Shown here: positions 1 through 64,000 of the stretch, one piece after another
How the letters are laid out: each line of letters begins with the position of its first letter
Numbering within the stretch: the first letter of the stretch is position 1
IMG/VR virus record: IMGVR_UViG_3300008624_000002
Source of the DNA: an uncultured virus (IMG/VR IMGVR_UViG_3300008624_000002)
Taxonomy: Duplodnaviria > Heunggongvirae > Uroviricota > Caudoviricetes
Direction: 5' to 3' (one strand)
Length of the DNA stretch: 64,000 bases
Notes under the pieces: generated by a model
Database searches by the model: none
Seen by the model: only the letters and a program-made list of their open reading frames with translations
Told to the model about the DNA's origin: nothing
Made by a program: the position numbers and the translations under genes

Positions 1-344
1 TTCCATGCACCGAAACCATTAATGTTTCCCCATGAGTTATGAAATTCTATATCAAAAGAATCTTTCTTAACACCCATGTATGGCATAATTTCATCTCTCA
101 TCACCCTCTTTATTTGTCTTACTGCACCAATGAATATAGGATTAGTTTCTAAACCATCATTTGATTGCCAACTAGTATTTTCTTGATTAGATAAAAATCT
201 TCCTTCATCTCTTTTTCTTATTGCGTCCATCTCATCTCTCAACAGACCAAAATACTCTTCGGTCATAGTTGAACACCTATCTTTCTCTTCATGTAAAAAA
301 GATTTATGAAATAGATAAGTTGGAAACATTAGTCTAACTGCCAT
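1..344 (-). CDS. Putative 2OG-Fe(II) oxygenase, TIGR02466-like (runs off window edge)
   Basis: Not in the ORF track. I translated it from the ATG at 344, which overlaps the upstream stop: MAVRLMFPTYLF...SN..SWQS...NSWGNINGFGAW. The FPT, WQS and W-x-N-x-N pattern is typical of this family. Confidence 0.65.
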   Translation of the reverse strand, partial: MAVRLMFPTYLFHKSFLHEEKDRCSTMTEEYFGLLRDEMDAIRKRDEGRFLSNQENTSWQSNDGLETNPIFIGAVRQIKRVMRDEIMPYMGVKKDSFDIEFHNSWGNINGFGAW

Positions 345-1195
345 TACTTCTCCTCATCTGTTATGTGTGCAGGACATTCTGGTGGCGGTTTATCTTCTTT
401 AAAGTATTGTCCTTTCTCTTTCCAATAACCTTCTAATCTATATGGACCCAATTTCTTCGAATCACTATTTTTATATTCATCGTACATTTTTCTTCCTTGT
501 TCGTCCATTCCAGGCATGTCTGCATGTCTTGTATATTCACTTCTGTTTTCATGCCACACCTTAGCGTCTTTTAATTGATATGTTGCAGTCCATTTTTCCC
601 TCTTGAAAGGAATCACTTGAACGAGAGGCGTGCCTTTCGGTATAGTAAATGAATGTTCTACTTTAGGATAGAATATGATTTGCGAATTATCCAAATTTGT
701 GTTAAACTTATCTGTATCTATAACACCTTGCCAAACTGCAAAATAATCATTTTGAAATAGAAAAGGGTCTAAGTAGAAACAAGAATAATCTGTTGGTGTA
801 ATAATGTTCCATGCATTTCTCATTTTAAACGCATCTTTAACATGACCTTTACCATTCTTTATATAATCAAATGCATTATCAAACTGTTCAGATGGATGTG
901 TCGGAGAACCATAGCCTGAATCTGTTGGGTCTTTTGTTGTAAAATTCTCATTCGACAAACCATCTCTATCTTGTCCAACTAAAACTTCCATATCTCTATT
1001 TGCGAGAATATACCAACCAGACTTTAACCAATCGTCCATAGCTGGACATGCACGAATAGTTTGAGTTCTTCTACCTCTTACTGCTTGGAAGATTTTCATT
1101 TTCTTCCACCAGTCTGGCATAATAGATTTAGCCAGAATAGGTTTAAAATCCCTTATCGTGTTGTCATTAAATGTAGTGAAGTCTATCGTTGGCAT
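344..1195 (-). CDS. Conserved phage protein often found beside 2OG-Fe(II) oxygenases (CPAM..W..GW; IPKGTPLVQVIPFKRE)
   Basis: 283 aa ORF, translationally coupled to its neighbours; function not assignable. Confidence 0.55.
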   Translation of the reverse strand: MPTIDFTTFNDNTIRDFKPILAKSIMPDWWKKMKIFQAVRGRRTQTIRACPAMDDWLKSGWYILANRDMEVLVGQDRDGLSNENFTTKDPTDSGYGSPTHPSEQFDNAFDYIKNGKGHVKDAFKMRNAWNIITPTDYSCFYLDPFLFQNDYFAVWQGVIDTDKFNTNLDNSQIIFYPKVEHSFTIPKGTPLVQVIPFKREKWTATYQLKDAKVWHENRSEYTRHADMPGMDEQGRKMYDEYKNSDSKKLGPYRLEGYWKEKGQYFKEDKPPPECPAHITDEEK

Positions 1196-1901
1196 TATAA
1201 AACTCTTCTTTTTCTACTAGTTCTATTTCATCTCCTCTTAGAACTACTGAGCGTCTATCCATGTATCTCGCTCTTTCTGTTGGTGCATCTGCACCGTGTG
1301 GTATTCTTCCGTCAAACATTAATAATCTATTCGGAACAAACTCAATGTTTCCGATTTCATGATTCTTAATGTGTTCGTTTCTACCATCTAAACCTTGTTG
1401 TGGTTCATCATATATTCTTAAATTACCACCCCATTTCTTTTCCCAAAATGTATTATAATAATATAAGAATGAGAGATTCCAATCATCATCTTCAGCACAA
1501 TCACTATGAGTTGTTCCATGCTGACCATATGTTTGAGAATTTAGTCCCATATATTGAAATCTTTTCCATTTGAATCCAAAATCAGTACATATTCTTCTAT
1601 TCAACCATCGAGCAGGAATAGATTGTAATGCATCAACACAAACTGAATCTCTTTCAACTACACCATTCTCTACTCGAAAAAATGATGCACCCCAAAATGA
1701 ATGATGTGGTAATCCTGTTCTACTGTGACCTTGTACTGAATTTGTTTTAGACCATATTGCATTATTGGTAAACTTATTATTAATCCAATAGTGTAGACTC
1801 GTTTCTAGATAGTTGTCTATTACATAAATTTTATTTCTTATGGGAAAGTCAACCAATCGAAACGGCTTATCTAGATAGATAATCTCAAGGTCTTCAAACA
1901 T
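1167..1901 (-). CDS. 2OG-Fe(II) oxygenase (prolyl-hydroxylase-like)
   Basis: HxD (HSD), LYYYN..W...WGG, PNRLLMFDG..PH, distal His and Arg. Confidence 0.85.
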   Translation of the reverse strand: MFEDLEIIYLDKPFRLVDFPIRNKIYVIDNYLETSLHYWINNKFTNNAIWSKTNSVQGHSRTGLPHHSFWGASFFRVENGVVERDSVCVDALQSIPARWLNRRICTDFGFKWKRFQYMGLNSQTYGQHGTTHSDCAEDDDWNLSFLYYYNTFWEKKWGGNLRIYDEPQQGLDGRNEHIKNHEIGNIEFVPNRLLMFDGRIPHGADAPTERARYMDRRSVVLRGDEIELVEKEEFYNANDRLHYI

Positions 1902-1905
1902 GTTT

Positions 1906-2457
1906 TTAACCTATTAAAGCTTTCTGTGGTGAAGGAATCTGGTTTGAGTAATCTTCGAACTCTCTTAGAGTGTCTTCTCTAGTGTTTCTAATTTCTTCAA
2001 CCACATTCAAGTAAACATTCCATACTGCATCATAATATTCTAATACTCTTCTAGCATCTGACCTTAAGGGGTGGTTTGAACCTTCTCTGCCGGCGGCAAC
2101 TACATCCATGATGTTTTGAAATCCATAAGAATCGGATTGATCCATGATATAACCTTCACACATGTTTTGCAGTTGTCCACTAAATTGATTTTGTAGACTT
2201 ACTCCTTCTGGTGGAGCTGAATTAGATATGTATGTTTCAATCGCATCAATTTCAGAATCAACTAAGTTAATCTTCTCTTGGTCATCAAACTGTTTAGTTT
2301 CGTCCCATTTTAAAATTTTAACTTCAATATCATCATAAACCAATACATCAAATTCAAAACCTAATTCTGGTTTATCTGTGTTCTCGAACCTGTATTCGAG
2401 TCCGTTTGGTTTTCTAACAGTAAGATTTCCATTTTCACAATAAATTAAAGCATTCAT
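1906..2457 (-). CDS. Tail-fibre-associated/chaperone-like protein
   Basis: C-terminal helical segment YGF.NI.....S.HP....A......DAVW resembles small proteins that follow phage fibre genes; genomic position. Confidence 0.4.
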   Translation of the reverse strand: MNALIYCENGNLTVRKPNGLEYRFENTDKPELGFEFDVLVYDDIEVKILKWDETKQFDDQEKINLVDSEIDAIETYISNSAPPEGVSLQNQFSGQLQNMCEGYIMDQSDSYGFQNIMDVVAAGREGSNHPLRSDARRVLEYYDAVWNVYLNVVEEIRNTREDTLREFEDYSNQIPSPQKALIG

Positions 2458-2470
2458 AATTTCTCCATTA

Positions 2471-4000
2471 TTAACTGAATTTGTTCAATATATTTCTATA
2501 AGTATTTAGTTCTTCTATTTGGGTCGTATCCATACCCTCAATCCATGGTCCGCCTCGTGTATAATGTATTGCACTAGGTCTCCAATTAGTTTCTCTTGTA
2601 TCATGTCCTTCTGTAAACACATAATGTTCTGGTATCTGAGATATCTTATCAGTCCATTCAAATTGATGTAAGTATTTACCACTTGCAGTATTAATTACTT
2701 CTGGTGTAAGTTTTTTGCAGTCTTCGTGTGCGTTATTAAATATCATTAGCGAAGACCATAGTTTCTTTGGATACGAAACATTCTTTTCACCATCGAACTT
2801 AGTATCTGGATATTTGTCAAAGTCATATTGTATACATGCGACTGCATCATCTGGGTCCAGAAAGTAGAACATTGGCCATAAACTCTTAGTGAATAATATA
2901 TCATCGTCTAAGAATATACTAAATCCTTCGTAATTTTCTAAGTATGGAATTAAGAATCTACTGTAAGTAAATTCTGTAGATTGATTTGCATAGTCTCTAG
3001 TGTATTCAGGAATCTTAGATATATCAAGAAAGTTAATTTCTGGTTTCCATTTATTCATCCAATTGTGAACCTCTCCACCACCAGCGCCAAATTTCGTTGA
3101 ATATTCAATACACTTCTTATTTAATTCTGCGAGATTTTTATGTCTAGAATCGTAACCAATGTATACATTTGAGTGTTTACCTTTAGCTAACTTATTGATT
3201 TTCTTATTAAAATCATAAACTTCTGTTCTAAAAGTCATCTGTAATAAGTCGGTTAGTATCTCTATATAACCATGAGTAAATGCAAATGATATATTCTTAT
3301 GATACTTATCTGGTCTTGCAAGTATCTTTTCTTTAGCCCAATCTATAATTTCTTCTATTTCTATTTCCGGAACAGGTATGATATCGTATTCGTCCCATAT
3401 CCACATTTCCATATCCCAATCATCTAGACATTCAAATACAGGAGAACGAACAGAACCTGGGTGAATGTTTAAACTAAACATATCTCCTTGTTTTTTAACT
3501 ATACCTTGAATTGGATTCCATAAACCCTCTTTTCTTATACTGTTTACTAACCAATGTGCTTTAGCGGCATGATAATATACAGAACATATGTTCTCTTCAA
3601 AGTCTGGATTATGTGATTCATCAATATGCGTTCCTATCTTTTCATATTCATCATTTGAATTTTTGAACTCCATACCCGAGTGACCAGGTTTTGGATTCTC
3701 TGGTTTATATGTATAACCATGTGGTAAGAAATACTGATATCCAAAAGCTTGAGACTGCAATGCGTTCCAACCAGAAAACTTACCGTCTCTAATTAACTTA
3801 ACTACATCTCCCCATGTGACTCTTTTAAGTTTTAGATTATATTCTTTGATTATATATTTTAAAGATTTGTATGCCTCTTTGTCTTCGTAAGGTTCATCTA
3901 TGTTGAACCCGCCCATGTGCATATGGAAAGACCTGTCTTTCCAATCTTCTTTTTCTAGAATGGCTATAGTGTCACTTAAAGTTTTAGAACTGATACTCAT
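2471..4000 (-). CDS. GT-A fold glycosyltransferase fused to an N-terminal ParB/Srx-like domain
   Basis: C-half: VYIGYDSR, STEFTYSRFLIPYL, FLDDD (DxD), YPKKLWSSLMIFNN, HYTRGGPW. N-half: L.NSI.KEGL.NPIQG...IHPG..R. Confidence 0.8.
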   Translation of the reverse strand: MSISSKTLSDTIAILEKEDWKDRSFHMHMGGFNIDEPYEDKEAYKSLKYIIKEYNLKLKRVTWGDVVKLIRDGKFSGWNALQSQAFGYQYFLPHGYTYKPENPKPGHSGMEFKNSNDEYEKIGTHIDESHNPDFEENICSVYYHAAKAHWLVNSIRKEGLWNPIQGIVKKQGDMFSLNIHPGSVRSPVFECLDDWDMEMWIWDEYDIIPVPEIEIEEIIDWAKEKILARPDKYHKNISFAFTHGYIEILTDLLQMTFRTEVYDFNKKINKLAKGKHSNVYIGYDSRHKNLAELNKKCIEYSTKFGAGGGEVHNWMNKWKPEINFLDISKIPEYTRDYANQSTEFTYSRFLIPYLENYEGFSIFLDDDILFTKSLWPMFYFLDPDDAVACIQYDFDKYPDTKFDGEKNVSYPKKLWSSLMIFNNAHEDCKKLTPEVINTASGKYLHQFEWTDKISQIPEHYVFTEGHDTRETNWRPSAIHYTRGGPWIEGMDTTQIEELNTYRNILNKFS

Positions 4001-4024
4001 AATATAGAATCCGGTTTATACGGA

Positions 4025-4032
4025 TATTTATG
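4025..4032 (-). promoter_or_regulatory. T4-type late promoter variant CATAAATA upstream of the glycosyltransferase/oxygenase cassette
   Basis: One mismatch to TATAAATA; intergenic; the same variant occurs before other late genes here. Confidence 0.55.
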
Positions 4033-4033
4033 T

Positions 4034-5038
4034 CTACGAAGTAATAGGTGATCCAGGCCAAGTACCAGTGCCATCCCAACGGATAACTGGTGTTCGCCCT
4101 TGTCTTGCATATGTAGACGGCGACCTATGGTCGTAAGTTGAAGGTTGTTGTCCTTGTCTTGCATATGTAGTAGGACTTCTGTGGTCGTAAGTTGAAGGTT
4201 GTTGTCCTTGTCTTGCATATGTAGACGGCGACCTGTGGTCATATGTGAATGGCGACTGTTTACTTGTCGGATGTTGATATGTCGAAGGACTTCTATGGTC
4301 GTATGTCAATGGCGACCTATGGTCATAAGAAGATGGCGACCTGTGGTCATATGTAAACGGTGACCTGTGATTATATGTAGTAGGCGACCTATGGTCATAA
4401 GAAGATGGCGACCTATGGTCGTATGTAAATGGACTTTGTTTATTTCTAATATTGGGTTCTTGAGCATTACTAGGTTGCTGAATATCTCTAATATTAGGTT
4501 GTTGAGCAGACCTAATATTTGGTTCTTGTGCATTACTAGGTGATTGATTATTTCTTATATTAGGTTGTTGAGCAGACTTAATCGTAGGTTGCTGAGCATT
4601 ACTAGGTTGTTGAGCAGACCTAATGTTCGGTTCTTGAATGTTTCTAATGTTAGGTTCTTGACCAGCCTTAATCGTAGGTTGTTGATTATTTCTAATGTTT
4701 GGTTCTTGTGCGTTCCTAATGTTTGGTTGTCTAGCATTAGCAATATAAGGCGACTGGAATGTAAACGGTTGCCTATACGGTTGTCGAGCATTAGCAATAT
4801 AAGGACTTTGATAAGTAAACGGTTGTCTATATGGTTGTCTAGCATTAGCAATATAAGGCGACTGATAAGTAAACGGCTGTCTTGCATTATTCGGTTGTCG
4901 AGCAGACCTAATGTTAGGTTCTTGAGCAGACCTAATATTTGGTTGCCTAGCATTAGCAATATACGGCGACTGGAATGTAAACGGCGTCTGCGTTGTATAC
5001 GGTTGTTGTTGGTTTGCAATGACTGGTTGTTGTGGCAT
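4034..5038 (-). CDS. Pro-repeat fibre protein, partner B of pair 1
   Basis: 334 aa, of which 312 are Pro-initiated units (PNIRxAQE, PFTYDHRS, PYIANARQ, etc.); start overlaps the stop of the upstream gene. Confidence 0.8.
   Translation of the reverse strand: MPQQPVIANQQQPYTTQTPFTFQSPYIANARQPNIRSAQEPNIRSARQPNNARQPFTYQSPYIANARQPYRQPFTYQSPYIANARQPYRQPFTFQSPYIANARQPNIRNAQEPNIRNNQQPTIKAGQEPNIRNIQEPNIRSAQQPSNAQQPTIKSAQQPNIRNNQSPSNAQEPNIRSAQQPNIRDIQQPSNAQEPNIRNKQSPFTYDHRSPSSYDHRSPTTYNHRSPFTYDHRSPSSYDHRSPLTYDHRSPSTYQHPTSKQSPFTYDHRSPSTYARQGQQPSTYDHRSPTTYARQGQQPSTYDHRSPSTYARQGRTPVIRWDGTGTWPGSPITS
4091..5026 (-). repeat. Array of 40 even-length Pro-initiated peptide units
   Basis: Parsed by hand from the translation; PYRQ+PFTxQS counted as one 10-residue unit. 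Confidence 0.9.
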
Positions 5039-6663
5039 TAGAATTTCTCGTTAAAGTTATGCACCAACATGCCATTAACAAAATAGGTGTGATTTCCTTC
5101 AACACCACTTAAGTTATACACTGTCATATCTGCGTTTTCGTTAATTTCCATTATCTCTAATCCGCTTTCGTCTTGTCTATCAAACATTATAGCGTCTGTC
5201 ATAGAGAATAATGAATCCCCAATTGTAATTTCGTGTGAATTAATTCCTTCCATCCATGCGTGTTCTCTAACACACTTCTCTACATCAATAGCACCCCACT
5301 CTTGACTGTTTAACATAAATGGATGACTATCTGTTGTTTGCATGATTCTACCATCTGATAAGATGATATCATATACTGAACATGTTCTTGGTTCCATTAT
5401 GATTGAAACATCTTTAGGTTCTATACACTTAGTAGATTCGTTCCATGTCATTATCATTTGTCCCATTACAACATTTTCAATAGGCGATTGACTTCCATCT
5501 GCAAGCCATACTAATGAACCAGCAGCGAAGCAACCACCACCACCACCACCTGGTGTAGTGTATGGATTACGATAACTGTATGTCACTGGAGTTCTTGCGT
5601 TACCAGGTTGTCTTGCGTTATTCGGTTCCCTTGATTGATAAGTGAACGGCACTCTATGGTTGTAAGTAAAGGGTGACCTATGGTTATATGTAAAAGGGGT
5701 CTGATAAGTAAATGGCGTTCTAGCGTTATTTGGTTCCCTTGATTGATAAGTGAATGGTGTTCTCGCAGATGTTCTAGCGTTATTCGGTTGTCTTGACTGA
5801 TAAGTGAACGGTGTACGAGCAGAAGTTCTAGCGTTATTCGGTTCTCTTGACTGATAAGTGAACGGCACCCTATGGTTGTATGTAAAAGGCGACCTATGTT
5901 GATATGACGAAGGACTTCTATGATTGTAAGTAAAAGGCGACCTGTGATTGTAAGTATAAGGCGACCTATGATTGTAAGTAAATGGATGCCTGTATGTAAA
6001 CGGTGACCTATGGTCATAAGTAAATGGTGACCTATGATTGTAAGAAGTTGGATGTCTGTATGTAAACGGCGACCTATGGTCGTATGTAAAAGGCGACCTA
6101 TGTTGATAGGTAAATGGATGCCTGTATGTAGACGGCGACCTATGGTCGTATGTTAAAGGTTGTCTAGCCGGTCTAATATTAGGTTCTTGTTGGTTTCTAA
6201 TATTAGGTTCTTGTTGGTTTCTTATGTTTGGTTCTTGTGCGTCCTTAATCGTAGGTTGTTGATTATTTCTAATATTAGGTTCTTGTTGGTTTCTAATATT
6301 TGGTTCTTGTGCATTAGAAGGATGACGATAGATAACAGGTTGTCTAGCCTGCCTAATATTTGGCTCTTGTGCATTTGCAATATAAGGATATGGCGTTTGT
6401 GCGTTTCTTATATTTGGTTCTTGTTGGTTTGCAATATAAGGATATGGCGTTTGCCTATTCCTAATATTTGGTTCTTGTGCATTTGCAATATAAGGATAAG
6501 GTTGTTGAACACTCTGTTGTCCTGATGCGTTATTCCAACCAGTAGGTGTCTTGATGTAGATTTGGTCTACATCTTTCCATGTAGTAGGACCAGTTTTTAC
6601 CCAAGCGCCTTTAGTGGCATTCCAACCTGTGGGAGTTTTTACCTTCTGAGAGCCTGTCGCCAT
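5038..6663 (-). CDS. Pro-repeat fibre protein, partner A of pair 1: N-terminal KTxTGW hairpin cap, 312-aa repeat array, Gly6 linker, C-terminal Hint domain
   Basis: 541 aa; Hint motifs CFAAGS at the start, TTDSHPF (block B) and VYNL..EGNHTYFVNGMLVHN at the end. Confidence 0.85.
   Translation of the reverse strand: MATGSQKVKTPTGWNATKGAWVKTGPTTWKDVDQIYIKTPTGWNNASGQQSVQQPYPYIANAQEPNIRNRQTPYPYIANQQEPNIRNAQTPYPYIANAQEPNIRQARQPVIYRHPSNAQEPNIRNQQEPNIRNNQQPTIKDAQEPNIRNQQEPNIRNQQEPNIRPARQPLTYDHRSPSTYRHPFTYQHRSPFTYDHRSPFTYRHPTSYNHRSPFTYDHRSPFTYRHPFTYNHRSPYTYNHRSPFTYNHRSPSSYQHRSPFTYNHRVPFTYQSREPNNARTSARTPFTYQSRQPNNARTSARTPFTYQSREPNNARTPFTYQTPFTYNHRSPFTYNHRVPFTYQSREPNNARQPGNARTPVTYSYRNPYTTPGGGGGGCFAAGSLVWLADGSQSPIENVVMGQMIMTWNESTKCIEPKDVSIIMEPRTCSVYDIILSDGRIMQTTDSHPFMLNSQEWGAIDVEKCVREHAWMEGINSHEITIGDSLFSMTDAIMFDRQDESGLEIMEINENADMTVYNLSGVEGNHTYFVNGMLVHNFNEKF
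5056..5532 (-). other. Hint (intein-like) autoprocessing domain, Cys378 to Asn536
   Basis: N-terminal Cys after GGGGGG, TxxH motif, terminal His-Asn followed by FNEKF; no homing-endonuclease insert. Confidence 0.85.
5566..6501 (-). repeat. Array of 40 even-length Pro-initiated peptide units
   Basis: Parsed by hand from the translation; PY+PYIANxQE counted as one 10-residue unit. Confidence 0.9.
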
Positions 6664-6681
6664 ATTATAAAGTCCTAACTA

Positions 6682-8757
6682 TTAAGAGTAAAGAATCCAT
6701 AAATCGCCGATTGCGCCGTCACCTCCACCTGGTGCAGAAGTCGATTGATGAATATTTCTTGCAACAGCACCACTGTTAGCGGCATGACTTGTAGTTATTT
6801 GGCCAAACCCAACATTTGATGATGTTCCTACCGCTTGTCCGATACTAACTGCACCGTTTGATATTGCAACACCAGTTCCTGCGGTAATGTGAGCTCTTAC
6901 TTCAGCTGCACTTGGACCAGTGTATGTAATCACACCTGTTGAACTATTATATGCGGCTGAACCATCTCCACCAGCATCTGTGACTGAGATTGCAGCTCTA
7001 GCTCTTGCAGTTGTGTGATAAAGGTTACTTGAACCTTCTGTTAAATCATCTGTATCATGTCCAGTTAATGCTGTGACTGTACCAGCACTTCCAGATACAT
7101 TACCTGTGACATTACCTGTAAGATTACCTTCAAGAGTTCCTGCCTTAAAGTGTTCAGAACCTATTGACCATTCATCTTCTGATTCGTCCCAAATTAAAGT
7201 TTTAGCAGATGAACTACCTCTAGTAATACTGATACCACTATCTTCTGATGGTGTACCTGAGGTGAAATTACTGTTAAGTGCGATTATATTATCTGCAAGG
7301 TTAATTGTTTCTGAGTTTACAGTTGTTGTAGTTCCGGAAACTGTTAAGTCACCAGAAATTGTCATTGAATCACTAATTGCAACTACACCTGTTCCGTTTG
7401 CACTTATTGTTAAGTTGCCGTTTGTAGTTCTTGATTCTATTGCATCTACATCTATTGAGTTTGCAAAAGTGATTGCATTACCATCTGATGAAGTGATATT
7501 AGAACCTGCCTGAACTTCGACAGGACCTTTAAGTTGTATACTACCACTACCAGTTGGGTCTAACTCAACATCACCTGAACCACCTGTTTGCACACTAACA
7601 TTTTGGTTAGAGTCAGCAGAAATAACAATTGTTCCTGAACTATCTTCAACCACTTTTTGTCCATTAACATATAATGAACCTGGCCCGATGTATACATCTT
7701 TCCATGTTTTTGTAGATGAACCTAAATCGTAAGTATCATCTGTAGTTGGTATTAAATGACCTCCTATTGTAGAGGCCGCAGTTGTTGTGACACCTGCAAA
7801 TGAAGGTTTATCAGAAGTTGCAACTGCTTGTCCTATCGCAAGAACACCACTTGAAGCGGTTATACCAGTTCCTGCAATTGCAGTAGATATATCTGCGATT
7901 GCTTCTTTTCTACTTCCATTTGAATCGTTTGCATCTATTATTGCAACACTATCATTCGCAACATCTACAGTAGCTGCCGTTAATTCGTTTAAATCTAATG
8001 CAACTGTTATTGCACCACTTGTTCCACCACCCGAGAGACCATCACCTGCTGTGACTCCTGTTAAGTCTGCTGTTGATGATAATACACCATTGGTTGCAGT
8101 GATATTAGTTCCTGCCATTGCAGTAGCGAGGTCTGCAATTGATTCTTTCTTACTTGTGTTACCTGTTGCATCGATTATTGGAATACTATCGTTTGCAACA
8201 TCTACAGCAGCTGCTGTTAATTCATTCAAGTCAAGTGCGACTGTTATTGCACCACTTGTTCCACCACCAGATAAACCGTCACCTGCTGTGACTCCTGTTA
8301 AATCTGCGGTTGTAGAAAGAACACCATTTGTTGCAGTTATGTTTGTACCTGCCATTGCGGTGGCAAGGTCTGCGATTGATTCTTTTCTTGATCCATTACT
8401 GGCAGAAGCATCTACTATTGCAACACTATCGTTTGCAACATCGACTGCAGCTGCCGTTAATTCATTTAAGTCTAATGCAACTGTGACTGCACCTGAATTT
8501 CCGCCACCTGATAAACCATCGCCTGCGGTGACACCTGTGACATCACCTTGTTGTCCGTTTATTGTTAATGTACCAGCAGCGTCATCATATGATAATGATA
8601 CTCCTGTTCCTGCTGTTAATAGTGTATTGACTTGGTCGTCAATTACCTCTAGTGCCGCTGTTCCAAATGCGGCTGCCGTTAAATCTCCTGAACTATCTAA
8701 AACTGCAGCTGTTCCTACAGATAGCCCATTCTTGATTATAAAATTCTTGTCTGTCAT
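6682..8757 (-). CDS. Tail fibre protein
   Basis: 691 aa, Gly/Ser/Thr/Ala-rich; fibre motifs GDLTVSGTTTTVNS, GNLTGNVTG, TDDLTEGSSNLY; C-terminal SAP...GDLWILYS. Confidence 0.75.
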   Translation of the reverse strand: MTDKNFIIKNGLSVGTAAVLDSSGDLTAAAFGTAALEVIDDQVNTLLTAGTGVSLSYDDAAGTLTINGQQGDVTGVTAGDGLSGGGNSGAVTVALDLNELTAAAVDVANDSVAIVDASASNGSRKESIADLATAMAGTNITATNGVLSTTADLTGVTAGDGLSGGGTSGAITVALDLNELTAAAVDVANDSIPIIDATGNTSKKESIADLATAMAGTNITATNGVLSSTADLTGVTAGDGLSGGGTSGAITVALDLNELTAATVDVANDSVAIIDANDSNGSRKEAIADISTAIAGTGITASSGVLAIGQAVATSDKPSFAGVTTTAASTIGGHLIPTTDDTYDLGSSTKTWKDVYIGPGSLYVNGQKVVEDSSGTIVISADSNQNVSVQTGGSGDVELDPTGSGSIQLKGPVEVQAGSNITSSDGNAITFANSIDVDAIESRTTNGNLTISANGTGVVAISDSMTISGDLTVSGTTTTVNSETINLADNIIALNSNFTSGTPSEDSGISITRGSSSAKTLIWDESEDEWSIGSEHFKAGTLEGNLTGNVTGNVSGSAGTVTALTGHDTDDLTEGSSNLYHTTARARAAISVTDAGGDGSAAYNSSTGVITYTGPSAAEVRAHITAGTGVAISNGAVSIGQAVGTSSNVGFGQITTSHAANSGAVARNIHQSTSAPGGGDGAIGDLWILYS
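7830..8545 (-). repeat. Three tandem 79-80 aa repeats (TGVTAGDGLSGGG.SGA.TVALDLNELTAA.VDVANDS)
   Basis: Equivalent positions at 8531, 8291 and 8054 (spacing 240 and 237 nt). Confidence 0.85.
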
Positions 8758-9014
8758 TAGAAGGTACCCCCATTAATTGTCGCTAATGTCAATACTCCTG
8801 ATGTTGAATTATATGCTAAATCTCCACCTGCAGCCACTGATATAACGCCTCTAGCTCGAGCGGTAGTGTGATAAAGGTTACTTGAACCTTCACTAACATC
8901 ATCTGTATCTATTGTAGATAGTGCTGAAGCTACTATTTTACCAGCTGAACTAATTACTTCTGTGGAACCTACTGATAACCCATACTCAATTACGAAAGTG
9001 TTTTGTGTCGCCAT
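8757..9014 (-). CDS. Small fibre-related protein
   Basis: Shares the N-terminal F.I..GLSVG and the EGSSNLYHTTARAR motif with 6682-8757 (26 identical nt: 8866-8891 = 7013-7038); ends NGGTF. Confidence 0.65.
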   Translation of the reverse strand: MATQNTFVIEYGLSVGSTEVISSAGKIVASALSTIDTDDVSEGSSNLYHTTARARGVISVAAGGDLAYNSTSGVLTLATINGGTF

Positions 9015-9121
9015 TTCTTATGTGTCCCTTGTGGTTTAAGTGTAATACTGTAATTATTTATGTAATTAAACTCTCTACTAAAGGTCTAATTTAGAATAAA
9101 GTTTAATTTATTGTATATTTT

Positions 9122-9934
9122 TTAGACAGTGTGGTCGATTCTTTTGAACTTATATACTGTTGAGTTTGTAGTAGCACTTGCAACCCTAAGTCTAAGACTG
9201 CCACTATTGATATCAACTGAGAATGTTCCTAAGTCACTAGAACCACCTTGCAATACTGTTCCAAATTGAGATATAGATGCATTTGTTCCGTCATGAACAA
9301 CATGAACTTCTGTTATTTGATAATCACTTCCTGTAGCGTCTGAGATTGATATAGAGTATTTTGCACCTCTATATGTGGCAATTGCAAGACTATCTAAGGT
9401 CGATGCACTTGTCGATGTTGTAGTTAATGTTCCAGATACTAAATCACGATTTGCAAATGCTAATGTTCCACTACCATTTGTTTGTAGAACTTGATTTGCA
9501 GAACCATCACTTGTAGGATATGATAAACTTGCAGCTGTTAGAGTAGTAGAAGTTAAATCACCAATTCTTAAATCTGCATATGCATAATTTGTTCCACCAG
9601 TATTTACAGTTGTGGTTGGTTCTTCTTCTAAACCATCAAATAGTTTCCATGTAGAATCTGATGCATCTCTGAATAAACCTGTAAATTCTGATGCTCCACC
9701 ATCTGATAAACCATCGTTATAGTTTCCATAGAAACCAATATCAATTAAATCGGAAGAAGTGTTCTGATTTGCATATTCATACAACGAATCACCAACTGAT
9801 GTGGTGGTTGAATTAACTGTCACCGAAGTTCCTGTGACTGTTAAATTTCCATCAACAGTTAAATTTCCATCTACTTGGGTATTTAATTCGGATTGCAGAC
9901 CTAAATCTGCATAAAATTTCGCTTTAGTTGCCAT
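9122..9934 (-). CDS. Tail fibre/adaptor protein
   Basis: GNLTVTG..TVNS motif; C-terminal YRGAKY...E...VHDG beta domain shared with the next two genes. Confidence 0.7.
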   Translation of the reverse strand: MATKAKFYADLGLQSELNTQVDGNLTVDGNLTVTGTSVTVNSTTTSVGDSLYEYANQNTSSDLIDIGFYGNYNDGLSDGGASEFTGLFRDASDSTWKLFDGLEEEPTTTVNTGGTNYAYADLRIGDLTSTTLTAASLSYPTSDGSANQVLQTNGSGTLAFANRDLVSGTLTTTSTSASTLDSLAIATYRGAKYSISISDATGSDYQITEVHVVHDGTNASISQFGTVLQGGSSDLGTFSVDINSGSLRLRVASATTNSTVYKFKRIDHTV

Positions 9935-9939
9935 AATGT

Positions 9940-9947
9940 TATTTATG
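9940..9947 (-). promoter_or_regulatory. Late promoter CATAAATA
   Basis: Lies just after a terminator, 5 nt before the ATG at 9934. Confidence 0.65.
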
Positions 9948-9967
9948 TTATTTTAGGATTGTAAGAC

Positions 9968-9994
9968 AAAAAAGGGGACCCGAAGGTCCCCTTT
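9968..9994 (-). terminator. Rho-independent terminator
   Basis: Minus strand reads AAAGGGGACC-TTCG-GGTCCCCTTT-TTT: perfect stem, UUCG tetraloop, U tract. Confidence 0.9.
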
Positions 9995-10014
9995 AAACAT
10001 AATGTTTTGTTTCT

Positions 10015-10425
10015 TTAAGCGTCTACTAAAATTCTCTCGAACTTAATTACACTTGACGAGTTAGATGCTGGTGTGCATCTTAATCTGACATTACTGCCAG
10101 ATATGTCTGCATCAAATGTCGCTATAGTTGCATCCTTTAATGTGCCGTATTGTGTTATTGTCACAGCCGAACCATCATGGACTAACATTATTTCCGTAGA
10201 GTGAAAGTCACTTCCTCTAGACATTGCAACGATGTATCTTGCAGCTCTAAAACTTGCGTGAGCAAATGTATCTAAATTAAACTGAGTAGTGGCTGTTTTT
10301 GTAGTAGCCCCTCTAGTCTTCTGTTTAGATGTCATAGATTTAGTAGTTGTGATACTATCTGATGTTGAGTCATAAGTAAGGTGTCTAATCAACTCTGCGA
10401 GTTTAAAACTATTTGTTATAGCCAT
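10015..10425 (-). CDS. Small virion structural protein (fibre adaptor domain)
   Basis: FRAARY...TEIMLVHDG...QYG domain paralogous to its neighbours. Confidence 0.65.
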   Translation of the reverse strand: MAITNSFKLAELIRHLTYDSTSDSITTTKSMTSKQKTRGATTKTATTQFNLDTFAHASFRAARYIVAMSRGSDFHSTEIMLVHDGSAVTITQYGTLKDATIATFDADISGSNVRLRCTPASNSSSVIKFERILVDA

Positions 10426-10439
10426 TTTTTATATCCCCC

Positions 10440-11264
10440 TTATGTATGCCTTATTTGGAAAGTGTCTACTGTTGTGTTAGTGTTAGCAGGAGTACATAAA
10501 AGTCTCATGTTTCCTGAATTAACATCTGCACTCAGCGTAAACAACGATGCCGTTGAATATACATCTCCGTATTGAACGAAAAATGCGGCCGATCCATTAT
10601 TAATTAACAAAACTTCAGCAGCGTGGGTGCCAGCAGAAGCATGCGTTGCACACAACACATACTTGATTGCCTTATTCGCAACTGCATTGGAACTCAATAC
10701 TTGGTTTGCGTTAGTTGTAGTGAAAGCTGTAGCAGTAAAATAACCTTGGACTAAGTCCGCAGCTGTTATTGCTACTACTTCTACAACATCACCTGATATT
10801 GCGTTCTGTGCTAATGTGACGGTAGAGGTATTGGTTGCAGTATAATCTGAACCACCATCTATCAATTTAACACCATTTAAGTATACTTGTTCTGCGCCTA
10901 CTGTGTAAGATAATGAATTTCCATCATCATCATTACCTGTAATAGCAGTTGTATTACTTGTTATGGTATATTTGAATATTGATATACCGGAACCTCCGAT
11001 ATCGCCCCATGAGAGCGTACCTGAACCGTTGGTCTTTATTACTTGACCATTTGTACCATCACTGGTTGGGAATGTTATAGCGTCATTGATAGTAAAAGTT
11101 TTTGGGATTGACCCAACTTCTACTATAGCAGCTGAACCGTCATTTTTCTCAGTGTATACCCTACCGTGATAGGTGTTTATCGCCAACTCACCAAGTGCTA
11201 AATCACTTGTAGCTGGAGTATCATTCTGAGTAGAACTTCGTTTAAACTGAATAACTGTTGCCAT
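10440..11264 (-). CDS. Tail fibre protein with Mtd_N-like N-terminus
   Basis: MATVIQFKRS...P...L..GELAIN; VYLNGVKL..GSDY module; C-terminal adaptor domain. Confidence 0.7.
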   Translation of the reverse strand: MATVIQFKRSSTQNDTPATSDLALGELAINTYHGRVYTEKNDGSAAIVEVGSIPKTFTINDAITFPTSDGTNGQVIKTNGSGTLSWGDIGGSGISIFKYTITSNTTAITGNDDDGNSLSYTVGAEQVYLNGVKLIDGGSDYTATNTSTVTLAQNAISGDVVEVVAITAADLVQGYFTATAFTTTNANQVLSSNAVANKAIKYVLCATHASAGTHAAEVLLINNGSAAFFVQYGDVYSTASLFTLSADVNSGNMRLLCTPANTNTTVDTFQIRHT

Positions 11265-11296
11265 ATCTTCCTCCTATAAACAAGCGTTATTATTAA

Positions 11297-12856
11297 CTAA
11301 AATGTACCGCCGTCTATACCAGTAATAGTGACTGCGCCACTGGTTACTGTGAAGTTTGCACTAGCGAAAGAAGCCACACCCTTATTGGTTGTAGATGCTT
11401 CTTCACCAACGATTGTTATACTTCCGTTACCATTAGTGATATCGATACCTTCACCAGCTGTTAATGTTCCAGCTGCAAAGTCACCATTACCACCATGACC
11501 AATCAATAATTGACCAGCTGATGGAGCGGATCCATCTACTGATGTTATTGAACCTGAAAGAGCAAGACCTGTTGCTTCTAATCCACCAAATACTGCGTTA
11601 CCAGCACTTCCTGAGAATACCTCAGAAGTATTAGTAGCATCTGCAATAAAGGTAAACTTGCTTGTTGAATCGTCAAATCCAAAGAATCCAACTTTAGCAG
11701 CTGAACCATTGTGATATCTAAACTCAATACCTCTGTCTTTGTTATCGTCAGAGCCTGGAGCAGTATCACCACCAACCGTAAAGATTGGATCGTCCACTGT
11801 TGTAGTTGTTGAATTAACTGTTGTGGTTGTACCATTAACTGTTAATCCACCTGTAACCACAAGGTTATTTCCTATAGTCACATTATTTGGAAGTCCAACT
11901 GTTAAGGTATTACCCGAACCAGCTGTTTCGATTTCGTTTGCAGTACCAGCGATAGTTAGTGTTTCACTATCTAAGTCAATGGATAACGCACCACCTGAAT
12001 CACCTTGGAAATCCAAGTCTGAACCAGTTAGTTGTGTATCGACATAATCTTTAATTGCAGCTGATGTTGCTAGAGTTGTGTCGTTATCGTTTGAACCGAT
12101 ACCTTCTGACTCTAATACAATTGTTGCATCAGCGAAAGATGCGAATACTACTGCATCGTCTGCCAATTTGTCTGCTGTGACTGCATCATTCACAATAGAA
12201 GCGGTGACAACTGCGTTAGATGCTAATTGGTCTGCACCAACAGCGTCATCAGCAATCATCGCTTGTTCTACAGCGTCATTTGCGATTGTTATTGCACCGG
12301 TATCTGCCATGGTAGCATCACCTGACATGATGTTATCTATCCATTTAGATGTACCTGTGTCGTACAACATCATCGAACCATCAGCAGGAGTTGTCAGATT
12401 AGTATCTGTTGCACCTGCGACAGTAGATGTTGTTGAAGCGAATGATAGGACTCCACTTCCGTTAGTTGCTAAAACTTGGTTTGCACTACCATCTGAACCT
12501 GGTAAAGTCCATGTGACATTACTTGCCACACTGTTAGGGGCTTTAAGACCTACATAGTTAGAACCGTTATCGGTATCTTCCATAATCTTTAAAGTACCAC
12601 CTGTAGATGCACTATTACCGATTTTAAAATCAGCAGGAGTTGCAGTTGAACCAGCAAGCATATCAGTATAATACTTACCACCAATCGCTTGGATTAATGC
12701 GGTAGAGTTATCTGAATCTACTGACTCAATATAAAGTTTTGCACTAGCACCGGAATTCGACCTATCTTGCACATATGCCAATTCGCCTTCAGCTAAATCA
12801 CTGATTGCTGGCGCACTCGCTCCTGTGCTTCGTTTGATTTGAATTACTGTTGCCAT
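11297..12856 (-). CDS. Tail fibre protein with Mtd_N-like N-terminus
   Basis: MATVIQIKRS...LAEGELAY; (I/L)ADDAV repeats; DDNKDRGIEF; ends IDGGTF. Confidence 0.75.
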   Translation of the reverse strand: MATVIQIKRSTGASAPAISDLAEGELAYVQDRSNSGASAKLYIESVDSDNSTALIQAIGGKYYTDMLAGSTATPADFKIGNSASTGGTLKIMEDTDNGSNYVGLKAPNSVASNVTWTLPGSDGSANQVLATNGSGVLSFASTTSTVAGATDTNLTTPADGSMMLYDTGTSKWIDNIMSGDATMADTGAITIANDAVEQAMIADDAVGADQLASNAVVTASIVNDAVTADKLADDAVVFASFADATIVLESEGIGSNDNDTTLATSAAIKDYVDTQLTGSDLDFQGDSGGALSIDLDSETLTIAGTANEIETAGSGNTLTVGLPNNVTIGNNLVVTGGLTVNGTTTTVNSTTTTVDDPIFTVGGDTAPGSDDNKDRGIEFRYHNGSAAKVGFFGFDDSTSKFTFIADATNTSEVFSGSAGNAVFGGLEATGLALSGSITSVDGSAPSAGQLLIGHGGNGDFAAGTLTAGEGIDITNGNGSITIVGEEASTTNKGVASFASANFTVTSGAVTITGIDGGTF

Positions 12857-12901
12857 TTTTTATTCCTCTAAAATAAATTGTGTAAATGAAATTAATTTAA
12901 T

Positions 12902-12977
12902 TTTCTCTTCACTATCCGAGAAAGAACATATTGTATCTATCCTCTCACTATGAGGTTCGTGTCTCACTGAATGACAC
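12902..12977 (-). promoter_or_regulatory. Candidate structured 5' leader: three hairpins with AGUGA in each loop
   Basis: GTGTC-ATTCAGTGA-GACAC; CCTC-ATAGTGA-GAGG; TTTCTC-GGATAGTGAA-GAGAAA. Confidence 0.55.
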
Positions 12978-12994
12978 ATTGATGTTTGTAATAG

Positions 12995-13002
12995 TATTTA
13001 TA
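12995..13002 (-). promoter_or_regulatory. T4 late promoter TATAAATA
   Basis: Exact consensus, intergenic. Confidence 0.8.
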
Positions 13003-13019
13003 CGATTAGAATGCTCTAT

Positions 13020-13403
13020 CTAAAATCTTTTGTGATAATAGATTCCGTTGTGAGTTATAACTAAACCTTGAACACTTGTTATCCATTTCAAAGCTTTGAG
13101 TCTATCATCTGTAGTATTGTCTAGAAGTTCATAGATAATAACATTGCCCACAAGTTTTATAGCGACTACATCCATTTTATGGGGTGTTTCGCCTAATATT
13201 GGATTCTTTTCAATGAGAGGACAATGAGGTTTTTTCTGACAATTTATCATCCTGAATGTTTGATATGTGTCTATAGCAGATAATGTTAAGTATGAACGCC
13301 AGAGTTTTTTTTCATCATCTTCCCAATCATCTGCTGGAAGAGCTACAGCATTAGAACTAACAACAGCAGCCGTAATTAAAAGGAATGTTAATAACCACTT
13401 CAA
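13020..13403 (-). CDS. Small exported/membrane protein
   Basis: Signal-peptide-like N-terminus (MKWLLTFLLITAAVV..A); D.YQT...E.NPILG motif. Confidence 0.55.
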   Translation of the reverse strand: MKWLLTFLLITAAVVSSNAVALPADDWEDDEKKLWRSYLTLSAIDTYQTFRMINCQKKPHCPLIEKNPILGETPHKMDVVAIKLVGNVIIYELLDNTTDDRLKALKWITSVQGLVITHNGIYYHKRF

Positions 13404-13416
13404 TGGTCTTCCTAAT

Positions 13417-13656
13417 TTAAAAAGTTCCGCCGTCTAAAACAGTTGTGGTCTCCCACTTATCAGTGGTTGCATTATAAGTTAAAAGTCCATCATCTGTTTC
13501 TGTCGCATTTACATCTGCGAGTTCTTGAATACTCTTAGCAGATAGGTCGGCTGCTCCTCCACTACCAACTGATACTTGTTTTGCTCTCAAGTTGGTTGTA
13601 TTTGATAATACACCACCTATTGTAGCGACTCTTGATACTACTCCTTTAATTGCCAT
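13417..13656 (-). CDS. Small fibre connector protein
   Basis: EL.DV.....DGLL.YN..T.KW module; ends LDGGTF. Confidence 0.6.
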   Translation of the reverse strand: MAIKGVVSRVATIGGVLSNTTNLRAKQVSVGSGGAADLSAKSIQELADVNATETDDGLLTYNATTDKWETTTVLDGGTF

Positions 13657-13988
13657 TATCTGGTTACTCCTGGTGTTATAATTGCTTGTCCTTCAACAAC
13701 TCTTGTTATTTTTCCTCCGGAACTAGTTATGTTCATGTCATAAACATATCTACCCGCCGTTAATGCTGCTGTTTGTGTATCAGTTAAAGACATTGTTATT
13801 TTTCCGTCAGCCGGTGTTCCATGAGCAGTAGTGAAATCTACTTTGGTACTAGAACCATATGTCTTTCTAATCTGACCCGCTGATGAATATCCAGTTAAAT
13901 TTAGAGTTTCACCGGTTGCATCAGACACATCGACTACTATTTCAAAGTCTGTTCCTTGGTCAATAAATAAATTTGCGATAATAGCCAT
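13656..13988 (-). CDS. Virion structural protein (fibre attachment, LtfC/BppU-like)
   Basis: NL.IDQG.DF...LNLTGY...QIRK...GRYVYD...RVVEG...TPGVT, a pattern common in T4-like marine phages. Confidence 0.65.
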   Translation of the reverse strand: MAIIANLFIDQGTDFEIVVDVSDATGETLNLTGYSSAGQIRKTYGSSTKVDFTTAHGTPADGKITMSLTDTQTAALTAGRYVYDMNITSSGGKITRVVEGQAIITPGVTR

Positions 13989-13993
13989 ACAAC

Positions 13994-14001
13994 TATTTAT
14001 A
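13994..14001 (-). promoter_or_regulatory. T4 late promoter TATAAATA
   Basis: Exact consensus, 5 nt before the ATG at 13988. Confidence 0.8.
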
Positions 14002-14005
14002 CATT

Positions 14006-14851
14006 TTAATTACTAAACTGGCCTGTGGGTACTGATTGATGAATTTTATTAACATTTGATGCATCCTTCTTAACGAACACTTCGTCAACTTTCTCTACTG
14101 TATTTGGTGCAGTTTTCATGAAAACACCTTTAGCTTTTGCAACTTGATTTATTTGTCTGGTACCAATATATGGTGATTGAGCATCATAGGGACTTCTGTG
14201 GTTATATGTTGCAGGAGACCTATGTTGATATGTAAAAGGTGACCTATGGTCGTATGTCAATGGCGACCTATGGTCATATGTAAATGGACTTTGTTTAACT
14301 CTAATATTGGGTTCTTGAGCAGCCCTAATATTAGGCTCTTGTTGGTTTCTTATATTTGGTTCTTGAACAACAAGGGGCTGTCTTGCAATATAAGGTGTCT
14401 GATTGTTTCTTATATTAGGTTCTTGTGCATCACTAGGTTGTTGTTTATTAGAAGTAGCTTGTGCGTTTCTTATATTCGGTTGTCGAGCACTATACGTGAA
14501 CGGCGACCTATGGTCATATGTAAAAGGCGACCTATGGTCGTATGTAAACGGCGACCTATGTTGATAGGTAAACGGCACTCTATGTTGATAGGTAAACGGA
14601 CTTCTATGTTGATAGGCATATGGTGACCTATGGTTGTATGTAAACGGTGACCTATGTTGATAGGTAAACGGACTCTGCTTACTTGCAATATAAGGATAGG
14701 GGTTTTGTTGATTCCTTATATTGGGTTCCTGAGAAGCCCTAATATTTGGCTCTTGAGCAGACTTAATCGTAGGTTGCTGAGCGTTCTTAATAACAGGTTG
14801 CTGCTGACTTGCAATGTATGGATAAGGGTATGGTGTTTGATTCTGTGCCAT
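14006..14851 (-). CDS. Pro-repeat fibre protein, partner B of pair 2, with a C-terminal hairpin cap
   Basis: 281 aa; same repeat vocabulary as pair 1; C-terminal KGVFMKT...KVDEVFVK resembles the N-terminal cap of 5038-6663. Confidence 0.8.
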   Translation of the reverse strand: MAQNQTPYPYPYIASQQQPVIKNAQQPTIKSAQEPNIRASQEPNIRNQQNPYPYIASKQSPFTYQHRSPFTYNHRSPYAYQHRSPFTYQHRVPFTYQHRSPFTYDHRSPFTYDHRSPFTYSARQPNIRNAQATSNKQQPSDAQEPNIRNNQTPYIARQPLVVQEPNIRNQQEPNIRAAQEPNIRVKQSPFTYDHRSPLTYDHRSPFTYQHRSPATYNHRSPYDAQSPYIGTRQINQVAKAKGVFMKTAPNTVEKVDEVFVKKDASNVNKIHQSVPTGQFSN

Positions 14852-14863
14852 TATATTCTCCTA

Positions 14864-16132
14864 CTAAGCGCTAGATTCTCCATTTGCTTCTGCCCTTAAA
14901 GACCAATCACAAACATATGTAATTGTAGGTAAAGATGAATGTTCAAAAATCAGATTAAGGGAAAAATCCGCTCTTTCAACCGTTGGTTCACCACCACTTT
15001 CTTCACTTTCAGCAGTAACCTCCCACTCAAAATACTTAGTGTCAACAGTTGCCGGAACTGTTGTAGCTGAAGCAGTTATGGTGCTGGCGTTATCATCACC
15101 ATCGGTATTAAATGTTCCATAAGTTCCGGTTTCTTGTGGAGTTGTTTGTGTAAATTTTACTGTATATGCACCGTCTCCAGCAAGCGTATGGTCAGAAGAA
15201 TTCACATAAAAGGCCCGAGTCAAAGTCGAATGACTAGAAGTTAAAGCACCAGCATGGTCTCTATGAGCAATAGTTTTAACCCAAGCTTCAAGACGACCAG
15301 ACACATATTTACAGGTTACTCTAATTCTTACATAACTATTAGAAGTATCATCCATTACGAAATCAATAGCTTGACCGTAAACATGAGTAATATCATCTAC
15401 CCAATTAAATGGTTTTGTTCCTGATGCATTATATGTTAAAGGTGACCTATGGTCGTATGTAAACGGAGACCTATGGTTGTATGTAAACGGTGACCTATGG
15501 TCATATGTAAACGGTGACCTATGTTGATAGGTAGTAGGTGTTTGCCCTTGTCTAGCATATGTCACAGGTTGTCTTCCTTGACCAATATTAGGTTCTTGAC
15601 CAGACTTAATCGTAGGTTGTCTTCCTTGAGCAATATTGGGTTCCTGAGCACTCTTAATGTTTGGTTGTTGAGCAGACTTAATCGTAGGTTGTTGAGCACC
15701 CCTAATATTTGGCTCTTGAGCAGACTTAATCGTAGGTGCTCGAGCACTAGCAATATAAGGAATTCTATGATTATAAGTTGAAGGGTGTTGATATATTATA
15801 GGATGCCTATAGGTCGAAGGACTTCTGTGGTCGTATGTAGCAGGTTGTCTTGCTTGATATGATGCTCGAGAAATACCAGGACTTCTATGTTGATATGTAG
15901 AAGGCGACCTATGGTCATATGTAAATGGTGACCTATGGTCGTATGTTAAAGGTTGTCTAGCCGGTCTAATATTTGGCTCTTGCTGAGACCTAATGTTAGG
16001 TTCTTGAGCATTCCTAATATTAGGTTCTTGCGTATTACGAATATTAGGTTCTTGAGCAATTACAGGTTGTCTTGCGTTGTAAGGCTGTTGAAAAGTTCCT
16101 AAACCATGTTTTATAAAAATATCGTCTGACAT
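14864..16132 (-). CDS. Pro-repeat fibre protein, partner A of pair 2, with a ~180 aa C-terminal globular domain
   Basis: 422 aa; repeats span aa 17-240, followed by a non-repetitive beta-rich domain. Confidence 0.8.
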   Translation of the reverse strand: MSDDIFIKHGLGTFQQPYNARQPVIAQEPNIRNTQEPNIRNAQEPNIRSQQEPNIRPARQPLTYDHRSPFTYDHRSPSTYQHRSPGISRASYQARQPATYDHRSPSTYRHPIIYQHPSTYNHRIPYIASARAPTIKSAQEPNIRGAQQPTIKSAQQPNIKSAQEPNIAQGRQPTIKSGQEPNIGQGRQPVTYARQGQTPTTYQHRSPFTYDHRSPFTYNHRSPFTYDHRSPLTYNASGTKPFNWVDDITHVYGQAIDFVMDDTSNSYVRIRVTCKYVSGRLEAWVKTIAHRDHAGALTSSHSTLTRAFYVNSSDHTLAGDGAYTVKFTQTTPQETGTYGTFNTDGDDNASTITASATTVPATVDTKYFEWEVTAESEESGGEPTVERADFSLNLIFEHSSLPTITYVCDWSLRAEANGESSA

Positions 16133-16136
16133 ATCA

Positions 16137-17729
16137 TTATATTAAAAAGTATATATGGCCGACTGATTTACCTGAACCACTTGGCAAACCACTAGTTAAA
16201 TCACTATCAGTTATAATACTATAGTCTAACTCGACATCGTCTCCATCTAACTTAACCCCATTACTTGTATTCACACTTAAAGTTGTTTGTCCATCTAATT
16301 GAGTGTCACTACCACCATCTGGATTGTCAACATATGCTTTTGCCAAACCACTACCAGCGACAATAACATCATTAACCCTATCGTCTGTAAAGTATTTGTT
16401 ATTTGAACCCTCTGATACAGCATCAGTTGTATTTGAATTGTTTGAAGGTTCCCAATAACTATTACCTGCGTCCCATACTAGTATTTGACCTGCGGTTGGA
16501 GAACTTGTATAATTAATATCAGATAATGCAGCTGCAGTTGAAGCACCAATTCTAGCATTTGCACGAGCATCTGCTCTTGCATCTGTATAATAAAGATTAC
16601 TTGAATCTTCATCAATATGAGAAGTGTTTAATTCTATATTTGCAGTACCATTAAATGCTACACCACTTATATTTCTTGCAGTGGCCAACGCAGTAGCTGT
16701 GTCTGCATTTCCTGTGACATTACCTGTTAGATTGCCATGAAAATCTGTAGCGTACATTTTGTTGAATTTTCTAGATGAGATACCAACTTGTTGTGTATTG
16801 TTTGTATTAGGTGTTATATTTGAATCAACTGTTCCAGCAAATGTGATTGTATCTGAAATCGCATTACCCAAGTCGACATTGCCATTTGCTACTAATGCGC
16901 CTGTTAATGTTGTAGTGCCTGTGACACCTAAAGTACCACCCAATAGTGTATTGCCAGATATATCAGCAACACCATTAATATCTAATGAACCACCTTCTAA
17001 TTCTCCGGATGCGGTTATGTTTACTGCACCTGTTATTGAACCACTTGATAATGATGCAGTGCCATCTGATACAGTTGGAAACTGAACTTTCTTACCTGAT
17101 ACTGTTGATATAACATCATCTTCTGCAAAAGTTTTGCCTGCAAGTTGAATTTTATATCCTGATTCTAATAAAGTTGTTGCAGGCGAATTAGTACCATTTA
17201 AAATAACACCATTTGCGTTTGAATTATAAATTGTATTTTCAGCACTCTTCTGGAAGAATGATGTTGCAGAACCACTAATTTCGGTTCCTATAAATGCACC
17301 AGTGTATGAGTATATTGTAAGTCTATCATTAGCAGACATTGCATTTGCTTGACCCGATGCGTAAGTTCCTTGTAATACTACTGATTCATGATTACCAGCA
17401 CCATCTGGACTTGCAACAATGTAATCTACATCTTCTACTAAGTGTCTTTCGTTTTTATAAACTTGAATCTTATCTTTTCTAAAGAGAAGTGTATTTGAAA
17501 AATTATCTGCTCCAGTAAAGGTGACTTGGTTTGCTGTTGCAACATATACATATTCTTGTAAGAAGAATTGTTTATTGTCTAATACATTAAGTGCATCTAT
17601 TACAGTATCATTTGAACCAAGTTTCATGGAACCATTCAAACCATTGATGTCTCCCACATCGTATGCGAGTTCATTATATTGCTTTCTAAAATCTTCTATT
17701 GTTGCAAAATTGTCTACTGTTTTAGCCAT
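16137..17729 (-). CDS. Tail fibre protein
   Basis: T.EDFR..YNEL N-terminus; GNLTGNVTGNADTATALATAR; EGSNNKYFTDDR; ends LP.....GHIYFLI. Confidence 0.7.
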   Translation of the reverse strand: MAKTVDNFATIEDFRKQYNELAYDVGDINGLNGSMKLGSNDTVIDALNVLDNKQFFLQEYVYVATANQVTFTGADNFSNTLLFRKDKIQVYKNERHLVEDVDYIVASPDGAGNHESVVLQGTYASGQANAMSANDRLTIYSYTGAFIGTEISGSATSFFQKSAENTIYNSNANGVILNGTNSPATTLLESGYKIQLAGKTFAEDDVISTVSGKKVQFPTVSDGTASLSSGSITGAVNITASGELEGGSLDINGVADISGNTLLGGTLGVTGTTTLTGALVANGNVDLGNAISDTITFAGTVDSNITPNTNNTQQVGISSRKFNKMYATDFHGNLTGNVTGNADTATALATARNISGVAFNGTANIELNTSHIDEDSSNLYYTDARADARANARIGASTAAALSDINYTSSPTAGQILVWDAGNSYWEPSNNSNTTDAVSEGSNNKYFTDDRVNDVIVAGSGLAKAYVDNPDGGSDTQLDGQTTLSVNTSNGVKLDGDDVELDYSIITDSDLTSGLPSGSGKSVGHIYFLI

Positions 17730-17934
17730 GTAATTTCTCTACTATTTCTTCCAATAAATTTTTAATTTCTGATACTTCTTCCTTTAAAGTATTTATCTCT
17801 TCTTTCTGATTTCTCATCAGTTGTCTTCTTCTCATTGTCAATCTATATTGTTCTGTATCGGTGTTGATAATTGCTTGAGAACTTTCTTCTCTTACTATAT
17901 CACTATGACCTTCTACATTAATATATTGTTTCAT
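17722..17934 (-). CDS. Small coiled-coil virion-associated protein
   Basis: VEGHSDIVRE..S.AIIN...EINTLKEEVSEIKNLL, typical downstream of DUF4815 genes; start moved to the ATG at 17934. Confidence 0.6.
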   Translation of the reverse strand: MKQYINVEGHSDIVREESSQAIINTDTEQYRLTMRRRQLMRNQKEEINTLKEEVSEIKNLLEEIVEKLHG

Positions 17935-17938
17935 AATA

Positions 17939-20900
17939 TTATGCCAGTGCAATACATCTAAGCGATGTCACTAATGGAACAATCGAAGTATTTTTTGCCT
18001 GGCCAACTATCTTCACTACAAAACCTGTGAACTCTGGTAAACCATCAGCAGTATATTCATACTCTTTAAAGTTTCTAGCATCTTGTTCTATTGCTGTATC
18101 TGGCGCACCTGTTGTGTTGAAGAATTCAAACCCTAAATCATCTATAGGTGTTGTTTCATCATTCTTCAATATTTTATACATAAATTTTAAATCTGTGTCT
18201 GGCGGTCTAAAGTTATCTGAAATAACTTTCAATTGCGTTGCAGGATTCTTAAGATTAACTTTTCTTGTTATATAAACCATTGCGTTATTGTCGCCATCTG
18301 GTTCTGTTGAATCTATATAAACTGAATTTGTTGTTAAATCAGCTGAAGAATCGATATCGTTAATTCTATTCATAATACCTAAACAACCAATTGTTCCAAT
18401 ATCGACAACTGGAGATACATTCTGATTACTAGTGTAGAATTGTAATCTACATTCAAACGATTTACTTGTAGTTCCGCCTGTTTGTTCTTCTTGTTCGTTT
18501 ATACTTGATGAAATTATACTTGGTCTCTCAAAGTAATTGTTATCATTCAATGTTATGAAATCGTTTGTTGAGCGTAATGTATATGTTGTATCTAATGAAG
18601 AAGACTCAGGAGAATTTGTTCCTGTTCTTCTTACACTACTAATCATTGCACAATCTTTATAGGTCAAAGAAGGTATCATTGTATGTAATACATCATAATA
18701 CAAGTTTTTAGTCATATAAGAAGTCTCACCACCACCTATTGTCGATTCAACAGCGTTAGTGTAATCTAAACCATAACTTGTTAAATCTGGTGTGCAAGTG
18801 AACGAATCTATTTCATAGTTTCCAATATTAGCAAAACTTTTATTAATGGCCGCAATTGGTATACCACCCAATGTGTCTCCAATTGTTGTAATACCGACTG
18901 TGAATGTTTGACTGTTAATTGTGACTGTGATTGTCTCTGTAGTTGTATATCCATAACCTGGATCAACAATACTAATAGCATTTACTGCATCTGTATCACT
19001 TGCATCAACAACTACTTTTACTTTCAGACCTATACCTGAACCACTACTAGCTACTGAAGCCTCTGTACCGCCGCCTGAACCTGTTGTATAAGTCTGAGCT
19101 GTCACAGCACCAGTAATCGCACTTGGTGTTGCAAGTTTAAGTGCTCCGTTTGATTTATCTCCTTCAACTCCCCATATAACGACATTTGAATCTGTATCGT
19201 ATAATCCATGAGCGTAAGAGTAAACTCTAAAGAATGGTTGATTGTTATAAACTTCTATTGAGTTATTTTGTAATTTTGATTCTGGTAAATGTGCATTTTC
19301 AAATATAACATTTGCATATGCGTTTGTTGTAAACTTAGCAGTTTTCATGTTAAATTTGAGGTCATCTGTTTGTTCTGCTGTCCATGTAGATGCATTTTGT
19401 GACATAAACAATGAACCAGCATATGGTTGACCTGATATAGTTTGTCCTGTAATTAAATCTTTTTCACCCATTCTTGATATGAAACAATTGTAATCTGTTG
19501 AATTAGTGTATACTACGAAACAATATTCTTGCATGTCTTCTAAGTATACTGGTGATTCGAATGTAAATGTTGTTGCAGATGAACCATCTTCTGAAATATT
19601 AACATCAGCAGGATTCTTTGTGACTATTGAAAATGGTATTGTCACTTGGCCTGGATAACCATTAACCATATTTCTAATTTCTATAGAAACAGGTAGACTT
19701 GCAGATTTAGATTTAAAGTATACATCTATAGATGTTAAGAACATACCACCATCTGATTCTACTAAGAATGATTCTGCTAATGGGTCACTCCAACCTCTTG
19801 GTTCTGGTTCCAATCTAAATGGAAAGTTTCTATTGAAGTCTTGTAATGTTTCCATTCTATCACCTACAGGCAATGCAACTGGTTGTGGCACTGGTACCGG
19901 AACTGGCACTGGCGCCGGAACTGGTGCAGGTGCTGGAACTGGTGCAGGCACTGGAGCAGGTGTCGGTGCCGGAGGTGGTGATACAATCGGTAATGTTGCA
20001 GCCGGAGGTGGTGGTGGCGGCGCAACTGGTTGTGGTGGCGCCGGAGGCGGAGGTGGTGGTAATGAACCATCTTGTGTCACATTTTGTCTCTCACCTTTCC
20101 TGACTATTGTTCTTTCGCCTGTTAGTCTCTCTGTGACTACTCTACCATTTCTCGTTGAAACAACTTCTGTTTGTGAACTGTTTAATAATCCTTGTGCTTG
20201 ATACATTCCACTACCTGATGAATCTGGATTACTCAGATTCGTTGCACTAGAGGTAACTCTAAGTTCTCTTTGTCCTGTTGGGAATCTTTGATAAGTATCA
20301 TTTGGTATATTGAAATGACATATTACTTTACCATTACCATCTGTTTTTACTCCAGATGCAACTGTTGTTCCACTATCTTGTGAATAAGTTGCTGAATCTG
20401 GTCTTACATATTGGTCTACTCTGATACCATCAAAGTATATGTAATGGTTCGTAAATGGTTTTAAGTTTGTTGCTGTTACCTTTATTTCTCTACTTCTGAT
20501 AAAAGGTATAACAGATACACTTACAATTCTGTTGTTTCTTGTTTCTACGAAGTCTTCAACTACTGATGTATTAACTCCTTGTCTTGACTGAACTTCTGGT
20601 GTATCAGTAATTTCTTTTCCTATTATTGTTCCTTGAACCCATTCACCACCTTGAGCAGGGTCACCAGACCACGAACCAGGTACTGTTGATTCAACAGATG
20701 TATCTACAACTGTTGGTTCACCAACCCATGTCGTTTGCCAGTTATTCCAAACTGTTCCAAGTGAGTTAGCATTTTCAGCAAGAACAGCATCAAAGTTTCC
20801 TTCTCTATTAATTCTAACTTCTGGTAATTGTTCTGAATCATTCCATATATCTGATTCTGGTTCTAATTTTACATTACCTATAAATGCGAATACATGATAT

Positions 20901-23900
20901 GGATTAACATTAACATGTCTTGATGCTTTACTTTGATTCACATATGATGATTGTGTATAAGGTAATGTAATTAAGTCACCAGTCTTTTGGTAACCTGATG
21001 AATATGATGTGTTTAAATTTATATCAAAGAATTGTGAATATGATTGTGGTCTTAATTGACCAACTTTAGTATCGATACCAACATGATAATCTGGATGAGA
21101 TACATCACCAATCTTATGGCCTCTAAAGTTATCTACTAAGAAACCTGATTTGTATCTATCGAAACCGTCTGCATCTAAAATTTGTTTTGTTTGTGTATCT
21201 TTCTCTAATAAGGATAATGCAGTGACCCTTTCTAGAGTTGTGACTCTTTGATTGATTTTACCAATGTCACCCATTGTGAATCTTCGATAATCTTTTGACT
21301 TAACAGTTATTTCACTTACCTTTTGTGTGAAGGCAGGAATGAACAATTCAAATAATTCTAATGCATCATCAATTGCGATAGGTCTTTGTGGTGTTATTGA
21401 AGGATTACCTTGTGATACTTCCCATGAACCACTTCTATGTAAGAATACTTTATCAATTCTTGGAACATAGAAAGTAATATTACCTTTAATCATTGATGTT
21501 GGTAATGCACATCTTGAATAAGATGACCTTGCAGTTGTTATGTCAGCATTTGAATTACCATCAATATCTGCTCTTGTGGCCTCAAAACTTCTTGCTTCAT
21601 AAGCAAACGGAGATTTTAATATACCTTCACCATTACCTGCTGTTCCAAATGCACTCAAGTCTAAGATTGATGTTTGGTCATATATATAACTATTACCACC
21701 AAAAGTAGCGTTACCAAATAACTGACCAACTGATGGTCTAAAGTCTACTGCATCTGCAAGTTCAAATTGACCATCTGGTTCGAAACCACCCAAGTCAACT
21801 TTGTTTGGTGAAAAGTTTGGAATATCTTTATATGCAATACCAGAATATGATGATACATCATAGAAGTCACCAGAACCACCTGTGAACATATCAAAGATAA
21901 CTGTTATCTGATTGTTTGGTGTAGGTTCGCCTTGTTTTAAAACTAGTTTAGCGTGGTCATAATAACCATCTCTTTGACCATTGTCTAAAGAATATCTGTT
22001 TGTAATCTCTGGTGAATTAGTTCCTATAGATGTTAGAGTTCCAATTGCACCTGATGTTTCATCTACTATTGTTTCGCCTGCTGTGAATGTGTGGTTTGTT
22101 AGATAATAGAAGTATGATGTAGTATCATCTCCATTCCAATCTATTAATTTTGCACGAACACCCGATGTTTGTCCTTTAATAATATTACCTGTTGCGAAAG
22201 CTCCCGATGTTTGGTCTATTACTGCATTGGGTGGTGTTGCGACACTATTTGTTGTTGTACCTGGAACTGCCTCAAATATTCCTCTTATCTTATATACATC
22301 TGCAACACCAAGTGATAATTCTTTATGGTCATATGCAGTTCCATAGAATGGATTGTCTGTATGAGAATCACTCTTACTGAATCTTACAGCACGAAACTCT
22401 CGTAAATTTTTTGCTTTAGCGGTAGGATTTGTGACACTTACTGTATACGATGCTCTTACTATTGCATTTTGGTCAGCACTGGTACCGATTGTGACGGTTG
22501 CTCCAGATATGGTTACATCATCACCTTGTAATACTGCACCATTACCTCTTCCCGAAGATGGACTTCCTGAAGCTTTTACTATTGCGAATTGATAGTTATC
22601 GTTGTTCTTTGGTTCAAAACTTTCGCTATTTTCTTTTGTTAATGTTATCTCACCACTACTTCCTACTGTAAATTCTTTTTGATATCTGACTGTAATTTCT
22701 GTTGGTGTATTTCCAGATACTTTATCTCTAGGCCATGCAAATATTGATGCAGATTGGTCTTGGTCATAAAGTTTAGCTCTTCTTCTTAAAAGACCAACTT
22801 GAACAGCAGCGGTTACACCTGTGGTTGCAACTGTTTGAGCGGTTGAGTTATCAGTAATTGTGTTGATTACTCGAGCATTACCTCCACCATCTAATATGAT
22901 ATCGCCTTTTCTTAGTTCTGTCAAGAACGCAGTTCCTACACCTGTGATAGCACCACCGGTTGTAATTGTTGCAAGGCCTGATATAATTTTATCATGGTCT
23001 GTTGCGACATTAGCAGTAAAGTTTTGCGTAGCACCAGTCTCACTAGATTTAGTTTGACCAACACCTCTTGCATCTTCTATTTGGAAACTTCTTACACTAC
23101 TAATTGTTGTGCTACTTGAATGTGTTCCTGCACCCTTTACTGTTAAATAATCTAATGTTGTAAATTTTCCGACAACATCGTGAAGCATGACAAAATCCTG
23201 CGGATGATTTTGATATGCAACTATACCTGTTGCACCTGATGTTGAACCTGTGACTTTATCACCAACTTTCATACTGTTTATTCCGAGTATATTACTTCCA
23301 TATGAAAGCATTGTAAACATCTTGATATCAAATAGATATAAGTTGTCGTAAGTTGACGAATATTCGTCTATGTTTCTGACTCTTGCCCAACCAATATGAC
23401 CAACACTGTTTGCACTTTCATATGCTTCTAATGTTCCATTTGTTGTTGGTGCAGTATCGAATATTTGAATTGGACTATATGAAGAAGTCGCAGTTGAATC
23501 TCCAAACTCTGGATATCCATGAGCATCATTTATTCTTAATTTGTTTCCTAATCTAGCGGGTGTGTTTGCGTTTGTAAGTGATTCTGTTGTTCTTGCCTTG
23601 TTTAATTCTAGATTGGTTGTTCCTGTTTTGTCTATTGAGTAACCTTTAACATATGCTTTACCTGGCGATACTTGCATGATGAATTTACTCTCATCACCAC
23701 CTTCCCATGCTTCATAGAACCCTCTGTTGAAAGTTCCATCGTTTAAGTGTTCTCTAAATGAATGTGTGAATTGGTTTAATACAAAATCACCATTTGCATC
23801 AAATGTTCGTTGTGCAAGTGTGTTTTCTATATGACTATAAATTGGTCTATTTATTTCTAACTCTATAATACCTTCATTAACTCTACCCAATTCTATAAAG

Positions 23901-24736
23901 TTCGTATCTGTCGTAGCAGTTAGGGTATACTTACTCAAAGTAAGCGTAAACTTCAGTCTATCAGCGCCTGGTGCGTTCTCATTGGTGGTTCCTTGTGAAT
24001 TATCTAATAGAGATGTATCACTAGATGAATCTATTAATGACTCTGTTATGTCTAGACCAACTCTATAAGAAGGTTTACCATTGTACTTTTCTAATACAAT
24101 TGTTTGTGCATCTGTTTTAACAAAATAACCTCTTAAGAATACTACACCTTCTGCGATTTTAGCAATAGATGCACGACCAACTGGTGTATCACCAGATTGT
24201 TTGACTTTAAATTCGTTATTATTAGCAGCTGAACTAGGTGCACCAGCAGAAGACAAAGTGACTTCACTTATCTCTTCTGATGCAGTGAATCTTTCTGAAT
24301 TATTTGTTGTAGATGTTCCGTCTGTTCCTTGTTGTAGATATTTTACAATAAGAGTATCAGGGTCTGTTCCTGTTTGAGCAACTGTTGTTACCACTTCTCC
24401 GATTACACCAGATGTTTCACCTTGATATATTTTACCTACAGAACTAGTTAAGTATGAACTGACATCTTCTGTTCCTGATGTATTTGGATTTGTTGCATCA
24501 ACTTTAACGAACTCGACATCCATATCGATGTCGGTTTGGGCACCATTAACAATGGAACCTTCCTTGAACATATGATTACCAAATCGTTGGATTTGATTTT
24601 GTAATATCGATTGCGATTGAGTTAGTTCTCTTGCCTGTAGTGGTCTACCTGCTCTAAATAAAACCTTGTGGTAATTATCTGATTCTGAGTAATCATCGTA
24701 GTATGGTGTTATGTTTAAGTCCGTTTTCTCTGACAT
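17939..24736 (-). CDS. Large baseplate/structural protein, DUF4815 (VrlC-like)
   Basis: 2265 aa; N-terminal PYYDDY...KVLFR.GRPLQARELTQ.QSILQNQI; GFLVDNF; DPLAESF; NASTWT. Confidence 0.85.
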   Translation of the reverse strand: MSEKTDLNITPYYDDYSESDNYHKVLFRAGRPLQARELTQSQSILQNQIQRFGNHMFKEGSIVNGAQTDIDMDVEFVKVDATNPNTSGTEDVSSYLTSSVGKIYQGETSGVIGEVVTTVAQTGTDPDTLIVKYLQQGTDGTSTTNNSERFTASEEISEVTLSSAGAPSSAANNNEFKVKQSGDTPVGRASIAKIAEGVVFLRGYFVKTDAQTIVLEKYNGKPSYRVGLDITESLIDSSSDTSLLDNSQGTTNENAPGADRLKFTLTLSKYTLTATTDTNFIELGRVNEGIIELEINRPIYSHIENTLAQRTFDANGDFVLNQFTHSFREHLNDGTFNRGFYEAWEGGDESKFIMQVSPGKAYVKGYSIDKTGTTNLELNKARTTESLTNANTPARLGNKLRINDAHGYPEFGDSTATSSYSPIQIFDTAPTTNGTLEAYESANSVGHIGWARVRNIDEYSSTYDNLYLFDIKMFTMLSYGSNILGINSMKVGDKVTGSTSGATGIVAYQNHPQDFVMLHDVVGKFTTLDYLTVKGAGTHSSSTTISSVRSFQIEDARGVGQTKSSETGATQNFTANVATDHDKIISGLATITTGGAITGVGTAFLTELRKGDIILDGGGNARVINTITDNSTAQTVATTGVTAAVQVGLLRRRAKLYDQDQSASIFAWPRDKVSGNTPTEITVRYQKEFTVGSSGEITLTKENSESFEPKNNDNYQFAIVKASGSPSSGRGNGAVLQGDDVTISGATVTIGTSADQNAIVRASYTVSVTNPTAKAKNLREFRAVRFSKSDSHTDNPFYGTAYDHKELSLGVADVYKIRGIFEAVPGTTTNSVATPPNAVIDQTSGAFATGNIIKGQTSGVRAKLIDWNGDDTTSYFYYLTNHTFTAGETIVDETSGAIGTLTSIGTNSPEITNRYSLDNGQRDGYYDHAKLVLKQGEPTPNNQITVIFDMFTGGSGDFYDVSSYSGIAYKDIPNFSPNKVDLGGFEPDGQFELADAVDFRPSVGQLFGNATFGGNSYIYDQTSILDLSAFGTAGNGEGILKSPFAYEARSFEATRADIDGNSNADITTARSSYSRCALPTSMIKGNITFYVPRIDKVFLHRSGSWEVSQGNPSITPQRPIAIDDALELFELFIPAFTQKVSEITVKSKDYRRFTMGDIGKINQRVTTLERVTALSLLEKDTQTKQILDADGFDRYKSGFLVDNFRGHKIGDVSHPDYHVGIDTKVGQLRPQSYSQFFDINLNTSYSSGYQKTGDLITLPYTQSSYVNQSKASRHVNVNPYHVFAFIGNVKLEPESDIWNDSEQLPEVRINREGNFDAVLAENANSLGTVWNNWQTTWVGEPTVVDTSVESTVPGSWSGDPAQGGEWVQGTIIGKEITDTPEVQSRQGVNTSVVEDFVETRNNRIVSVSVIPFIRSREIKVTATNLKPFTNHYIYFDGIRVDQYVRPDSATYSQDSGTTVASGVKTDGNGKVICHFNIPNDTYQRFPTGQRELRVTSSATNLSNPDSSGSGMYQAQGLLNSSQTEVVSTRNGRVVTERLTGERTIVRKGERQNVTQDGSLPPPPPPAPPQPVAPPPPPPAATLPIVSPPPAPTPAPVPAPVPAPAPVPAPVPVPVPVPQPVALPVGDRMETLQDFNRNFPFRLEPEPRGWSDPLAESFLVESDGGMFLTSIDVYFKSKSASLPVSIEIRNMVNGYPGQVTIPFSIVTKNPADVNISEDGSSATTFTFESPVYLEDMQEYCFVVYTNSTDYNCFISRMGEKDLITGQTISGQPYAGSLFMSQNASTWTAEQTDDLKFNMKTAKFTTNAYANVIFENAHLPESKLQNNSIEVYNNQPFFRVYSYAHGLYDTDSNVVIWGVEGDKSNGALKLATPSAITGAVTAQTYTTGSGGGTEASVASSGSGIGLKVKVVVDASDTDAVNAISIVDPGYGYTTTETITVTINSQTFTVGITTIGDTLGGIPIAAINKSFANIGNYEIDSFTCTPDLTSYGLDYTNAVESTIGGGETSYMTKNLYYDVLHTMIPSLTYKDCAMISSVRRTGTNSPESSSLDTTYTLRSTNDFITLNDNNYFERPSIISSSINEQEEQTGGTTSKSFECRLQFYTSNQNVSPVVDIGTIGCLGIMNRINDIDSSADLTTNSVYIDSTEPDGDNNAMVYITRKVNLKNPATQLKVISDNFRPPDTDLKFMYKILKNDETTPIDDLGFEFFNTTGAPDTAIEQDARNFKEYEYTADGLPEFTGFVVKIVGQAKNTSIVPLVTSLRCIALA

Positions 24737-24792
24737 AGTTTATTCTTCTTTAGTCTGTTTATAAATTAATGTCTCCTATAAGGAGACACAAA

Positions 24793-26274
24793 TTACATTT
24801 CAATAATCAGTTTGATATCTTCAATCTGGTCTGCAGCTCTTGAGACTGCGCCTCTATTCTCGACATAGAGAATTTGGCCTGTAAATCTTGTCAACTCTGG
24901 ATGAGCGGCATTAGCAGCTTTTGAAACACCATCAGAGGTAACAGTTGTAGTTGGACTACCACCACCATTTACATGAACATTGTTAGAGTTTGCAAATGCG
25001 ACATATTCACCACCTACATTTACTACAGGTAGAGTTTTTAAATCATTACCTGACTTAGAAACAACTCTTACTTTAGCAGTAGATGCTGACTCTGTACCAT
25101 TATTGGTAAGTAAATCATCAACTGATATAGCAGTAGCACTAGTAACCGTTATTTGATTAGTTGCAGTCAATGAAGTTAATTGTGTGATAGTACCACCCGA
25201 TGATTGAACCGGATTCTTAATAAGACCAATTCGTCTGAAATCGTTATCAGTTGGGAAATCACCTGAACCTTCAGCAAACTCTAGTCTAGAGTTTACGATA
25301 CAATAGTTTCCACCTAATTCTTCGATTGGGTTTGCACCATGACCATTGATTGGTGAGATAACTGCATGTATAGTTGCGCCTGTACCAGCAGTTAATCCTG
25401 ATATAGTAGAGTTAAGAGTTGGGAACGATGCCCTCTTATAACCTGTTCCATATGAACTTGAATCTTTAAAAGCTACTGAACTTAAAGCACCACTCACAAA
25501 TGATAGAGTTGCAACAGCACCTGAGCCATCACCCTCGACAGCAACATCTAGTGTAAATGTAGTTGTTGAACCATTACTATAGCTTCCACCGGCAGCAGTG
25601 ACTACATAATGATAAATCGCACCATCTACAGCGCCGTTTTCTGCGTCCCATTGAGCAGAACCATCATCTGTTGCAGTAGTTCCGAAACCACCGTTTGTGC
25701 CTGAACCAACAACAGCTGCTTTAGCACCCAAAGTTTTAACTGGTATAAAGTCGTTGGTTACAAATTTAATAACATCTGAAGCGGTTACTGAATACATGAA
25801 AAGCCATATATAACCATCACTCTCGGTATTAATTCCACTAGTATGTTGTGGTTTCTGAGTAGAAACTACTGTAGAACCACCAGATACTCCTGTTTTTATA
25901 CATTTATATACTTTAAATTCGTCTGTTATTACATACCCTCTTCCATCGTAGAAGTTCGATACATTTGTGACATTAGTAGTATTAGAAGCGGAGTAATTAT
26001 CTCTCCATTCGTCATACTTAGTATTTGTTGTCCAGTTGTATCTTACTAATCCGTGTGATATATCAGTGTTTGAAACCTTCTTCAAAGCAATCATGTCTTC
26101 AAATGCGGATATCTCTTCTGATTCTGAATTCGCAGGTGCAGGAGGACTCGTGTCATCTGCCCATGCGTGTGGACGCCCAATGAAAATGTAGTTCGATTGA
26201 CCACTTTCTGCAAAGTCTTCAATGAACTGCTTCGCATTGTGCGTTCTAAATTTTTCTGTGATTATTGCTGCCAT
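24793..26274 (-). CDS. gp8: Baseplate wedge subunit gp8
   Basis: MAAIITEKFR..NA; VYKC; DGYIWLFMY; GHG; NDFRRIGLIKNP; ENR....R..DQIEDIK. Confidence 0.85.
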   Translation of the reverse strand: MAAIITEKFRTHNAKQFIEDFAESGQSNYIFIGRPHAWADDTSPPAPANSESEEISAFEDMIALKKVSNTDISHGLVRYNWTTNTKYDEWRDNYSASNTTNVTNVSNFYDGRGYVITDEFKVYKCIKTGVSGGSTVVSTQKPQHTSGINTESDGYIWLFMYSVTASDVIKFVTNDFIPVKTLGAKAAVVGSGTNGGFGTTATDDGSAQWDAENGAVDGAIYHYVVTAAGGSYSNGSTTTFTLDVAVEGDGSGAVATLSFVSGALSSVAFKDSSSYGTGYKRASFPTLNSTISGLTAGTGATIHAVISPINGHGANPIEELGGNYCIVNSRLEFAEGSGDFPTDNDFRRIGLIKNPVQSSGGTITQLTSLTATNQITVTSATAISVDDLLTNNGTESASTAKVRVVSKSGNDLKTLPVVNVGGEYVAFANSNNVHVNGGGSPTTTVTSDGVSKAANAAHPELTRFTGQILYVENRGAVSRAADQIEDIKLIIEM

Positions 26275-26293
26275 TTTTCTTATAACTCCAAGT

Positions 26294-26301
26294 TATTTAT
26301 A
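26294..26301 (-). promoter_or_regulatory. T4 late promoter TATAAATA (second copy at 26315-26322)
   Basis: Exact consensus upstream of gp8. Confidence 0.75.
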
Positions 26302-26317
26302 TAAGTTGTTCTATTAT

Positions 26318-29300
26318 TTATAATGCATTAAGGGCACTATTTGTAATATTTGATGAATTAACATAGGAACTAAATGCAATATTCGTTCTTCTATTAGCTT
26401 TTGGGTCTAATTCATCGATATACATGGTGCCTAACATGTCATCCATTTGTTTAATACTTAATCCTTCAGGTACAGAAGCTTCTGATAGTATGCCACTGAT
26501 GCCATCTTCCATAAGAATCTTATCTGATTCTGCATCGTTTCCTTGACCAGTTTTCGGTGTCTCATCTAAAATGTAATAAGATATCTTATAACAGTTTTGG
26601 AATGCAATCTTATTTAGTGTCTTTAAAGTTGGACCAATTGGTACAAAGGTATTAACAGTTTGACCTGAATCTTCTTTCACCATAACATCGCCATCTTCAA
26701 ATATCATTCTATCGCCAGCAGAATCACCAGCTTCATAATACATGTAAGGATTATCTAATTCTATTGACCTTTCGGTCACAAAGAACTCTTTTGAATCTTC
26801 TACAGTTTCATCTTCTAATAAGAAACTTCCTGATTCATCTTCTAATAAGATTCTTTCGCCGTGTAAATCTCTGGTGAATGGATCGAATCTTACATAGTTA
26901 AGAGGTTCTTCATTTAAAATTCTGGTACCATCTTCGTTAATTAAAAACTCCTCATCGTCCCAAAATTGAAATACTTTTCCCGAGTCAGCAGGTCTAATTG
27001 CGACATTACCATATTCACTATTCAATGGAACATCTGTATTGTTCACATAGTAATCGTGGTCTGCTGTCTCAAGATTTAATACAGTCACAAGACCATCTCT
27101 TCTAGGAGATTTTTGTATGAATGTATTGAATTCTGTTATAGCGGGTCTTGATGATGCACCAATCTCGCTGTCTAGTTTTGTGTCCAGTGCGGTTGTAATA
27201 AATTCTTTTCTATTGAGTATGTTGACATGACCTGCACCATCTTCTCTGCCTGTATCATTTACACCTTGTGCATCTTTCCACTGGAATATCATGTCTTGTG
27301 CATTAACTTCTGCCTGTGTAGTATACAACAATACTACAGTTTCTTTAGATGTCTGAGCAATATTGTCTCTTGAATCTTCGTTCTCTAATAGAGAGTTGTT
27401 TTCTAATAATACTCTTATCTTCGCACCAGAACCATCTGTCGGCGAATCTTCCATTAACACATTGTCTGTTGGGTATGAAGGTATAATAATAGTTGGTACG
27501 AATGTGGTACTTGGTACCATATTATTCTGTGGATTAACTTCAAATGGTGGACTTCTAACACCATCAAGTGAAGAACCCAATAGTAAAGATTCATGGGCAA
27601 CTTCACCAAAGAAGATATGACCAGATGGATGAACTAAATCTTTTACGATTGAACGATAACTGTTTATACTCTCACCAACTTTAATGATGTAAGAGTGTGT
27701 TTGATAGAACTTACTATCTTGTATGTTCCCTACTTCTGATGATACATAACCTTTATCACTTAAGAAATTGTCGTTTAATAAACCTTCACCTGCAACTTTA
27801 CCTCTTGCAGTATAAGGATCATTTTTAAGTATAAGGAAAGTATCACTACTCTGGAAATTAACTTGTTCATCTTCAATGAACATACCATTAAGATTTTTAT
27901 ACTTAAGAATATGTCTTATAGCATCGTATGCCTGAACTTGTGCTGTTGCACCCGATTTACTTCCTGTTATTACTACATCTTTGTTTAATGTTGATGTTGG
28001 TGTTCTAATCAACATGTTATGATAAGTCGTTGCCGTATCTATAACAGCGTCTGCATCAAACTTATTACCTTGATTGTATATCGTAAGTTTCTCTACAGCA
28101 CCAATTTGTGATGACCATGCGTATATCTTTGCGCCTTGACCATCGGATACTTTTCCACTAACAAGTGTTTTTGCAGTAGAAGTGTTCGAACCTGTTATAG
28201 TTTCACCGTCTTGGAATGCACCAGTATTAGAACTAGCTCTCTTAATTAATAATCTGTTATTTGGTATGTCTAGTCTAAGAATAGTTCCTGTTGCGTTTGA
28301 TGTTGCGCCAGTAATGTTTTCTCCTTTCTGGAAGTCTGATGGTGTTGAATCTTCTCCACCATTTGTTATACTTTCAAAGTATAACCAACCACCTGGAAAT
28401 ACTGACGGCAATTTTTCGTAACCTGAACCAGGATTTGTTATTTGAATTCTTCTAATTCTTTGGTCTGTTGAAGTGATACTTCCTGCGTTAGTAGTTTTGT
28501 ATCCATCTAACAAAACTTCATTACCATCTTCCATTAAGAGTCTACTTTTATCTGTAAATATCTCTACTCTTTCTCCACCTGTTAGATTCGGATTAGTTGT
28601 GAATGTTATATTATCTGGTGCGAATGAATATGTTGATTGTGCTTGAACTATACCATCTATATGAACTTCTAGTTTACCATGCATCAAGTTTATTGCAATA
28701 GGTTTGTTGTGGTCATCTCTAACAGCAGCGCCATTACTTACACCACCAAATACTGTTTGGTTTGCAACAGCAGTTATTTCATATTGTTCAAATGCGAGAG
28801 CATCTTCTAAGATTAACTCATCACCTGTTGAACCAATAATCGCCTCTGCACCACCACCTGCTGTAGCATCGTCATCAAATACAATCATATCTCCGGAGAC
28901 ATAATCTTGTCCACCGTCTTCGATGTAAATGGTTTCAATACCACCTCTCGATAAACCTGTTATGTTTGTATCTGCTCGTAAGGTATCTGTATCTAATTTA
29001 CCACCTGTGAAATTAACAATATCTTGCGCTTCATACATCGAACCTTTAGATACTTCTTCTAATAGTAAACCATTTCCATCTTCATCTAATAAATCACCAC
29101 TATCGTCTTCTTGACTTATGTAAATTGAACCCCTTGTAGAGTCTATAGTTGAGACAATACCTTTAAGTGTTCCTGTATATGATGTGACACCATCTCTATC
29201 AATTAATGTAGCAGCTTTGTTCTTGACAAACTCGCCTCTATGAGTATATGAGATAGAAAGACTATATTCTCTATTAGATAAATCAGTAATATATACATTT

Positions 29301-30154
29301 TCTACAACAGCCTCTGCATCGATAACAGATGAATCTAAATCATTGTATTGAACTAACTTATCAGTTTGTTTAGGAACACCACCAACATCCATAGTGATAC
29401 TTACTCTTCTTTCTTCTGAGTATTCTGATTCAGACATATGAATCGTTTCGTCTATTGGATACTTTAATTCTGCATCTTGACCATATAAGAGTCTCATTAA
29501 GAACTTAACTGATTCAGCGGTACCTTTTTGTTTATAAAGTGTACCTATGTTCTTTAATGTTAATCTTGCGTTTTGTGTTTCTTTTAAATCTAGAGATGGT
29601 ATGAAATCTTTTTGAAAGTATTTTAAGAATGTTTCTAATGTTTGGTCTATATCTGAATAATCTAATAGTCTGTTGTTTGCAACTATCTGGTTTTCTTTAT
29701 ATGTTTTAATTACACCAGTTAATTTACCATCTCTTCCTGTTATTGTTTCGCTTTCTGAGAAACCTGTTCCTGATATAGTATCAACATATAATGTTAGACC
29801 ATTTATAACTTTGATTTTTGCGATTGAACCACTCTTCTCACCATAGATATATTCACCTACCTGAAAGGGTTCGAATTCTGATTCATGCACTATTTTAGAT
29901 GTATCTACATCTGGTTCGGCCGAAGCGGTACCTGTCTCAATCAGTATCTTAGCTGCTGATTCGGAGGTACCGTCTTCTAACCTGATGCCCTCTAATTCTT
30001 TTATAGAAGAGAGGACTATTATTTCGGATTCTAGGTACTCGAAATACGCCTGTAGGAACATCTCGAATACTGGTGCATCTTCCTGAATATGTTCCGGAAG
30101 TAGACTCGGCAATCGAGTAGATAGTCTATCTACAATATGATTTTCATGTGCCAT
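26318..30154 (-). CDS. gp7: Baseplate wedge initiator gp7-like
   Basis: F..FL.AYFEYLE; LYKQKGT.ES.KFLMRLLYG; IQDS.FYQ.HSY; VHPSG; position between gp6 and gp8. Confidence 0.75.
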   Translation of the reverse strand: MAHENHIVDRLSTRLPSLLPEHIQEDAPVFEMFLQAYFEYLESEIIVLSSIKELEGIRLEDGTSESAAKILIETGTASAEPDVDTSKIVHESEFEPFQVGEYIYGEKSGSIAKIKVINGLTLYVDTISGTGFSESETITGRDGKLTGVIKTYKENQIVANNRLLDYSDIDQTLETFLKYFQKDFIPSLDLKETQNARLTLKNIGTLYKQKGTAESVKFLMRLLYGQDAELKYPIDETIHMSESEYSEERRVSITMDVGGVPKQTDKLVQYNDLDSSVIDAEAVVENVYITDLSNREYSLSISYTHRGEFVKNKAATLIDRDGVTSYTGTLKGIVSTIDSTRGSIYISQEDDSGDLLDEDGNGLLLEEVSKGSMYEAQDIVNFTGGKLDTDTLRADTNITGLSRGGIETIYIEDGGQDYVSGDMIVFDDDATAGGGAEAIIGSTGDELILEDALAFEQYEITAVANQTVFGGVSNGAAVRDDHNKPIAINLMHGKLEVHIDGIVQAQSTYSFAPDNITFTTNPNLTGGERVEIFTDKSRLLMEDGNEVLLDGYKTTNAGSITSTDQRIRRIQITNPGSGYEKLPSVFPGGWLYFESITNGGEDSTPSDFQKGENITGATSNATGTILRLDIPNNRLLIKRASSNTGAFQDGETITGSNTSTAKTLVSGKVSDGQGAKIYAWSSQIGAVEKLTIYNQGNKFDADAVIDTATTYHNMLIRTPTSTLNKDVVITGSKSGATAQVQAYDAIRHILKYKNLNGMFIEDEQVNFQSSDTFLILKNDPYTARGKVAGEGLLNDNFLSDKGYVSSEVGNIQDSKFYQTHSYIIKVGESINSYRSIVKDLVHPSGHIFFGEVAHESLLLGSSLDGVRSPPFEVNPQNNMVPSTTFVPTIIIPSYPTDNVLMEDSPTDGSGAKIRVLLENNSLLENEDSRDNIAQTSKETVVLLYTTQAEVNAQDMIFQWKDAQGVNDTGREDGAGHVNILNRKEFITTALDTKLDSEIGASSRPAITEFNTFIQKSPRRDGLVTVLNLETADHDYYVNNTDVPLNSEYGNVAIRPADSGKVFQFWDDEEFLINEDGTRILNEEPLNYVRFDPFTRDLHGERILLEDESGSFLLEDETVEDSKEFFVTERSIELDNPYMYYEAGDSAGDRMIFEDGDVMVKEDSGQTVNTFVPIGPTLKTLNKIAFQNCYKISYYILDETPKTGQGNDAESDKILMEDGISGILSEASVPEGLSIKQMDDMLGTMYIDELDPKANRRTNIAFSSYVNSSNITNSALNAL

Positions 30155-30171
30155 TTAGAATCCTATTGGTA

Positions 30172-30660
30172 TTATATACCAGCTGCGACTGAACCTGTAC
30201 CTATGATACTGATTGGGTGCCAAACTAATGCGCCCTCAGAACCCAATGCAATCAATACACATGCGCCACCAGTCTTTAAAAGAATCTGTGGTGCACCTGA
30301 AGCATCTGTCCATCCAGTCACGGTAATGTCTGCATCTTTAGCCACACCATCGTCTTTTCTTACGATGATTTTAACTTGACCAACTGATGTTCCTCTTGCG
30401 AGTGATAATGCATTATCAGTTGTTTCGCCAGTCATGTCTATGAAAGTGACTGCCTTTGTGACACTGATAGCACCATCATCGACTAATGTTTCAACATCGT
30501 CAAATGCTAAGTAAGTCGGAAGATTGTTAAACAATCTTGAAAGACTCATTTTTTTATTAACTGGAGTTCCACTTGGGTTGTCAACGATGTGTAGTAAATC
30601 TACTGCGTTTACATCACCAGCTGCAATCTCTGTTAATGCGGTTATTTTCTTATCTGCCAT
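30172..30660 (-). CDS. Virion structural protein
   Basis: MADKKITAL...DLLHIVD....NKK N-terminus; structural context. Confidence 0.55.
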   Translation of the reverse strand: MADKKITALTEIAAGDVNAVDLLHIVDNPSGTPVNKKMSLSRLFNNLPTYLAFDDVETLVDDGAISVTKAVTFIDMTGETTDNALSLARGTSVGQVKIIVRKDDGVAKDADITVTGWTDASGAPQILLKTGGACVLIALGSEGALVWHPISIIGTGSVAAGI

Positions 30661-30731
30661 TCTATTTTCCTCCTATAATCCAATTGAATGGGAAACTACT
30701 CACGGCATAAACCGTGACCACTTTATTCATG

Positions 30732-32609
30732 TTAATATGAACTACTGGAAGTAGAATTATATCCTACCCCAGCACTACTCTCACCACTACTAATGGTGTC
30801 GACTTCACCTGTTACCTTGATATCATCAACACTGATGTCAATTAGAGAACCCCTAATTGCAACAACATCGTCTGATACAGGCATTATAGTGAAGTCTATC
30901 GATGTGTCATTGTTCACCGATGAGGTAAACTTGATGGCATCAATCGAAATCTTTCCGTTGGTATAATCTATAGTACCAGCGGCTTGGTCTGCGAAGACTC
31001 TTACTCCAGATGTGTTCACCGAGTATCTTCTGATAACTCCAGAACCATCATCATCGAAGAAATATGTATTTACTGTATCTCCGTCAACCTTGAAACCTGT
31101 TGTTGTTAAAATCCCACCAGAAGCCTTGTTATAACCGTCATTTGGATGATAAAAACCATTTCCAAAGTTTATGGTTAAACCTTCTGAGTAGTTTAACTTA
31201 ATTGCTTTTCTTTTTCTTAATCTTACATTTGTTATATTTGATAATATAGAAACATTAGTATCATCTATCTCTTTAACTAGATTTGAATGTCTGAATATAC
31301 TATCAAAGTTGTTTAATTTTGTATTATCAAAGTTTACTATTGCGTTTCTTACCAATGTCTCTACCTCTCCCTTTGATAATGTTGTTTCTTTATCGTTATA
31401 TTTGAATACCGTTGTGATTAGAATCTTAACTATTTCTGCATCTATTATTTCTGGTCTAACAGTCAACATGTTAAGTTGATTTAGTTTCTTTGTCACTTCT
31501 ACTTTTTCTTTCTCCGATAAGTAATCTGAGTTTTGTGGTTTAAGAGATATGAATACTTTACCATATTGTGGTGGGTCGTTGTCTTCACCACCCCATACTG
31601 CAACAGCGTCTGCGTTTGGATAGTATTCTTGAACCTTTGCTTTGTAGTCATTCAATGTGACTAATCTATTTTGAGATGTATAGAACTTTGTTGCCTTAAA
31701 CTTGATTGATTCTATATCTTCTTTCTCTGCACCACCCGATGCATCTGAAAGTGTTGTGATAGTTGCCGTAGCAAATCCGTTAAGTGAATCAGCCATAGAG
31801 AATATTTTTGCGCCATCAGCATGAACATCATCTACAGTAATGTATGTTGCTTTAATTAAGTCACCATCTTTTAACCCCAACCCTAAGACATCATCACCAA
31901 AGTATATCTCGATAAATCCTTCTTCGTTCTCTTGTGCATAAAAGACTTTTGATGCACTTGTTATTGTTGATACATCTGTTGATAGTGCGTATTTGGACAC
32001 TAAGCCATTTGAATTAACTTCTACTTCTAATTTTGCCCTATCAACTCTTGCGTTTGATAACACAAACTTAGCGTTTTTAATTTGACTATCGAATATAAAA
32101 GAATCTGTTATGTATTGTCCTTGAACTAAATCTACTGTAGGAAATGAGAAGGTTGTATTGTCTCTTGTGGGAACAACTGTTGATGAATTAACAAAGTTAT
32201 AACTTACACCATCGTAGATAGTCTGAAAGTTATGACCTCTAGGCATTGTCATATCATTTGCAGTCGGAATAGTTTGGTCTGCATTTCTAATGTTAATCAT
32301 CTTAACTTCTACCTGAGCAGATGTTGCTTTCTCTGATGCAGGAATAAACCCTAAATCTTTTGCACGAGATACTACATTCTTTCTTATCTGTGCTGAGTCT
32401 AAGAACAACTCTGAAGCGGCAATGTTTGTGTTCAGACCACTAATATGGCCTGCATATGCCAACATGTCTATTATGACATTTAGATTTGAACCTTCAAAGT
32501 CGTAGTCTTTAAACTTTTCTTGACCTTTAAGATATTGTTTGATATTATCAGAAATAGCATCGAAGTCTAAGTCTGTTGCGTTTATTTGTGAACTTTTTAC
32601 TGTTGCCAT
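30732..32609 (-). CDS. gp6: Baseplate wedge subunit gp6
   Basis: LDFD.I..NIK.YL...F.DYDFEGS; FLDSA..R; FGD; QNRLVT..DY; WGGE..P.YGKVFIS. Confidence 0.92.
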   Translation of the reverse strand: MATVKSSQINATDLDFDAISDNIKQYLKGQEKFKDYDFEGSNLNVIIDMLAYAGHISGLNTNIAASELFLDSAQIRKNVVSRAKDLGFIPASEKATSAQVEVKMINIRNADQTIPTANDMTMPRGHNFQTIYDGVSYNFVNSSTVVPTRDNTTFSFPTVDLVQGQYITDSFIFDSQIKNAKFVLSNARVDRAKLEVEVNSNGLVSKYALSTDVSTITSASKVFYAQENEEGFIEIYFGDDVLGLGLKDGDLIKATYITVDDVHADGAKIFSMADSLNGFATATITTLSDASGGAEKEDIESIKFKATKFYTSQNRLVTLNDYKAKVQEYYPNADAVAVWGGEDNDPPQYGKVFISLKPQNSDYLSEKEKVEVTKKLNQLNMLTVRPEIIDAEIVKILITTVFKYNDKETTLSKGEVETLVRNAIVNFDNTKLNNFDSIFRHSNLVKEIDDTNVSILSNITNVRLRKRKAIKLNYSEGLTINFGNGFYHPNDGYNKASGGILTTTGFKVDGDTVNTYFFDDDGSGVIRRYSVNTSGVRVFADQAAGTIDYTNGKISIDAIKFTSSVNNDTSIDFTIMPVSDDVVAIRGSLIDISVDDIKVTGEVDTISSGESSAGVGYNSTSSSSY

Positions 32610-33034
32610 TATCGTACCCTATTTACTGTAAAGTCTACGGAATCTCTTCCTAAACCATTTATGATATCATACTTGACCATGACATCTACATTGTTTCTAT
32701 TGTTTTCTCCAATCGCAACTTGAACATTTCTTACTCTAGGTTCAAGCGCATACAAGGCTTCCTTTATGTCGCCTATAATTCTTCTTTTCGCTCCAATTCC
32801 TTGAAGCTCAAATAATTGGCCTCTAAGATTAGCACCAAAATTAGGTTTAAACGGTCTTTCATAATTATTTGTAAGTAGGATATTTCTCACTGACCTTTTT
32901 ACTGCATCAGCATCTTTCTTTGTAGTCACATCTTTTGATACTGGATGTGCTGTGAACATGATATCAATATCTGTATATGATTCCTTAGTTGCGGAATTTA
33001 TGGTGTTTGTTTTTCTGAAATCTCTTGTAGCCAT
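32609..33034 (-). CDS. gp25: Baseplate wedge subunit gp25
   Basis: AVKRSVRNILLT...ERPF.PNFG; EPRV. Confidence 0.9.
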   Translation of the reverse strand: MATRDFRKTNTINSATKESYTDIDIMFTAHPVSKDVTTKKDADAVKRSVRNILLTNNYERPFKPNFGANLRGQLFELQGIGAKRRIIGDIKEALYALEPRVRNVQVAIGENNRNNVDVMVKYDIINGLGRDSVDFTVNRVR

Positions 33035-33039
33035 ATATC

Positions 33040-33047
33040 TATTTATA
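33040..33047 (-). promoter_or_regulatory. T4 late promoter TATAAATA
   Basis: Exact consensus, 5 nt before the gp25 ATG. Confidence 0.8.
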
Positions 33048-33064
33048 CTCTTCTTGCATTAAAA

Positions 33065-34891
33065 TTAAATCTTAATTATAGAAACACCAACTCCTATTGC
33101 CGGTGCTGAATCAAATGTTGCCGTATTACCTGAAATCGTCACTCCACTTCCGTCTTCAATTTCAACTCCATCTAAAAATGCGTGAACTGTTCCTGTTCCA
33201 CTACTAACAGAAAATGATGTTAGTTCACCATCTCCTTGTTTGTATGAGACGCCTTCGTCACTACCTCTATCTTGAGTTGGTCGATTATCACTCTTAGTTG
33301 TTGACTTAACAGCAGTGATAACACCTGCAATTGCAGGTAGAGAAATATTAACTCCCATAGGCATACCAATTATCTTTAAGAAGTCACACCATGTTAAGAA
33401 CATAAAGTCGAATATCGCTCCCAATCCTATTGCACTAATGAACTTCTTAATTACCTTTACCCATTCAAACATTATTTTCTTATGCCAATTCGATTTGAAA
33501 TCTTTTAGTGTCATACAAATCTCAGCAATCTCTTCTTCCAATGATTCAGCAGTTGATTTAATTTCACCACCTATCATTTTCAGAATATCAAAACCAAAGA
33601 TACTAATTCCTCCCAACGCATCTTTAACATCTGATAGAAATTTATCCTTTTCTTCTAATAGTTCTTTTTCTAGTTTCTTCTTCTCTTCAACTTTCTTATC
33701 TAATTCTTCTGATAATCTAATATGTTCATCCATCTCAATATCATCAGCAGCCATCTTTTCTTTAATTTCTTCTATCTCTTCTGCTAGTTTTTTAATTTCT
33801 CTTTTCTTACCGAGTTTTGTACTTTTCCATTTCTCTTTTATAGATTCAATCTGCGCCTTTATCAATGCACCTATGTCCAAAGACATAATATCAAGTAGTT
33901 GGCTAATAGGAAGACCTGGCAAACCCAACAAGTCCCAAATTTCTTTGAATATACTTATTAATTTTTCAAATGCTTTTAGATACCAGTTCTGTATCCACTC
34001 TTTGATTTCGGTTTTTATATATTTCCAAGTTAGTTTTGCTTTTGCATCTGGATCCACAACACCAAACTCACCATCAAATTGTCTAAACTCTTCTGGAATA
34101 AGCATAAAGAATTTATCAATCCATTCATCTCTCAATTTTTCTAAATCGATAACACTTTCTTTTAGTTTATCAATTTCTTTTTGTAATTCTTCTCTTTCCT
34201 CATCTGTTAAATCTTTATTCGATTGTTTCTCTTGTAAGTCAGCAAGTTGTTTCTTTATGTCCTTTATTTGAGTGACGAATTGTGAACCTCCAATCTGTGC
34301 TTGTATTTCTTTTTGATAAGAAGGAGAAGAAACTAATTTTATGATATCGATTTCTAGACCCAAAACATTAATAGTAGGTAAAGCCGGAACTAACTTACCA
34401 ACAAGTTCTGCTATCTTTGTTGGAACATATGTATGGAACTCTTGTAATAATTCTGCAAAAGCGTCTCTCGCCTCTTTCTGCCAATTACGAGTTTGTTCTT
34501 TTGTCCAAAATGGGTCTAAAGCACTAGCAAGAGTATCTACAAATCCTGTAATATCTTCAATGACTTTATCAATTTCTTCTTTTAGTTCACCTAATATTAC
34601 TTTTTCAATGTAATTTTCTTTCTCTTCAATTTGTTCATTTATAGCAGCTATTTCTTCAGCTGTTAAGTCTGGATTCTTTAATTGTTCAGTTAATTCAGCA
34701 ATCTCCTTTTCCTTTTCCGCTTTCAACTCTAAGATTTTAGCATCAAGTTTACCAGGCAATTGAGCTATTTCAGCGAACATATTTGTTAAATCTGCTACTG
34801 TTGGTAAGGAAAATATATCCCCCTCAGGACAAGGGAGTTTATTTGGGATTTCTTCTTCTAAAGGCTTAACTTCGCTTGTTTCATTTGACAT
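33065..34891 (-). CDS. Hypothetical helical/coiled-coil protein with a C-terminal small beta module
   Basis: 608 aa E/K-rich coiled segments; C-terminal GDG..TSF...FLDGV module. Confidence 0.55.
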   Translation of the reverse strand: MSNETSEVKPLEEEIPNKLPCPEGDIFSLPTVADLTNMFAEIAQLPGKLDAKILELKAEKEKEIAELTEQLKNPDLTAEEIAAINEQIEEKENYIEKVILGELKEEIDKVIEDITGFVDTLASALDPFWTKEQTRNWQKEARDAFAELLQEFHTYVPTKIAELVGKLVPALPTINVLGLEIDIIKLVSSPSYQKEIQAQIGGSQFVTQIKDIKKQLADLQEKQSNKDLTDEEREELQKEIDKLKESVIDLEKLRDEWIDKFFMLIPEEFRQFDGEFGVVDPDAKAKLTWKYIKTEIKEWIQNWYLKAFEKLISIFKEIWDLLGLPGLPISQLLDIMSLDIGALIKAQIESIKEKWKSTKLGKKREIKKLAEEIEEIKEKMAADDIEMDEHIRLSEELDKKVEEKKKLEKELLEEKDKFLSDVKDALGGISIFGFDILKMIGGEIKSTAESLEEEIAEICMTLKDFKSNWHKKIMFEWVKVIKKFISAIGLGAIFDFMFLTWCDFLKIIGMPMGVNISLPAIAGVITAVKSTTKSDNRPTQDRGSDEGVSYKQGDGELTSFSVSSGTGTVHAFLDGVEIEDGSGVTISGNTATFDSAPAIGVGVSIIKI

Positions 34892-34895
34892 ATTA

Positions 34896-36035
34896 TTAGC
34901 CGCCTGAATTATTAATAACTTCCATAGCGCTTAACTTAATTATCTTAGCAGAACTGATATTGATATTATCACCTGCATCAATATCAAGTTTACCAGTGAT
35001 ATCAATCTTACCATCGCCGTAACCTTTGATGGTTACATTTCCATTAGATGTGATTGATGCATCACCCAAGACTTTAACATTGACCTTTCCGCCAATGTAT
35101 ACTTCATTATCTTTGCATATAACTGTATAGTTGTCATTAACTACTCTATGAATCTGATTACCTTCTGCATCTATCTCATAGAAAGTTCCTGTTCTATGTT
35201 CTACTGATATTCTTTCATTACCTCTAGTGTCATCTAATTCTACTATGTGACCAGACTCAGTATATAATGCCTTGTTATAAGGATACATAGGTGTTGCATT
35301 TGATTTTGCACCAGTGACTTCTTTATCTTTTCTAACAGCGGGCGAATAATCGGAGACGAGCGGGTTGCTGAAAGCAGGTTCAAGATAACTTATAGTAGTC
35401 TTCTTATCTTTAATGTATTCACTTAAATCTCTAGAACTATAATCTGCATCGCCTGTTGTAAATACATTTACATCTGTTGCATCTTTAACTATAGGATAGT
35501 ATGGTAATTCTTTGTCTGCTTCTGTATATTCTTCTTTCTTTGAACCTGCGCCACCATATGTGATACCTGCATCTTTAAGTAATTGTGGTGATGAATCTAA
35601 TGATGATGTAAGTTCATTTGGTCTTGAAGGCGCACTTGGTGGATTTAAACCATCATGTGTACCTGAATAATCTGCTTGTGTTTTTCTTCTTGGGTCGTTG
35701 AAGCCCTTATCTACACTTCTCTCTATAAGTTCATCTGTAATTGTTTCTTTGTAACCTTGTTGTGATATACCTTGTTGAACACCCAAGACAACAAAATCTT
35801 GCATGTCTTCATCTCTAAAGAAACCAAATACTGTTGTACCTTCTACTAAAGAATGTTGATTACCAAAACCACCAAGACCCGCTGTTGTCGCAGGCATAAT
35901 AACATGCGACCAAGGTAAATCTGGTGTTGATATTTTACCTTTATCATCTGAATGATGAACATGAACACGAACTCTAACCCTACCAATCTTTAAAGGGTCG
36001 TTTCTATCTTCTACTATGCCATAACAGTATTGCAT
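34896..36035 (-). CDS. gp5: Baseplate hub/spike gp5 (no lysozyme domain evident)
   Basis: G.VEDRNDPLKIGRVRVR..LPW OB fold; YPYN...TESGH..E.DDT...ERI...HRTGT; beta-helix C-terminus. Confidence 0.88.
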   Translation of the reverse strand: MQYCYGIVEDRNDPLKIGRVRVRVHVHHSDDKGKISTPDLPWSHVIMPATTAGLGGFGNQHSLVEGTTVFGFFRDEDMQDFVVLGVQQGISQQGYKETITDELIERSVDKGFNDPRRKTQADYSGTHDGLNPPSAPSRPNELTSSLDSSPQLLKDAGITYGGAGSKKEEYTEADKELPYYPIVKDATDVNVFTTGDADYSSRDLSEYIKDKKTTISYLEPAFSNPLVSDYSPAVRKDKEVTGAKSNATPMYPYNKALYTESGHIVELDDTRGNERISVEHRTGTFYEIDAEGNQIHRVVNDNYTVICKDNEVYIGGKVNVKVLGDASITSNGNVTIKGYGDGKIDITGKLDIDAGDNINISSAKIIKLSAMEVINNSGG

Positions 36036-37534
36036 TATCCTCCGCCTCGTTCTATTTTTGGACCAACTGTATCTTTCTCTAAAGGTTTGTATGTGTTTAT
36101 GTCTACACCATAACTTTCTTTCATAGCTTGCATAGTCATTGTTCCCGAACCTCCTAATGGACTAATTTGGTATGTAATTTTACCTATTAAATATCTTCCA
36201 TCCATCATCTCATCACCAGGCATATCATCTGTTTTCTGTTCAGTTGTTGGTATATCTAATTTAACAACTGTCCCTACTGATATATCACTTCTAAATGGTA
36301 TTGTAGCTATAACTTGACTTTGTTCAAATAAAGATAACAATGCGGCTCTTTCTAAATGAGCTGAATCTCTGTATTCTTGTCCCTTTTGTTGCGTAATTGA
36401 TTTACCTTCTGTTGCATCGACCAACTTCGCTTCATCGGAGAATGAATTAGTCATATTGACTTTATAAAATCTGTTGGCATCATACGAAGCATCTGGTGCT
36501 AAATCAACAAACTCTTCACTGAAATCTGGACTTTCGTCTATCGACATTATCTCATCTGCTCTGTAAGTAATTTCCATATCTGATGTTCGTATTAGGGGGT
36601 GTTTAGATACATGACCATCATCATTTCCTCTTTCAAAAACTTTTGATATAGAATATACATTCTCTTCTATTAATTTTCTTATAGGATCGTAAGTTGATAA
36701 TTTAGATGAATATGCACCACCCATTAAACCCTTCATTGTATTGAATCTTTGTGGAACTTCAACATTTAAAATCTGAGTATTTAATCCAGTGTCTTCTGCG
36801 TTAATATCTACATCTTCACTTGGTCCAGCGTTTCTAGGCATATGAGAGAATCTTAAAGGAAATTCTCTCGCTGTCATACTCTGAAAACTATCAAATCTAA
36901 ATTCGCCATTCATTGTCTGATAAAAGAACATACTGTTCTTAAAGGTTTTGTTTCCTTGTAGTTCTGCGTTAGCGCAAACATAATCAATAAATCGATTTAT
37001 ATTCCAATTAGGTACAATGAACTGATTGTATTCTGGTTCTGATTCGTCCCATTTATCGTATGCAGTTTTGGGTAACTTATTAAACCCAGCATACTCTTGT
37101 AATACTTTTATTAACATACCTGAATATGTACCACGAAGAGTTTGACTTACTACTGTCTTCTGACAAGTAAAGAATTTAGGGTCTATAAAATGCATAACAT
37201 AAGTCATTGCATTTTGAGAATTCTTTTGAACATCAGTCACCATATAAATTCTGAAAACTTTGTCCATAGAAAATTCTGGTGTAGAGTATTCTCCTTGTCC
37301 TTCTGCTTGTCTGATTTTGATTGTGAGTGATTCTTGACCAACTATTTTATAGTTCTTTAGAATATCAAGTCCATCAACAACGGTTATACGACCAGATAAA
37401 AAGGGTTTATCTATCGCTTCAAATATTGTGATGTTTGATGTTAATGCGGTGATATCAATAGATTCCTTTTCAGGATTAACTATTGTTAATGCATCAACAA
37501 CAAGTTCACCTTGTTGGACATTAACTGTTGTCAT
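36035..37534 (-). CDS. Baseplate hub protein (gp27-like)
   Basis: I.IFE.I..PFLSG; FFYQT..EFRF; G.YLI; position between gp53 and gp5. Confidence 0.55.
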   Translation of the reverse strand: MTTVNVQQGELVVDALTIVNPEKESIDITALTSNITIFEAIDKPFLSGRITVVDGLDILKNYKIVGQESLTIKIRQAEGQGEYSTPEFSMDKVFRIYMVTDVQKNSQNAMTYVMHFIDPKFFTCQKTVVSQTLRGTYSGMLIKVLQEYAGFNKLPKTAYDKWDESEPEYNQFIVPNWNINRFIDYVCANAELQGNKTFKNSMFFYQTMNGEFRFDSFQSMTAREFPLRFSHMPRNAGPSEDVDINAEDTGLNTQILNVEVPQRFNTMKGLMGGAYSSKLSTYDPIRKLIEENVYSISKVFERGNDDGHVSKHPLIRTSDMEITYRADEIMSIDESPDFSEEFVDLAPDASYDANRFYKVNMTNSFSDEAKLVDATEGKSITQQKGQEYRDSAHLERAALLSLFEQSQVIATIPFRSDISVGTVVKLDIPTTEQKTDDMPGDEMMDGRYLIGKITYQISPLGGSGTMTMQAMKESYGVDINTYKPLEKDTVGPKIERGGG

Positions 37535-38259
37535 GCTGTCATTACTTGTTCAAATCTTCTCACTACTTTAGCAATGATACTTGGTGAAATGATTTTAATT
37601 TTTCTCTTGGCCTCATTTTTTTCGTATTCATCATCATATAAACTTACTGATGTATAACCAGATGCCTCTTGATTTCTTCTTAAGTTTCCATTCTTATAAT
37701 ATGAAACACCATCTTTATGATTAACTACAGATGTTGGTGTGAATGATTTTGTTGAAACTTTACCTGTTATTAATTCGTTTGCAACGAAACTTCCGCCTTC
37801 AATTGCAATTCTGTTTTTTTCTGGCATAACTTCTATAACTCTTCCTTCTGATGATACACTTGTTACCTTTTCTCCAAGTAAGAATTTATTTGCGACATCA
37901 CCAGTGTTTGATTTTCGTGCAACGATATCTGTTGAAGAACTTGCGATTGCATATTGTCCTGGATATTTTTTAGATATGTATCTCTCAAATGTTTGTTGGT
38001 CTTTATACCAATCATAATAATTTTCTATGTCATTGACTAAAAAGAATGTCCAATGTAAATCTGCATTACCGTATATCTTTGTTGCAGTGATATCTGGTCT
38101 ATCGCCCTCTTCTATATTATATAAGTTATATTCAACAATAGAATTTACAGCCTCTTGTTCTATTTTAGATTTACGAAAGAAGTCTTTTATATAAACAATT
38201 TTACCATCTGAAAGTTGGTATTGTATTTCTGGAAAGTTAGTAAAATATTTAGCTGCCAT
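37531..38259 (-). CDS. gp53: Baseplate wedge subunit gp53
   Basis: YF..FP.I.Y; GDRPD..A.KIYG...LHW...VN; YE..NE.KR.IKI. Confidence 0.88.
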   Translation of the reverse strand: MAAKYFTNFPEIQYQLSDGKIVYIKDFFRKSKIEQEAVNSIVEYNLYNIEEGDRPDITATKIYGNADLHWTFFLVNDIENYYDWYKDQQTFERYISKKYPGQYAIASSSTDIVARKSNTGDVANKFLLGEKVTSVSSEGRVIEVMPEKNRIAIEGGSFVANELITGKVSTKSFTPTSVVNHKDGVSYYKNGNLRRNQEASGYTSVSLYDDEYEKNEAKRKIKIISPSIIAKVVRRFEQVMTA

Positions 38260-38261
38260 GT

Positions 38262-39470
38262 TTATGTTCCTGGTGGTGGTTCATCTGAGTAATCTCCTCT
38301 TGATGCTCTATCTACGATAGACATGTTCTGTCCTGGATCTCCTGTTCCTTTGTTTTTTCCATCTAGTGTTAGTTCCGATGCTTTGATTGCCTCGTAATTT
38401 CCAAGAGTCATAGTCTTAATCTCTAAGAAGTTTAGTGTTAATTGAATATGAACTGGTTGTCCATCTGCAAAGGTTGAGAACTTCTGACCGCCTGTGTAGT
38501 CTACTTGTGCATTTGTGCATACAGCAGGTAAGAAACCATCTACTTTATCTCCTAGAGGACCTTCAAAAAAGATTTCAAATACATTTGGATAATTAAAATA
38601 ACTTGCATTTACTTCAGCATTGAATTTTTCTCCATTATGAGCAGCGGCTTGACCTTTTTGCACATCATCTGCATGTGGCATAACCAATTTACCATCTTCA
38701 TCTGTAATTGACATTACTTCTGAATACACATCTGGTAACATTGAAGACCTAAAGAAATAAATAATATTTCTTACATTCGTTGCTTCAGCAGCTGATTTGG
38801 GCCAAAAGTCAAATGTGAAATCCCACGACCTGAAAGGAATACCGTTGAGCATTTGTTCTTGCATTGGATTGATAGCACGACCTCTTTTTAAGTTTGATAA
38901 TCCACCTGTCATTGTATTTAAGGTCTGTTGTATGAACTTAGTTGCAACCTTATTACTTTGTTCTTTAGTTGCCTCCCAAGCGTCAGATGCGCCGCCTCTA
39001 TCCCACGCTTCTACAACTTCATTTAAAGCTCTCGCTACATTATTAACTCCATCTGCTTGATAAGATACAGTTGCTTGTGATATTACTGCATCCGGAACAT
39101 AAAGTGCTACTTGTCTTCTTGTATATATGGGAGCTTTTGAACCGGAAGCTTCTGGTCTCTTTCTTCGTGGTCTACTTACAAATACAATGTAATTAGTTAA
39201 TTTATCATATATTGGATATACTAAATCTTGGCCATCTACAGTTGGTGCATCTTTAACATAGTTCCCTGCTATTGCTTGAGAACCTATAGATTTTTCTAAA
39301 CTACTCCTTCTAGCATTTAACAATTCTTCGGCCTTTGCTTTCTCTTCACCCAAAGCATCCATAGCAGTAGTGTAGTTTATTGCCTGTATTTTTGCCTGAA
39401 TTCCCTTTAAACTGTTGATGGCCTGTTTGACCTTACTGAATTTGCCTAGGAGTTTGTCTATGTATGCCAT
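38262..39470 (-). CDS. gp48: Baseplate tail-tube cap gp48
   Basis: LYVP; NP..E.M..G..FR.W.F.F.F.PKS..EA; VDYT; L.L.F.E. Confidence 0.8.
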   Translation of the reverse strand: MAYIDKLLGKFSKVKQAINSLKGIQAKIQAINYTTAMDALGEEKAKAEELLNARRSSLEKSIGSQAIAGNYVKDAPTVDGQDLVYPIYDKLTNYIVFVSRPRRKRPEASGSKAPIYTRRQVALYVPDAVISQATVSYQADGVNNVARALNEVVEAWDRGGASDAWEATKEQSNKVATKFIQQTLNTMTGGLSNLKRGRAINPMQEQMLNGIPFRSWDFTFDFWPKSAAEATNVRNIIYFFRSSMLPDVYSEVMSITDEDGKLVMPHADDVQKGQAAAHNGEKFNAEVNASYFNYPNVFEIFFEGPLGDKVDGFLPAVCTNAQVDYTGGQKFSTFADGQPVHIQLTLNFLEIKTMTLGNYEAIKASELTLDGKNKGTGDPGQNMSIVDRASRGDYSDEPPPGT

Positions 39471-39477
39471 ATAAATA
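39470..39477 (+). promoter_or_regulatory. Late promoter TATAAATA for gp4; divergent CATAAATA at 39507-39514 (minus strand) for gp48
   Basis: Face-to-face late promoters at the strand switch. Confidence 0.75.
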
Positions 39478-39511
39478 ACCTTAATAGTTAATGTTTTTAA
39501 TATAGTTATTT

Positions 39512-39952
39512 ATGTCATACAGTGGAAGGTTCAAACCAAAGAACTATAAAAAATATAAAGGAGACCCTACAAAAATCTATTATCGCTCTCTTTGGGAGAG
39601 AAGATTTATGGTTTATTGTGATAATAACGCAAATATACTAGAATGGGGAAGTGAAGAAATCATAATACCTTATCGTTCACCTATAGATAAGAAAGTTCAT
39701 AGATACTTTCCCGACTTTTATATTAAATACAAAGACAAAAACGCTAAAATTATTCGTGAAATCATAGAAGTTAAACCAAAAAAATATCTTTCACCCCCAA
39801 AAGAACCCAAAAGAAGAACTAAGAGATATATCACCGAAGTATCTAACTATATAACCAACCAAGCAAAATTCGAAGCCGCAGAAGCTTTCTGCAATGAAAG
39901 AAAACTAGGTTTTAGAATTTTAACAGAGGAACATTTAGTACCTAAAAAGTGA
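39512..39952 (+). CDS. gp4: Head completion nuclease gp4
   Basis: YSGRFKPKN.KKYKGD; YRSLWE; WGSEE..IPY; RYFPDF; EVKP. Confidence 0.92.
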   Translation: MSYSGRFKPKNYKKYKGDPTKIYYRSLWERRFMVYCDNNANILEWGSEEIIIPYRSPIDKKVHRYFPDFYIKYKDKNAKIIREIIEVKPKKYLSPPKEPKRRTKRYITEVSNYITNQAKFEAAEAFCNERKLGFRILTEEHLVPKK

Positions 39953-40554
39953 ACGAACTCCCCAAACTTTATATCTTCGATTTAGATGGTGTTTTAATTG
40001 ATTCTAAAAGAAACATGGAAGCATCTTGGAACAGATGTAAGATAGTACATAGTCTAGAACCAAGTTTTACAGACTATTTTGCACATGTTGGACTGCCATT
40101 CAACGATATTCTTACTTCAATCGGCATAGAAGAAGAACACAAAGAAATTTACGATACTTATGGTGGTGCATCTTTAGACAATCAAGATTTAATCACTATA
40201 TATCCAGGCGCAGTTAAAACATTGCGTAAATTAAAAAAAGAAGGTAACAAGATTGCAATTGTTACCTCTAAACATGCAGATAGAACTCAGGTAATGATAA
40301 AGAATTTACCAAAATTTGAGTTTGTATGTTCGCCCAAACAAGGTCTAAGAGGCAAACCTGCACCAGACCAACTACTCTTTTGTATGGCTATGTGCAATGC
40401 TGACCCACAAGATACAGTCTATGTAGGAGATATGAATGTTGATTATTGGGCTGCTCAAAGGGCGAATATAAAATTCATACACGCAAATTATGGTTATGGA
40501 AATGTGACATGCGAACACTCAATAAGCCAGATAAAGGAACTAATCTCACTGTAG
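39949..40554 (+). CDS. HAD-family phosphatase
   Basis: FDLDGVLIDS; VTSK; KPAPD; YVGD...D. Confidence 0.88.
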   Translation: MNELPKLYIFDLDGVLIDSKRNMEASWNRCKIVHSLEPSFTDYFAHVGLPFNDILTSIGIEEEHKEIYDTYGGASLDNQDLITIYPGAVKTLRKLKKEGNKIAIVTSKHADRTQVMIKNLPKFEFVCSPKQGLRGKPAPDQLLFCMAMCNADPQDTVYVGDMNVDYWAAQRANIKFIHANYGYGNVTCEHSISQIKELISL

Positions 40555-41261
40555 GTTTAATACCTGCACGATGGAGTTCGGTTCGATTCGAAGGTAAACC
40601 CCTAGCACTCATTAATGGTGTTCCCATGATACGAAGAGTTTATGACCGTGCATGTAGTTGTAAACATTTAGATACTGTTGTTATTCTTACAGACGACCAA
40701 AGAATCGCTAACTACTGTTCTAAAAACGAAATGAGATGTATAGTTATTGAAGATGATGTACGAAGTGGAACAGACCGATGTGCGAAAGCACTTGAGCTGC
40801 TAGATGGTAATATCTTCGTAAACATTCAAGGCGATGAACCACTTATCGATCCAGATGCAATTGATAGTCTTATATTGAGTCACAATAGAGATATAGGTGT
40901 ATCAAATGCATATGTCGATGTCAACAACAGTAATAAACTACAAGATAAGAATGTGGTTAAAGTTATCACCGACTTGAACAGTAATGCAATATACTATTCT
41001 AGACTTGCAATACCATATCATCAAAAAGAAGAAACACCATTTAAACAACAATTGGGTTTGTATGTTTTCAATCGACAAATGTTAGAGATGTTTCCTGAAT
41101 TGATTGTGGGTGAAAATGAGAAAGCAGAATCAGTAGAGATGTTAAGATACATTGAAAATGGTTATGCAGTTAGAATGGTTGAAGTTCAAGATGAAGGTCT
41201 TTCCGTAGATACAATCGAAGATTTAAAACGAGTGGAGAAATTTCTAAACAATGTTCACTGA
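40509..41261 (+). CDS. kdsB: KdsB-like (CMP-Kdo synthetase family) cytidylyltransferase
   Basis: IPARWSS.RF.GKPL; SGTDR; VNIQGDEP; VKV; YYSR..IP; E.LR..ENG; SVDT..D. Start taken at the ATG at 40509. Confidence 0.85.
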   Translation: MRTLNKPDKGTNLTVGLIPARWSSVRFEGKPLALINGVPMIRRVYDRACSCKHLDTVVILTDDQRIANYCSKNEMRCIVIEDDVRSGTDRCAKALELLDGNIFVNIQGDEPLIDPDAIDSLILSHNRDIGVSNAYVDVNNSNKLQDKNVVKVITDLNSNAIYYSRLAIPYHQKEETPFKQQLGLYVFNRQMLEMFPELIVGENEKAESVEMLRYIENGYAVRMVEVQDEGLSVDTIEDLKRVEKFLNNVH

Positions 41262-42102
41262 TGAGAAAAGTCCGTATGAAGAGTTTAAACACTTTCTTAT
41301 ATCCGAAGAACCCGAAACCCTAATTGAAGCAGAAGAATACTTTAATTGGATATGTGAAAACAAGTCTAAACCGTATCTTATTAATCTAGGTGATTGTGTC
41401 GAAAAGGGGTTAATCGGAGAAAACAATACTCGATATAATGACGGTAGATTGGTGGATTATGTCGTAACCTTACTCGAAGGTATAGATGGCCCAACCATCG
41501 ATAAAAATACATTTTCCGAAGAAACTATGAAGGAAAAGCAGAATAAAGTCTATCATTGTTGCAAAATTATGTATTTAATCGACCAATATCGAACAGTTGG
41601 CCTCGATTCCACCATTCAAGGCGTCATTGAAGGCAAACATATGTTCATTCATCCAGGAATGTCAAGAATATACGCATTATGGTACTTAAAAACATTAAAA
41701 GATGATGTTGTTATGTGGGATACCAACGAAACATTCTCTGATAGAACACCATTAACATTTGAAGAGTGGAAAAACATCTTCATGAAAGTAAAAGACAAGA
41801 CATTCTTTATTGCGAGTGTTAATGGTAAGATATTAGAGATGCATATGCAAGAAGATAGACCGACTATTGTTAATTCAACAGAAGATATCAAATCTATGTT
41901 TGATAATAAACTACCCGTTTTAATTGGAGTCGGAGCAGATGATATAATGCCCTATGTTAGAACAGAAGGTTCAACAGGTGTGGCAATTGAGACTAAAAAT
42001 GGCTATACCCTAAAACTCGCCGACCTTTCCACAATTCTTGAACTTTATCCCAATTCGGTAGAAACTATAGAAAAAGAAAACTACAAAATCTATACTTTCT
42101 GA
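41251..42102 (+). CDS. Hypothetical protein with a ParB/Srx-like motif
   Basis: YH..K..YL......GL...IQG.......IHPG..R, matching the N-terminal domain of 2471-4000. Confidence 0.5.
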   Translation: MFTDEKSPYEEFKHFLISEEPETLIEAEEYFNWICENKSKPYLINLGDCVEKGLIGENNTRYNDGRLVDYVVTLLEGIDGPTIDKNTFSEETMKEKQNKVYHCCKIMYLIDQYRTVGLDSTIQGVIEGKHMFIHPGMSRIYALWYLKTLKDDVVMWDTNETFSDRTPLTFEEWKNIFMKVKDKTFFIASVNGKILEMHMQEDRPTIVNSTEDIKSMFDNKLPVLIGVGADDIMPYVRTEGSTGVAIETKNGYTLKLADLSTILELYPNSVETIEKENYKIYTF

Positions 42103-42116
42103 CATAAATAATAGGC

Positions 42117-42716
42117 ATGGAAAGTCTAATAAAGAGATTAGAACAAGAAACACCCGCTGAGTTAGAAGCAAGGTCATTAGAAAGTTTAAGATGGTTTCAA
42201 CAAAGAGTTAGGACTATAAAAACAACTTCTGAAGCTTTTTACAGACAATCTAGTCTTAATAAGGCAAGAAGATATCTCGAAGGTAGAATGTATACATTCT
42301 TTTACGATGCAAAGACTAAAGAAAAGTTACCTTATTGGGATAGATTTCCTGTAGTATTAATACTAGATATGTATCAAGGCGGTTTTAGTGGTTTAAATCT
42401 TCATTATATTCCACCTAGATATCGTGTTAGATTACTCTATGAACTATACAAGTATATAAGATTAGACGATGATACTAGAGACGAGAATATGAAACCTCAT
42501 ATAAGAGTTAGATATGAAATGTTAAGAGGTATGAGTAAAATGAGGTTTTTTAAACCATGTTATAAGAGGTACTTAACACAACACATCGATGGTCGTGCAT
42601 TAGAAATTACATCTGATTATTGGGATGTAATGGCAATGTTGCCGCTCGCCGATTGGCAAAAGAAACAAGTAAGAGAGGTTTATACAGAAAGTATAAGAAA
42701 AATAAATGGTAACTAA
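42117..42716 (+). CDS. gp2: DNA end protector gp2
   Basis: GRMYTFFYDAK.K.KLPYWDRFP; GLNLHY.PP; KPC.KRYL; CATAAATA at 42103-42110 upstream. Confidence 0.9.
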   Translation: MESLIKRLEQETPAELEARSLESLRWFQQRVRTIKTTSEAFYRQSSLNKARRYLEGRMYTFFYDAKTKEKLPYWDRFPVVLILDMYQGGFSGLNLHYIPPRYRVRLLYELYKYIRLDDDTRDENMKPHIRVRYEMLRGMSKMRFFKPCYKRYLTQHIDGRALEITSDYWDVMAMLPLADWQKKQVREVYTESIRKINGN

Positions 42717-43749
42717 ATATAGAGCAGAAATAGAGGCCACGGCGGCGAAAATAGAAGAACTAAACAAACAACTTGGTTCAAGTAGTTATAGAAGAAGAAA
42801 ACAACGACAAGCTCGTAGACAAGCAAGACAAGAAGGTAGAAGGAATAGAAGAGCTGCAAGAACAGCTGCTGCTGAGGCTGCTAAAAGTGGATCCCATATG
42901 GGTAAAAATAAGACCGCTAGATTAAATATAGATAAATTAAGATATCAATTCGACCAAGGGGCGAGACCAAATAGATACACCGTAGACTTCTATTGTCCTA
43001 AGTTAGGGTTAAACTTAGAAGGTGTTAGATGTATAACTGCATCATTACCTGGTCGTCAATTAGAAACAGCAGACTGGTCTGAATATGGACCAACAAGAAA
43101 AATGCCATATATGTTAGGAATGGATGGACAAGAAGTATCATTTACATTCGTGTGCGATTCATCATTTGCAGATAGATTCATAATTGAAGCATGGCAAAGT
43201 GCAATATTTATGGGTCAATCAGGCGTAGCATCAGAACAAAAGAAACTTGGAGGCCTTATAGCAGAGAACGAGAAATTACAAGAGGCAGTCAGAAATGATC
43301 CTGACTTAAGAAGTAAAATGCCAGAACTTGCTGAACAGCACAAAAACCTATCATCAAAAATGGGCGATACTGGAGTAGGCAATTCAATTAATCCACAGTT
43401 CGAATACTACGATAACTATGTGGGTGAAATAGTTGTAAAACAAATTACAAGGTCTGATAAGAAGTCACTACAGTATAGAATACATGAGGCATATCCAATT
43501 TCATTTGCCCCTATGGAATTAAGTGCCGAAAATAGTGACCAATTGATGCGATTTGAGACTACATTCGCTTTTAGGACTTGGGAATCTGAATACTCAAATC
43601 CAAATCCTGTAAGTGGTATAAATAAAGGAAGAAGATGGTTAGATGTATGGGCTAGTGTCACCAACCTCCGAAAAGGTGGCAACAGTGCAAATAACAGTCT
43701 TCAAAGATTTAATGACCGTTTAGCAACACTAGGCGGTCTTTTTGGATAG
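42706..43749 (+). CDS. Tail tube initiator/tube-like protein (gp54/gp19 family)
   Basis: GARPNRY.V; C..ASLPG; EAYP; F.FR.W. Confidence 0.75.
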   Translation: MVTKYRAEIEATAAKIEELNKQLGSSSYRRRKQRQARRQARQEGRRNRRAARTAAAEAAKSGSHMGKNKTARLNIDKLRYQFDQGARPNRYTVDFYCPKLGLNLEGVRCITASLPGRQLETADWSEYGPTRKMPYMLGMDGQEVSFTFVCDSSFADRFIIEAWQSAIFMGQSGVASEQKKLGGLIAENEKLQEAVRNDPDLRSKMPELAEQHKNLSSKMGDTGVGNSINPQFEYYDNYVGEIVVKQITRSDKKSLQYRIHEAYPISFAPMELSAENSDQLMRFETTFAFRTWESEYSNPNPVSGINKGRRWLDVWASVTNLRKGGNSANNSLQRFNDRLATLGGLFG

Positions 43750-43771
43750 ATAAATTAGGAGAAACTATATT

Positions 43772-44476
43772 ATGAGTTTACCAATACAAAAGGCTCCAAC
43801 ATATAAATGTGAGCTACCTGTATCAGGAATTGAAGTGAGTTATAGACCCTTTCTTGTAAAAGAACAGAATCATCTGTTAGTTGCAAGAGAAAGTGAAAAT
43901 GCGACTGCGATTTTTGATGCAATTATGGCAATGATTAAATCAGTCACAGAAGGAAAGGTAGATGGTTCAAAACTACCTCTAGTTGATTTAGAATACTTAT
44001 TTTTACAAATTAGAACTAAATCAGTTGGAGAAACTGCCAAAATTCCTTTAATGTGTAAGAAAGATGGTTGTGATGGACTAGGTTTTCAGGAGTTAGACTT
44101 AACAACAGTTGAAGTTGATACCTCAAACATACTAGACAATAAGATTGAACTTAATGAACATCTTATGGTTGAATTGTCACCACCAGGTTCTCAACTAATA
44201 TACGAAGTAGAAGGACTAGATGAAGTCGAAATGATTAAACCAATTCTTCGAACTTGTATGGTTAGAATATATGATGAAGAAAACATCTACGAAATGGCAG
44301 AACATAGAGATTCAGAAATAGATGAATTTATAGAGAATCTTACTGTTAATCAATTCGAAAAGATTACTAAGTATTTTGATTCAATGCCTACTTTGAAAAG
44401 AGAGATGGAATACAAATGCGATAAATGTGGAGAAGTATCTAATAATGTAATTCAAGGTTTACAAAATTTTTTTTAG
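43772..44476 (+). CDS. gp26: Baseplate hub assembly chaperone gp26
   Basis: LP....P.Y; YRPFLVKE; DLEYLFLQIR.KSVGE; C..C; GL.NFF end. Confidence 0.9.
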   Translation: MSLPIQKAPTYKCELPVSGIEVSYRPFLVKEQNHLLVARESENATAIFDAIMAMIKSVTEGKVDGSKLPLVDLEYLFLQIRTKSVGETAKIPLMCKKDGCDGLGFQELDLTTVEVDTSNILDNKIELNEHLMVELSPPGSQLIYEVEGLDEVEMIKPILRTCMVRIYDEENIYEMAEHRDSEIDEFIENLTVNQFEKITKYFDSMPTLKREMEYKCDKCGEVSNNVIQGLQNFF

Positions 44477-44526
44477 TAACCCTTTCGCATGATAGTTTGT
44501 TTAACTATTACCAAACAAACTTTCAA

Positions 44527-44667
44527 ATGATGCAACACCACAAGTATTCACTTACAGAATTGGAGAACATGATTCCATGGGAAAGGGATATATACATTAA
44601 CTTACTGATGCAATATCTTGAAGAAGAGAAAGAACGGCAGAAAGCAGCTGCCAACAGGAGAAGATAA
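44527..44667 (+). CDS. gp51: Baseplate hub assembly protein gp51 (possibly made as a gp26 frameshift fusion)
   Basis: Not in the ORF track: MMQHHKYSLTELENMIPWERDIYINLL; the frame is open back to the gp26 poly-T run. Confidence 0.85.
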   Translation: MMQHHKYSLTELENMIPWERDIYINLLMQYLEEEKERQKAAANRRR

Positions 44668-45068
44668 TGGCTAGAGATAGAGATAGAGATTACGATGATA
44701 GAGATGAAAGAAATGAAGTCGAAATTGACTTGGAAAAATATATGGCTCTCTTGGACAAGCTCGATGACCAAGAAGATGTAATCAAACAGTTAAAAGATGA
44801 TGCAAGAAAATTAAAAGAAGGTGTTGAACCACCTAAAAGAAAATTCATCGACTTATTCTTAGACTCAAACGATTTAAACGAAAAGGCAATCATAGGTTTT
44901 ATATCATTCTTCCTAATGATGTGTTTTGGTGTCACCGACTTACTTACAGCAGTAGTTTGGGACATAGACCTAAAAGTTTCCGAAACAATCTACACTTCAT
45001 TTGTTGTAGTGACACTTGGTGCATTTGGAATATCAGAGGCTGGTAAAGCGTTCGGAGGAGATAAATAG
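44667..45068 (+). CDS. Small membrane protein (coiled coil plus two TM helices)
   Basis: Two hydrophobic segments near the C-terminus. Confidence 0.6.
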   Translation: MARDRDRDYDDRDERNEVEIDLEKYMALLDKLDDQEDVIKQLKDDARKLKEGVEPPKRKFIDLFLDSNDLNEKAIIGFISFFLMMCFGVTDLLTAVVWDIDLKVSETIYTSFVVVTLGAFGISEAGKAFGGDK

Positions 45069-45072
45069 TTAA

Positions 45073-47139
45073 ATGGCAACTAATAATACAATAGAACTTA
45101 CAAGGTTACCAAATCCTACTAAGCACGAAAAAGCCCAATTCGATACTCTCACAAGTTCATTAGGTCACCACAAAGAGATTGATAAGTATTCTCAAAATGT
45201 TGATATAAACACTTTTAGAACTTACTCTGAAAGCAAAGAAGGTATGGAAAAACTTCATAAAGTTTTCAAAGACAATAATGTTTTCTCTGCAATTAGTGTT
45301 GAACAAGGTAAAAAATTAGAAAAGAATTTAGACCCTGAGAACGAGGACCAGAAAAGTTTTTGGGGCGGATTAAAGGAAGGCTTAGGATTTGCGTTTGAAG
45401 AAGTAGCGAAACCATTTAAGAAACTTAGAAATAACCTTGAAGAAACTGGAGATACAGTCTCCTGGTTTGCTAAAACTCCTATGGAAACTGCAATTGGAGG
45501 AAGCGAACAATTTGGTAGAGGTGTTAAAGAACTGGCAAATGGTATAGGTGCTATTGGCCCAGCTATGAACCTGTTTAAATTAGCTGTTCATAAAACAGTC
45601 GCTGGCGTGAATGTGCTCACAGGTGCTTTAAGAATGCTTGTCATTGCACCTCTTAAAACTTTATCAAAACTTATAGCTATACCCCTTTTAAAAGGTTTGG
45701 TTTTTCTCATTAAAAAAATTCCTATAGTAGGAGAGGCATTGGATGTAGCCATGGCTTGGGTTAAAGAAACATGGCAAAAAACAAAAGAGGCCTTCTCAAA
45801 TATGTGGGGTTCAGTTAAAGGATTCTTTGGGTTTGGATCCAGTGAAACCGAAAGTGACGATGATGAAAAAGATGCTGTGGGTGGAGGAACCGGTCCTCTT
45901 GGAACTAAAGATGATCCTTTATTTGTTGTTAGCGTGAAGGAAGCAATAGAAAAACAATCCAAATCTATTCTTGGTCCTGATGGCAAAGCTTTATTATCAG
46001 ATAAAAAAGAAGCAGACGAAGAAAGAAAACAAAGCGAAGTAGAATATCATAAAACAAGATTAAAGAATGCCGTAATAGAACATAAATTAAAACTGAAAAA
46101 CCTGAAAAAACAAGCGATTGCTTCTCTGGCGGCATTGCTACCATGGCTTCTCGTTGGTGCTGGTTTAATGACGCTCTGGATGAAGTGGGATGATTGGGAT
46201 CCATGGGCTGGGCTTACCACTGCAGCTCAGAAAACGATTAGTAAGATAACAGGCATATTCACTGGTTTGGGAAAAACTCTTGCGGAAAAAATGCCAAGAC
46301 TATTTGGATGGTTGGCGCCAGAAGTTGCTGATGATGCGGCTAAAGCTGGAAGTGGTCTTGCTGACGATGCGGCTAAAGCTGGAAGTAAAACAACTAGTCT
46401 TGCTGACGATGCGGCTAAAGTTGCAACTTCAGCTGGTGACGATGTAGCTAGAGCTACAGGTACCAATCTTTTAAAGGCCGCCAAAGTCACTGCAACCAAA
46501 GCTTTGGGTCCAGCTGGAGCAGGAGCAGAAATCTATATGGATTGGACAGACCAAAATGAAAAATTTGAAAGAATCAAAATGGCATACGAATCAGGAGAAG
46601 AACTACCAATGCCCGATGGATCAGGTAATGTCACTATGAGAACAATAACTGATGAAGAATGGGAATTGATTCAAAGAGCTCATACTGCTAATAGAGCAGG
46701 TTCAGTTGGTAAAGGTACTGGTTCATTAGCAGCTGCTGCCACAGCTGCAACTGTATTATCACCATTGCTTGCTACAGGTCCACTTGGTTGGGCAGTTTAT
46801 GGGCTTGGTGTTATCGGTTCTGCTGTAGCAGGCGGTATGGCAGGAGATTCAGTTGCTACAAATCTAGTTGAAGGTTCAGAAATTGATGATGCTCAAGGAA
46901 TGATTGACAATTTATACAAAAACCTTCCACCAGTTGAACAAGGTGCTGACATGTCAAACTTGCAGACAGATGTTGATGATGCATCGGCATCTGCCCAAAC
47001 ACCAGGTGGTTCGAGCTCCAACACAGCTATGAATATTGATTCATCATCACATACAGATGTCCGCTATGAAAAGACTCCGGATATGATTGATAGAGGCCTT
47101 GAGTTTGCAACAGCAACTCCTTCTGGTAAACTTGGTTAA
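45073..47139 (+). CDS. Probable tape measure protein (gp29-like)
   Basis: 688 aa, helical and Ala/Gly-rich, with hydrophobic stretches and ADDAAK repeats; follows gp26/gp51. Confidence 0.6.
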   Translation: MATNNTIELTRLPNPTKHEKAQFDTLTSSLGHHKEIDKYSQNVDINTFRTYSESKEGMEKLHKVFKDNNVFSAISVEQGKKLEKNLDPENEDQKSFWGGLKEGLGFAFEEVAKPFKKLRNNLEETGDTVSWFAKTPMETAIGGSEQFGRGVKELANGIGAIGPAMNLFKLAVHKTVAGVNVLTGALRMLVIAPLKTLSKLIAIPLLKGLVFLIKKIPIVGEALDVAMAWVKETWQKTKEAFSNMWGSVKGFFGFGSSETESDDDEKDAVGGGTGPLGTKDDPLFVVSVKEAIEKQSKSILGPDGKALLSDKKEADEERKQSEVEYHKTRLKNAVIEHKLKLKNLKKQAIASLAALLPWLLVGAGLMTLWMKWDDWDPWAGLTTAAQKTISKITGIFTGLGKTLAEKMPRLFGWLAPEVADDAAKAGSGLADDAAKAGSKTTSLADDAAKVATSAGDDVARATGTNLLKAAKVTATKALGPAGAGAEIYMDWTDQNEKFERIKMAYESGEELPMPDGSGNVTMRTITDEEWELIQRAHTANRAGSVGKGTGSLAAAATAATVLSPLLATGPLGWAVYGLGVIGSAVAGGMAGDSVATNLVEGSEIDDAQGMIDNLYKNLPPVEQGADMSNLQTDVDDASASAQTPGGSSSNTAMNIDSSSHTDVRYEKTPDMIDRGLEFATATPSGKLG

Positions 47140-47261
47140 CTCTTATACTTTCTCTTTCGAGGAATAACTTTCGTTTTATCTTTATGCACCTGAGTAGATG
47201 CATGTGAAGGTGTTTCTTTACGAGACTTTAGTTCACGCTTTGTAGTTCTTATTAATTTCAT
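47136..47261 (-). CDS. Small basic protein (41 aa)
   Basis: [44 protein letters not shown] overlaps the bS21 stop. Confidence 0.55.
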   Translation of the reverse strand: MKLIRTTKRELKSRKETPSHASTQVHKDKTKVIPRKRKYKS

Positions 47262-47506
47262 TAATACATCCAGCGTTGTCTAGGACGACTTTCTTTTTCT
47301 CGTTTGATGGCATCAAGCTTCTTCTTTCTTTTGAGTGCTTGATTCTTTTGATTCTTTACGACATTTGGTTTAGTGTAGTATTGTCTATCTCTACATTCTT
47401 GAACTATACCTTTTCTCTCACAGGCCTTTTTAAACCTACGAAGAAGCTGGTCGAAGTTTTCGACCCTTTTCGATTTTGGATGTCTTCTTGGCGAAACACT
47501 TGTCAT
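47261..47506 (-). CDS. rpsU: Ribosomal protein bS21
   Basis: E.FD.LLRRFKK.CE..GI..E.R.RQYY.KP. Confidence 0.9.
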
Positions 47507-47526
47507 AATTCATTTTCTTAAATGGT

Positions 47527-47675
47527 GTGAAGTCGCCCCAACGCTTACAGCAACCCGCTCTTCACCGATTATCCCGCTTGATTTTGCCGATAATCTTTCC
47601 CCTACTTCGATACCCCCATATCCACGGCCGAAGTCTGTAGTTGCAATCAAAGGACACATTATAAACACAACTACA
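47527..47675 (-). ncRNA. Candidate structured RNA (four consecutive hairpins) between gp32 and bS21
   Basis: Stems 47668-75/47636-43, 47629-34/47604-09, 47589-95/47567-73, 47560-65/47527-32; GC-rich relative to the genome. Confidence 0.5.
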
Positions 47676-47686
47676 CCCTATAGAAA

Positions 47687-48592
47687 TTAGCTTTCTGTAG
47701 CTAACTTCTTAAAGTAATCCATCGCATTATCTTCATCTGAATCACCTACCGATGTAGATTCCGCTGATGAGATTACAGGTTCTTCTGCTACTGTTTCAGT
47801 ATTCACGCCAGACCATGGCACTTCTTCCATGTCTTCAGCAACTGATTCAGCAGTAGAGTTTGCAACGCCACCTGATAGTCCAAGAACTCTATCGAGTTTT
47901 GTTTTCAAGTCTTCATATGACTTGAACTGGTCAGGTGAAATTATATCCGTTAATGAATGAGTTGAATTATTTATATCATTCAACTGATTTTCATCATCAA
48001 AAAGTGGTGCTTGGGCATCGAATTCTGACTTGTCATAGTTCCAATAACCATCTACTTTTCTGATTTTGATTTTGAAGTTCGCACCTTCTTCTCTTAAGTC
48101 GAAAGGATTGATAGCACTCTCATCTTCAAATGCAGGAGAGATTGCCTCTTTTAGCATTTCAAAGATTTTTTTACCATAACGGTACATGAACACTTTACCT
48201 TCATTATCAGGATTTTTAGGGTCAGAAACAACATAGATGTTTGACACATAATGAAGTCTACGCTTCTGTTTACGAGCCAATTCTCTGTTTGCTTCTATTC
48301 CAGTGTTCCACAACGAGGTGTTGTAGTCACTTACAGGGTCTTTCTTACCAATGGTAGTCAAAGACTTTTCAATATACCATCCACCTGGACCTTGAAATCC
48401 ATGGTCGAAGTAAGATACCCATGGCATCTCTTCGTCATTTGGTGTTGGTAAGAAACGAACTACTGCGTATCCGTTACCACTCTTATCGAGTTCTGGTTTC
48501 CAGTAGTTATCATCGTTGTAGGATTTTTTATCACCTTGAGCTGGTGATGCAGACTCCATGGCCTGTCTAAGCTTATCTAAAGATGTTGACAT
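47687..48592 (-). CDS. gp32: Single-stranded DNA-binding protein gp32
   Basis: WKPELDKSGNGYAVVRFLP; HGFQGPGGWYIE; GKKIF; NYDKSEF; acidic tail ending YFKKLA. Confidence 0.95.
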   Translation of the reverse strand: MSTSLDKLRQAMESASPAQGDKKSYNDDNYWKPELDKSGNGYAVVRFLPTPNDEEMPWVSYFDHGFQGPGGWYIEKSLTTIGKKDPVSDYNTSLWNTGIEANRELARKQKRRLHYVSNIYVVSDPKNPDNEGKVFMYRYGKKIFEMLKEAISPAFEDESAINPFDLREEGANFKIKIRKVDGYWNYDKSEFDAQAPLFDDENQLNDINNSTHSLTDIISPDQFKSYEDLKTKLDRVLGLSGGVANSTAESVAEDMEEVPWSGVNTETVAEEPVISSAESTSVGDSDEDNAMDYFKKLATES

Positions 48593-48639
48593 TGTATTCT
48601 CCTTGTATTAACAATTGTATTGCATCGTATCGCATCTTA

Positions 48640-49386
48640 TTATAACTCGGATTCAAAGCACGCCGTGCCGAGAATCCACCTATCATCGATATTAAATCGA
48701 GATATAATTCCATTATACTCAATCTTATCGAATCCGTCAATGGGGTTTTTGAAAAATAACTCCACATCTGGATACTCCTTATTTATGTGTTCCAACAACG
48801 CAATAAATTGTGCTTGTTGCGGTCTTCCCACACCTGAGTTCTCTTCTGTATAGACTGTATTGTATGTATAACAATCATCTGGTCCATATATGTTTTGTAA
48901 ATCTCCGAACTGTAATGAATCATATCCTAATAAACATATCTTATTATGTCCATGGTGGACAGCATATCCTAATGCATATATTCCAGCAAAGGTGTTCTTG
49001 AGGAGTTCATTTGTATATATAACTATGTTGTTGACATAGGAAAAAGAATATCCAATCATATAACTCCTCTGTCCTTCTCCCCTATAATTCTCTCCTTGGA
49101 CTACAAATCTATCATCGTCTGGCAATCGATTCTCTACTACTTCTCCTGGCAATCCGTGTTTCATCATGTCCCACATCTCCATAGGAATCTCATTCCACTC
49201 GCCTACGCAGACTCTATGTTTCTTATACCATTGGTCTGTAATCATTTCATTCTGAGGTGCAACATCTTGAACAAACAATAAGTCTGGTGTGTAGTCACGA
49301 TATATCATATTCATTCCCCACCAATTGTCTAATTCGTTTAAATCGACATTCTTTCTTGATGGTCCATTTCCGACTAGGTAGAGCAT
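48640..49386 (-). CDS. Hypothetical protein with GNGPS / LLGYD motifs (DUF115/sialyltransferase-like Rossmann fold)
   Basis: LVGNGPSR, G.N.IYRD..PD, ICLLGYD. Confidence 0.45.
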   Translation of the reverse strand: MLYLVGNGPSRKNVDLNELDNWWGMNMIYRDYTPDLLFVQDVAPQNEMITDQWYKKHRVCVGEWNEIPMEMWDMMKHGLPGEVVENRLPDDDRFVVQGENYRGEGQRSYMIGYSFSYVNNIVIYTNELLKNTFAGIYALGYAVHHGHNKICLLGYDSLQFGDLQNIYGPDDCYTYNTVYTEENSGVGRPQQAQFIALLEHINKEYPDVELFFKNPIDGFDKIEYNGIISRFNIDDRWILGTACFESEL

Positions 49387-49967
49387 AGTTTTATTAGTTT
49401 CTGTTTGTAAGTATTCTTGTTATAAGATATAAATGATTTATACTTATTAATTTTGTTTATCGTTTCTGGATATATCAATGTTTCGGTAATCAGTGTGTTC
49501 CACTTCTTACTGTATTCTGTTATATCATCTAGAATACACATTGTTTCTAAAGATATCTTCTTACCTAAGAACTGTTTCAAGAGATAAGGGTGTTGTCCCT
49601 TATTGACTGTTAGTACCTCTTGTATAGTTTTCTTCTCTAATAGTTTTGTGACATCTTGTTCGAACTGATAAGTGAGTCGTTGGTTTCTTTTCTTCCATTC
49701 TAAGTATACTTTCTTAGATTCGTTATCAAGTAAATCTCCCACCCACTTATCCTTTAATGATAAGTTTGCAACATAGAAATTTAGTAGTTCACTCTTGTAT
49801 AATCTTGAGAGTTTACCAAAGTGAAATCTGTCATTGCGTTTCAGGAAGGAGGGTAAGTCTGCTTTGACTTTACCGTTATACTTTATAAAGTCATATGACT
49901 CAGAATGAAAATGTAATTTTATTCCGAGATATAACTGATAACTATCAAATCCTTCCCGACTTGACAT
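49374..49967 (-). CDS. gp59: Helicase loader gp59
   Basis: Y.LYLGIKLHF...YDF.KY.GK; KR.D..F.KL; ISLET. Confidence 0.85.
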   Translation of the reverse strand: MSSREGFDSYQLYLGIKLHFHSESYDFIKYNGKVKADLPSFLKRNDRFHFGKLSRLYKSELLNFYVANLSLKDKWVGDLLDNESKKVYLEWKKRNQRLTYQFEQDVTKLLEKKTIQEVLTVNKGQHPYLLKQFLGKKISLETMCILDDITEYSKKWNTLITETLIYPETINKINKYKSFISYNKNTYKQKLIKLCST

Positions 49968-50272
49968 TACTTATCTACTATAATGTTCTTTGGTGCTACT
50001 TTTATTTTTGATACAGCAGTTCTATAAGCTTCTTGAACTTGTTCATTCGTTTCTGTGGTAAACACAAAGTTTTCGATGAGCATCCAGGTTGGGTCTTTAA
50101 CACCGGTAACTGCTACACCTTGAGCAAAACCCATTCCGCCGCCTTCTGGCATCTGAACTATCATTCTTGGGTCTTGTAGTTTTATACAGTTATGTGCTTG
50201 TGGACTATCTGTATACACACCAATATATTCACCACTTACGGTGACTACTGTTATGATATCGCCTTCTTTCAT
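49967..50272 (-). CDS. Hypothetical protein (Sm-like fold possible)
   Basis: TV.SGEYIG...L..PR...Y....S.I pattern. Confidence 0.5.
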   Translation of the reverse strand: MKEGDIITVVTVSGEYIGVYTDSPQAHNCIKLQDPRMIVQMPEGGGMGFAQGVAVTGVKDPTWMLIENFVFTTETNEQVQEAYRTAVSKIKVAPKNIIVDK

Positions 50273-50282
50273 AATCTATCCT

Positions 50283-50519
50283 TTATTTTGAGATAAAACT
50301 TTCTAATGAACCACGACTTGCTTTATCTCTATTGATAAGTTTAAGTCTTTCTGCTTCCGCAGTCAACTTCTCTTTCAATGGGACTGAAAGTAATCGTTTT
50401 GCACCTTCCGGTTCTACTCCGTTTTTTTCACACACCAAGAGTATTGCACTCATGATATCCGTCCTACTACCAACAAGTAATTTCTCCACTTGTTCTGTAA
50501 ATTCTTTTCTACTAATCAT
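50283..50519 (-). CDS. gp33: Late transcription co-activator gp33
   Basis: F...VE...AI...CE..G.EPE...L.S.PLKEKL.AEA..L.LI; start moved to the ATG at 50519. Confidence 0.85.
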   Translation of the reverse strand: MISRKEFTEQVEKLLVGSRTDIMSAILLVCEKNGVEPEGAKRLLSVPLKEKLTAEAERLKLINRDKASRGSLESFISK

Positions 50520-51120
50520 TCTTAAATTTTCCTTCACGGAACCAAAGATTAAATGCGTATTTCTCTCCTATAATTACAGGTAATCCTGCGTGTTGAGACA
50601 TATCATCTCTCTCATTCGTTTCCATGTTTACATTATACCACGAGACAACTGTTCCTGCTCTAGGGTGAACACTAAGTCCATGGTGACAAAATCCTGTTTC
50701 ACCACCTTGAGGTACATCTCGTAAGTAACCTAAAACGGTCAATATTCTTTGACCTCCTGTTTTCACATAGTCTTTATTATATGATTCATCACTTTCATGG
50801 AAACTATCATGATGATAATCATATAATTGACCTTCTTCATAATGTACCACTTGAAAGGGTTCGGCATTTTCTAAAGGCATACGAACCATTTGTGAAATTC
50901 TGTTTGCGACATTCTCAATCAAAGGAGATGCATCGTGTTCTAACCATGTGTTTGAACCTGTTCTTCCTTTGTGTTTCTGTCCTTTACCATCTGAACTAAT
51001 TACATCAGCTGGTTTTAAATTCTGCCATGTATGTGCGAGTATTTCTTCACACTCCTCTATAGATATAAAGTTGTGGACAACTGAGAAGGCTAACTTCTCA
51101 TTGTTGTATACATTTATCAT
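50512..51120 (-). CDS. Prolyl 4-hydroxylase-type 2OG-Fe(II) oxygenase
   Basis: RTGS.TW; E.FQVVHY..GQ.Y..HHD; GQRI.TVL.YL.DV..GGET.F; HAG.PV..GEK. Confidence 0.9.
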   Translation of the reverse strand: MINVYNNEKLAFSVVHNFISIEECEEILAHTWQNLKPADVISSDGKGQKHKGRTGSNTWLEHDASPLIENVANRISQMVRMPLENAEPFQVVHYEEGQLYDYHHDSFHESDESYNKDYVKTGGQRILTVLGYLRDVPQGGETGFCHHGLSVHPRAGTVVSWYNVNMETNERDDMSQHAGLPVIIGEKYAFNLWFREGKFKND

Positions 51121-51800
51121 AAACCGTAGAGATTTCTATACTGTTCTCTCAATTGCATCAAGTCTTCTATATGGTCACTTGGTTTAGATATGAAGATTTG
51201 AAATGTATTCATACCTTCTACACCAACTATTGCAATTAAATCTTCTATAGGTTTACCAGTTAATTCTTCTACCATGATTGCATATGCAGTCATTTGAATA
51301 TACCACTGTTTCGCCATATAGTCTTCTTTTGGTTTAGAGGAAGATTTAAAATCTATAATCGCTAACTTATTATTAAACAAACCAACGCAGTCAACTCGAC
51401 CTGCCATCTGTAATTCATTTGAAAATAGTGGTGCTTCTAAAGATATTGGAATGATTTCATCGAGAACTGGTTGAACTGCTCTGAACATTCCTTCTTGAAT
51501 AACATTTTGGAACTCTATAAACTCTTTTTCTTTTCTAAGATAGTCTTCAATATTTTGGTGAAAGATAGTGCCTCTCTTCGTGGCTTGTGAAGTGATTTTA
51601 TTTGCCTCTTCTTCGCCTACTCGTTCTCTCCATAACTTGATATGTTTTCGACTATGTAAACCTGTCACGGTTGTGACACTAGGATATTTTATTGTCTTGG
51701 TTGAATCGGTGTAGTATCTCTGACCATTCTCTGAGATAGTATCTAATTGTAAATCTTCCAATTCATGTAATTCTAATAGAGTGGTTTTCAATTTTGTCAT
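51117..51800 (-). CDS. PD-(D/E)XK exonuclease (Cas4-like)
   Basis: YPSVTTV; RGT.FH; AGRVD; IIDFKSS; Q..AY. Confidence 0.85.
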   Translation of the reverse strand: MTKLKTTLLELHELEDLQLDTISENGQRYYTDSTKTIKYPSVTTVTGLHSRKHIKLWRERVGEEEANKITSQATKRGTIFHQNIEDYLRKEKEFIEFQNVIQEGMFRAVQPVLDEIIPISLEAPLFSNELQMAGRVDCVGLFNNKLAIIDFKSSSKPKEDYMAKQWYIQMTAYAIMVEELTGKPIEDLIAIVGVEGMNTFQIFISKPSDHIEDLMQLREQYRNLYGL

Positions 51801-51806
51801 AGGTCC

Positions 51807-51835
51807 ATGGTACTATGTTTTACTCTGAATGTCTA
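51807..51835 (-). promoter_or_regulatory. Sigma70-like promoter TAGACA-N17-TACCAT
   Basis: Shares TAGTACCATGG with the promoters at 54450 and 60239; ATG 6 nt after the -10 box. Confidence 0.6.
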
Positions 51836-52118
51836 CATGCTTTTTGATAGTCTTTACCGATTTTTCTCTTTTGATATCTTTCGAACCATGTTTTGCATGA
51901 AGTTCAGAGCCTGGGTGTGAATCACCAATCTTGTTTAGAACATCTTTAAACCCACCATCAAGTTTGACACGGTCACCATGACCACCTACGATACTAGGTG
52001 CAGTTATCTGTTGTTGAAGATGAGGACATTCTTCTTTAAATTCATCTAGGTCTTTATAACTCATAAAGTGTTCTTCCACTTCACCAGTTATAGTATTCAA
52101 AAACTCATATGTTGGCAT
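51813..52118 (-). CDS. FmdB-like small regulatory protein
   Basis: MPTYEF.N..TGE..E; GFKDVL.KI...HPGS. Confidence 0.7.
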   Translation of the reverse strand: MPTYEFLNTITGEVEEHFMSYKDLDEFKEECPHLQQQITAPSIVGGHGDRVKLDGGFKDVLNKIGDSHPGSELHAKHGSKDIKREKSVKTIKKHVDIQSKT

Positions 52119-52309
52119 TAATCTTCTATCACTTTTCTTTCTGGTAGATTATCTTCAACCATCTGTATAACATCGTCTTTAGAGTACCAAAGACTACTAT
52201 ACATTTGTTTACTACCATCAAATTTCCATTCAACATGATATCTTTTATAACCGAAAGGTCTATCTGAATAGATTTGAACATCTCCGTAGTTTGCTACTAA
52301 TAATCTCAT
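52118..52309 (-). CDS. Hypothetical protein
   Basis: Start moved to MRLLVANYG; coupled to the downstream gene. Confidence 0.5.
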   Translation of the reverse strand: MRLLVANYGDVQIYSDRPFGYKRYHVEWKFDGSKQMYSSLWYSKDDVIQMVEDNLPERKVIED

Positions 52310-52317
52310 AGTATTAT

Positions 52318-52605
52318 TTATGGTGTTTGTAAATCTTGTATTTCTTGTAAATACTTCTCTACATTCTTCCAAGAAAGATAACCAATAACATCTTGTGTTA
52401 TAGGTGTATGATAAGTTATCTCTTCTTCTGCATCTAGAACTGCAAGTTCCCAAAGACCATCTTTACCACCATAACTATAATCGTGTTTGACTACACTCGC
52501 ACCATAACCATTAGGGAATGAATACTTGTGTTGTAAACCACCAAGGAAATAATTTGTATTCTTTAGATGTTCTCTAAATTTATTTTTCTCTAAGTTCTCT
52601 TTCAT
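52318..52605 (-). CDS. Conserved phage hypothetical protein
   Basis: F.NGYGASVV...SYGG..GLWELAV; DVIGYL. Confidence 0.7.
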
Positions 52606-52707
52606 ACTTTATATTACCGTCTCTATTCCATTCAATCTTTTCTTTAAAGAGTCTTATTTCTTCCTTGATTAACGACTCGTTCATATTTTCTTTTGATAAT
52701 TCTTTTC

Positions 52708-53220
52708 TCATTTGTAAAATTTATGTTCGTTAATAACTACAGTTTCATTTAATGAATCTGCCCAATAAGGGTTCACACGAGTAGCATGATAATGAGTTGC
52801 ACCTTCTGTAATGTCGGCCCAAGCACCATCTTGTATATCTCTTGCAATCCTTAAAACTTCTAACCAGGTCTTCGTGTCTAATGGTACATCTGACTTACCA
52901 TCACAAAACCAACTGAACTGACATTGATTGCGAACTGGTATCATTTCGCCTTGCCAACTCTCTCTCATTTTCGCCTGATAAACAACACCACAAATATTGT
53001 TTGGATAAGACCTGTGTTCTAATCTATTCAATACAACATGTGCTACTGCAATCTTACCAGCGAGTGGTTGATTACCTGCCTCAAAATAAATGTTTTGTGC
53101 AAGGCAGAATGTATCACCATTTTCATCAGACGCCTTAACTGTAGACGGAAATAATAATAAGAACATCAATAATGCTCCGAAACCCATTCCATATAGGAAT
53201 GCTTTATATGCTTTAGTCAT
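52708..53220 (-). CDS. SleB-like cell wall hydrolase (Hydrolase_2)
   Basis: CLA.NIYFEA; VA.VVLNR; ICGVVYQ; CQFSW.CDG; GATHYHA; H.FY. Confidence 0.92.
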   Translation of the reverse strand: MTKAYKAFLYGMGFGALLMFLLLFPSTVKASDENGDTFCLAQNIYFEAGNQPLAGKIAVAHVVLNRLEHRSYPNNICGVVYQAKMRESWQGEMIPVRNQCQFSWFCDGKSDVPLDTKTWLEVLRIARDIQDGAWADITEGATHYHATRVNPYWADSLNETVVINEHKFYK

Positions 53221-53221
53221 A

Positions 53222-53410
53222 CTACGCCTCTATAGTTTTTGTCCACTGAACAAAGACATGTTTTGCTTCATCTTTATTCAAGTCATAGTTATCTTGTAAC
53301 CAACGAGGAGCGCCAAACATATTCATTGTAGCACTTTCTCGTAAGTAATCTAACTCTTGAAAGAAGATTTCCATATCGTCTATTAAGTGGTTAAAATTAT
53401 TTATCATCAT
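53222..53410 (-). CDS. Hypothetical protein
   Basis: LD.LRES..MNMFGA motif. Confidence 0.6.
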   Translation of the reverse strand: MMINNFNHLIDDMEIFFQELDYLRESATMNMFGAPRWLQDNYDLNKDEAKHVFVQWTKTIEA

Positions 53411-53411
53411 A

Positions 53412-53630
53412 TTACCATCCTGATGTCCAATGGACATATTCATCTTTACAGTTTAATTCACCACAAATACATTCACCGTCTTGTAGTTCAATTTCTTCTA
53501 TCGCAAACTCACTTGGATGTTTTACACCATATTTCTCTAAGTTGTAAACTTCTTCTGGTGTGAGTTTATCATCACTAGTATCTGATAAGATTCTGTGATG
53601 TGTTTCTAAAAAAGGTTTATTTACACTCAT
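53412..53630 (-). CDS. Hypothetical protein
   Basis: 72 aa; CICG...C.D.Y.HWTSGW. Confidence 0.55.
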   Translation of the reverse strand: MSVNKPFLETHHRILSDTSDDKLTPEEVYNLEKYGVKHPSEFAIEEIELQDGECICGELNCKDEYVHWTSGW

Positions 53631-54022
53631 AAGAACAACTCGTCTTCTTCTGGAACATCATGCCATTTTGCATACACAAGACTTTCTCCAGATTTAGCGA
53701 AAAGTTTTAATGCCAAATCAGCAGCAAGAGAATCGTTGTAATTCTTCCCGCCAACATTCCATGTTATCTTTTCGTAATCATCACCAAAGTTTCTTGCGTA
53801 ATGCCAGTCATAAAGAGCGAATGTGCCAGTGTCCCAACCTTCTTCATCGTCATTGACTTCGTAATCAATGCAGAACTCAGTTGTGATTTTATCGCCGTTT
53901 CCGCAAAAGGCAGGTTCACCGAACATTGTTTCTAACTCATTGTAAGTAGCAAAGATATTTCCTTTTAATGAACCGCCTGCACTTGTCTCAGTGCAAGGTA
54001 TAAATTGTATTGTTTGTGCCAT
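53627..54022 (-). CDS. Hypothetical protein
   Basis: Start moved to MAQTIQ; TY.EL...FGEP..DK; W.VGG. Confidence 0.6.
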   Translation of the reverse strand: MAQTIQFIPCTETSAGGSLKGNIFATYNELETMFGEPAFCGNGDKITTEFCIDYEVNDDEEGWDTGTFALYDWHYARNFGDDYEKITWNVGGKNYNDSLAADLALKLFAKSGESLVYAKWHDVPEEDELFL

Positions 54023-54411
54023 TACACGAACCTCCCATTTCTTTTTCCACCTGCTGAATATCCTGAAATGTAACCAGGACCGTACATGGTTCTTCTGGTA
54101 ACAGTGAAACCATCGAAGAGATTTCCTCTTGGTCTGTTTAGGGCGGGTGCCCTCCATCCACTAGCTTTTAGAACATCACCTTCTTTGAAAGTGATTCCGC
54201 AAAGGCCTTTTTTGAATTCGGCAATGTTAATGAAACCCCATACAGAACCCCCACCTTTGTGAGCGTTGTCGTATGAGACGATTTTGATGTATTTTTTACC
54301 GACTTTTGGTGCGTAGTGAGCACCATTGTCCATGCAATGTTTGTATTCACCGCAAAGAGTATTTGTGAGGTCTTCACAAAGTTTGTCGACTAGAACATTT
54401 AAGTCTTTCAT
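54022..54411 (-). CDS. Conserved phage early protein
   Basis: GKKYIKI...SVWGFI...GDVLKA.GW.APA.N..RGN; SD AGGAGA upstream of 54411. Confidence 0.7.
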   Translation of the reverse strand: MKDLNVLVDKLCEDLTNTLCGEYKHCMDNGAHYAPKVGKKYIKIVSYDNAHKGGGSVWGFINIAEFKKGLCGITFKEGDVLKASGWRAPALNRPRGNLFDGFTVTRRTMYGPGYISGYSAGGKRNGRFV

Positions 54412-54449
54412 ATTTTGTCTCCTTTTAGTATTATTCTCATCATGTATCC

Positions 54450-54479
54450 ATGGTACTAAAAAGTGAGGCCCATTGTCAA
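54450..54479 (-). promoter_or_regulatory. Sigma70-like promoter TTGACA-N18-TACCAT
   Basis: Perfect -35 box upstream of an early gene cluster. Confidence 0.65.
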
Positions 54480-54733
54480 CCCTTTTGTTCAAGATAACCG
54501 AGAACTGCTTTGCGTTCTAAGTCCGTGAAACTACTAACATCTTTGAATCTTGCCCATGGTGTTCCGAATGTAACCATCTTATTACCTGCTGTCACAGCGG
54601 CGTTCCATAACAAATCATCCTTTGGATATAACTCATTCTTCTCGCATAAAGTTATTAATTCTCTACCCATATCGACTATTTTCTTTGTTGCTGGGCTATC
54701 TCCATAATAAGAAAACTGCTTAATTTTTTGCAC
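54476..54733 (-). CDS. Hypothetical protein
   Basis: 85 aa; GTG start with SD AGGAG; promoter-like TTGAGT-N18-TACAAT at 54766-54795. Confidence 0.55.
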   Translation of the reverse strand: MQKIKQFSYYGDSPATKKIVDMGRELITLCEKNELYPKDDLLWNAAVTAGNKMVTFGTPWARFKDVSSFTDLERKAVLGYLEQKG

Positions 54734-54801
54734 TTTTGTACTCCTTGTATAATATATTAGATACTATTGTATCAAAAAATTGTACCTGGACTCAAGTGGT
54801 T

Positions 54802-55053
54802 TTATAAGTTTTTCTGTAGTTCGTCTAATTCTTTTAGTTTCTTGGTGAGAATATCTAATCTGTTAGGCCAGTAGATATAATCTTTGTCTGAATCTTTAGC
54901 AAGATTCTCTAAAAGGGGTCTGATAAAGTTATCTAGTTTAGTGATAACTTCTGTTGCGGTTGTTGTCTTTTCTACAATCTTTGTATCTACAGATGCAAGT
55001 TCATCTGCATCCATAGCTGTAAAACCGAAGTCGTTGTATTCTATATCTGCCAT
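54802..55053 (-). CDS. Conserved phage hypothetical protein
   Basis: DFGFTA.D..EL; PLL.NL......YIYWPNR. Confidence 0.7.
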   Translation of the reverse strand: MADIEYNDFGFTAMDADELASVDTKIVEKTTTATEVITKLDNFIRPLLENLAKDSDKDYIYWPNRLDILTKKLKELDELQKNL

Positions 55054-55057
55054 AGGA

Positions 55058-55210
55058 CTATTTAGTTAATCTAGGGAAGTTATCCCACCGATAGAATTCT
55101 TTTGTTAAATGGTCCCAATACCAACCTCTATACTTCTGTTCTGCTTGAGGTAGCAAAGACTCGTTGTATATGTGTTCTCTTTGATAGGGGTGTTTTATTT
55201 CCTTTTCCAT
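55058..55210 (-). CDS. Hypothetical protein
   Basis: YRGWYWD....FYRW; start at MEKEIK. Confidence 0.5.
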   Translation of the reverse strand: MEKEIKHPYQREHIYNESLLPQAEQKYRGWYWDHLTKEFYRWDNFPRLTK

Positions 55211-55218
55211 ATTTTTAT

Positions 55219-55407
55219 TTAGTGTGTTATGTTCCAGTTTTCTTTGAATAAGCAATATCTTGTTTGACCATCTTCTGTTTCATATACAAATTGAGATGAT
55301 AATAACTCTACAACTTTACCTTTAGACTCTCTCTCGAAATAGGGTTCGTAATGAATTATCTCGTCACCTATTTTCGGTGGTTTAACTTTCTTCAATCCAA
55401 TATTCAT
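55219..55407 (-). CDS. Hypothetical protein
   Basis: 62 aa, in operon context. Confidence 0.5.
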   Translation of the reverse strand: MNIGLKKVKPPKIGDEIIHYEPYFERESKGKVVELLSSQFVYETEDGQTRYCLFKENWNITH

Positions 55408-56005
55408 ATTCGTCTTTAACTTCTTTTTTTAGATTTCTATTCTCTCTGTATTTAAGAACTTGTTTATGGTTTTGAACTCTCTGATAATTAGCATGTTGTT
55501 GTATAGTTATCTCTGGTATTTCTATCTTAGGAAGAGCTGTAATTAGATAATGTATTAAACGACAAACATCTAACCAAGCAACACTCGGCAATTCATTATG
55601 ATTTAACAAGCCTAGGTTGATTGTGGTGAGTTTATATTTCTTATCTGAGTTGTATGTTAAGTTATTACTGAGATGATTTAGAGATGCCTTCTGAGATGCG
55701 TAAAGATATCCTTTAGATATGTTTGGTTGAGATGCACGAGATGAAAAGTTAATAACGAATTTACTATCATCATCTTCCCATACACGATGAATTATATCTA
55801 GAATTTTAATTTGGTCGAAGTCTCTGTGTGCAAAGTTAATAAAAACATCAACCTCTTCGAAAGGTTTCCAATCAGTGTTGTGAGATAAGATGTCGTCTAT
55901 TCTAGGAGTTATAACTTCAATCCAGTTGTCTTCATGTCGAGTACCCTCCAACATATTTGCAATCTCTTTTGCTAGACCACTACTTCCTGTTATCGCTACT
56001 TTCAT
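55382..56005 (-). CDS. Short-chain dehydrogenase/reductase-like protein
   Basis: ITGSSGLA; DVFIN.A; INFSS; Y...K. Confidence 0.7.
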   Translation of the reverse strand: MKVAITGSSGLAKEIANMLEGTRHEDNWIEVITPRIDDILSHNTDWKPFEEVDVFINFAHRDFDQIKILDIIHRVWEDDDSKFVINFSSRASQPNISKGYLYASQKASLNHLSNNLTYNSDKKYKLTTINLGLLNHNELPSVAWLDVCRLIHYLITALPKIEIPEITIQQHANYQRVQNHKQVLKYRENRNLKKEVKDEYEYWIEES

Positions 56006-56900
56006 AATATTCTTTGATTAAATCAAACGATGGTTTACCAAACAGTGAACCATCTACACTACATTTATTACAAGGTGAATGTGAACGGTCACCTTTCATC
56101 AATCTCGCTCTAATCTTATTCATTGGTTTACTAAACCATACATCATGCAAACTCTGTTGTAAGAGATTACCCACAACATGTTCTTTACCCCAATCGTTAG
56201 AACAGAACAACACATCTCCATTCCAATCGATAAACATTTTGTAGAAAGGATAATGACATGGTTTACCTTGTAGAGCTTTGATATCAGATTCTTCTATACC
56301 AACCCAATCTATCACACCACTTCTATTGTTTAATATTAAACCATGTTTCTCAAAGTCACCCCAATGCATACGAAACTTATATTGTTCTTCTCTTATACTA
56401 GTTAGCATACTTTCAAAGTGTTGCATCTGTTCTATTCCATCATATAGATTAATATAAAGCAAGTCTAATCCTGCTTTGAACAACGACTGTATATACATTT
56501 CATTTAGTTTATCACCATTCGTATTACACTCTATCGTTGCTTGTGGGCAATTAAATCTAAACTCTTTTATTATAGGTATGAATTGTGGATTAAGTAAGTT
56601 CTCTCCGAAACCACTAAACGATATCTTGCCAATATAAGAATTTCTTCCTAACTCTTCTGCGATTATCGTTGCACCCTTAACAGTTAAATGCAAGTTTCTA
56701 TTTGGATAAACTTTAGGGTCATGTCTCGGACAAAACACACAAGTTCTATTGCACAACTCTGTGGTGTTAATCTCAACTGTAAGAATAGAGTCTAAGGGAT
56801 TTAATAGGTTCTTCTTAGCCCAATGTTTCTTCTCTTGTTCTTTTCTATGTTCTAGAAAATCAAATTGGTCAACTGCTGTGACTGGAATATTAGACGGCAT
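55980..56900 (-). CDS. Radical SAM/SPASM domain protein
   Basis: CNRTCVFC (CxxxCxxC); GFGE; NTNG; C-terminal C..P....I..NG.V..C.ND...GN...W...C..C. Confidence 0.9.
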   Translation of the reverse strand: MPSNIPVTAVDQFDFLEHRKEQEKKHWAKKNLLNPLDSILTVEINTTELCNRTCVFCPRHDPKVYPNRNLHLTVKGATIIAEELGRNSYIGKISFSGFGENLLNPQFIPIIKEFRFNCPQATIECNTNGDKLNEMYIQSLFKAGLDLLYINLYDGIEQMQHFESMLTSIREEQYKFRMHWGDFEKHGLILNNRSGVIDWVGIEESDIKALQGKPCHYPFYKMFIDWNGDVLFCSNDWGKEHVVGNLLQQSLHDVWFSKPMNKIRARLMKGDRSHSPCNKCSVDGSLFGKPSFDLIKEYYESSDNRK

Positions 56901-57408
56901 TACAAACCAGGTGTCTTGGAACATCGCCGTTATCTAGTACCACAGTAGCTTCGTATTCTCCCAATTCGAAGTCGTCTTCTGGTACCATGAACCATTGTGC
57001 ATCTTCGTCATGATTGAACTCTGTTGACTTAGGGTTCTGCCCTATCTTTCTCCAATAAACATCGGAAGAATAACTTTTTATTTCTTCTAGTTCTAATTGC
57101 ATTGGTGCTAATGATAATATGAAACCGTAAGGTCTAACTCGCAGACCCATACCATTTGATATTCCGGCTGTATAAATTTTGATTGTCTTGTGTGGTTGGT
57201 CTTCTAAGTATCTTGTTCCTAGAATGGTCGACAGTTCTGGACTTAAGTCGACACGATGATAATCCTTATCAAGAATCCATCCGTATATTGGACTTAAATT
57301 ATCTTTATAAAGTTCTGATATGGTTACCTTAGAAGTAACCGCCGTCTTGGATATTATCGGTATCGCCATCATCATCATCAGAATCCTTAGTGTCTGTTGT
57401 CTCAGCAC
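56890..57408 (-). CDS. Hypothetical protein (start uncertain)
   Basis: Fills the gap between flanking genes; the true start is probably downstream of 57408. Confidence 0.4.
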   Translation of the reverse strand: MLRQQTLRILMMMMAIPIISKTAVTSKVTISELYKDNLSPIYGWILDKDYHRVDLSPELSTILGTRYLEDQPHKTIKIYTAGISNGMGLRVRPYGFILSLAPMQLELEEIKSYSSDVYWRKIGQNPKSTEFNHDEDAQWFMVPEDDFELGEYEATVVLDNGDVPRHLVCNAV

Positions 57409-58771
57409 TTACGAATTCACCACTTTCTTGGAGACTAGAAATCAAATCTTCTGTCTGCTGTTTGAAACTCTCAATCATTTTTGTTTTAGTTAATGATGTA
57501 GGAACATCAAAGTTTAATGTTTCTGCTTCAGCATGAATTGTTTTCTTTGTCATACCCTTCAACTCAGATTCAGTAGGTATGGTTACTTCGTCATACTCTT
57601 CTTCTGTCTCACCTGGATAGTCTTCCGTTTCAGCGAAAGTCTTGACATCTCCTGGCAATTGACTAGCAGTAATAACTGGTGCAGAAGGTGAAGGTGTTTC
57701 TTCAACTTCTCTTTCTTCTATGTAAACACCATCTGCAAGTTCAGTTCTATTAGAAGTCTTCTCTACTTCTTCAACAGTTTTCAAAAACTCTTCTGTGCCT
57801 TTAGCATCTTCTGGAACATCTAGAACATGTTCTCTTTCTTCGACTTGTTGTGCTTGTTCTTCGTTCCATTCTTCAAAAGTTTTTCTTTCTTTATCTTCAT
57901 TGTCGGCCCAATCGTGAGTTTCTTGAAACAGTTGTGTAGTTTCAGATTGTGATGCTTCTATACGAGGAGACTCAGTTGTTGGAGAACCATTTGCATCATA
58001 TCCGTAGTCTTCTTGATATTCGTGAGACCAATCAGTTTCTTCAAGTTCTTCAATCATTTCTTGTGCGGCTGCCATCTGCTCATCTGTTGGAGTAGGTGGT
58101 TCTTCTGTTTCTGCTTCAGGAACTTCTGGTTCTGGATTTAACATTCTTGCCATTTGAAATGCACGAGAAGGTTCTTTTGGTTCTACTGGTTCTACTGGTT
58201 GTGCAAGTGCTGTTTGTTGTATCTCAGCAATATTATCTTTCTCTACTGAAACAATGTTATCAACTTGTTCTTGTTCTTCAGCAGTAAGTTCATCTGCGAC
58301 TTGTCCTTCTGCAAGACCAATAACACCATCTGCATTTAAGTCCATAGATATACCATGTGATACAAGAACAGCTTCAACTTGTGCAAGTCTACTCTCTGCA
58401 TCTTTTCTTCTTTGTCTTTCGGTATCTCTAGCATCAACGATTGCCGTTATTTTTGCTTCTTCTAGAGCAATTTTCTCGGCAGCATCTTGTTCTGCGAGTT
58501 CAGCTAATCTGCGTTGTGCGTTTTCTAATTGCGTTCTATATTCAATGCTTGATTTGTTTATATCGTCTCTTAATAAAATAAGAGCGTCTAGGTCGCCTGG
58601 TTTGGTTTGACCACTAGCGAGTTGTTGGTTCAACATGACCTCTATAACTCCTAATGATTGTGGATTAAGTTGTGCTTTGTAATCCGTTATGCGTTTACGG
58701 ATTCTATCGGATTCAGATAGGACTTCTTCCGTCACCCTTTGTTCTGCGAATGTTTTAGGTTCGTCTGCCAT
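57329..58771 (-). CDS. Acidic coiled-coil/disordered protein
   Basis: 480 aa, very Glu-rich; C-terminal L..MTK..I...A small helical motif. Confidence 0.6.
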   Translation of the reverse strand: MADEPKTFAEQRVTEEVLSESDRIRKRITDYKAQLNPQSLGVIEVMLNQQLASGQTKPGDLDALILLRDDINKSSIEYRTQLENAQRRLAELAEQDAAEKIALEEAKITAIVDARDTERQRRKDAESRLAQVEAVLVSHGISMDLNADGVIGLAEGQVADELTAEEQEQVDNIVSVEKDNIAEIQQTALAQPVEPVEPKEPSRAFQMARMLNPEPEVPEAETEEPPTPTDEQMAAAQEMIEELEETDWSHEYQEDYGYDANGSPTTESPRIEASQSETTQLFQETHDWADNEDKERKTFEEWNEEQAQQVEEREHVLDVPEDAKGTEEFLKTVEEVEKTSNRTELADGVYIEEREVEETPSPSAPVITASQLPGDVKTFAETEDYPGETEEEYDEVTIPTESELKGMTKKTIHAEAETLNFDVPTSLTKTKMIESFKQQTEDLISSLQESGEFVSAETTDTKDSDDDDGDTDNIQDGGYF

Positions 58772-58874
58772 AATTAAACTCCATGGAGTCCGACTCGACT
58801 AGAAGTATGTATATCGGAAGTCTCATACTTCCCTAAATCTATATCTATAGTCTCTGCGGACATATTATATTTAT

Positions 58875-59393
58875 CTAAAAGTTCACATTAGGAAAGGCCT
58901 TTTTAGCAATTTCCTTTGTGATGTTTTTGAACGGCCAAACTTTATCTTTGACTAGTTCCATTAATTCTGCTTCTTTAGCAGGGATACCTTCCAACAATTC
59001 GATCCACATTGTTTCTCTTCTCAATGCAGGAATCTCATTAGTACAAAAGTATTTAAACTTCCTATGTTCAAACCTTAATGCACTTTCTGACAAGTCACTT
59101 GCAGGTGCATCGTTAGGTTTGTAAGGCGTTTTGCCTTTTGGTAGTTTAGAAGTTATTCTGTCGCTGAATGCCCACATCAATACTTTCTCAACAGCGCCAT
59201 TAGTTTGAGCAAATGTCATAAGTCCATTAACGGCATTATCTTCATTCTCTTGTGCAACTAAATCTGCTTGGCAAAGTATCTCATAGACATCTGCGTTTTT
59301 AGGAAGTCTTACTCTTTCTTGAATAAGTTCCATCTTAGGTTTATTTGGGGCGCCCTTTGGACGACCTCTTCCCCTTTTTGTTTCATCGTTCAT
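58875..59393 (-). CDS. Conserved T4-like hypothetical protein with an N-terminal AT-hook-like motif
   Basis: KRGRGRPKG; LP.G.TPY; RRETMWI.LLEG....EA. Confidence 0.65.
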   Translation of the reverse strand: MNDETKRGRGRPKGAPNKPKMELIQERVRLPKNADVYEILCQADLVAQENEDNAVNGLMTFAQTNGAVEKVLMWAFSDRITSKLPKGKTPYKPNDAPASDLSESALRFEHRKFKYFCTNEIPALRRETMWIELLEGIPAKEAELMELVKDKVWPFKNITKEIAKKAFPNVNF

Positions 59394-60232
59394 AACGAAA
59401 AATCTCCAATGTTATCCATCAACTGATTAAGTCTTTGGTTGCGTAAGTAGTCAAAGACTTTACCTCTGACTGGTTCGACTTGTTGATATTCACTAAGAAT
59501 TGCATCATTTATTCTTTCTGGTATCATTTCAAAATCAATTAATGTTTGATTTCTTAAATAGTTTCTATAGTATTTATCATCGTTTTCAATAGTAATCCTG
59601 AGATACTTCTCTAGAATTTGTTTACGCATCGGCGTCTGTCTAATGCCTGCATCTAAACAATCATCATTAGATAATATATTAGGTATGCCATCCGACTTAT
59701 CTCCTTTGAGTATATGTTCTTTTAAAAACATTTCAGCATCCGGACAATCAACAATCTTATTCAAATTAGGAGACCATTGTCTAACATAATCATACTTATG
59801 CAACTGTTGAAAGTCTTTGTCACCAGATACGATTAATACATCTTCACCTTCTGGTGCGTGTTTAACTAACACTGCAATGATATCATCTGCCTCACATTCA
59901 TTAACATACATATATTTATAGGGGAAATTTTCTTTGATTTCCATTTTAACTTTATGCAATGTATCGAATATTAATTGCCAATCTTTATCGTCTGCTTCTC
60001 TAGCTTTCTTTCTATTTGCCTTATACAATGGAAAGAATTGTTTACGCCAAGAGTTAGCCGCATCTGTGCAAAGAACTATCTGACCATAATCTGGTCCATA
60101 TCTTCTCTGATAGTTTCTTATTGAATTTAGAATCATATGCCTAAGCATATTTTCATTTATCTCACCATCATTATGTTTAAGTTGGGCCATAAGACCTGCA
60201 ATGACAGTTTGTGTGAAATCTATTAAAATCAT
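59390..60232 (-). CDS. rnh: T4-type RNase H / 5'-3' exonuclease
   Basis: MILIDF.Q; WRK..F..YKA.R; EADDII; SGDKDF.QL; GDKSDGIPN; RN..LIDF. Confidence 0.92.
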   Translation of the reverse strand: MILIDFTQTVIAGLMAQLKHNDGEINENMLRHMILNSIRNYQRRYGPDYGQIVLCTDAANSWRKQFFPLYKANRKKAREADDKDWQLIFDTLHKVKMEIKENFPYKYMYVNECEADDIIAVLVKHAPEGEDVLIVSGDKDFQQLHKYDYVRQWSPNLNKIVDCPDAEMFLKEHILKGDKSDGIPNILSNDDCLDAGIRQTPMRKQILEKYLRITIENDDKYYRNYLRNQTLIDFEMIPERINDAILSEYQQVEPVRGKVFDYLRNQRLNQLMDNIGDFSL

Positions 60233-60238
60233 GTTACC

Positions 60239-60267
60239 ATGGTACTATATAACTGTTTAAAAGTCTA
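60239..60267 (-). promoter_or_regulatory. Sigma70-like promoter TAGACT-N17-TACCAT
   Basis: Third copy of TAGTACCATGG; ATG 6 nt after the -10 box. Confidence 0.6.
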
Positions 60268-60274
60268 GGTGGTT

Positions 60275-60949
60275 TTATTCTCCAACTATACTTACATTAC
60301 CTGCGACACTCACTCGAACACAATTTGGCATGTAGTGTGCATACACCGTATGTCTTAACCAAGAAGGAAATATAATAATATCTCTTCTGTTCGGAACAAA
60401 TAGATAGTTGTTCCAATTCATCCAATTGGGTTCACCGTATTGCAATTCTATTAGGCCTGCAAGTTTTCTATTCTCCTGAAGCGCCTGATGATTGTTGTGA
60501 GGCGAATCGTATTCGTTATCTTGTATCTCTTCTAAACTATATTTAGCCAAATCATTTCTACAATAAACTACGAAAGAAAAATGACCAGTGTGTTGGTGTG
60601 GTGGATTATATTCTCTTGGTTCTTGAATGTTAGACCAGATAGCATCTAATGTCATACTAGGAGATTTAATCATATCGCCACCCAAATTACGACCTCCTAT
60701 TGCGTGTTCATGGTATCGCATACAATGTTTTATAATATGATATTCTAAATCATCGGAGATAAGTGTTTCTAAACTACTCTGTTTCGCAATTCTTCCTGCA
60801 AGTAAACCACTCGCATCAAATTCTATTTTACCACCAGCCTCTTCAATAAGTTTATCGAGTTCGTCTACTGCTTCTTCTGAAACCTGATCCATATAGACTG
60901 GAGGTCCAAAAGGATACATGACTGGATATTCATTCAGATATTCCATCAA
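60275..60949 (-). CDS. Putative 2OG-Fe(II) oxygenase (TIGR02466-like)
   Basis: W.N.Q...EYNPPH.H; SFVVY; IIFPSWL.H.V; R.SVAGN. Confidence 0.85.
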   Translation of the reverse strand: MMEYLNEYPVMYPFGPPVYMDQVSEEAVDELDKLIEEAGGKIEFDASGLLAGRIAKQSSLETLISDDLEYHIIKHCMRYHEHAIGGRNLGGDMIKSPSMTLDAIWSNIQEPREYNPPHQHTGHFSFVVYCRNDLAKYSLEEIQDNEYDSPHNNHQALQENRKLAGLIELQYGEPNWMNWNNYLFVPNRRDIIIFPSWLRHTVYAHYMPNCVRVSVAGNVSIVGE

Positions 60950-61146
60950 ATTTCTCCTTCGCTTCTTTCTTAAGTCTCTCGGTGTGAATATGTCGAGAGT
61001 GTTGTATTCTTTTCTTCTTAAAATCTTTGTTGAATCTTTTATTTGTTATAGCCATTATTTTTTTCTTTCATGCCAACGACCAATATAGTATGAAACTATA
61101 CTCACTACTACAAAGTTCATTAACATATAAATTGTATACCATTCCA

Positions 61147-61551
61147 TTATTTTTTCTCCCAAACTGTACCTATTCTCCAATCACCTTCAACCCATTCTCC
61201 AACACTATCAACCTCCCGAACAAAGCCATGCAACTTAATAAAGTAATCTGCATCGACTACGACTAAAGGTTTCTTGTGATTCTTTTTGATTACGACTAAA
61301 GGTTCATGTTTGCCACAGTTTGCCTCCGATTGTTCGTATGCGGCCCACACATTAACCTTCTCTTGATTTTTACATTCGACTGAATAGGGAAAGACTTCCC
61401 TTGATTGAACACCCATGATAACATCTTCACCAGATGAACCCATAGGTCTGGATTCTAAGTCGTCTGGATTTAAGTCCAGATGTTCTACTAATTTAGAAAC
61501 AACCCACTTCTGGAGATTTCTTCCTTTAGCTTTCGCTGACGATGTCTTCAT
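61147..61551 (-). CDS. PD-(D/E)XK nuclease, Holliday-junction-resolvase-like
   Basis: SAKAKGR.LQ; MG..GED; SVECKNQE. Confidence 0.75.
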   Translation of the reverse strand: MKTSSAKAKGRNLQKWVVSKLVEHLDLNPDDLESRPMGSSGEDVIMGVQSREVFPYSVECKNQEKVNVWAAYEQSEANCGKHEPLVVIKKNHKKPLVVVDADYFIKLHGFVREVDSVGEWVEGDWRIGTVWEKK

Positions 61552-61852
61552 TAAAATTCACACTCACTCCACAGCCACATGCTGTAGTTTCATTTGGATT
61601 AAGTATTTTAAAAAACTCATTTAATCCTTCTTTAACATAATCTACTGTCACATCTTTTAAGTAAGGTTGAGATATCTTATCTACGAGAAACGAGAATCGA
61701 CCATAGTCAAATACTTCGTCACCTGGTCTTAATATATCTTCTGCAAAGATGTATTCATATCCTGCACACCCACCACCTGTGACACCCAATCTTATCTTGT
61801 CAACATTTCTTTCTATTAGTTTTGTAATTGCGTTGTCTGTGACTTCTACCAT
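61526..61852 (-). CDS. iscA: IscA/HesB Fe-S cluster assembly protein
   Basis: GGGCAG..Y; NPN....CGCG.S. Confidence 0.9.
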   Translation of the reverse strand: MVEVTDNAITKLIERNVDKIRLGVTGGGCAGYEYIFAEDILRPGDEVFDYGRFSFLVDKISQPYLKDVTVDYVKEGLNEFFKILNPNETTACGCGVSVNFNEDIVSES

Positions 61853-61856
61853 ATGG

Positions 61857-62462
61857 TTATTTATCATGCAAAAGTTTTGATTTATCTCTTATACAGTCAT
61901 AAGGGATTGCAAACTCTTGGTCTTCTGGAACATATAGGTAATTAATATGAGAACGATTACAAGTATCAATCGCATCAAATATATTCTCGACAATGGCTTC
62001 ACCACCTAAATTAAAAGATGTGTTGAATAATATGGGAACGCCAGTGCGTTCATAGAACCCTTTAATTAAATTATAATAGTTCTTGTTCTGTTCTTCTGTC
62101 ACTGTCTGCATACGACAGGTGTTGTCTGCATGAACTAATGCAGGTATGTCTTTGTGTGCTTTCTCTTTACATTGAATTGCAAATGACATCCAAGGTGATT
62201 CTGGTAATTGCAACATCTCAAAATATTCGTGTGCATGTTCTAACATTACAGTACAGGCGAAAGGTCGATAAGACTCTCTCATCTTAACTGAATTGACTAT
62301 AGACTTGGCACCTGGATTTCTAGGGTCAAATAATATAGAACGATTCCCTAATGCTCTTGGTCCCCATTCGGAATGATTTTGAAAGATTGCAACAATCTGT
62401 TCGTTGTCAATGAGTTGGTCGAGACATTCATCCTGTTCTCTTATTATTTCACTAACTTTCAT
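61857..62462 (-). CDS. Carbamoyltransferase, C-terminal domain (NodU/CmcH family)
   Basis: E.GPRALGNRSIL; KMRE.YRPFA; H.D.TCR.QTV; NTSFN..GE. Confidence 0.88.
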   Translation of the reverse strand: MKVSEIIREQDECLDQLIDNEQIVAIFQNHSEWGPRALGNRSILFDPRNPGAKSIVNSVKMRESYRPFACTVMLEHAHEYFEMLQLPESPWMSFAIQCKEKAHKDIPALVHADNTCRMQTVTEEQNKNYYNLIKGFYERTGVPILFNTSFNLGGEAIVENIFDAIDTCNRSHINYLYVPEDQEFAIPYDCIRDKSKLLHDK

Positions 62463-63639
62463 TTTGAATATTTCTCCAATAGTCTAATGCACACCCGACT
62501 GCTGTACCACCATCGTGTGGTATAGGGTCAACAAAGAATTGATGTTCAGGAAATGCTTGTAGATATTTGTAGTTGTTCGTACAGTTTAAAGAATACCCTC
62601 CAGATAGAACAATGTTCTTGCAATCTGGAATCATATCGACTGCCTTCTGTATGACCTGCGTTGCGTGGAACAATGAATCGTGTTCGAGACGATTGGCTGT
62701 TGTGTGTTTAGACCAGACATTCTGTACGACTTTACCGTAAGACGCCATACCCATAACCTTACCTGCAGCTCTGCCTTGGTCATCACACCCGAGTGCGTAA
62801 GACATATTACTAAAGTTCATACCCATACTAGGCATAGAAGTAAACACTGACTCGACACCATCGATGATATGTGTTTCGTCTTCATAACAAACACAAGAGT
62901 CTTCACCCCAATTCTCAAAGAGGCGCATCGACAAGTCATTGACCAATCGATGATTTGAATAGCGTTTGTATAATGGGCGAATCGGTGTCGCATCGTCTTT
63001 CTTATAATGCCAGATACATTCTATTTCTTGATAGTTAGGCCACTCATCAAAGTGACTCATGAACCCTCCACCATCCCATGTAATCACAATGGCTTCGTCA
63101 TAAGGGCTTAAGTGTGAACCACACACTGCATGGAAGTAATGGTGTTCTTGTTTAAAGTCATACTTTTCAACTTGACATTGTTCGGCCAGTGCCTGATTAA
63201 TCAAGTCGTCTTCATTCCTGTGTTCACTATTCGCAAGCGATGTGATGATGTCGAAGTCTTTTATGTCGTTTGGATATTTGTCTCTGATTTCTAGAAGTCT
63301 CGCCATACTCAATTGTTGTGCTGAGAAGTCTTTAATCATCTCTCCTTGCAAGATACGATCCTTATAGACTCTCTTACTCACATTAATATTAAACGCTCTC
63401 CTATCGAAACTGGCGAATGCCAGATAGTCAGGTTTGTGGAGTTGTTTGTGGTCGATACACAATAGACCGAAAGAATCCCACTCTTCTTCCACCGATGTGA
63501 CTCTATCGGAGGGTGACCAGTATTTACTTCTGCGACTGCGTTCTTCTTCGAAGACATCAACGAGTTCTCCGTCTTCTAAGACGGCGACTGCTGTGTCGTG
63601 AGATGTGTTGATTCCGAGGACTGTTTTCACTTCACTCAT
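62452..63639 (-). CDS. Carbamoyltransferase, N-terminal (Kae1-like) domain
   Basis: HD...A; EEER; HH..HA; DGGG; GKVMGMA.YG; SGG..LNC; D.G.A.G. Confidence 0.88.
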   Translation of the reverse strand: MSEVKTVLGINTSHDTAVAVLEDGELVDVFEEERSRRSKYWSPSDRVTSVEEEWDSFGLLCIDHKQLHKPDYLAFASFDRRAFNINVSKRVYKDRILQGEMIKDFSAQQLSMARLLEIRDKYPNDIKDFDIITSLANSEHRNEDDLINQALAEQCQVEKYDFKQEHHYFHAVCGSHLSPYDEAIVITWDGGGFMSHFDEWPNYQEIECIWHYKKDDATPIRPLYKRYSNHRLVNDLSMRLFENWGEDSCVCYEDETHIIDGVESVFTSMPSMGMNFSNMSYALGCDDQGRAAGKVMGMASYGKVVQNVWSKHTTANRLEHDSLFHATQVIQKAVDMIPDCKNIVLSGGYSLNCTNNYKYLQAFPEHQFFVDPIPHDGGTAVGCALDYWRNIQNES

Positions 63640-63653
63640 AATATAATTTTACC

Positions 63654-63827
63654 TCATGGATTTATATATTCTTTTTCCAGTTGTTCAGTCGTCACCAGTT
63701 TACGCTCTAACATATCGAACACCATATCTCGTTGTCCTTTTTCTCTGCCGTCTTTCTGGCCCCATAAGAATGAAACTGTTGACATGACTGTGATGAACAC
63801 CACATGTATTAATAGTAATGTTTCCAT
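63654..63827 (-). CDS. Small membrane protein (57 aa)
   Basis: Hydrophobic N-terminus METLLLIHVVFITVMSTVSFLWG; TAAATA 5 nt upstream. Confidence 0.5.
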   Translation of the reverse strand: METLLLIHVVFITVMSTVSFLWGQKDGREKGQRDMVFDMLERKLVTTEQLEKEYINP

Positions 63828-64000
63828 GTTAGTATTTAGTCACGATAAAAAGGCCAGCGAATTTTAAATGGAAGTTTCCAATTCACATTGTAGCGAATCT
63901 TCTCTGTCCAGAACCAATGTATGGTCATCGCTAAGACGAACCACATACCGATACTGAATAACCATTTGAATGTCCAGCCTAATACTGTGTAGGGTAATAA

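What the first reader, a model, noticed from the sequence alone, without database searches (positions are those of the whole stretch)
4034..6663. Two adjacent repeat proteins are exact mirror-image complements: a candidate antiparallel protein zipper (pair 1)
Seen: cutting each protein at its unit-initial prolines, 6663-5038 gives lengths N->C of 10,8,10,8,10,8,6,6,8,8,8,8,8,8,8,6,8,8,6,8,8,6,8,8,8,8,8,8,10,8,10,8,6,6,8,8,8,6,6,8 (40 units, 312 aa; PY+PYIANxQE counted as 10). Protein 5038-4034 read C->N gives the same 40-number series (312 aa; PYRQ+PFTxQS counted as 10). Facing units are always of opposite type: PNIRxxQE/PTIKxxQE with PxxYxHRS, PSNAQE with PxTYxH, PYPYIANAQE with PxTYARQGQQ, PFTYQSRE with PYIANARQ, PNNARx with PFTxQS/T. 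Both genes are on the same strand, so this is not sense/antisense coding. Inference: the two chains zip antiparallel along their whole length into a long heteromeric beta ribbon or fibre whose register is set by a base-pair-like code. I know of no described phage fibre built this way.
Basis: partly seen in the sequence, partly recalled or inferred. Interest (0 to 1): 0.96.

Follow-up and report, generated by a model that had tools for sequence, protein, structure and literature searches.

The report
Mirror-coded two-protein phage fibre zipper
Two neighbouring genes of an uncultured marine T4-like phage encode proline-punctuated repeat proteins that match unit for unit, and residue for residue, when one is read backwards, which points to a long two-chain antiparallel fibre held in register by an amino-acid pairing code that I could not find described.

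Summary
Protein A (6663..5038, minus strand) read N to C and protein B (5038..4034) read C to N give the same 40 unit lengths over 312 aa. None of 5000 unit-order shuffles comes near this match.

It is not a DNA palindrome.

The rule is conserved:
- 28 of 29 distinct orthologous pairs exceed every shuffle, with zippers of 186-538 aa.
- The window's second pair (16132..14006) and 12 of 12 of its orthologues do the same.
- All 2143 Pro-Pro spacings inside the zippers are even.
- Facing residues co-vary at even positions only, with size- and charge-compensating swaps: A/G with F, Q with L/T, N with S, R with D.
- Close relatives carry compensated unit indels.
- Non-cognate partners in the same genome do not match.

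Best reading (0.72): the two chains pair directly and antiparallel as a beta-ladder fibre shaft. The proximal cap is conserved and the distal tip is variable. In A the tip carries a Hint/BIL-like self-processing insert.

Physical binding, stoichiometry and virion location are not shown. Structure prediction gave no answer.

The scan has found this on other DNA of the same phage lineage before. I found no paper describing it.

The parts
6502..6663 (-). Protein A (X chain), residues 1-54: conserved proximal cap (MATGSQKVKTPTGWN..WVKT..WKDVDQIYIKTPTGWNNASGQ)
   Evidence: 49 invariant columns in the 25-sequence alignment A1, which covers X residues 1-168; most of them fall in the cap and the first units. 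In the mirror register the cap faces B's C-terminal tail.
5566..6501 (-). Protein A residues 55-366: zipper arm, 40 Pro-initiated units of 6, 8 or 10 aa (312 aa)
   Evidence: All Pro-Pro spacings are even.
5533..5565 (-). Protein A residues 367-377: PYTT-P-GGGGGG linker ending at the Gly|Cys junction
5056..5532 (-). Protein A residues 378-536: Hint/intein-like (BIL-like) domain. It has Cys378, T444-x-x-H447 and H535-N536, and is followed by F537.
   Evidence: Pfam PF14890, E 1.9e-8, 34.7 bits against a cut-off of 35.8; PF14623 and PF01079 match weakly. Motif positions. Present in 11 of 28 distinct X chains and absent in 17, which read GGGG-F at the same place.
5038..5055 (-). Protein A residues 537-541 (FNEKF) and stop codon; the last base of the stop is the first base of B's ATG
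   Evidence: TTCTAATGCCA.
4091..5037 (-). Protein B (Y chain) residues 1-316: MPQQ, then a zipper arm of 312 aa (residues 5-316) whose 40 units mirror A's
4034..4090 (-). Protein B residues 317-334 (PVIRWDGTGTWPGSPITS) and stop: conserved proximal tail facing A's cap
   Evidence: R118, W119, D120, G121, W125, P126 and P129 are invariant in the 25-sequence alignment A2. Facing position.
14864..16132 (-). Pair 2, X chain (C, 422 aa): MSDDIFIKHGLG head, about 218-aa zipper arm, about 180-aa C-terminal globular domain
14006..14851 (-). Pair 2, Y chain (D, 281 aa): zipper arm mirroring C, then a tail with the cap-type motif (KGVFMKT..VDEVFVKK)
   Evidence: 27 of 33 prolines match and 0 of 5000 shuffles reach this. 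Motif.

Best explanation
A (the X chain) and B (the Y chain) are the two strands of one fibre shaft. They lie side by side in opposite directions over all 312 residues, probably as a continuous antiparallel beta-ladder.

Each Pro-initiated unit of one chain faces a unit of equal length and opposite type on the other. N-type units are PNIRxxQE, PTIK.., PYIAN.., PSNAQE. Y-type units are PxTYxHRS, PxTYRH, PxTYARQGQQ.

Prolines always sit at the same strand parity, that is, at the positions that need no backbone NH. The other parity carries the specificity code: N-unit position 6 reads Y-unit position 2, and N-unit positions 2 and 4 read Y-unit position 6.

The irregular 6- and 10-residue units break the 8-residue periodicity. 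This fixes one register and keeps the phage's two paralogous pairs from cross-pairing.

The conserved end (X N-cap plus Y C-tail) would anchor the shaft in the virion. The variable end (X C-terminus plus Y N-terminus) is the distal tip. In A the tip carries a Hint/BIL-like domain that most likely removes itself at Gly377|Cys378.

Shown here: the mirror, its conservation, the parity, the covariation, the compensated indels and the cognate specificity.

Inferred: direct binding, beta conformation, 1:1 chain ratio, fibre role, polarity in the virion and Hint self-cleavage.
For: 1. The mirror is exact, 40 of 40 units. None of 5000 shuffles reaches the observed match.

2. It is conserved while length changes. 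28 of 29 distinct orthologous pairs from 42 viral contigs exceed all 300 shuffles each, with zippers of 186-538 aa. The one miss, L033, has a frame-broken X whose repeat-bearing fragment matches 45 of 59. Pair 2 of the window and 12 of 12 of its orthologues do the same.

3. Antiparallel always beats the alternatives, except in L033. It exceeds parallel, X-X and Y-Y matches.

4. Each X matches its own Y best. In 22 of 27 cases no other Y matches better. Four of the five exceptions are near-identical sister loci and the fifth is L021. In the window itself A-B is 41 of 46 and C-D 27 of 33, but A-D is 16 of 33 and C-B 16 of 34.

5. Parity is absolute. 2143 Pro-Pro spacings in the zippers of 27 pairs are even and 0 are odd. 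All 791 matched segments have even length. A two-residue period is the signature of an extended strand (established knowledge).

6. Covariation is position-specific. In 351 facing 8:8 N:Y unit pairs the mutual information peaks at N6-Y2 (0.87 bit, z 25) and N2-Y6 (0.82 bit, z 18). N4-Y6, N2-Y8, N4-Y8 and N8-Y2 follow. All are even-even and anti-diagonal. The equally variable odd pair N5-Y5 is uncoupled (0.11 bit, z 2).

7. The swaps compensate size. N6 A/G goes with Y2 F in 216 of 255 cases. N6 Q goes with L/T/I in 29 of 36 and never with F. N6 N goes with S/G in 27 of 30. N2 N goes with Y6 H/Y in 197 of 199, and N2 Y with Y6 A/N in 79 of 86. The pattern holds whichever chain carries the N unit.

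8. The code is replicated in the pair-2 family: G-F 8 of 9, Q-L 28 of 48, K-S 28 of 41, R-D 7 of 9.

9. Unit indels are compensated between close relatives. L022 versus L024 differ by 18 aa in X and in the facing part of Y. L006 versus L009 differ by 20 aa, L012 versus L011 by 28+8 aa, and L007 versus L010 by 14 units.

10. One single-chain protein exists, P0153 (610 aa). It has a pair-2-type X head and Y tail, and its outer roughly 140-residue arms mirror each other about the chain centre.

11. The context is a T4-like tail-fibre and baseplate module. The overlapping stop and start codons suggest coupled translation.
Against: - No physical evidence of binding, fold or virion location exists.
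- L021 follows the proline mirror only weakly: 29 against a shuffle maximum of 26, cognate fraction 0.45.
- L023 carries 18-aa deletions at non-facing places, which leaves a 30-aa segment locally mis-paired. Perfect pairing is therefore not obligatory everywhere, or that contig is chimeric.
- 97 of 773 facing segments are not of opposite type by my crude rule.
- Covariation among tandem repeats can be inflated by joint duplication history. The within-locus shuffle control reduces this bias but does not remove it.
- A two-stranded ribbon about 100 nm long would be very thin. A higher-order bundle is as compatible with the data.
- All loci come from one phage lineage.
Confidence: 0.72

Rival explanations
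1. The pairing principle is the same, but the shaft is a higher-order bundle. For example, three X and three Y chains could form a six-stranded antiparallel needle. This would be the out-and-back needle of a T4-type long-tail-fibre tip, split into two genes.
For: Phage fibres are usually trimers (established knowledge). T4 gp37 has a needle domain held by histidines of the three chains (passages of PMC6957217); its out-and-back path is my recollection. One face of the strands here is almost invariant (P1, I3 in 351 of 351, T3 in 332 of 351, R7 in 341 of 351), as expected for a face buried against further chains. The fused single chain P0153 shows that the fold-back topology is viable.
Against: There is no sequence similarity to gp37 or to any fibre family. 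None of the four proteins has an HxH motif. Nothing here measures stoichiometry.
Confidence: 0.25
2. The mirror is a nucleic-acid feature. B's repeat DNA would be an old inverted copy of A's, or the two mRNA regions would pair, and the protein complementarity would be a by-product of reading opposite strands.
For: Both repeat regions are open in antisense frames (plus-strand ORFs 4544..5041 and 6160..6525). There is a small identity bump (0.335) at offset -3 between A DNA and the reverse complement of B DNA, mostly from Pro CCT opposite Arg AGG.
Against: Identity of A DNA to reverse-complemented B DNA in the mirror register is 0.261, against 0.245 expected from composition. The bump recurs at +/-24 nt, so it is a unit-type effect and not a register signal. 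Only one 21-nt inverted repeat, 76% complementary, was found in 2.7 kb. Both genes share the same strand composition. The same unit types occur as direct repeats in both genes. Covariation is at the amino-acid level and compensates size.
Confidence: 0.03
3. X and Y do not touch each other. Each lies along a common third, periodic scaffold (another fibre protein or the tail) in opposite orientation, and the scaffold imposes the same length series on both.
For: The pair is embedded among several other fibre-like genes, such as 6682..8757 and 16137..17729. Nothing here excludes further partners.
Against: Size- and charge-compensating swaps between facing residues (A/G-F, Q-L, N-S, R-D) are what direct side-chain contact predicts. 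No neighbouring protein has a repeat series of matching period or length. Zipper length varies 186-538 aa between relatives while the flanking genes stay syntenic.
Confidence: 0.05
4. Both proteins are flexible, largely disordered 'hair' proteins without a defined partner. The mirror would be maintained by recombination or gene conversion between the adjacent arrays and not by selection on a complex.
For: The composition is low-complexity and Q/N/P/R/T/Y-rich. Monomer models have low confidence (the Atlas model of B has pLDDT 0.55).
Against: No known recombination process copies a series in reverse order and opposite type without DNA complementarity. Absolute parity and position-specific covariation imply a defined conformation.
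Confidence: 0.04

Closest known systems
Needle of the T4 long-tail-fibre tip (gp37). Passages of PMC6957217 were seen; the out-and-back chain path is recalled from the 2010 crystal structure paper, which I did not see here.
   Same: It is a thin shaft of a T4-like phage fibre built from extended strands running in both directions, with a distal tip at the turn.
   Different: gp37 is one chain folding back in a homotrimer, held by His-x-His iron sites. Here there are two genes, no HxH motif, no sequence similarity, a unit-by-unit complementary code, and a shaft several times longer.
Streptococcal antigen I/II stalk, in which the Ala-rich helix is paired with the Pro-rich polyproline helix (recalled, not seen here; named in earlier scan notes).
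   Same: Two different repeat types pair antiparallel over tens of nanometres to make a narrow stalk, and repeat numbers on the two sides must match.
   Different: That stalk is a single chain with alpha/PPII pairing. Here both chains carry both unit types, the period is 2 residues (beta-like), and the partners are separate gene products.
Antiparallel coiled-coil arms (SMC/Rad50) and heterodimeric leucine zippers (established knowledge).
   Same: They are sequence-coded, register-specific pairings of two long segments, and orthogonal pairs are possible.
   Different: Those are alpha-helical heptad codes. A proline every 6-10 residues and a strict 2-residue period exclude a helix here.
Triple-stranded beta-helix of T4 gp5 C-terminal domain (octapeptide VxGxxxxx; recalled).
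   Same: It has an eight-residue modal period and is a phage tail structural element.
   Different: gp5C is a parallel homotrimer with Gly kinks. Here unit lengths of 6-14 are tolerated, the evidence is antiparallel, and the chains are two different proteins.
Bacterial intein-like (BIL) / Hint domains without a +1 nucleophile (recalled from Amitai and Dassa and co-workers; not seen here).
   Same: The tip domain of A has the Gly|Cys N-junction, TxxH and terminal His-Asn. It sits exactly where Hint-less alleles read GGGG-F.
   Different: The Pfam score is just under the gathering cut-off. The +1 residue is F, L, M or K in all 11 cases. Cleavage or splicing has not been tested.

Membership tests
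Hint / intein superfamily (PF14890, PF01079, PF14623), for A residues 378-536 | N-terminal Cys (or Ser) nucleophile at the upstream junction | tested here: met
   Gly377|Cys378. G|C is conserved in all 11 Hint-bearing X chains.
Hint / intein superfamily | Block B Thr-x-x-His | tested here: met
   T444-D-S-H447. That this motif is block B is my recollection.
Hint / intein superfamily | Profile score above the curated threshold | tested here: inconclusive
   PF14890 scores 34.7 bits against a cut-off of 35.8 (E 1.9e-8). PF14623 scores 17.6 against 27 and PF01079 16.0 against 29.7. The PDB search gives weak intein hits at E 0.004-0.006.
Canonical splicing intein | C-terminal His-Asn followed by a +1 Cys/Ser/Thr | tested here: not met
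   H535-N536 is present, but +1 is F537. Across the 11 Hint-bearing X chains +1 is F in 8, and L, M and K in one each. This fits a BIL-type or cleavage-only Hint and not a canonical intein.
T4 gp37-type fibre needle | Sequence or profile similarity to gp37 or known fibre families | tested here: not met
   No Pfam or PHROG family matches B, C or D, and none matches the repeat part of A. No PDB sequence matches B at E<=1.
T4 gp37-type fibre needle | His-x-His metal sites along the needle | tested here: not met
   There are 0 HxH motifs in A, B, C and D.
T4 gp37-type fibre needle | Homotrimer with out-and-back strands | not testable with these tools
   Antiparallel facing is supported, but stoichiometry is unknown.
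gp5C-type triple beta-helix | VxGxxxxx octapeptide, parallel identical chains | tested here: not met
   The units start with Pro and have no VxG. The match is antiparallel between two different chains.
Collagen-like / PPII fibres | Gly-X-Y triplets | tested here: not met
   No run of three G-x-x triplets occurs in any of the four proteins.
Alpha-helical coiled-coil zipper | Uninterrupted helix-compatible heptads | tested here: not met
   There is a proline every 2-10 residues and a strict 2-residue period. That this is incompatible with an alpha-helix is established knowledge.

The most novel reading that the evidence does not exclude
This would be a natural protein 'duplex'. Two separate polypeptides hybridise antiparallel over hundreds of residues through a small, readable alphabet of complementary units (N-type with Y-type, with 6-, 8- and 10-residue 'letters'). 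Residue-level knob-into-hole rules (A/G:F, Q:L/T, N:S, R:D, NR:H, YA:A/N) refine the match. The phage keeps two orthogonal duplexes in one virion, and evolution lengthens or shortens a fibre by compensated unit indels. If this holds, it is a new principle of fibre construction and a ready-made, programmable beta-type zipper code for protein design.
Probability: 0.5. Interest if true: 0.95.

Novelty: categorically new. Interest (0 to 1): 0.9.

Why it matters
Known long protein pairings are coded by alpha-helical heptads, by collagen triplets, or by one chain folding back on itself. Here comparative data point to two gene products that recognise each other strand against strand. The register is written in unit lengths and side-chain size and charge complementarity, and it co-evolves over 186-538 residues.

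If confirmed, this would give three things:
- a new architecture for phage appendages in an abundant, uncultured marine T4-like lineage;
- a natural example of length evolution by compensated indels in two genes;
- a design alphabet for orthogonal beta-type heterodimers of arbitrary length.

The hypothesis can be tested directly by co-expressing two small genes.

Tried and rejected
- **Complex prediction.** I submitted A 1-168 with B 203-334, each with a 25-sequence alignment (jobs). The verdict was 'no answer' (ipSAE 0.00 in two runs, partner pLDDT under 50). This is neither support nor evidence against.
- **AlphaFold2 on the natural single-chain form P0153, no alignment.** Mean pLDDT was 34.9, so the model is uninformative.
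- **ESM Atlas look-alikes of B.** The Atlas's own model has pLDDT 0.55. Neighbours are other low-complexity repeat proteins. No usable lead came out.
- **DNA or RNA complementarity between the two arms.** Rejected; identity is at chance level.
- **Self-hairpins and homotypic pairing (X-X, Y-Y) and parallel pairing.** All sit at the periodic background.
- **Isolate phages.** megablast of window 1-12000 found no match. tblastn of A found only intein-type hits in Vibrio phage helicases and one weak repeat hit. No cultured relative carries the pair.
- **The window's own assembly is not held.** The nearest record, G001, is a 59.7-kb fragment that adds nothing new.
- **Whole-library phmmer with B.** 226 representatives reached E<=1e-3. 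The long ones I inspected (8 of them) are unrelated eukaryote-like low-complexity proteins. The family is therefore smaller than that count. About 75 of the best 150 carry the family's motifs.
- **Search for single-chain hairpins.** None was found among those 150. Among 16 longer proteins only P0153 qualifies.
- **Literature.** Four full-text searches found nothing describing these proteins or such a fibre: (unit motifs searched as text). Subscription-only papers were not searched.
Full report
**What is there**

The region holds two genes on the minus strand.
- A runs 6663..5038 and is 541 aa. B runs 5038..4034 and is 334 aa. A's stop overlaps B's ATG (TAATG).
- A consists of a 54-residue head, 312 residues of Pro-initiated units (residues 55-366), the linker PYTT-P-GGGGGG, a 159-residue Hint-like domain (C378 to N536) and the tail FNEKF.
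- B is MPQQ, then 312 residues of units (5-316), then PVIRWDGTGTWPGSPITS.

**Check of the observation**

A read N to C and B read C to N give the same 40 lengths: 10,8,10,8,10,8,6,6,8x7,6,8,8,6,8,8,6,8x6,10,8,10,8,6,6,8,8,8,6,6,8.

A test that needs no merges uses raw proline positions. It counts pairs with p+q equal to a constant.
- It finds 41 of B's 46 prolines in register.
- 5000 shuffles of B's unit order give mean 16.5, sd 2.3 and maximum 27. None reaches 41.
- The best parallel match is 28, A against A is 30, and B against B is 26.

Facing units are of opposite type throughout. The loosest pair is unit 7, PVIYRH facing PTSKQS.

**Not a nucleic-acid palindrome**

- The 2.7-kb region has many direct repeats shared by A and B, but only one 21-nt inverted repeat, 76% complementary.
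- In the mirror register, A's repeat DNA and the reverse complement of B's are 26.1% identical. Composition predicts 24.5%.
- The highest value at any offset is 33.5%, at -3. It recurs at +/-24 nt, so it reflects unit types (Pro CCT opposite Arg AGG) and not the register.

**Context**

- The window is a T4-like myovirus. It encodes baseplate wedge and hub proteins, a gp5-like protein, tube, gp2-like and gp32-like proteins.
- Several fibre-like genes surround the pair.
- The nearest cultured phages by the gp6-like protein are Pelagibacter myophages Mosig and HTVC008M and Methylophilales phage Melnitz, at only 37-39% identity.
- No isolate in 50,697 phage records carries the repeat proteins.

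**The rule is conserved while everything else changes**

- A search of viral contigs with A returned 42 loci. Nearly all have an adjacent same-strand X and Y gene.
- Of 29 distinct pairs, including the window's two, the antiparallel proline match exceeds every one of 300 unit-order shuffles in 28.
- The exception is L033, where X is broken across frames. Its repeat-bearing fragment matches 45 of 59.
- Two cases are weak: L021 (29 against a shuffle maximum of 26) and L013 (22 against 20, with Y cut by the contig end).
- Zipper length ranges from 186 to 538 residues.
- The window's second pair, C (16132..14864) and D (14851..14006), has a different series and is also mirrored: 27 of 33, with 0 of 5000 shuffles reaching this.
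- 12 of 12 pair-2 orthologous loci exceed all their shuffles.
- Each X matches its own Y best in 22 of 27 cases. Four of the five exceptions are near-identical sister loci and the fifth is L021.
- Within the window, the non-cognate combinations fall to background: A-D 16 of 33 and C-B 16 of 34.

**Evidence for an extended-strand, direct contact**

1. Every Pro-Pro spacing inside the zippers of 27 pairs is even, 2143 to 0. All 791 matched segments have even length, from 4 to 58. A strict two-residue period places all prolines on the same strand parity. In a two-stranded antiparallel ladder this is the set of positions that does not need a backbone NH. That last point is established knowledge applied by inference.

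2. In 351 de-duplicated facing 8:8 unit pairs, mutual information was measured against within-locus shuffles.
   - It is concentrated on even-even, anti-diagonal position pairs: N6-Y2 0.87 bit (z 25), N2-Y6 0.82 (z 18), N4-Y6 0.73, N2-Y8 and N4-Y8 0.53, and N8-Y2 0.49.
   - The equally variable odd pair N5-Y5 has 0.11 bit (z 2).
   - This selectivity argues against a pure shared-duplication artefact.

3. The coupled changes compensate size or charge.
   - N6 A/G faces Y2 F in 216 of 255 cases.
   - N6 Q faces L/T/I in 29 of 36 and F in 0 of 36.
   - N6 N faces S/G in 27 of 30.
   - N2 N faces Y6 H/Y in 197 of 199, and N2 Y faces Y6 A/N in 79 of 86.
   - The pattern holds whichever chain carries the N unit.

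4. The pair-2 family repeats the pattern: G-F 8 of 9, Q-L 28 of 48, K-S 28 of 41, R-D 7 of 9 and NR-H 93 of 94.

5. The two strongest couplings fit a register in which N-unit position a faces Y-unit position 8-a. A register of 10-a, with Pro facing Pro, is not excluded.

**Compensated indels**

Close relatives differ by unit insertions present at facing places in both genes, with register kept on both sides:
- L022 versus L024: 2 units, 18 aa.
- L006 versus L009: 3 units, 20 aa.
- L012 versus L011: 28 and 8 aa.
- L007 versus L010: 14 units and more.

There is a counter-example. In L023 the two 18-aa deletions are not at facing places. Total length is kept, but a 30-aa stretch is locally mis-paired.

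**Polarity and ends**

- X's head and Y's tail are the conserved end. The 25-sequence X alignment (residues 1-168) has 49 invariant columns, most in the head and first units. Y's tail has R-W-D-G and W-P invariant. They face each other in the mirror register.
- In pair 2 the same strand-like motif sits on D's tail instead of C's head.
- The other end is variable. It carries a Hint domain in 11 of 28 distinct X chains. In 17 it carries a short Gly-rich tail or another domain.
- Hint-less alleles read GGGG-F exactly where Hint-bearing ones read G|C...HN|F. The domain therefore behaves as an intein-like insert with a non-nucleophilic +1 residue: F in 8 cases, and L, M and K in one each.
- Motifs Cys378, T444xxH447 and H535-N536 are present. 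The Pfam score is just under threshold.

**A single-chain form**

Among 16 longer relatives, P0153 (610 aa) starts like a pair-2 X chain and ends like a pair-2 Y chain. Its outer roughly 140-residue arms mirror each other about the chain centre. This agrees with an earlier scan note on fused versions, but it is one protein from one contig.

**Mechanism proposed**

The two chains are made together, since their stop and start codons overlap. They pair antiparallel along their whole length as a beta-ladder. The Pro-bearing parity is constant. The other parity carries the code. The 6- and 10-residue units set a unique register and keep the two paralogous pairs orthogonal. The conserved end anchors the shaft in the virion, and the Hint domain removes itself from the tip.

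Three questions remain open: whether the shaft is a single duplex or a bundle such as X3Y3, where it sits on the virion, and whether it binds the host.

**What is known**

- No family in Pfam or PHROGs covers the repeats, and no PDB sequence matches B.
- The closest analogues are analogies of principle, not homologues: the gp37 needle (passages plus recollection), the antigen I/II stalk, antiparallel coiled-coil arms and the gp5C octapeptide helix. Each fails at least one defining feature tested here (see the membership table).
- Four full-text searches found no description.

**Earlier notes of this scan**

Searches show that the same phenomenon was noted in 14 earlier notes on other genomes of this phage lineage, with the same reading. 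Those are AI notes and not independent evidence. My mirror, parity, covariation and indel tests were run on this window and on the loci fetched here, and the covariation was done before I read the notes.

**Limits**

- All support is comparative and comes from one viral lineage.
- The two structure predictions gave nothing usable (see Tried and rejected).
- Unit typing used a crude rule, and 97 of 773 facing segments were not called opposite by it.

Noticed in passing
window 14006-16132 (minus strand): This is a second mirror pair (C 422 aa, D 281 aa) with a different unit series. It includes 12 facing 6+6 and 6+8 facing 14. C ends in a domain of about 180 aa of unknown family.
   Followed up: yes
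window 5056-5532 (minus strand) and loci L001-L040: The Hint/BIL-like domain sits between poly-Gly and F/L/M/K in 11 of 28 X chains. Hint-less alleles read GGGG-F at the same spot, as if the domain were an intein-type insert without a +1 nucleophile. Pair-2-type X chains elsewhere (P0151, P0152) also end in a Hint-like domain.
   Followed up: partly
window 344-4000 (minus strand): Directly downstream of B lie a GT8-like protein (2471..4000), an ORF of 183 aa, a 2OG-Fe(II) oxygenase of the prolyl-hydroxylase-type family PF13640 (1167..1901) and an ORF of 283 aa. The same four genes follow Y in 40 of 42 loci. They could modify the Pro-rich fibre, but synteny is conserved across the whole module, so this is only a lead.
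   Followed up: partly
window 4544-5041 and 6160-6525 (plus strand); 10-mer at 4488, 6173, 6197, 6269, 14325, 16014: The repeat regions are open in antisense frames. The P-N-I-R codons form a 10-base palindrome, CTAATATTAG, found 6 times against 0.1 expected, only in the four repeat genes. This is probably a by-product of the codons.
   Followed up: partly
window 13656-13988 (minus strand): A small gene with an LtfC-like / L-shaped-tail-fibre-assembly match (PHROG 3304, E 5e-29; Pfam PF23926 weak) lies just downstream of pair 2. It is a possible fibre chaperone.
   Followed up: no
window 16132 region and 8757 region (minus strand): C starts MSDDIFIKHGLG, and the neighbouring 691-aa fibre-like protein (6682..8757) starts MTDKNFIIKNGLSVG. 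This looks like a shared N-terminal attachment-type motif.
   Followed up: no
P0153 (610 aa): This natural single-chain protein combines a pair-2-type X head and Y tail. Its outer arms mirror about the centre, while the inner part shifts register with several odd Pro spacings.
   Followed up: partly
L023:148-2164 and L033:5989-8101: L023 has 18-aa deletions at non-facing places of X and Y, which leaves a 30-aa mis-paired stretch. L033's X is split between two frames.
   Followed up: partly
window 17939-24736 (minus strand): A giant 2265-aa protein with DUF4815 (E 2e-59) and PHROG 358 lies upstream of the fibre module.
   Followed up: no

Follow-up and report, generated by a model that had tools for sequence, protein, structure and literature searches.

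A probable self-excising BIL-type Hint domain in the glycine-rich tract of a fibre protein from an uncultured marine T4-like myophage

The window (the whole stretch of DNA that was analysed, 64,000 nucleotides in length) comes from an uncultured marine T4-like myophage, and one of its repetitive fibre proteins, the product of gene A, carries close to its C-terminus a Hint domain that is probably a dispensable, self-excising type A BIL element seated in a glycine-rich tract. The processing itself, and the re-ligation of the short tail that follows the domain, would proceed by the chemistry known for the BIL family. Since the fibre can dispense with the domain, and related phages have gained, lost or exchanged it, the domain resembles an intein-like passenger, tolerated at a flexible and permissive site, more than a part of the fibre machine.

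The Hint domain of gene A and its setting

The product of gene A (...SYRNPYTTPGGGGGGCFAAGSLV...NGMLVHNFNEKF, ending at the stop; minus strand) consists, in order, of an N-terminal region with a KTPTGW motif, arrays of the short repeats PYPYIANAQEPNIRN, QEPNIRN, SPFTYDHR and PFTYQSREPNNAR, a tract of six glycines, the Hint domain, and a tail of five residues. Its N-terminal 70 residues are common to 58 protein clusters, all metagenomic, none of which bears an informative name. The ATG of gene B overlaps the stop codon of gene A (TAATG), and the C-terminus of the B protein is conserved (...TPVIRWDGTGTWPGSPITS). A second pair of proteins with the same repeats, without a Hint domain, lies at 14006-16132 of the window; the nearest record, G001, stops within gene A and contributes the second repeat-protein pair. 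The features to which the text refers are as follows.

6682-8757, minus strand: upstream neighbour, fibre-like, 691 aa, conserved, C-terminus ...GDLWILYS
5038-6663, minus strand: gene A, ORF of 541 aa, repetitive fibre protein
5533-5550, minus strand: tract Gly372-Gly377, six identical GGT codons, N-flank (positions -1 to -6) of the Hint domain
5056-5532, minus strand: Hint domain, BIL-type and mini-intein-like, Cys378 to Asn536, 159 aa, without an endonuclease insert
5530-5532, minus strand: Cys378, residue 1 of the Hint domain, predicted thioester nucleophile
5323-5334, minus strand: block B TxxH, Thr444-Asp-Ser-His447, conserved in alignment A1
5056-5061, minus strand: His535-Asn536, block G end of the Hint domain, predicted site of Asn cyclisation
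5056-5058, minus strand: codon of Asn536
5041-5055, minus strand: C-terminal tail FNEKF (C-flank), with Phe537 at +1 and Lys540 penultimate
5038-5040, minus strand: stop codon of gene A
4034-5038, minus strand: gene B, ORF of 334 aa, same repeat family as A, N-terminus MPQQPVIAN
2471-4000, minus strand: downstream neighbour, 509 aa, conserved, weakly similar to glycosyltransferase family 8 (Pfam PF01501, E 3.1e-4, below the cut-off; phrog_28018, E 2.4e-42)

An earlier note on this DNA had described a repeat array ending in PYTTP, a run of six glycines, Cys378, a complete Hint domain, and a terminal His-Asn followed by FNEKF with Phe at +1, and all of these elements were confirmed through the ORF, Pfam, AF2 and Foldseek. 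The Pfam family Intein_splicing (PF14890) matches residues 386-536 of A over profile positions 2-155 of 155 (E 1.9e-8), with a score of 34.7 bits that falls about 1 bit under the curated gathering cut-off of 35.8 bits. A HMMER search of the whole library with the 175-aa Hint piece returned 4133 proteins at E<=1e-3, 454 of them at E<=1e-10, and these matches include BUBL-type ubiquitin-Hint arrays (P0039, E 8.6e-25, with a ubiquitin Pfam match). The AF2 model of the domain has a pLDDT of 88.2 and a pTM of 0.85, with low confidence for the tail, where the last block has a pLDDT of 42. Of the 60 PDB matches that Foldseek found at E<=1e-3, all those listed are BIL, intein or Hedgehog Hint domains; the best is BIL2 of the Tetrahymena BUBL1 locus (E 6e-10, TM 0.81), and the other top matches, within a range of E 6e-10 to 9e-9, include DnaB mini-inteins and the Clostridium thermocellum BIL 2lwy, which the domain also matches in sequence (E 2e-3). 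The Hint assignment is well above chance.

The residues on which Hint chemistry depends are strongly retained. Among 27 aligned relatives (alignment A1), the columns of Cys378, Thr444-x-x-His447 and His535-Asn536 are invariant or at least 90% conserved; within TxxH, the His is invariant and the Thr is at least 90% conserved. A broader homologue survey, covering 206 full-length domains in 127 of the best 150 proteins, found Cys1 in 204 and a terminal His-Asn in 196, while the +1 residue is C, S or T in only 19 and Lys in 110; among relatives it may be F, G, Y, L, I, M, R, S or K. These counts bear on the suggestion that no processing takes place, and that the fibre keeps the Hint fold as a knob at its distal end, for instance for binding, with catalytic residues that are ancestral remnants. 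The slightly sub-threshold Pfam score would suit such a remnant, but the retention of Cys1, of His-Asn and of the TxxH His across deep divergence fits selection on catalysis, and we regard a permanently attached knob as very improbable.

With its Hint fold, Cys1, TxxH motif and terminal His-Asn, and with Phe in the place of Cys, Ser or Thr at +1, the domain fits the type A BIL class. A canonical class 1 intein has Cys, Ser or Thr at +1, where Phe stands here; alleles free of the domain and with a contiguous junction, a further mark of that class, are present at 27 of 57 complete related loci. In GC content the domain (36.3%) does not stand out from the window as a whole (36.4%), and thus bears no mark of recent foreign origin.

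Related loci with and without the domain

The set of related loci was anchored on the conserved downstream gene, for which 208 related stretches were found in viral contigs, and comprises 80 loci, of which 57 have complete A and B genes. The Hint domain is present in 30 of these 57 and absent from the remaining 27. In Hint-less A proteins the glycine-rich tract runs straight into a short tail, as in ...YFYGGGGGGGGFFPQQLK, and also in ...GGGGGGGGFFPQQLK, ...GGGGGGGGGFYPQDLK, ...GGGLPQFLK, ...GFGTGFNPLTK and ...GGGGEEP; such ends are what an excised and re-joined product would be expected to look like. The comparison is sharpest between a Hint-plus locus (L165) and a Hint-minus one (L138), whose A proteins are 82% identical across the fibre part and differ by the Hint domain as a clean indel between GGGG and the tail. 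The tails of the two kinds of protein are also alike: the Hint-plus FETGFVPLKR and ...GFTPLPK resemble the Hint-less FNPLTK and LPQFLK, and the Hint-plus IPMQQKGEEP resembles the Hint-less GGGGEEP.

A tree of the neighbour gene (58 rows, 30 distinct) requires at least three changes of Hint state, two of them forced by well-supported branches. Loci L165-167 sit inside a Hint-less clade with 99% support, and L156 and L162 have near-identical neighbour genes and Hint domains that fall in different supported clades. In the clade of the window itself, the domain is kept in 23 of 23 rows. On these sequence comparisons, the Hint domain is an optional insert that is gained, lost or exchanged between related phages. 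A search for empty sites in a second host family, with residues 600-809 of a Prophage_tail protein (P0138), yielded seven relatives, all with unrelated C-termini.

The Hint-less loci bear directly on the possibility that the domain is an aid to assembly, which would hold the repetitive chains in register, cut itself off once they have assembled, and be needed in the lineages that carry it. A precedent exists in the C-terminal self-cleaving chaperone domains (S74) that are described, in PMC7824862, on low-complexity tail fibres and spikes. Peptidase S74 has an unrelated fold and chemistry (a Ser-Lys dyad), and no S74 family was found among the Pfam matches of gene A at E<=0.1. The unbroken retention in the clade of the window, and the recurrence of the same layout on other tail proteins, would also agree with a need for the domain. 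Against such a need stand the 27 loci without the domain, the Hint-less orthologue of the fibre part at 82% identity, and the second same-repeat pair of the window, which does without one; in addition, a cut at the N-terminal junction alone requires neither the strictly kept His-Asn nor a tail. We consider a required assembly aid unlikely. Of the three roles that the earlier note had put forward (covalent joining of the chains, attachment of a small molecule to the fibre tip, and a self-removing folding aid), the last comes closest as regards self-removal, but the same Hint-less loci speak against the aid being required.

Four marine metagenome runs, each from a different study, supplied contigs for comparison with positions 4300-6300. 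At about 98% identity, some of these run across the start of gene B, the tail, the Hint domain and the Gly tract, and the length of the Gly tract differs by 3 or 6 bases among the environmental contigs. No contig in the four runs skips the Hint domain precisely, an absence that tells against excision or loss, though weakly, because contigs drop rare variants. One joint, from 4987 to 5675, has 40 other letters between its two sides and a flank of only 20 letters, and it is read as driven by a repeat or a relative.

A tblastn search of named phage genomes found no cultured relative of gene A and gave weak matches only, in 12 Vibrio phage records, one of which matches the repeat region and 11 of which match the Hint domain at 26-28% identity; of these 11, nine are annotated as DNA helicase or NTP hydrolase and two as hypothetical. 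By baseplate gp6, the nearest named phages are Pelagibacter and Methylophilales myophages, at 39% identity.

Putative processing and the fate of the tail

For a dispensable, self-excising type A BIL element, processing would begin with an N-to-S acyl shift at Gly377-Cys378, generating a glycyl thioester, and cyclisation of Asn536 would release the pentapeptide FNEKF. The alpha-amine of Phe537 or the epsilon-amine of Lys540 could then attack the thioester to yield fibre-Gly6-FNEKF; alternatively, attack by water would leave a fibre ending in Gly6. By either route, the Hint domain would be gone from the mature fibre. Type A BILs, as PMC4031507 and PMC7664689 describe them, possess His-Asn and no +1 nucleophile, can splice through attack by an amine after Asn cyclisation, and undergo cleavage more than splicing, so that re-ligation of FNEKF is uncertain. 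The premise of the earlier note, namely that a thioester would form at Cys1 and that canonical splicing is not expected where a +1 nucleophile is lacking, is sound as far as it goes but incomplete on ligation, since type A BILs with a terminal His-Asn are still able to ligate their flanks, according to the same two papers.

The flanks of the domain show regularities of their own. Gly occupies position -1 in 23 of 30 terminal-class proteins, and a Lys is found in the tail of 29 of the 30 proteins with a C-terminal Hint domain, where 8.0 would be expected by composition; it is usually the last or second-last residue. The arrangement of Gly tract, Hint domain and short Lys-containing tail also ends unrelated tail proteins, of the central-fibre J-like and Prophage_tail families and of one unnamed family. 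This recurring layout, together with the Lys in 29 of 30 tails, could reflect a selected function instead of a passenger.

One such function would be conjugation, in which the glycyl thioester is passed to the epsilon-amine of a lysine, in an ATP-independent isopeptide link. Were the protein's own Lys540 the target, a branched cap or a lariat would result; the acceptor lysine might also belong to a different protein, of the virion or of the host. The C-terminus of ubiquitin is a Gly, and the N-flank here likewise ends in Gly; the enrichment of Lys in the tails and its presence at +1 in more than half of the surveyed domains would also be in keeping with a lysine acceptor. The best structural match, BIL2, forms an isopeptide between a Lys epsilon-amine and a C-terminus and so conjugates its ubiquitin-like N-flank to substrates, as set out in PMC8616854. 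However, endings in ...LK or ...TK occur in some Hint-less orthologues too, so that the tail Lys may belong to the fibre and not to the chemistry, and a domain that is dispensable in 27 of 57 loci is at odds with an essential cross-link. With the tail modelled at pLDDT 42, the structure lends no geometric support to attack by the Lys. Conjugation by this route seems to us unlikely, and so, to the same degree, does its generalisation, by analogy with BIL2, to a self-contained, ATP-independent phage conjugation cassette (Gly tract-Cys...His-Asn-Lys tail) carried by at least four unrelated tail or fibre families. If it did exist, such a cassette would pass a ubiquitin-like glycyl thioester to its own tail Lys or to a virion or host protein, and an isopeptide link might then serve in tail assembly or attachment, as with BIL2 in Tetrahymena.

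A further proposal takes the nucleophile from the neighbouring gene product. In the covalent hairpin that the earlier note had favoured, the Gly377 thioester would be taken by the N-terminal amine of B (Pro2), so that A and B become joined head-to-tail at the fibre tip. The two genes do adjoin, overlap by TAATG and are kept as a pair in all 57 complete loci, and it is established that amines can resolve a BIL thioester by aminolysis (PMC4031507). At position 2, B always carries a small residue (P, A, V or S), and a small second residue is compatible with removal of the initiator Met. However, Met-Pro opens the B protein at 20 of the 30 Hint-plus loci and at 20 of the 27 that lack the domain, and Hint-plus loci also have B proteins starting with MV, MA or MS; the N-terminal proline of B is thus unrelated to the Hint domain, and its proposed role in capturing the thioester finds no support. 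The A-B pair is moreover unchanged in the 27 Hint-less loci, which makes the pairing independent of the domain; the domain keeps its own His-Asn and a tail that offers a nearer amine in cis; and tail proteins from other families, with no B-like partner inside the protein, carry the same arrangement. We hold covalent joining of A to B to be extremely improbable.

Known systems and implications

The type A BILs (Amitai 2003 and Dassa 2004, as cited in PMC4031507; structure 2lwy) provide the closest parallel. They share with the domain of gene A the Hint fold, the N-terminal Cys, TxxH and the His-Asn, which at the C-terminus separates type A from type B BILs; they likewise have a residue other than Cys, Ser or Thr at +1, lack an endonuclease, and occupy a part of their surface or structural host protein that is variable and non-catalytic. 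What sets the present case apart is a host gene that encodes a phage fibre, a poly-Gly tract as N-flank, a C-flank of five residues (1-29 in relatives) that nearly always contains Lys, and an empty site documented by Hint-less orthologues. BIL2 of the BUBL1 polyubiquitin-like locus of Tetrahymena thermophila (PDB 6tmm, 6y75), the best structural match, is also preceded by a Gly before Cys1, and BUBL-type arrays are among the sequence matches. However, BIL2 is flanked on both sides by ubiquitin-like domains, the upstream of which it conjugates via a lysine of the downstream one (PMC8616854), whereas the downstream part here is a pentapeptide and conjugation would be a proposal by analogy.

Class 1 mini-inteins (Ssp and Npu DnaB, phage helicase inteins) have in common with the domain the fold, blocks A, B, F and G, and the existence of intein-free alleles, with 26-28% identity to inteins in Vibrio phage helicase genes. 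In contrast to them, the domain has neither a +1 nucleophile nor a homing endonuclease, and it does not interrupt a conserved catalytic site of an essential enzyme. The Hog domain of Hedgehog is also a C-terminal Hint domain after a Gly-Cys junction (match 1at0, E 8.6e-7), with a thioester that can pass to an external nucleophile, an analogy drawn in the earlier note. In Hog, a region that recognises a sterol or other adduct comes after the Hint module, which is not known to end in His-Asn. In gene A, the terminal His-Asn and the mere five residues after it leave no room for a sterol-recognition region, and assignment to the Hog type was rejected (Pfam PF01079, E 0.0096, 16 bits against a cut-off of 29.7). 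The PT-HINT domains of polymorphic toxins (PF07591) similarly lie near the C-terminus of a large surface protein and free the part downstream; with FNEKF as the only sequence downstream, no toxin domain is present, and this candidate was also rejected (E 0.013, 16.2 bits against a cut-off of 27.7).

Phage inteins are known from replication and packaging enzymes. No description of a BIL or intein-like domain in phage tail or fibre proteins was found in the open-access papers searched, and gene A and its relatives document an intein-like domain in a structural fibre gene, with occupied and empty sites both sampled in nature. They offer a clean system for two questions: whether BILs splice or cleave in vivo, and whether such elements are parasites or tools. 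For annotation, the mature fibre proteins of these phages are probably some 160 residues shorter than their ORFs. The occurrence of a C-terminal Hint domain with poly-Gly and a Lys micro-tail on several unrelated tail proteins could, in turn, indicate a covalent chemistry of tail assembly.

The fibre gene pair and its surroundings

The window derives from an uncultured marine T4-like myophage, and carries genes for the baseplate proteins gp5, gp6, gp25, gp48 and a gp53-like protein, its gp6 sharing 39% identity with the gp6 proteins of two phages, Mosig of Pelagibacter and Melnitz of Methylophilales. The repeat fibre protein A, its adjoining partner B and a second pair of similar proteins are laid out as follows.

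Repeat proteins of the window and their parts
5038-6663, minus strand: gene A, 541 aa, in four parts
in gene A, minus strand: N-terminal region with two KTPTGW motifs
in gene A, minus strand, after the N-terminal region: short-repeat arrays (PYPYIANAQEPNIRN, QEPNIRN, SPFTYDHR, PFTYQSREPNNAR)
in gene A, minus strand: Hint domain, 159 aa, C378 to H535-N536, preceded by ...PYTTP-GGGGGG
in gene A, minus strand: tail FNEKF, the last five residues
5533-5550, minus strand: Gly tract of A, six glycines in six GGT codons
4034-5038, minus strand: gene B, 334 aa, starting MPQQPVIAN...
14864-16132, minus strand: A-like protein of the second pair, 422 aa, globular C-terminus of about 170 aa
14006-14851, minus strand: B-like protein of the second pair, 281 aa

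The stop codon of A overlaps the start of B (TAATG), and the repeats of B are of the same types as those of A, running in identical N-to-C order. The second adjoining pair (14006-16132, minus strand) also carries EPNIRN and SPFTYDHR repeats, and the phage therefore has four proteins of this unusual family; the Gly tract and the Hint domain are absent from both members of the second pair. The double KTPTGW motif that opens A (6540-6663, minus strand) is conserved, as is, strongly, the C-terminus (...STSAPxxGDGAVGDLWILYS) of the 691-aa fibre protein encoded upstream (6682-8757, minus strand), and these ends may serve in the docking of the two proteins on each other. In contig L001 gene B encodes 262 aa (741-1529) versus 334 aa in the window, while the Hint domain and the downstream gene are 100% identical; the difference is a repeat-number polymorphism of near-identical phages. 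Downstream of B, in every related locus examined, lies a gene whose 509-aa product in the window (2471-4000, minus strand) weakly resembles glycosyltransferase family 8 (GT8; PF01501, E 3.1e-4; phrog_28018, E 2.4e-42). Glycogenin, which glucosylates tyrosine, belongs to GT8, and Tyr, Ser and Thr are abundant in the repeats of A and B, so that glycosylation of the fibre is conceivable.

Class of the Hint domain

The Hint domain in gene A is real. The arrangement described in the earlier note, in which the array ends PYTTP-GGGGGG-C378 and is followed by a Hint domain and HN-FNEKF, is borne out by the ORF. Pfam Intein_splicing matches residues 386-536 (profile 2-155 of 155, E 1.9e-8) with a score of 34.7 bits, 1 bit under the curated cut-off, and among PDB sequences phmmer picks out the NpuDnaB mini-intein (1.6e-4), structure 2lwy of the C. 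thermocellum bacterial intein-like (BIL) domain (2e-3) and Tetrahymena BIL2 chains (about 9e-3). An AF2 model built from 27 aligned relatives (pLDDT 88.2, pTM 0.85) has BIL2 as its top Foldseek match (E 6e-10, TM 0.81), followed by DnaB mini-inteins and 2lwy, with Hedgehog lower down. In the same alignment Cys378, Thr444-x-x-His447 and His535-Asn536 either never vary or reach at least 90% conservation. The window holds no second Hint domain, and in GC content this one matches the average of the window.

Among 1.84 billion representative proteins, 4133 homologues were found at E<=1e-3 and 454 at E<=1e-10, and 127 of the best 150 proteins yielded 206 full-length domains. Of these, 204 open with Cys and 196 end in His-Asn; at the position that follows (+1), 110 have Lys, 19 have Arg and just 19 have Cys, Ser or Thr. 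The clade thus lacks the +1 nucleophile of inteins and keeps an intein-type C-terminus, which is how type A BILs are defined in the review PMC4031507. The same review has their route begin with thioester formation and continue with Asn cyclisation, after which the freed amine attacks the thioester; BIL products are predominantly cleaved, according to PMC7664689. The homologues include BUBL-type ubiquitin-Hint arrays (P0039 and P0062, with a ubiquitin Pfam match). Also present are proteins in which two to seven Hint domains follow one another in tandem (P0002, P0006, P0008-P0010, P0027 and others), with spacers of just 0-5 residues (VHN-K-G-G-C); in some of them the start resembles a signal peptide and further domains are absent.

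A single Hint domain lies at the extreme C-terminus of 30 proteins, which represent several unrelated kinds of tail protein: the repeat fibres of this locus type, central-fibre J-like proteins (phrog_31, phrog_5616), Prophage_tail PF06605 proteins and an unnamed family. Gly occupies position -1 in 23 of the 30, and at least three of the eight residues before the domain are Gly in 21. The tail, of 8 aa on average, contains lysine in 29 of 30, against 8.0 expected from composition, mostly at the last or second-last position (FNEKF, FHEKL, GGNNQKR, FNDKR, ADDK, VAQEIKP, K), and the wider A family likewise shows this pattern. According to PMC8616854, BIL2 links its ubiquitin-like N-flank to substrates in an ATP-independent manner, through an isopeptide bond between a Lys epsilon-amine and the C-terminus. 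By analogy, the tail lysine may be the ligating nucleophile; alternatively, the residue may simply be part of the fibre tail, since ...LK or ...TK also closes some orthologues that lack the domain. On the former possibility rests a more novel reading, of the layout as a conjugation cassette, which we consider improbable. In other viral contigs a homologous Hint domain lies near the N-terminus of large central-fibre J-like tail proteins (L062, L063, L068, L071, L083, L031, L042-L044, L065), with similar Gly-rich flanks on both sides (MTKRIIGAGGGGG-C...VHN-AGLGSKIIGAGGGGGG) and no +1 nucleophile.

Occupied and empty sites

The order long fibre (...GDLWILYS), A, B, GT8-like protein and 183-aa protein is kept in many viral contigs. 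Anchoring on the GT8-like neighbour retrieved 80 related loci, 57 with complete A and B genes, in which A carries the Hint domain 30 times and lacks it 27 times. Hint-less A proteins close with a Gly-rich tract and, right behind it, a short tail (...VVYFYGGGGGGGGFFPQQLK, ...GGGGGGGGGFYPQDLK, ...GGGLPQFLK, ...GFGTGFNPLTK, ...FGGGGEEP, ...GGGNPPNVMEP), the tract being poorer in Gly in L131-136. Hint-plus L165 and Hint-less L138 align at 82% identity over the fibre part, with the domain inserted cleanly where GGGG meets the tail (ISTK versus FFPQQLK). Tails are similar in both states: FETGFVPLKR and ...GFTPLPK versus FNPLTK and LPQFLK, and IPMQQKGEEP versus GGGGEEP. This pattern is the one expected of an intein-like insert with host-protein flanks, and shows that the fibre does not need the Hint domain. 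Searching with the first 70 aa of A recovered 58 protein clusters; every one is metagenomic, no name among them is informative, and 46 have a full phmmer Hint match, 6 a partial one and 6 other C-terminal domains. In L109 (2353-4456) gene A is broken into a 444-aa ORF and a 345-aa ORF with the Hint domain, through a frameshift or else an error in sequencing; eight sister contigs have an intact 700-aa gene.

The same loci bear on the earlier proposal that the Gly thioester of A is captured by the N-terminal proline of B, yielding a covalent Gly6-Pro hairpin. Of the 30 Hint-plus loci, 20 have a B that starts with Met-Pro, as do 20 of the 27 Hint-less ones (11 of 16 versus 6 of 9 distinct N-termini); the proline therefore belongs to B itself and does not follow the presence of the Hint domain. 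Other Hint-plus phages start B with MVGQQP, MAQQP, MATGF or MSNIQ, the A-B pair persists unchanged where the domain is missing, and the window's second pair does without one. The specific Gly6-Pro hairpin is considered very unlikely.

Exchange and probable fate of the domain

In a quick IQ-TREE phylogeny built on 58 rows of the neighbour protein, with 30 distinct sequences, Hint state changes at least three times, two changes being forced by well-supported branches; the window's clade (23 rows) carries the domain throughout, and Hint-plus L165-167 are nested within a Hint-less clade with 99% support. The Hint-domain tree clusters by host family (100%, 100% and 96% for the three other families). 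L156 and L162 have nearly identical GT8-like neighbour genes, yet their Hint domains belong to two separate clades, both supported (95%, 97%), with different N-flanks (FPGGFGGG versus GDDFQDPG) and tails (LRTGNEAKR versus FETGFVPLKR), so that close relatives exchange the C-terminal cassette of A; this discordance indicates swapping by recombination. Four marine metagenome runs, taken from four studies, have contigs that bridge the start of B, the tail, the Hint domain and the Gly tract at about 98% identity. The (GGT)6 tract (5533-5550) is one or two codons shorter in these contigs and behaves as a microsatellite at the Hint junction; a precise Hint-less allele was not seen among them, contigs being blind to rare alleles.

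Taken together, these observations make it reasonably probable that the Hint domain of A is a self-removing type A BIL, dispensable and exchanged among related phages. Its removal would leave either Gly6 re-joined to FNEKF or a free Gly6 end. No description of a BIL-type domain in phage fibre genes was found in open-access papers and preprints; the domain itself fits a known kind, the type A BIL.

Follow-up and report, generated by a model that had tools for sequence, protein, structure and literature searches.

Sequence comparison indicates that two adjacent genes of a marine T4-like myophage, designated A2 and B2, probably encode two antiparallel chains of one long fibre shaft that lie in block-for-block register; we place the probability of this interpretation at about 0.7. 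The genes are situated in the tail-fibre (host-recognition) module of the phage, within a 64,000-nucleotide stretch of DNA that is referred to here as the window. Comparative, rather than direct, evidence strongly favours antiparallel contact between A2 and B2, in that the mirror rule described below is found in independent lineages and is accompanied by compensating insertions and deletions, residue covariation and fused forms. The start codon of B2 lies 12 nt past the A2 stop codon in the same reading frame, following two in-frame TAG codons that rule out an A2-B2 read-through fusion. Neither A2 nor B2 matched a Pfam (E≤0.01) or PHROG (E≤0.001) family.

Features of the A2/B2 region and of the paralogous pair, in window coordinates.
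Feature	Position	Strand	Basis
Gene A2, 422 aa, proposed outward chain	14864..16132	-	ORF
A2 aa 1-22 (MSDDIFIKHGLGTFQQPYNARQ), conserved N-terminal anchor	16067..16132	-	Conserved across loci; opposes 22-residue B2 block
A2 aa 23-240, shaft of 26 proline-initiated blocks, 218 aa	15413..16066	-	Proline splitting
A2 aa 241-422, non-repetitive distal tip domain	14867..15412	-	Translation and AlphaFold2
Gene B2, 281 aa, proposed returning chain	14006..14851	-	ORF
B2 aa 9-226, 218-aa shaft, mirror complement of A2 shaft	14174..14827	-	Block match, shuffles
B2 aa 227-281, conserved C-terminal module (..VAKAKGVF..VFVKKD..KIHQSVPTGQFSN)	14009..14173	-	Alignment of 17 B proteins
Ribosome-binding site TAGGAG, 6 nt ahead of B2 start codon	14858..14863	-	Read directly
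Upstream fibre gene, 530 aa, ends ..GHIYFLI	16137..17729	-	PHROG 454 and 1833, tail fibre protein
Pair 1, paralogous (A1 / B1)	5038-6663 and 4034-5038		

When the two proteins were split at their proline residues, the series of block lengths in A2 was identical to that of B2 read from the C to the N terminus (6, 8x4, 8x3, 12, 8, 6, 14, 8x8, 10, 8x4, 10; 218 aa in total). The series extends from PVIAQE to PLTYNASGTK in A2 (N to C) and from PYDAQS to PYPYIASQQQ in B2 (read backwards). The boundaries of the 26 facing blocks, 20 of which are 8 residues long, coincided at a single gapless offset of -33. Blocks of opposite type, PNIR-type and PFTY-type, faced each other in 23 of these 26 pairs, with the PNIR-type block contributed by A2 in 12 cases and by B2 in 11. 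The remaining three pairs were PSTYRH with PSDAQE, PVIAQE with PYDAQS and a pair of 12-mers, and at none of the 26 positions did a PFTY-type block face another PFTY-type block. The 10-mer PVTYARQGQT was opposite PYPYIASKQS, and the same 10-mer pairing was present in pair 1. Thus, the mirrored 218-aa series of the original prediction was reproduced exactly, and its opposition of PNIR/PTIK blocks to PFTYxHRS blocks and its shared 10-mer pairing were likewise found. The mirror match also reached past the 218 aa, in that the N-terminal 22 residues of A2 opposed a 22-residue block of B2.

When the order of the B2 blocks was shuffled (n=2000), boundaries coincided 15.0 times on average and 22 times at most, versus 27 times in the actual pair, a value that 0/2000 shuffles reached. 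Parallel alignment of A2 with B2 produced 18 coincident boundaries, and no DNA inverted repeat of at least 14 nt was found within positions 14006-16132. Neither chance nor a DNA inverted repeat accounts for the mirror match, and a parallel alignment is likewise excluded. Sense-antisense coding was also rejected as the origin of the two repeat types, because A2 and B2 lie on the same strand without an inverted repeat and a manual reverse complement of the codons did not turn either type into the other.

The block series of pair 1 differs from that of A2/B2, includes an 8-8-6 stretch with a three-block period and likewise mirrors perfectly, with 41 coincident boundaries compared with a mean of 17.7 and a maximum of 28 in block-order shuffles. 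The rule therefore holds twice in this phage with differing patterns, as had been claimed. It had also been proposed that each pattern serves as a barcode that keeps cognate partners together. The two non-cognate A/B combinations possible in this phage were far worse matched, with 16 coincident boundaries and 92-97 bits, whereas the cognate pairs reached 27 or 41 boundaries and scores of 303 or 473 bits. These values fit a barcode function of the block pattern, with local pairing through runs of 8-mers still conceivable. A1, the outward chain of pair 1, has a C-terminal Hint domain.

A2 had 327 relatives in metagenomes at E≤1e-3, none of them informatively named and a few labelled 'hypothetical protein', and the A/B family was present at 68 loci in IMG/VR. 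A tblastn search with A2, B2, the B2 tail and a fused form gave no match among 50,697 phage records; the low-complexity filter used in this search may mask the repeats, and the non-repetitive B2 tail also returned nothing at E≤1. An ESM Atlas search with B2 gave no usable match, and in the literature on fibres, repeats and heterodimers we did not find such mirrored pairs or a pairing code described. The stretch itself was nearly whole (92-96% of words) in four marine-metagenome runs from one study, which may be its source. Other sequencing runs contained parts or relatives of it, with contigs that break inside the repeats; apparent joints between sequences in the runs stem from repeats and were disregarded. 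One metatranscriptome contained two short contigs covering about 165 nt and 60 nt of the stretch, which are no proof of transcription.

The mirror rule was examined in 40 unique A/B gene pairs, consisting of 38 from IMG/VR loci and the two from the window. By proline-boundary coincidence, the cognate gapless antiparallel match outranked those with unrelated B proteins in 25 of the 40 pairs, and this strict test was negative in the other 15. A log-odds matrix of facing residues, which was trained solely on the window's two pairs, ranked the cognate antiparallel match first in 20 of the 38 test pairs and failed to do so in 18; parallel controls scored 12-23 bits versus up to 256 bits for antiparallel matches. 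All failures in both tests were divergent subfamilies with degenerate repeats. The mirror rule is demonstrated for about half of the sampled diversity, and the remainder is covered only by a looser correlation of shaft lengths. With the end of the A shaft set by a composition breakpoint, the shaft length deduced from A alone correlated with that from B alone (Spearman 0.87; 29 distinct points, 38 pairs), with outliers of +64 to +151 residues. Delimiting the A shaft by proline spacing was crude, since early gaps interrupted it, and gave a Pearson coefficient of 0.43 (0.20 with distinct points). The proposal that the pattern sets fibre length fits the correlation of A and B shaft lengths.

Comparison with the closest relative revealed that A2 contains 16 extra residues corresponding to two PFTY-type blocks (about aa 208-223), and that B2 contains 16 extra residues corresponding to two PNIR/PTIK-type blocks (about aa 25-40). 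These insertions or deletions are at mirrored places, such that the A position and the B position sum to 249. Residue covariation was also observed between facing 8-mers. Positions 2 and 4 of PNIR-type blocks covaried with positions 6 and 8 of PFTY-type blocks, and positions 6 and 8 of PNIR-type blocks covaried with position 2 of PFTY-type blocks. The strength of this signal (z 10-13, 0/1000 within-pair partner shuffles; 152 block pairs from 15 lineages) is inflated to some degree by shared ancestry and by tandem duplication of block pairs.

At related loci, each of the 39 unique pairs had the order A followed by B. In addition, nine loci encoding eight unique proteins carry fused forms, in which the A N-terminal and B C-terminal motifs are in one chain, and 33 of the 246 proteins fetched were of this kind. 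In the best case, the fused protein folded back on itself at an offset of -33, as in the two-gene pairs. An alignment of 17 B proteins contained 24 invariant columns, mostly in the C-terminal tail. In the C-terminal module of B2, the first 22 residues oppose the A2 N terminus and the last 33 overhang.

These features bear on a different role for B2, as a length-matched template or assembly chaperone for folding of the A2 shaft that would be absent from the finished fibre. B2 directly follows A2, in the usual place of a fibre chaperone, and has a ribosome-binding site of its own; mirror complementarity would suit a template as well. However, the fused forms retain both shafts in one polypeptide, and the C-terminal module of B, the most conserved part of the system, opposes the conserved N terminus of A in the manner of a permanent joint. 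B2 also matched no chaperone family in Pfam or PHROG. We consider this role unlikely.

Structure prediction was not informative for the shaft. A 1:1 complex prediction for A2 (aa 1-250) and B2 with alignments gave a score of 0.00 and a mark of 0.32, with a partner pLDDT below 50, and was run without controls. An AlphaFold2 model of a fused relative had a mean pLDDT of 41.5 and a pTM of 0.19, and its contacts were not readable. This low-confidence model contained two 59-residue strands (residues 13-71 and 383-441) whose ends sum to 454, versus 455 expected from the mirror register, and the strand positions can be taken as a weak hint of that register. Searches of solved chains at E≤1 with profiles of the fused forms and B family, and with A2, returned none other than an irrelevant match at 0.24.

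A somewhat less probable arrangement than the template is a compact two-chain beta-solenoid or prism, which would form a short spike of about 10 nm. Its appeal is that the predominant 8-residue block has the repeat length of the T4 gp5 beta-helix (PMC3004832), and that the 8-8-6 stretch of pair 1 has a three-block period. Conversely, irregular blocks (6, 10, 12 or 14 residues long) and two-block periods (10-8-10-8) are scattered arbitrarily, so that a fixed number of blocks per turn would break. The continuous 59-residue strands of the low-confidence fused model also argue against a solenoid, and the known gp5 helix consists of parallel chains. Finally, it is highly improbable that the mirror pattern is a by-product of repeat duplication, inversion or concerted evolution in proteins that do not touch, since, although A2 and B2 share their two repeat types and each retrieves the other in homology searches, both genes lie on one strand without a DNA inverted repeat, inversion would not convert one repeat type to the other, and mirrored insertions or deletions, within-pair covariation and fused forms would be unexpected without selection on contact.

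A globular C-terminal domain of about 180 aa had been predicted for A2, together with a role as a candidate receptor-binding tip. The corresponding 182-aa segment (aa 241-422) was confirmed to lack repeats, and AlphaFold2 modelled it as an all-beta sandwich of ten strands (pLDDT 72.2, pTM 0.74). Only 10 relatives of the tip were found at E≤1e-3 among 1.84 billion representatives. A Foldseek search of the PDB returned nothing at E≤0.001 (best TM-scores 0.15-0.31), and the best Z in a wide VIA-align search was 5.5, to assorted beta-sandwiches and under the informative level of the tool. Since neither search gave an informative match, the A2 tip is left without a family assignment, and we do not claim a new fold. 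In close relatives, near-identical shafts carry unrelated tip domains, a pattern of tip exchange. The location of this predicted domain at the far end of the proposed hairpin and its swapping among relatives would suit a candidate receptor-binding domain.

The genes surrounding A2/B2 match tail-fibre and baseplate-wedge PHROGs, and the baseplate wedge protein is 31-35% identical to its pelagi- and cyanomyophage counterparts. Other fibre genes flank the pair, and upstream of it lies the gene for a 2265-aa protein with a match to PHROG 358 (function unknown); without a named match, we take this protein to be the VrlC homologue from its position and size. In a pelagimyophage paper, the region downstream of VrlC is named the host recognition cluster. 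Of the 46 unique genes of the A or fused kind at related loci, 45 are directly preceded by an ORF ending GH[LI][WYF]F[VLI][VI], and the single exception sits at a locus edge. From this synteny, the 530-aa protein encoded upstream of A2 is likely to be the proximal part that receives the A/B joint.

Our model for the two-chain shaft is as follows. A2 would run outward from the proximal joint for about 240 residues as short proline-delimited beta segments, and would end in the variable beta-sandwich tip. B2 would begin beside the tip and return antiparallel along A2, block on block, with PNIR-type blocks against PFTY-type blocks and each 6-, 10-, 12- or 14-residue block against a partner of the same length. 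The 55-residue C-terminal module of B2 and the 22 N-terminal residues of A2 would together form the joint to the upstream-encoded fibre protein. The irregular blocks would fix one register among otherwise interchangeable 8-mers, and would also set the pattern apart from that of pair 1. The paired chains may adopt a beta-ladder geometry in which the even-numbered block positions of both chains are on one face, and the shaft would be about 70-80 nm long if the chains were fully extended. The repeats have a proline every 8 residues and nearly lack aliphatic core residues, which would be odd for a stable two-stranded ribbon, so that a higher oligomer would be needed. By analogy, this could be a trimer of hairpins resembling the six-stranded T4 gp37 needle. 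A2 and B2 would presumably be located in the virion, with the tip binding the receptor.

A bolder and more tentative extension of this model, which we regard as possible although doubtful, is that the two repeat alphabets constitute a sequence-programmable pairing code, a protein counterpart of strand complementarity. Block type and length would specify the partner, and the order of irregular blocks would encode register, shaft length and partner identity. If this were the case, a virion could carry several orthogonal two-chain fibres, and fibres could be resized via paired insertions. In pair 1, the Hint domain of A1 could cut itself off or join both chains at the tip. To our knowledge, phage fibres are homotrimers of single gene products. 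If a shaft were made of two different chains that run in opposite directions and are kept in register by a readable amino-acid code, phages would have a novel means of building and resizing fibres, and protein design would gain a natural set of heteromeric rods that are orthogonal and programmable in length. Members of the family are common in marine viral metagenomes, in a host-recognition region of uncultured T4-like phages that is almost without annotation, and a conserved joint, coded shaft and exchangeable tip would help in reading host range from sequence.

T4 gp38 and the Tfa proteins of Mu and lambda are fibre chaperones encoded just downstream of fibre genes. B2 resembles them in being encoded directly behind a fibre gene, but has no family match and mirrors the shaft over its entire length, and many relatives have B fused to A. 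The C-terminal triple-stranded beta-helix of T4 gp5 is an elongated beta structure built from an octapeptide repeat (PMC3004832). A2/B2 similarly have an 8-residue repeat, which would form an elongated beta structure in a T4-type tail. However, gp5 is a parallel three-start homotrimer with one repeat type, whereas A and B are two chains with an antiparallel signal and parallel scores at background, and their blocks start with proline and vary in length. In streptococcal antigen I/II, alanine-rich and proline-rich repeats flank a tip domain and pair antiparallel into a long stalk. The likeness to A2/B2 is that two repeat types would pair antiparallel and present a variable domain on a long stalk. 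Antigen I/II differs in that its pairing partners are an alpha-helix and a polyproline II helix within a single polypeptide of the bacterial cell wall; A2/B2 are not homologous to it, and nothing points to helices in them.

In T4 gp37, the long-tail-fibre tip protein, a trimer forms a needle of six antiparallel beta strands, in which HxH motifs coordinate iron along the axis. By analogy, this fold-back needle (domains D10-D11) is the closest architecture to that proposed for A2/B2. According to PMC6957217, D10 comprises residues 811-881 and 1010-1026 and the elongated D11 comprises residues 882-1009, such that the chain runs out to the tip and back to its start; the receptor-binding tip is at the far end, and the needle is lined by histidines. 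A2/B2 would share the fold-back layout, here deduced from sequence, and they share the setting of a T4-like fibre module. They lack sequence similarity to solved fibres at E≤1, and no HxH motif is present in A2, B2, A1 or B1, each PFTY-type block containing a single histidine. Unlike in gp37, the outward and returning strands would usually be two gene products, with complementary repeat alphabets and mirrored irregular blocks, and the A2/B2 shaft would be about three to four times longer per strand than the gp37 needle.

Splitting the two repeat proteins of pair 2, the outward chain A2 and the returning chain B2, at their prolines reproduced exactly the block series of the original prediction, in which A2 read from N to C terminus mirrors B2 read from C to N terminus. 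Twenty-seven proline boundaries coincide at a single gapless offset of −33, and the 26 facing blocks cover 218 aa: twenty are 8-mers, two each are 6-mers and 10-mers, and the remaining two are a 12-mer and a 14-mer. As had been claimed, PNIR/PTIK-like blocks face PxTYxHRS-like (PFTY-type) blocks, with 23 block pairs of opposite type; there were 0 cases of PFTY-type opposite PFTY-type. In both 10-mer pairings a PxTYxxxGxx-like block lies opposite PYPYIASxQx, and the 6-mer PSTYRH lies opposite PSDAQE. The match also takes in the N-terminus of A2, whose first 22 residues lie opposite a 22-residue block of B2, and the B2 overhang consists of its last 33 residues. Pair 1 (A1 and B1) has a different series that is likewise mirrored, with 41 coincident boundaries. 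The A2 and B2 genes are 12 nt apart, and this spacer contains a further in-frame TAG as well as a TAGGAG ribosome-binding site.

The mirror match of A2 and B2 is real and far beyond chance. When the block order of B was shuffled 2000 times, coincident boundaries averaged 15.0 with a maximum of 22 for pair 2 (27 observed), and 17.7 with a maximum of 28 for pair 1 (41 observed); 0/2000 shuffles reached the observed value in either case. Parallel alignment of pair 2 gave 18 boundaries and a log-odds score of 13 bits, compared with 303 bits for the antiparallel one, and non-cognate A/B combinations within the phage gave 16 boundaries and 92-97 bits. With A2 and B2 encoded on the same strand and no DNA inverted repeat in their region, the relation exists at the protein level only. 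Each repeat gene is overlain on the (+) strand by a long open frame (14246-14626, 126 aa; 15521-15781, 86 aa). The PNIR codons include the palindrome AATATT, so that PNIR-like strings occur in antisense, and these frames most likely arise from repeat periodicity and are not genes.

At E<=1e-3, A2 had 327 relatives and B2 had 282, all from marine or other metagenomes; none bears an informative name and a few are labelled 'hypothetical protein'. Pfam and PHROG families gave no match for A2, B2 or B1, no A2/B2-type relative was found among 50,697 deposited phage records, and no solved structure was related by sequence to the A/B proteins. IMG/VR loci were collected through the A query (12) and a B profile (68), some contigs being in both sets. 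These 80 loci and the window make 81 sources. An A gene followed by a B gene occurs 64 times in them, which reduces to 39 unique pairs (pair 2 of the window and 38 from the loci), and in 9 cases, 8 of them unique, A and B are fused into a single ORF. The N-terminus of A (MSDDIFIK.. or MADEIYIN..) and the C-terminal module, or tail, of B (..VAKVKGVF..VFVKKD..EKIHQ..) are kept across loci; variation lies in the repeat patterns and in A's C-terminal domain.

Counting coincident boundaries strictly, without gaps, put the cognate B ahead of unrelated B proteins in 25 of 40 unique pairs (median z 3.95). The test failed in 15, all from divergent groups whose repeats are degenerate (L039, L042, L046, L050, L051, L054, L055, L064-L066, L069-L071 and L074, together with L004, which tied). 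A facing-residue log-odds matrix trained solely on the window's two pairs gave the cognate the top rank in 20 of the 38 independent pairs, cognates scoring up to 256 bits and parallel controls 12-23 bits. Facing blocks in 12 other lineages were of opposite type in 141/231 cases and of the same type in 23/231; the other 67 involved unclassified blocks or a PSNAQE-type 6-mer. In a looser test, shaft lengths were compared with the divergent groups included, A being delimited by a composition breakpoint trained on A2 and B being taken up to the tail motif. The two lengths were correlated (Spearman 0.87, Pearson 0.76; 29 distinct points, 38 pairs) and differed mostly by −9 to +19 residues; outlying pairs deviated by +64 to +151, their tips resembling the shaft in composition.

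Identity to the closest relative, L001, is 50% for A and 75% for B. Two blocks are missing from each L001 protein: two of PFTY type from A (16 residues, about aa 208-223 of A2) and two of PNIR/PTIK type from B (16 residues, about aa 25-40 of B2). Since A and B positions sum to 249 in the mirror register, these gaps lie opposite one another, to the extent that gaps in repeats can be placed. Covariation was analyzed across 15 lineages in 152 pairs of facing 8-mers, and the control shuffles exchanged partners within a protein pair but never between pairs. In PNIR-type blocks, positions 2 and 4 vary together with positions 6 and 8 of the PFTY-type block opposite, and positions 6 and 8 with PFTY-type position 2 (z 10-13 for both, matched by 0/1000 shuffles, statistics that are inflated by shared ancestry). 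Examples include R4 with H6 and S8, A4 (PYIA) with N6 and Q8, A6 with F2, and Q6 with L2. Such even-even coupling is what an antiparallel ladder with the side chains of facing residues on one face would show, and suggests a physical register one residue off exact block superposition.

The N-terminal motif of A and the C-terminal motif of B are joined in one chain of 445-543 aa in 8 unique proteins (9 loci) and in 33 of 246 fetched proteins, the rest of which were A-like (142), B-like (9) or other (62) by motif. One fused chain (L037) mirrors itself at offset −33, as in the two-gene pairs; the remaining forms peaked at −34 to −48, with no clear peak in a few. AlphaFold2 modeling of the fused relative P0108 (alignment of 44 fused sequences) was of low confidence (mean pLDDT 41.5, pTM 0.19). 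The model contains two 59-residue strands, 13-71 and 383-441 (pLDDT about 50-60), whose limits sum to 454, where the mirror register predicts 455.

The A2 tip (aa 241-422), originally proposed as a candidate receptor-binding domain, was predicted to be all-beta with ten strands (pLDDT 72.2, pTM 0.74; alignment of 11 sequences). It had only 10 relatives at E<=1e-3 among 1.84 billion representatives, and the suggested fold search yielded no informative match. The shafts of loci L005 and L006 are nearly the same to about aa 330, whereas their C-terminal domains are unrelated, the pattern that would be expected of an exchangeable receptor-binding part. A1 carries at aa about 376-536 a Hint or intein-like C-terminal domain, which starts GGGGGG-C and ends ..VHN then FNEKF; its PF14890 match (34.7 bits) is just below the 35.8-bit cut-off. 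A domain of this kind replaces the beta-sandwich tip in many A relatives. In A1 it could provide self-cleaving release, or activation of the chain end beside the B1 N-terminus.

The window corresponds to the structural region of a marine, T4-like myophage, and its minus strand carries all genes from about 4000 to 39500. PHROG matching showed that the mirrored genes are flanked by baseplate-wedge and fibre families, and another virus record, with 90% of words in common with the window, carries the identical stretch. From position and size, in lieu of a named match, we take the 2265-aa protein to be a VrlC homologue; a long linker in it, at aa about 1440-1500, is rich in proline, with runs of PPPPP and (PAPV)n. 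The region downstream of VrlC in pelagimyophages is termed the host recognition cluster, to which the fibre genes after the 2265-aa protein correspond; the passages on this cluster make no mention of A/B-type repeats (PMC7029224).

Coordinates of pairs 1 and 2 and of neighboring genes
Feature	Coordinates	Strand	Remarks
Baseplate wedge protein	24793-26274	-	only 31-35% identity to the wedge proteins of Pelagibacter phages HTVC008M and Mosig and of Synechococcus phages
2265-aa protein	17939-24736	-	PHROG 358, function unassigned in that family
Upstream fibre gene	16137-17729	-	ends ..GHIYFLI
A2	14864-16132	-	422 aa
B2	14006-14851	-	281 aa
Gene after B2	13656-13988	-	LtfC-like or L-shaped tail fibre assembly family, PHROG 3304
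A1	5038-6663	-	
B1	4034-5038	-	

An ORF ending in GH(L/I)(W/Y/F)F(V/L/I)(V/I) directly precedes 45 of 46 unique A or fused genes (36 by the initial pattern and 9 more allowing F at the fourth place; 1 is at a locus edge). We infer that the upstream fibre gene encodes the proximal part, and that the joint is formed by the N-terminus of A and the tail of B. The T4 late-promoter consensus, TATAAATA, stands after the B2 stop codon and ahead of the gene that follows (13994-14001, -). Several fibre-cluster proteins on the minus strand share sequence features. An N-terminal motif (MTDKNFIIKNGLSVG, MATQNTFVIEYGLSVG, MSDDIFIKHGLGTF) is common to the fibre-like proteins of 6682-8757, 8757-9014 and 14864-16132, and may be a common docking peptide. 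The C-terminus ..(N/D)GGTF is common to 8757-9014, 11297-12856 and 13417-13656. The consecutive genes 9122-9934, 10015-10425 and 10440-11264 encode C-terminal domains that seem alike (..HVVHDGT.. / ..LVHDGSA.., with a ..RLR.. strand close to the end) and look like paralogous fibre tips.

Antiparallel pairing of A2 and B2 in a fibre is the best explanation of these data, with a probability of roughly 0.7. The antigen I/II stalk is a functional analogue of the proposed A/B shaft. We found no published description of mirrored A/B pairs in a literature that lay largely outside subscription journals and without supplements. Because homology to gp37, searched against solved structures, and HxH motifs are both absent from the A/B proteins, any likeness to T4 gp37 is one of working alike and not of membership. 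In the passages on the gp37 needle, the chain runs out from the collar to make the tip and then comes back, which makes it the best architectural match to A2/B2 (PMC6957217). The T4 gp5 beta-helix, as described in the relevant parts of PMC3004832, has an octapeptide period in common with the A/B shaft, but is parallel and homomeric.
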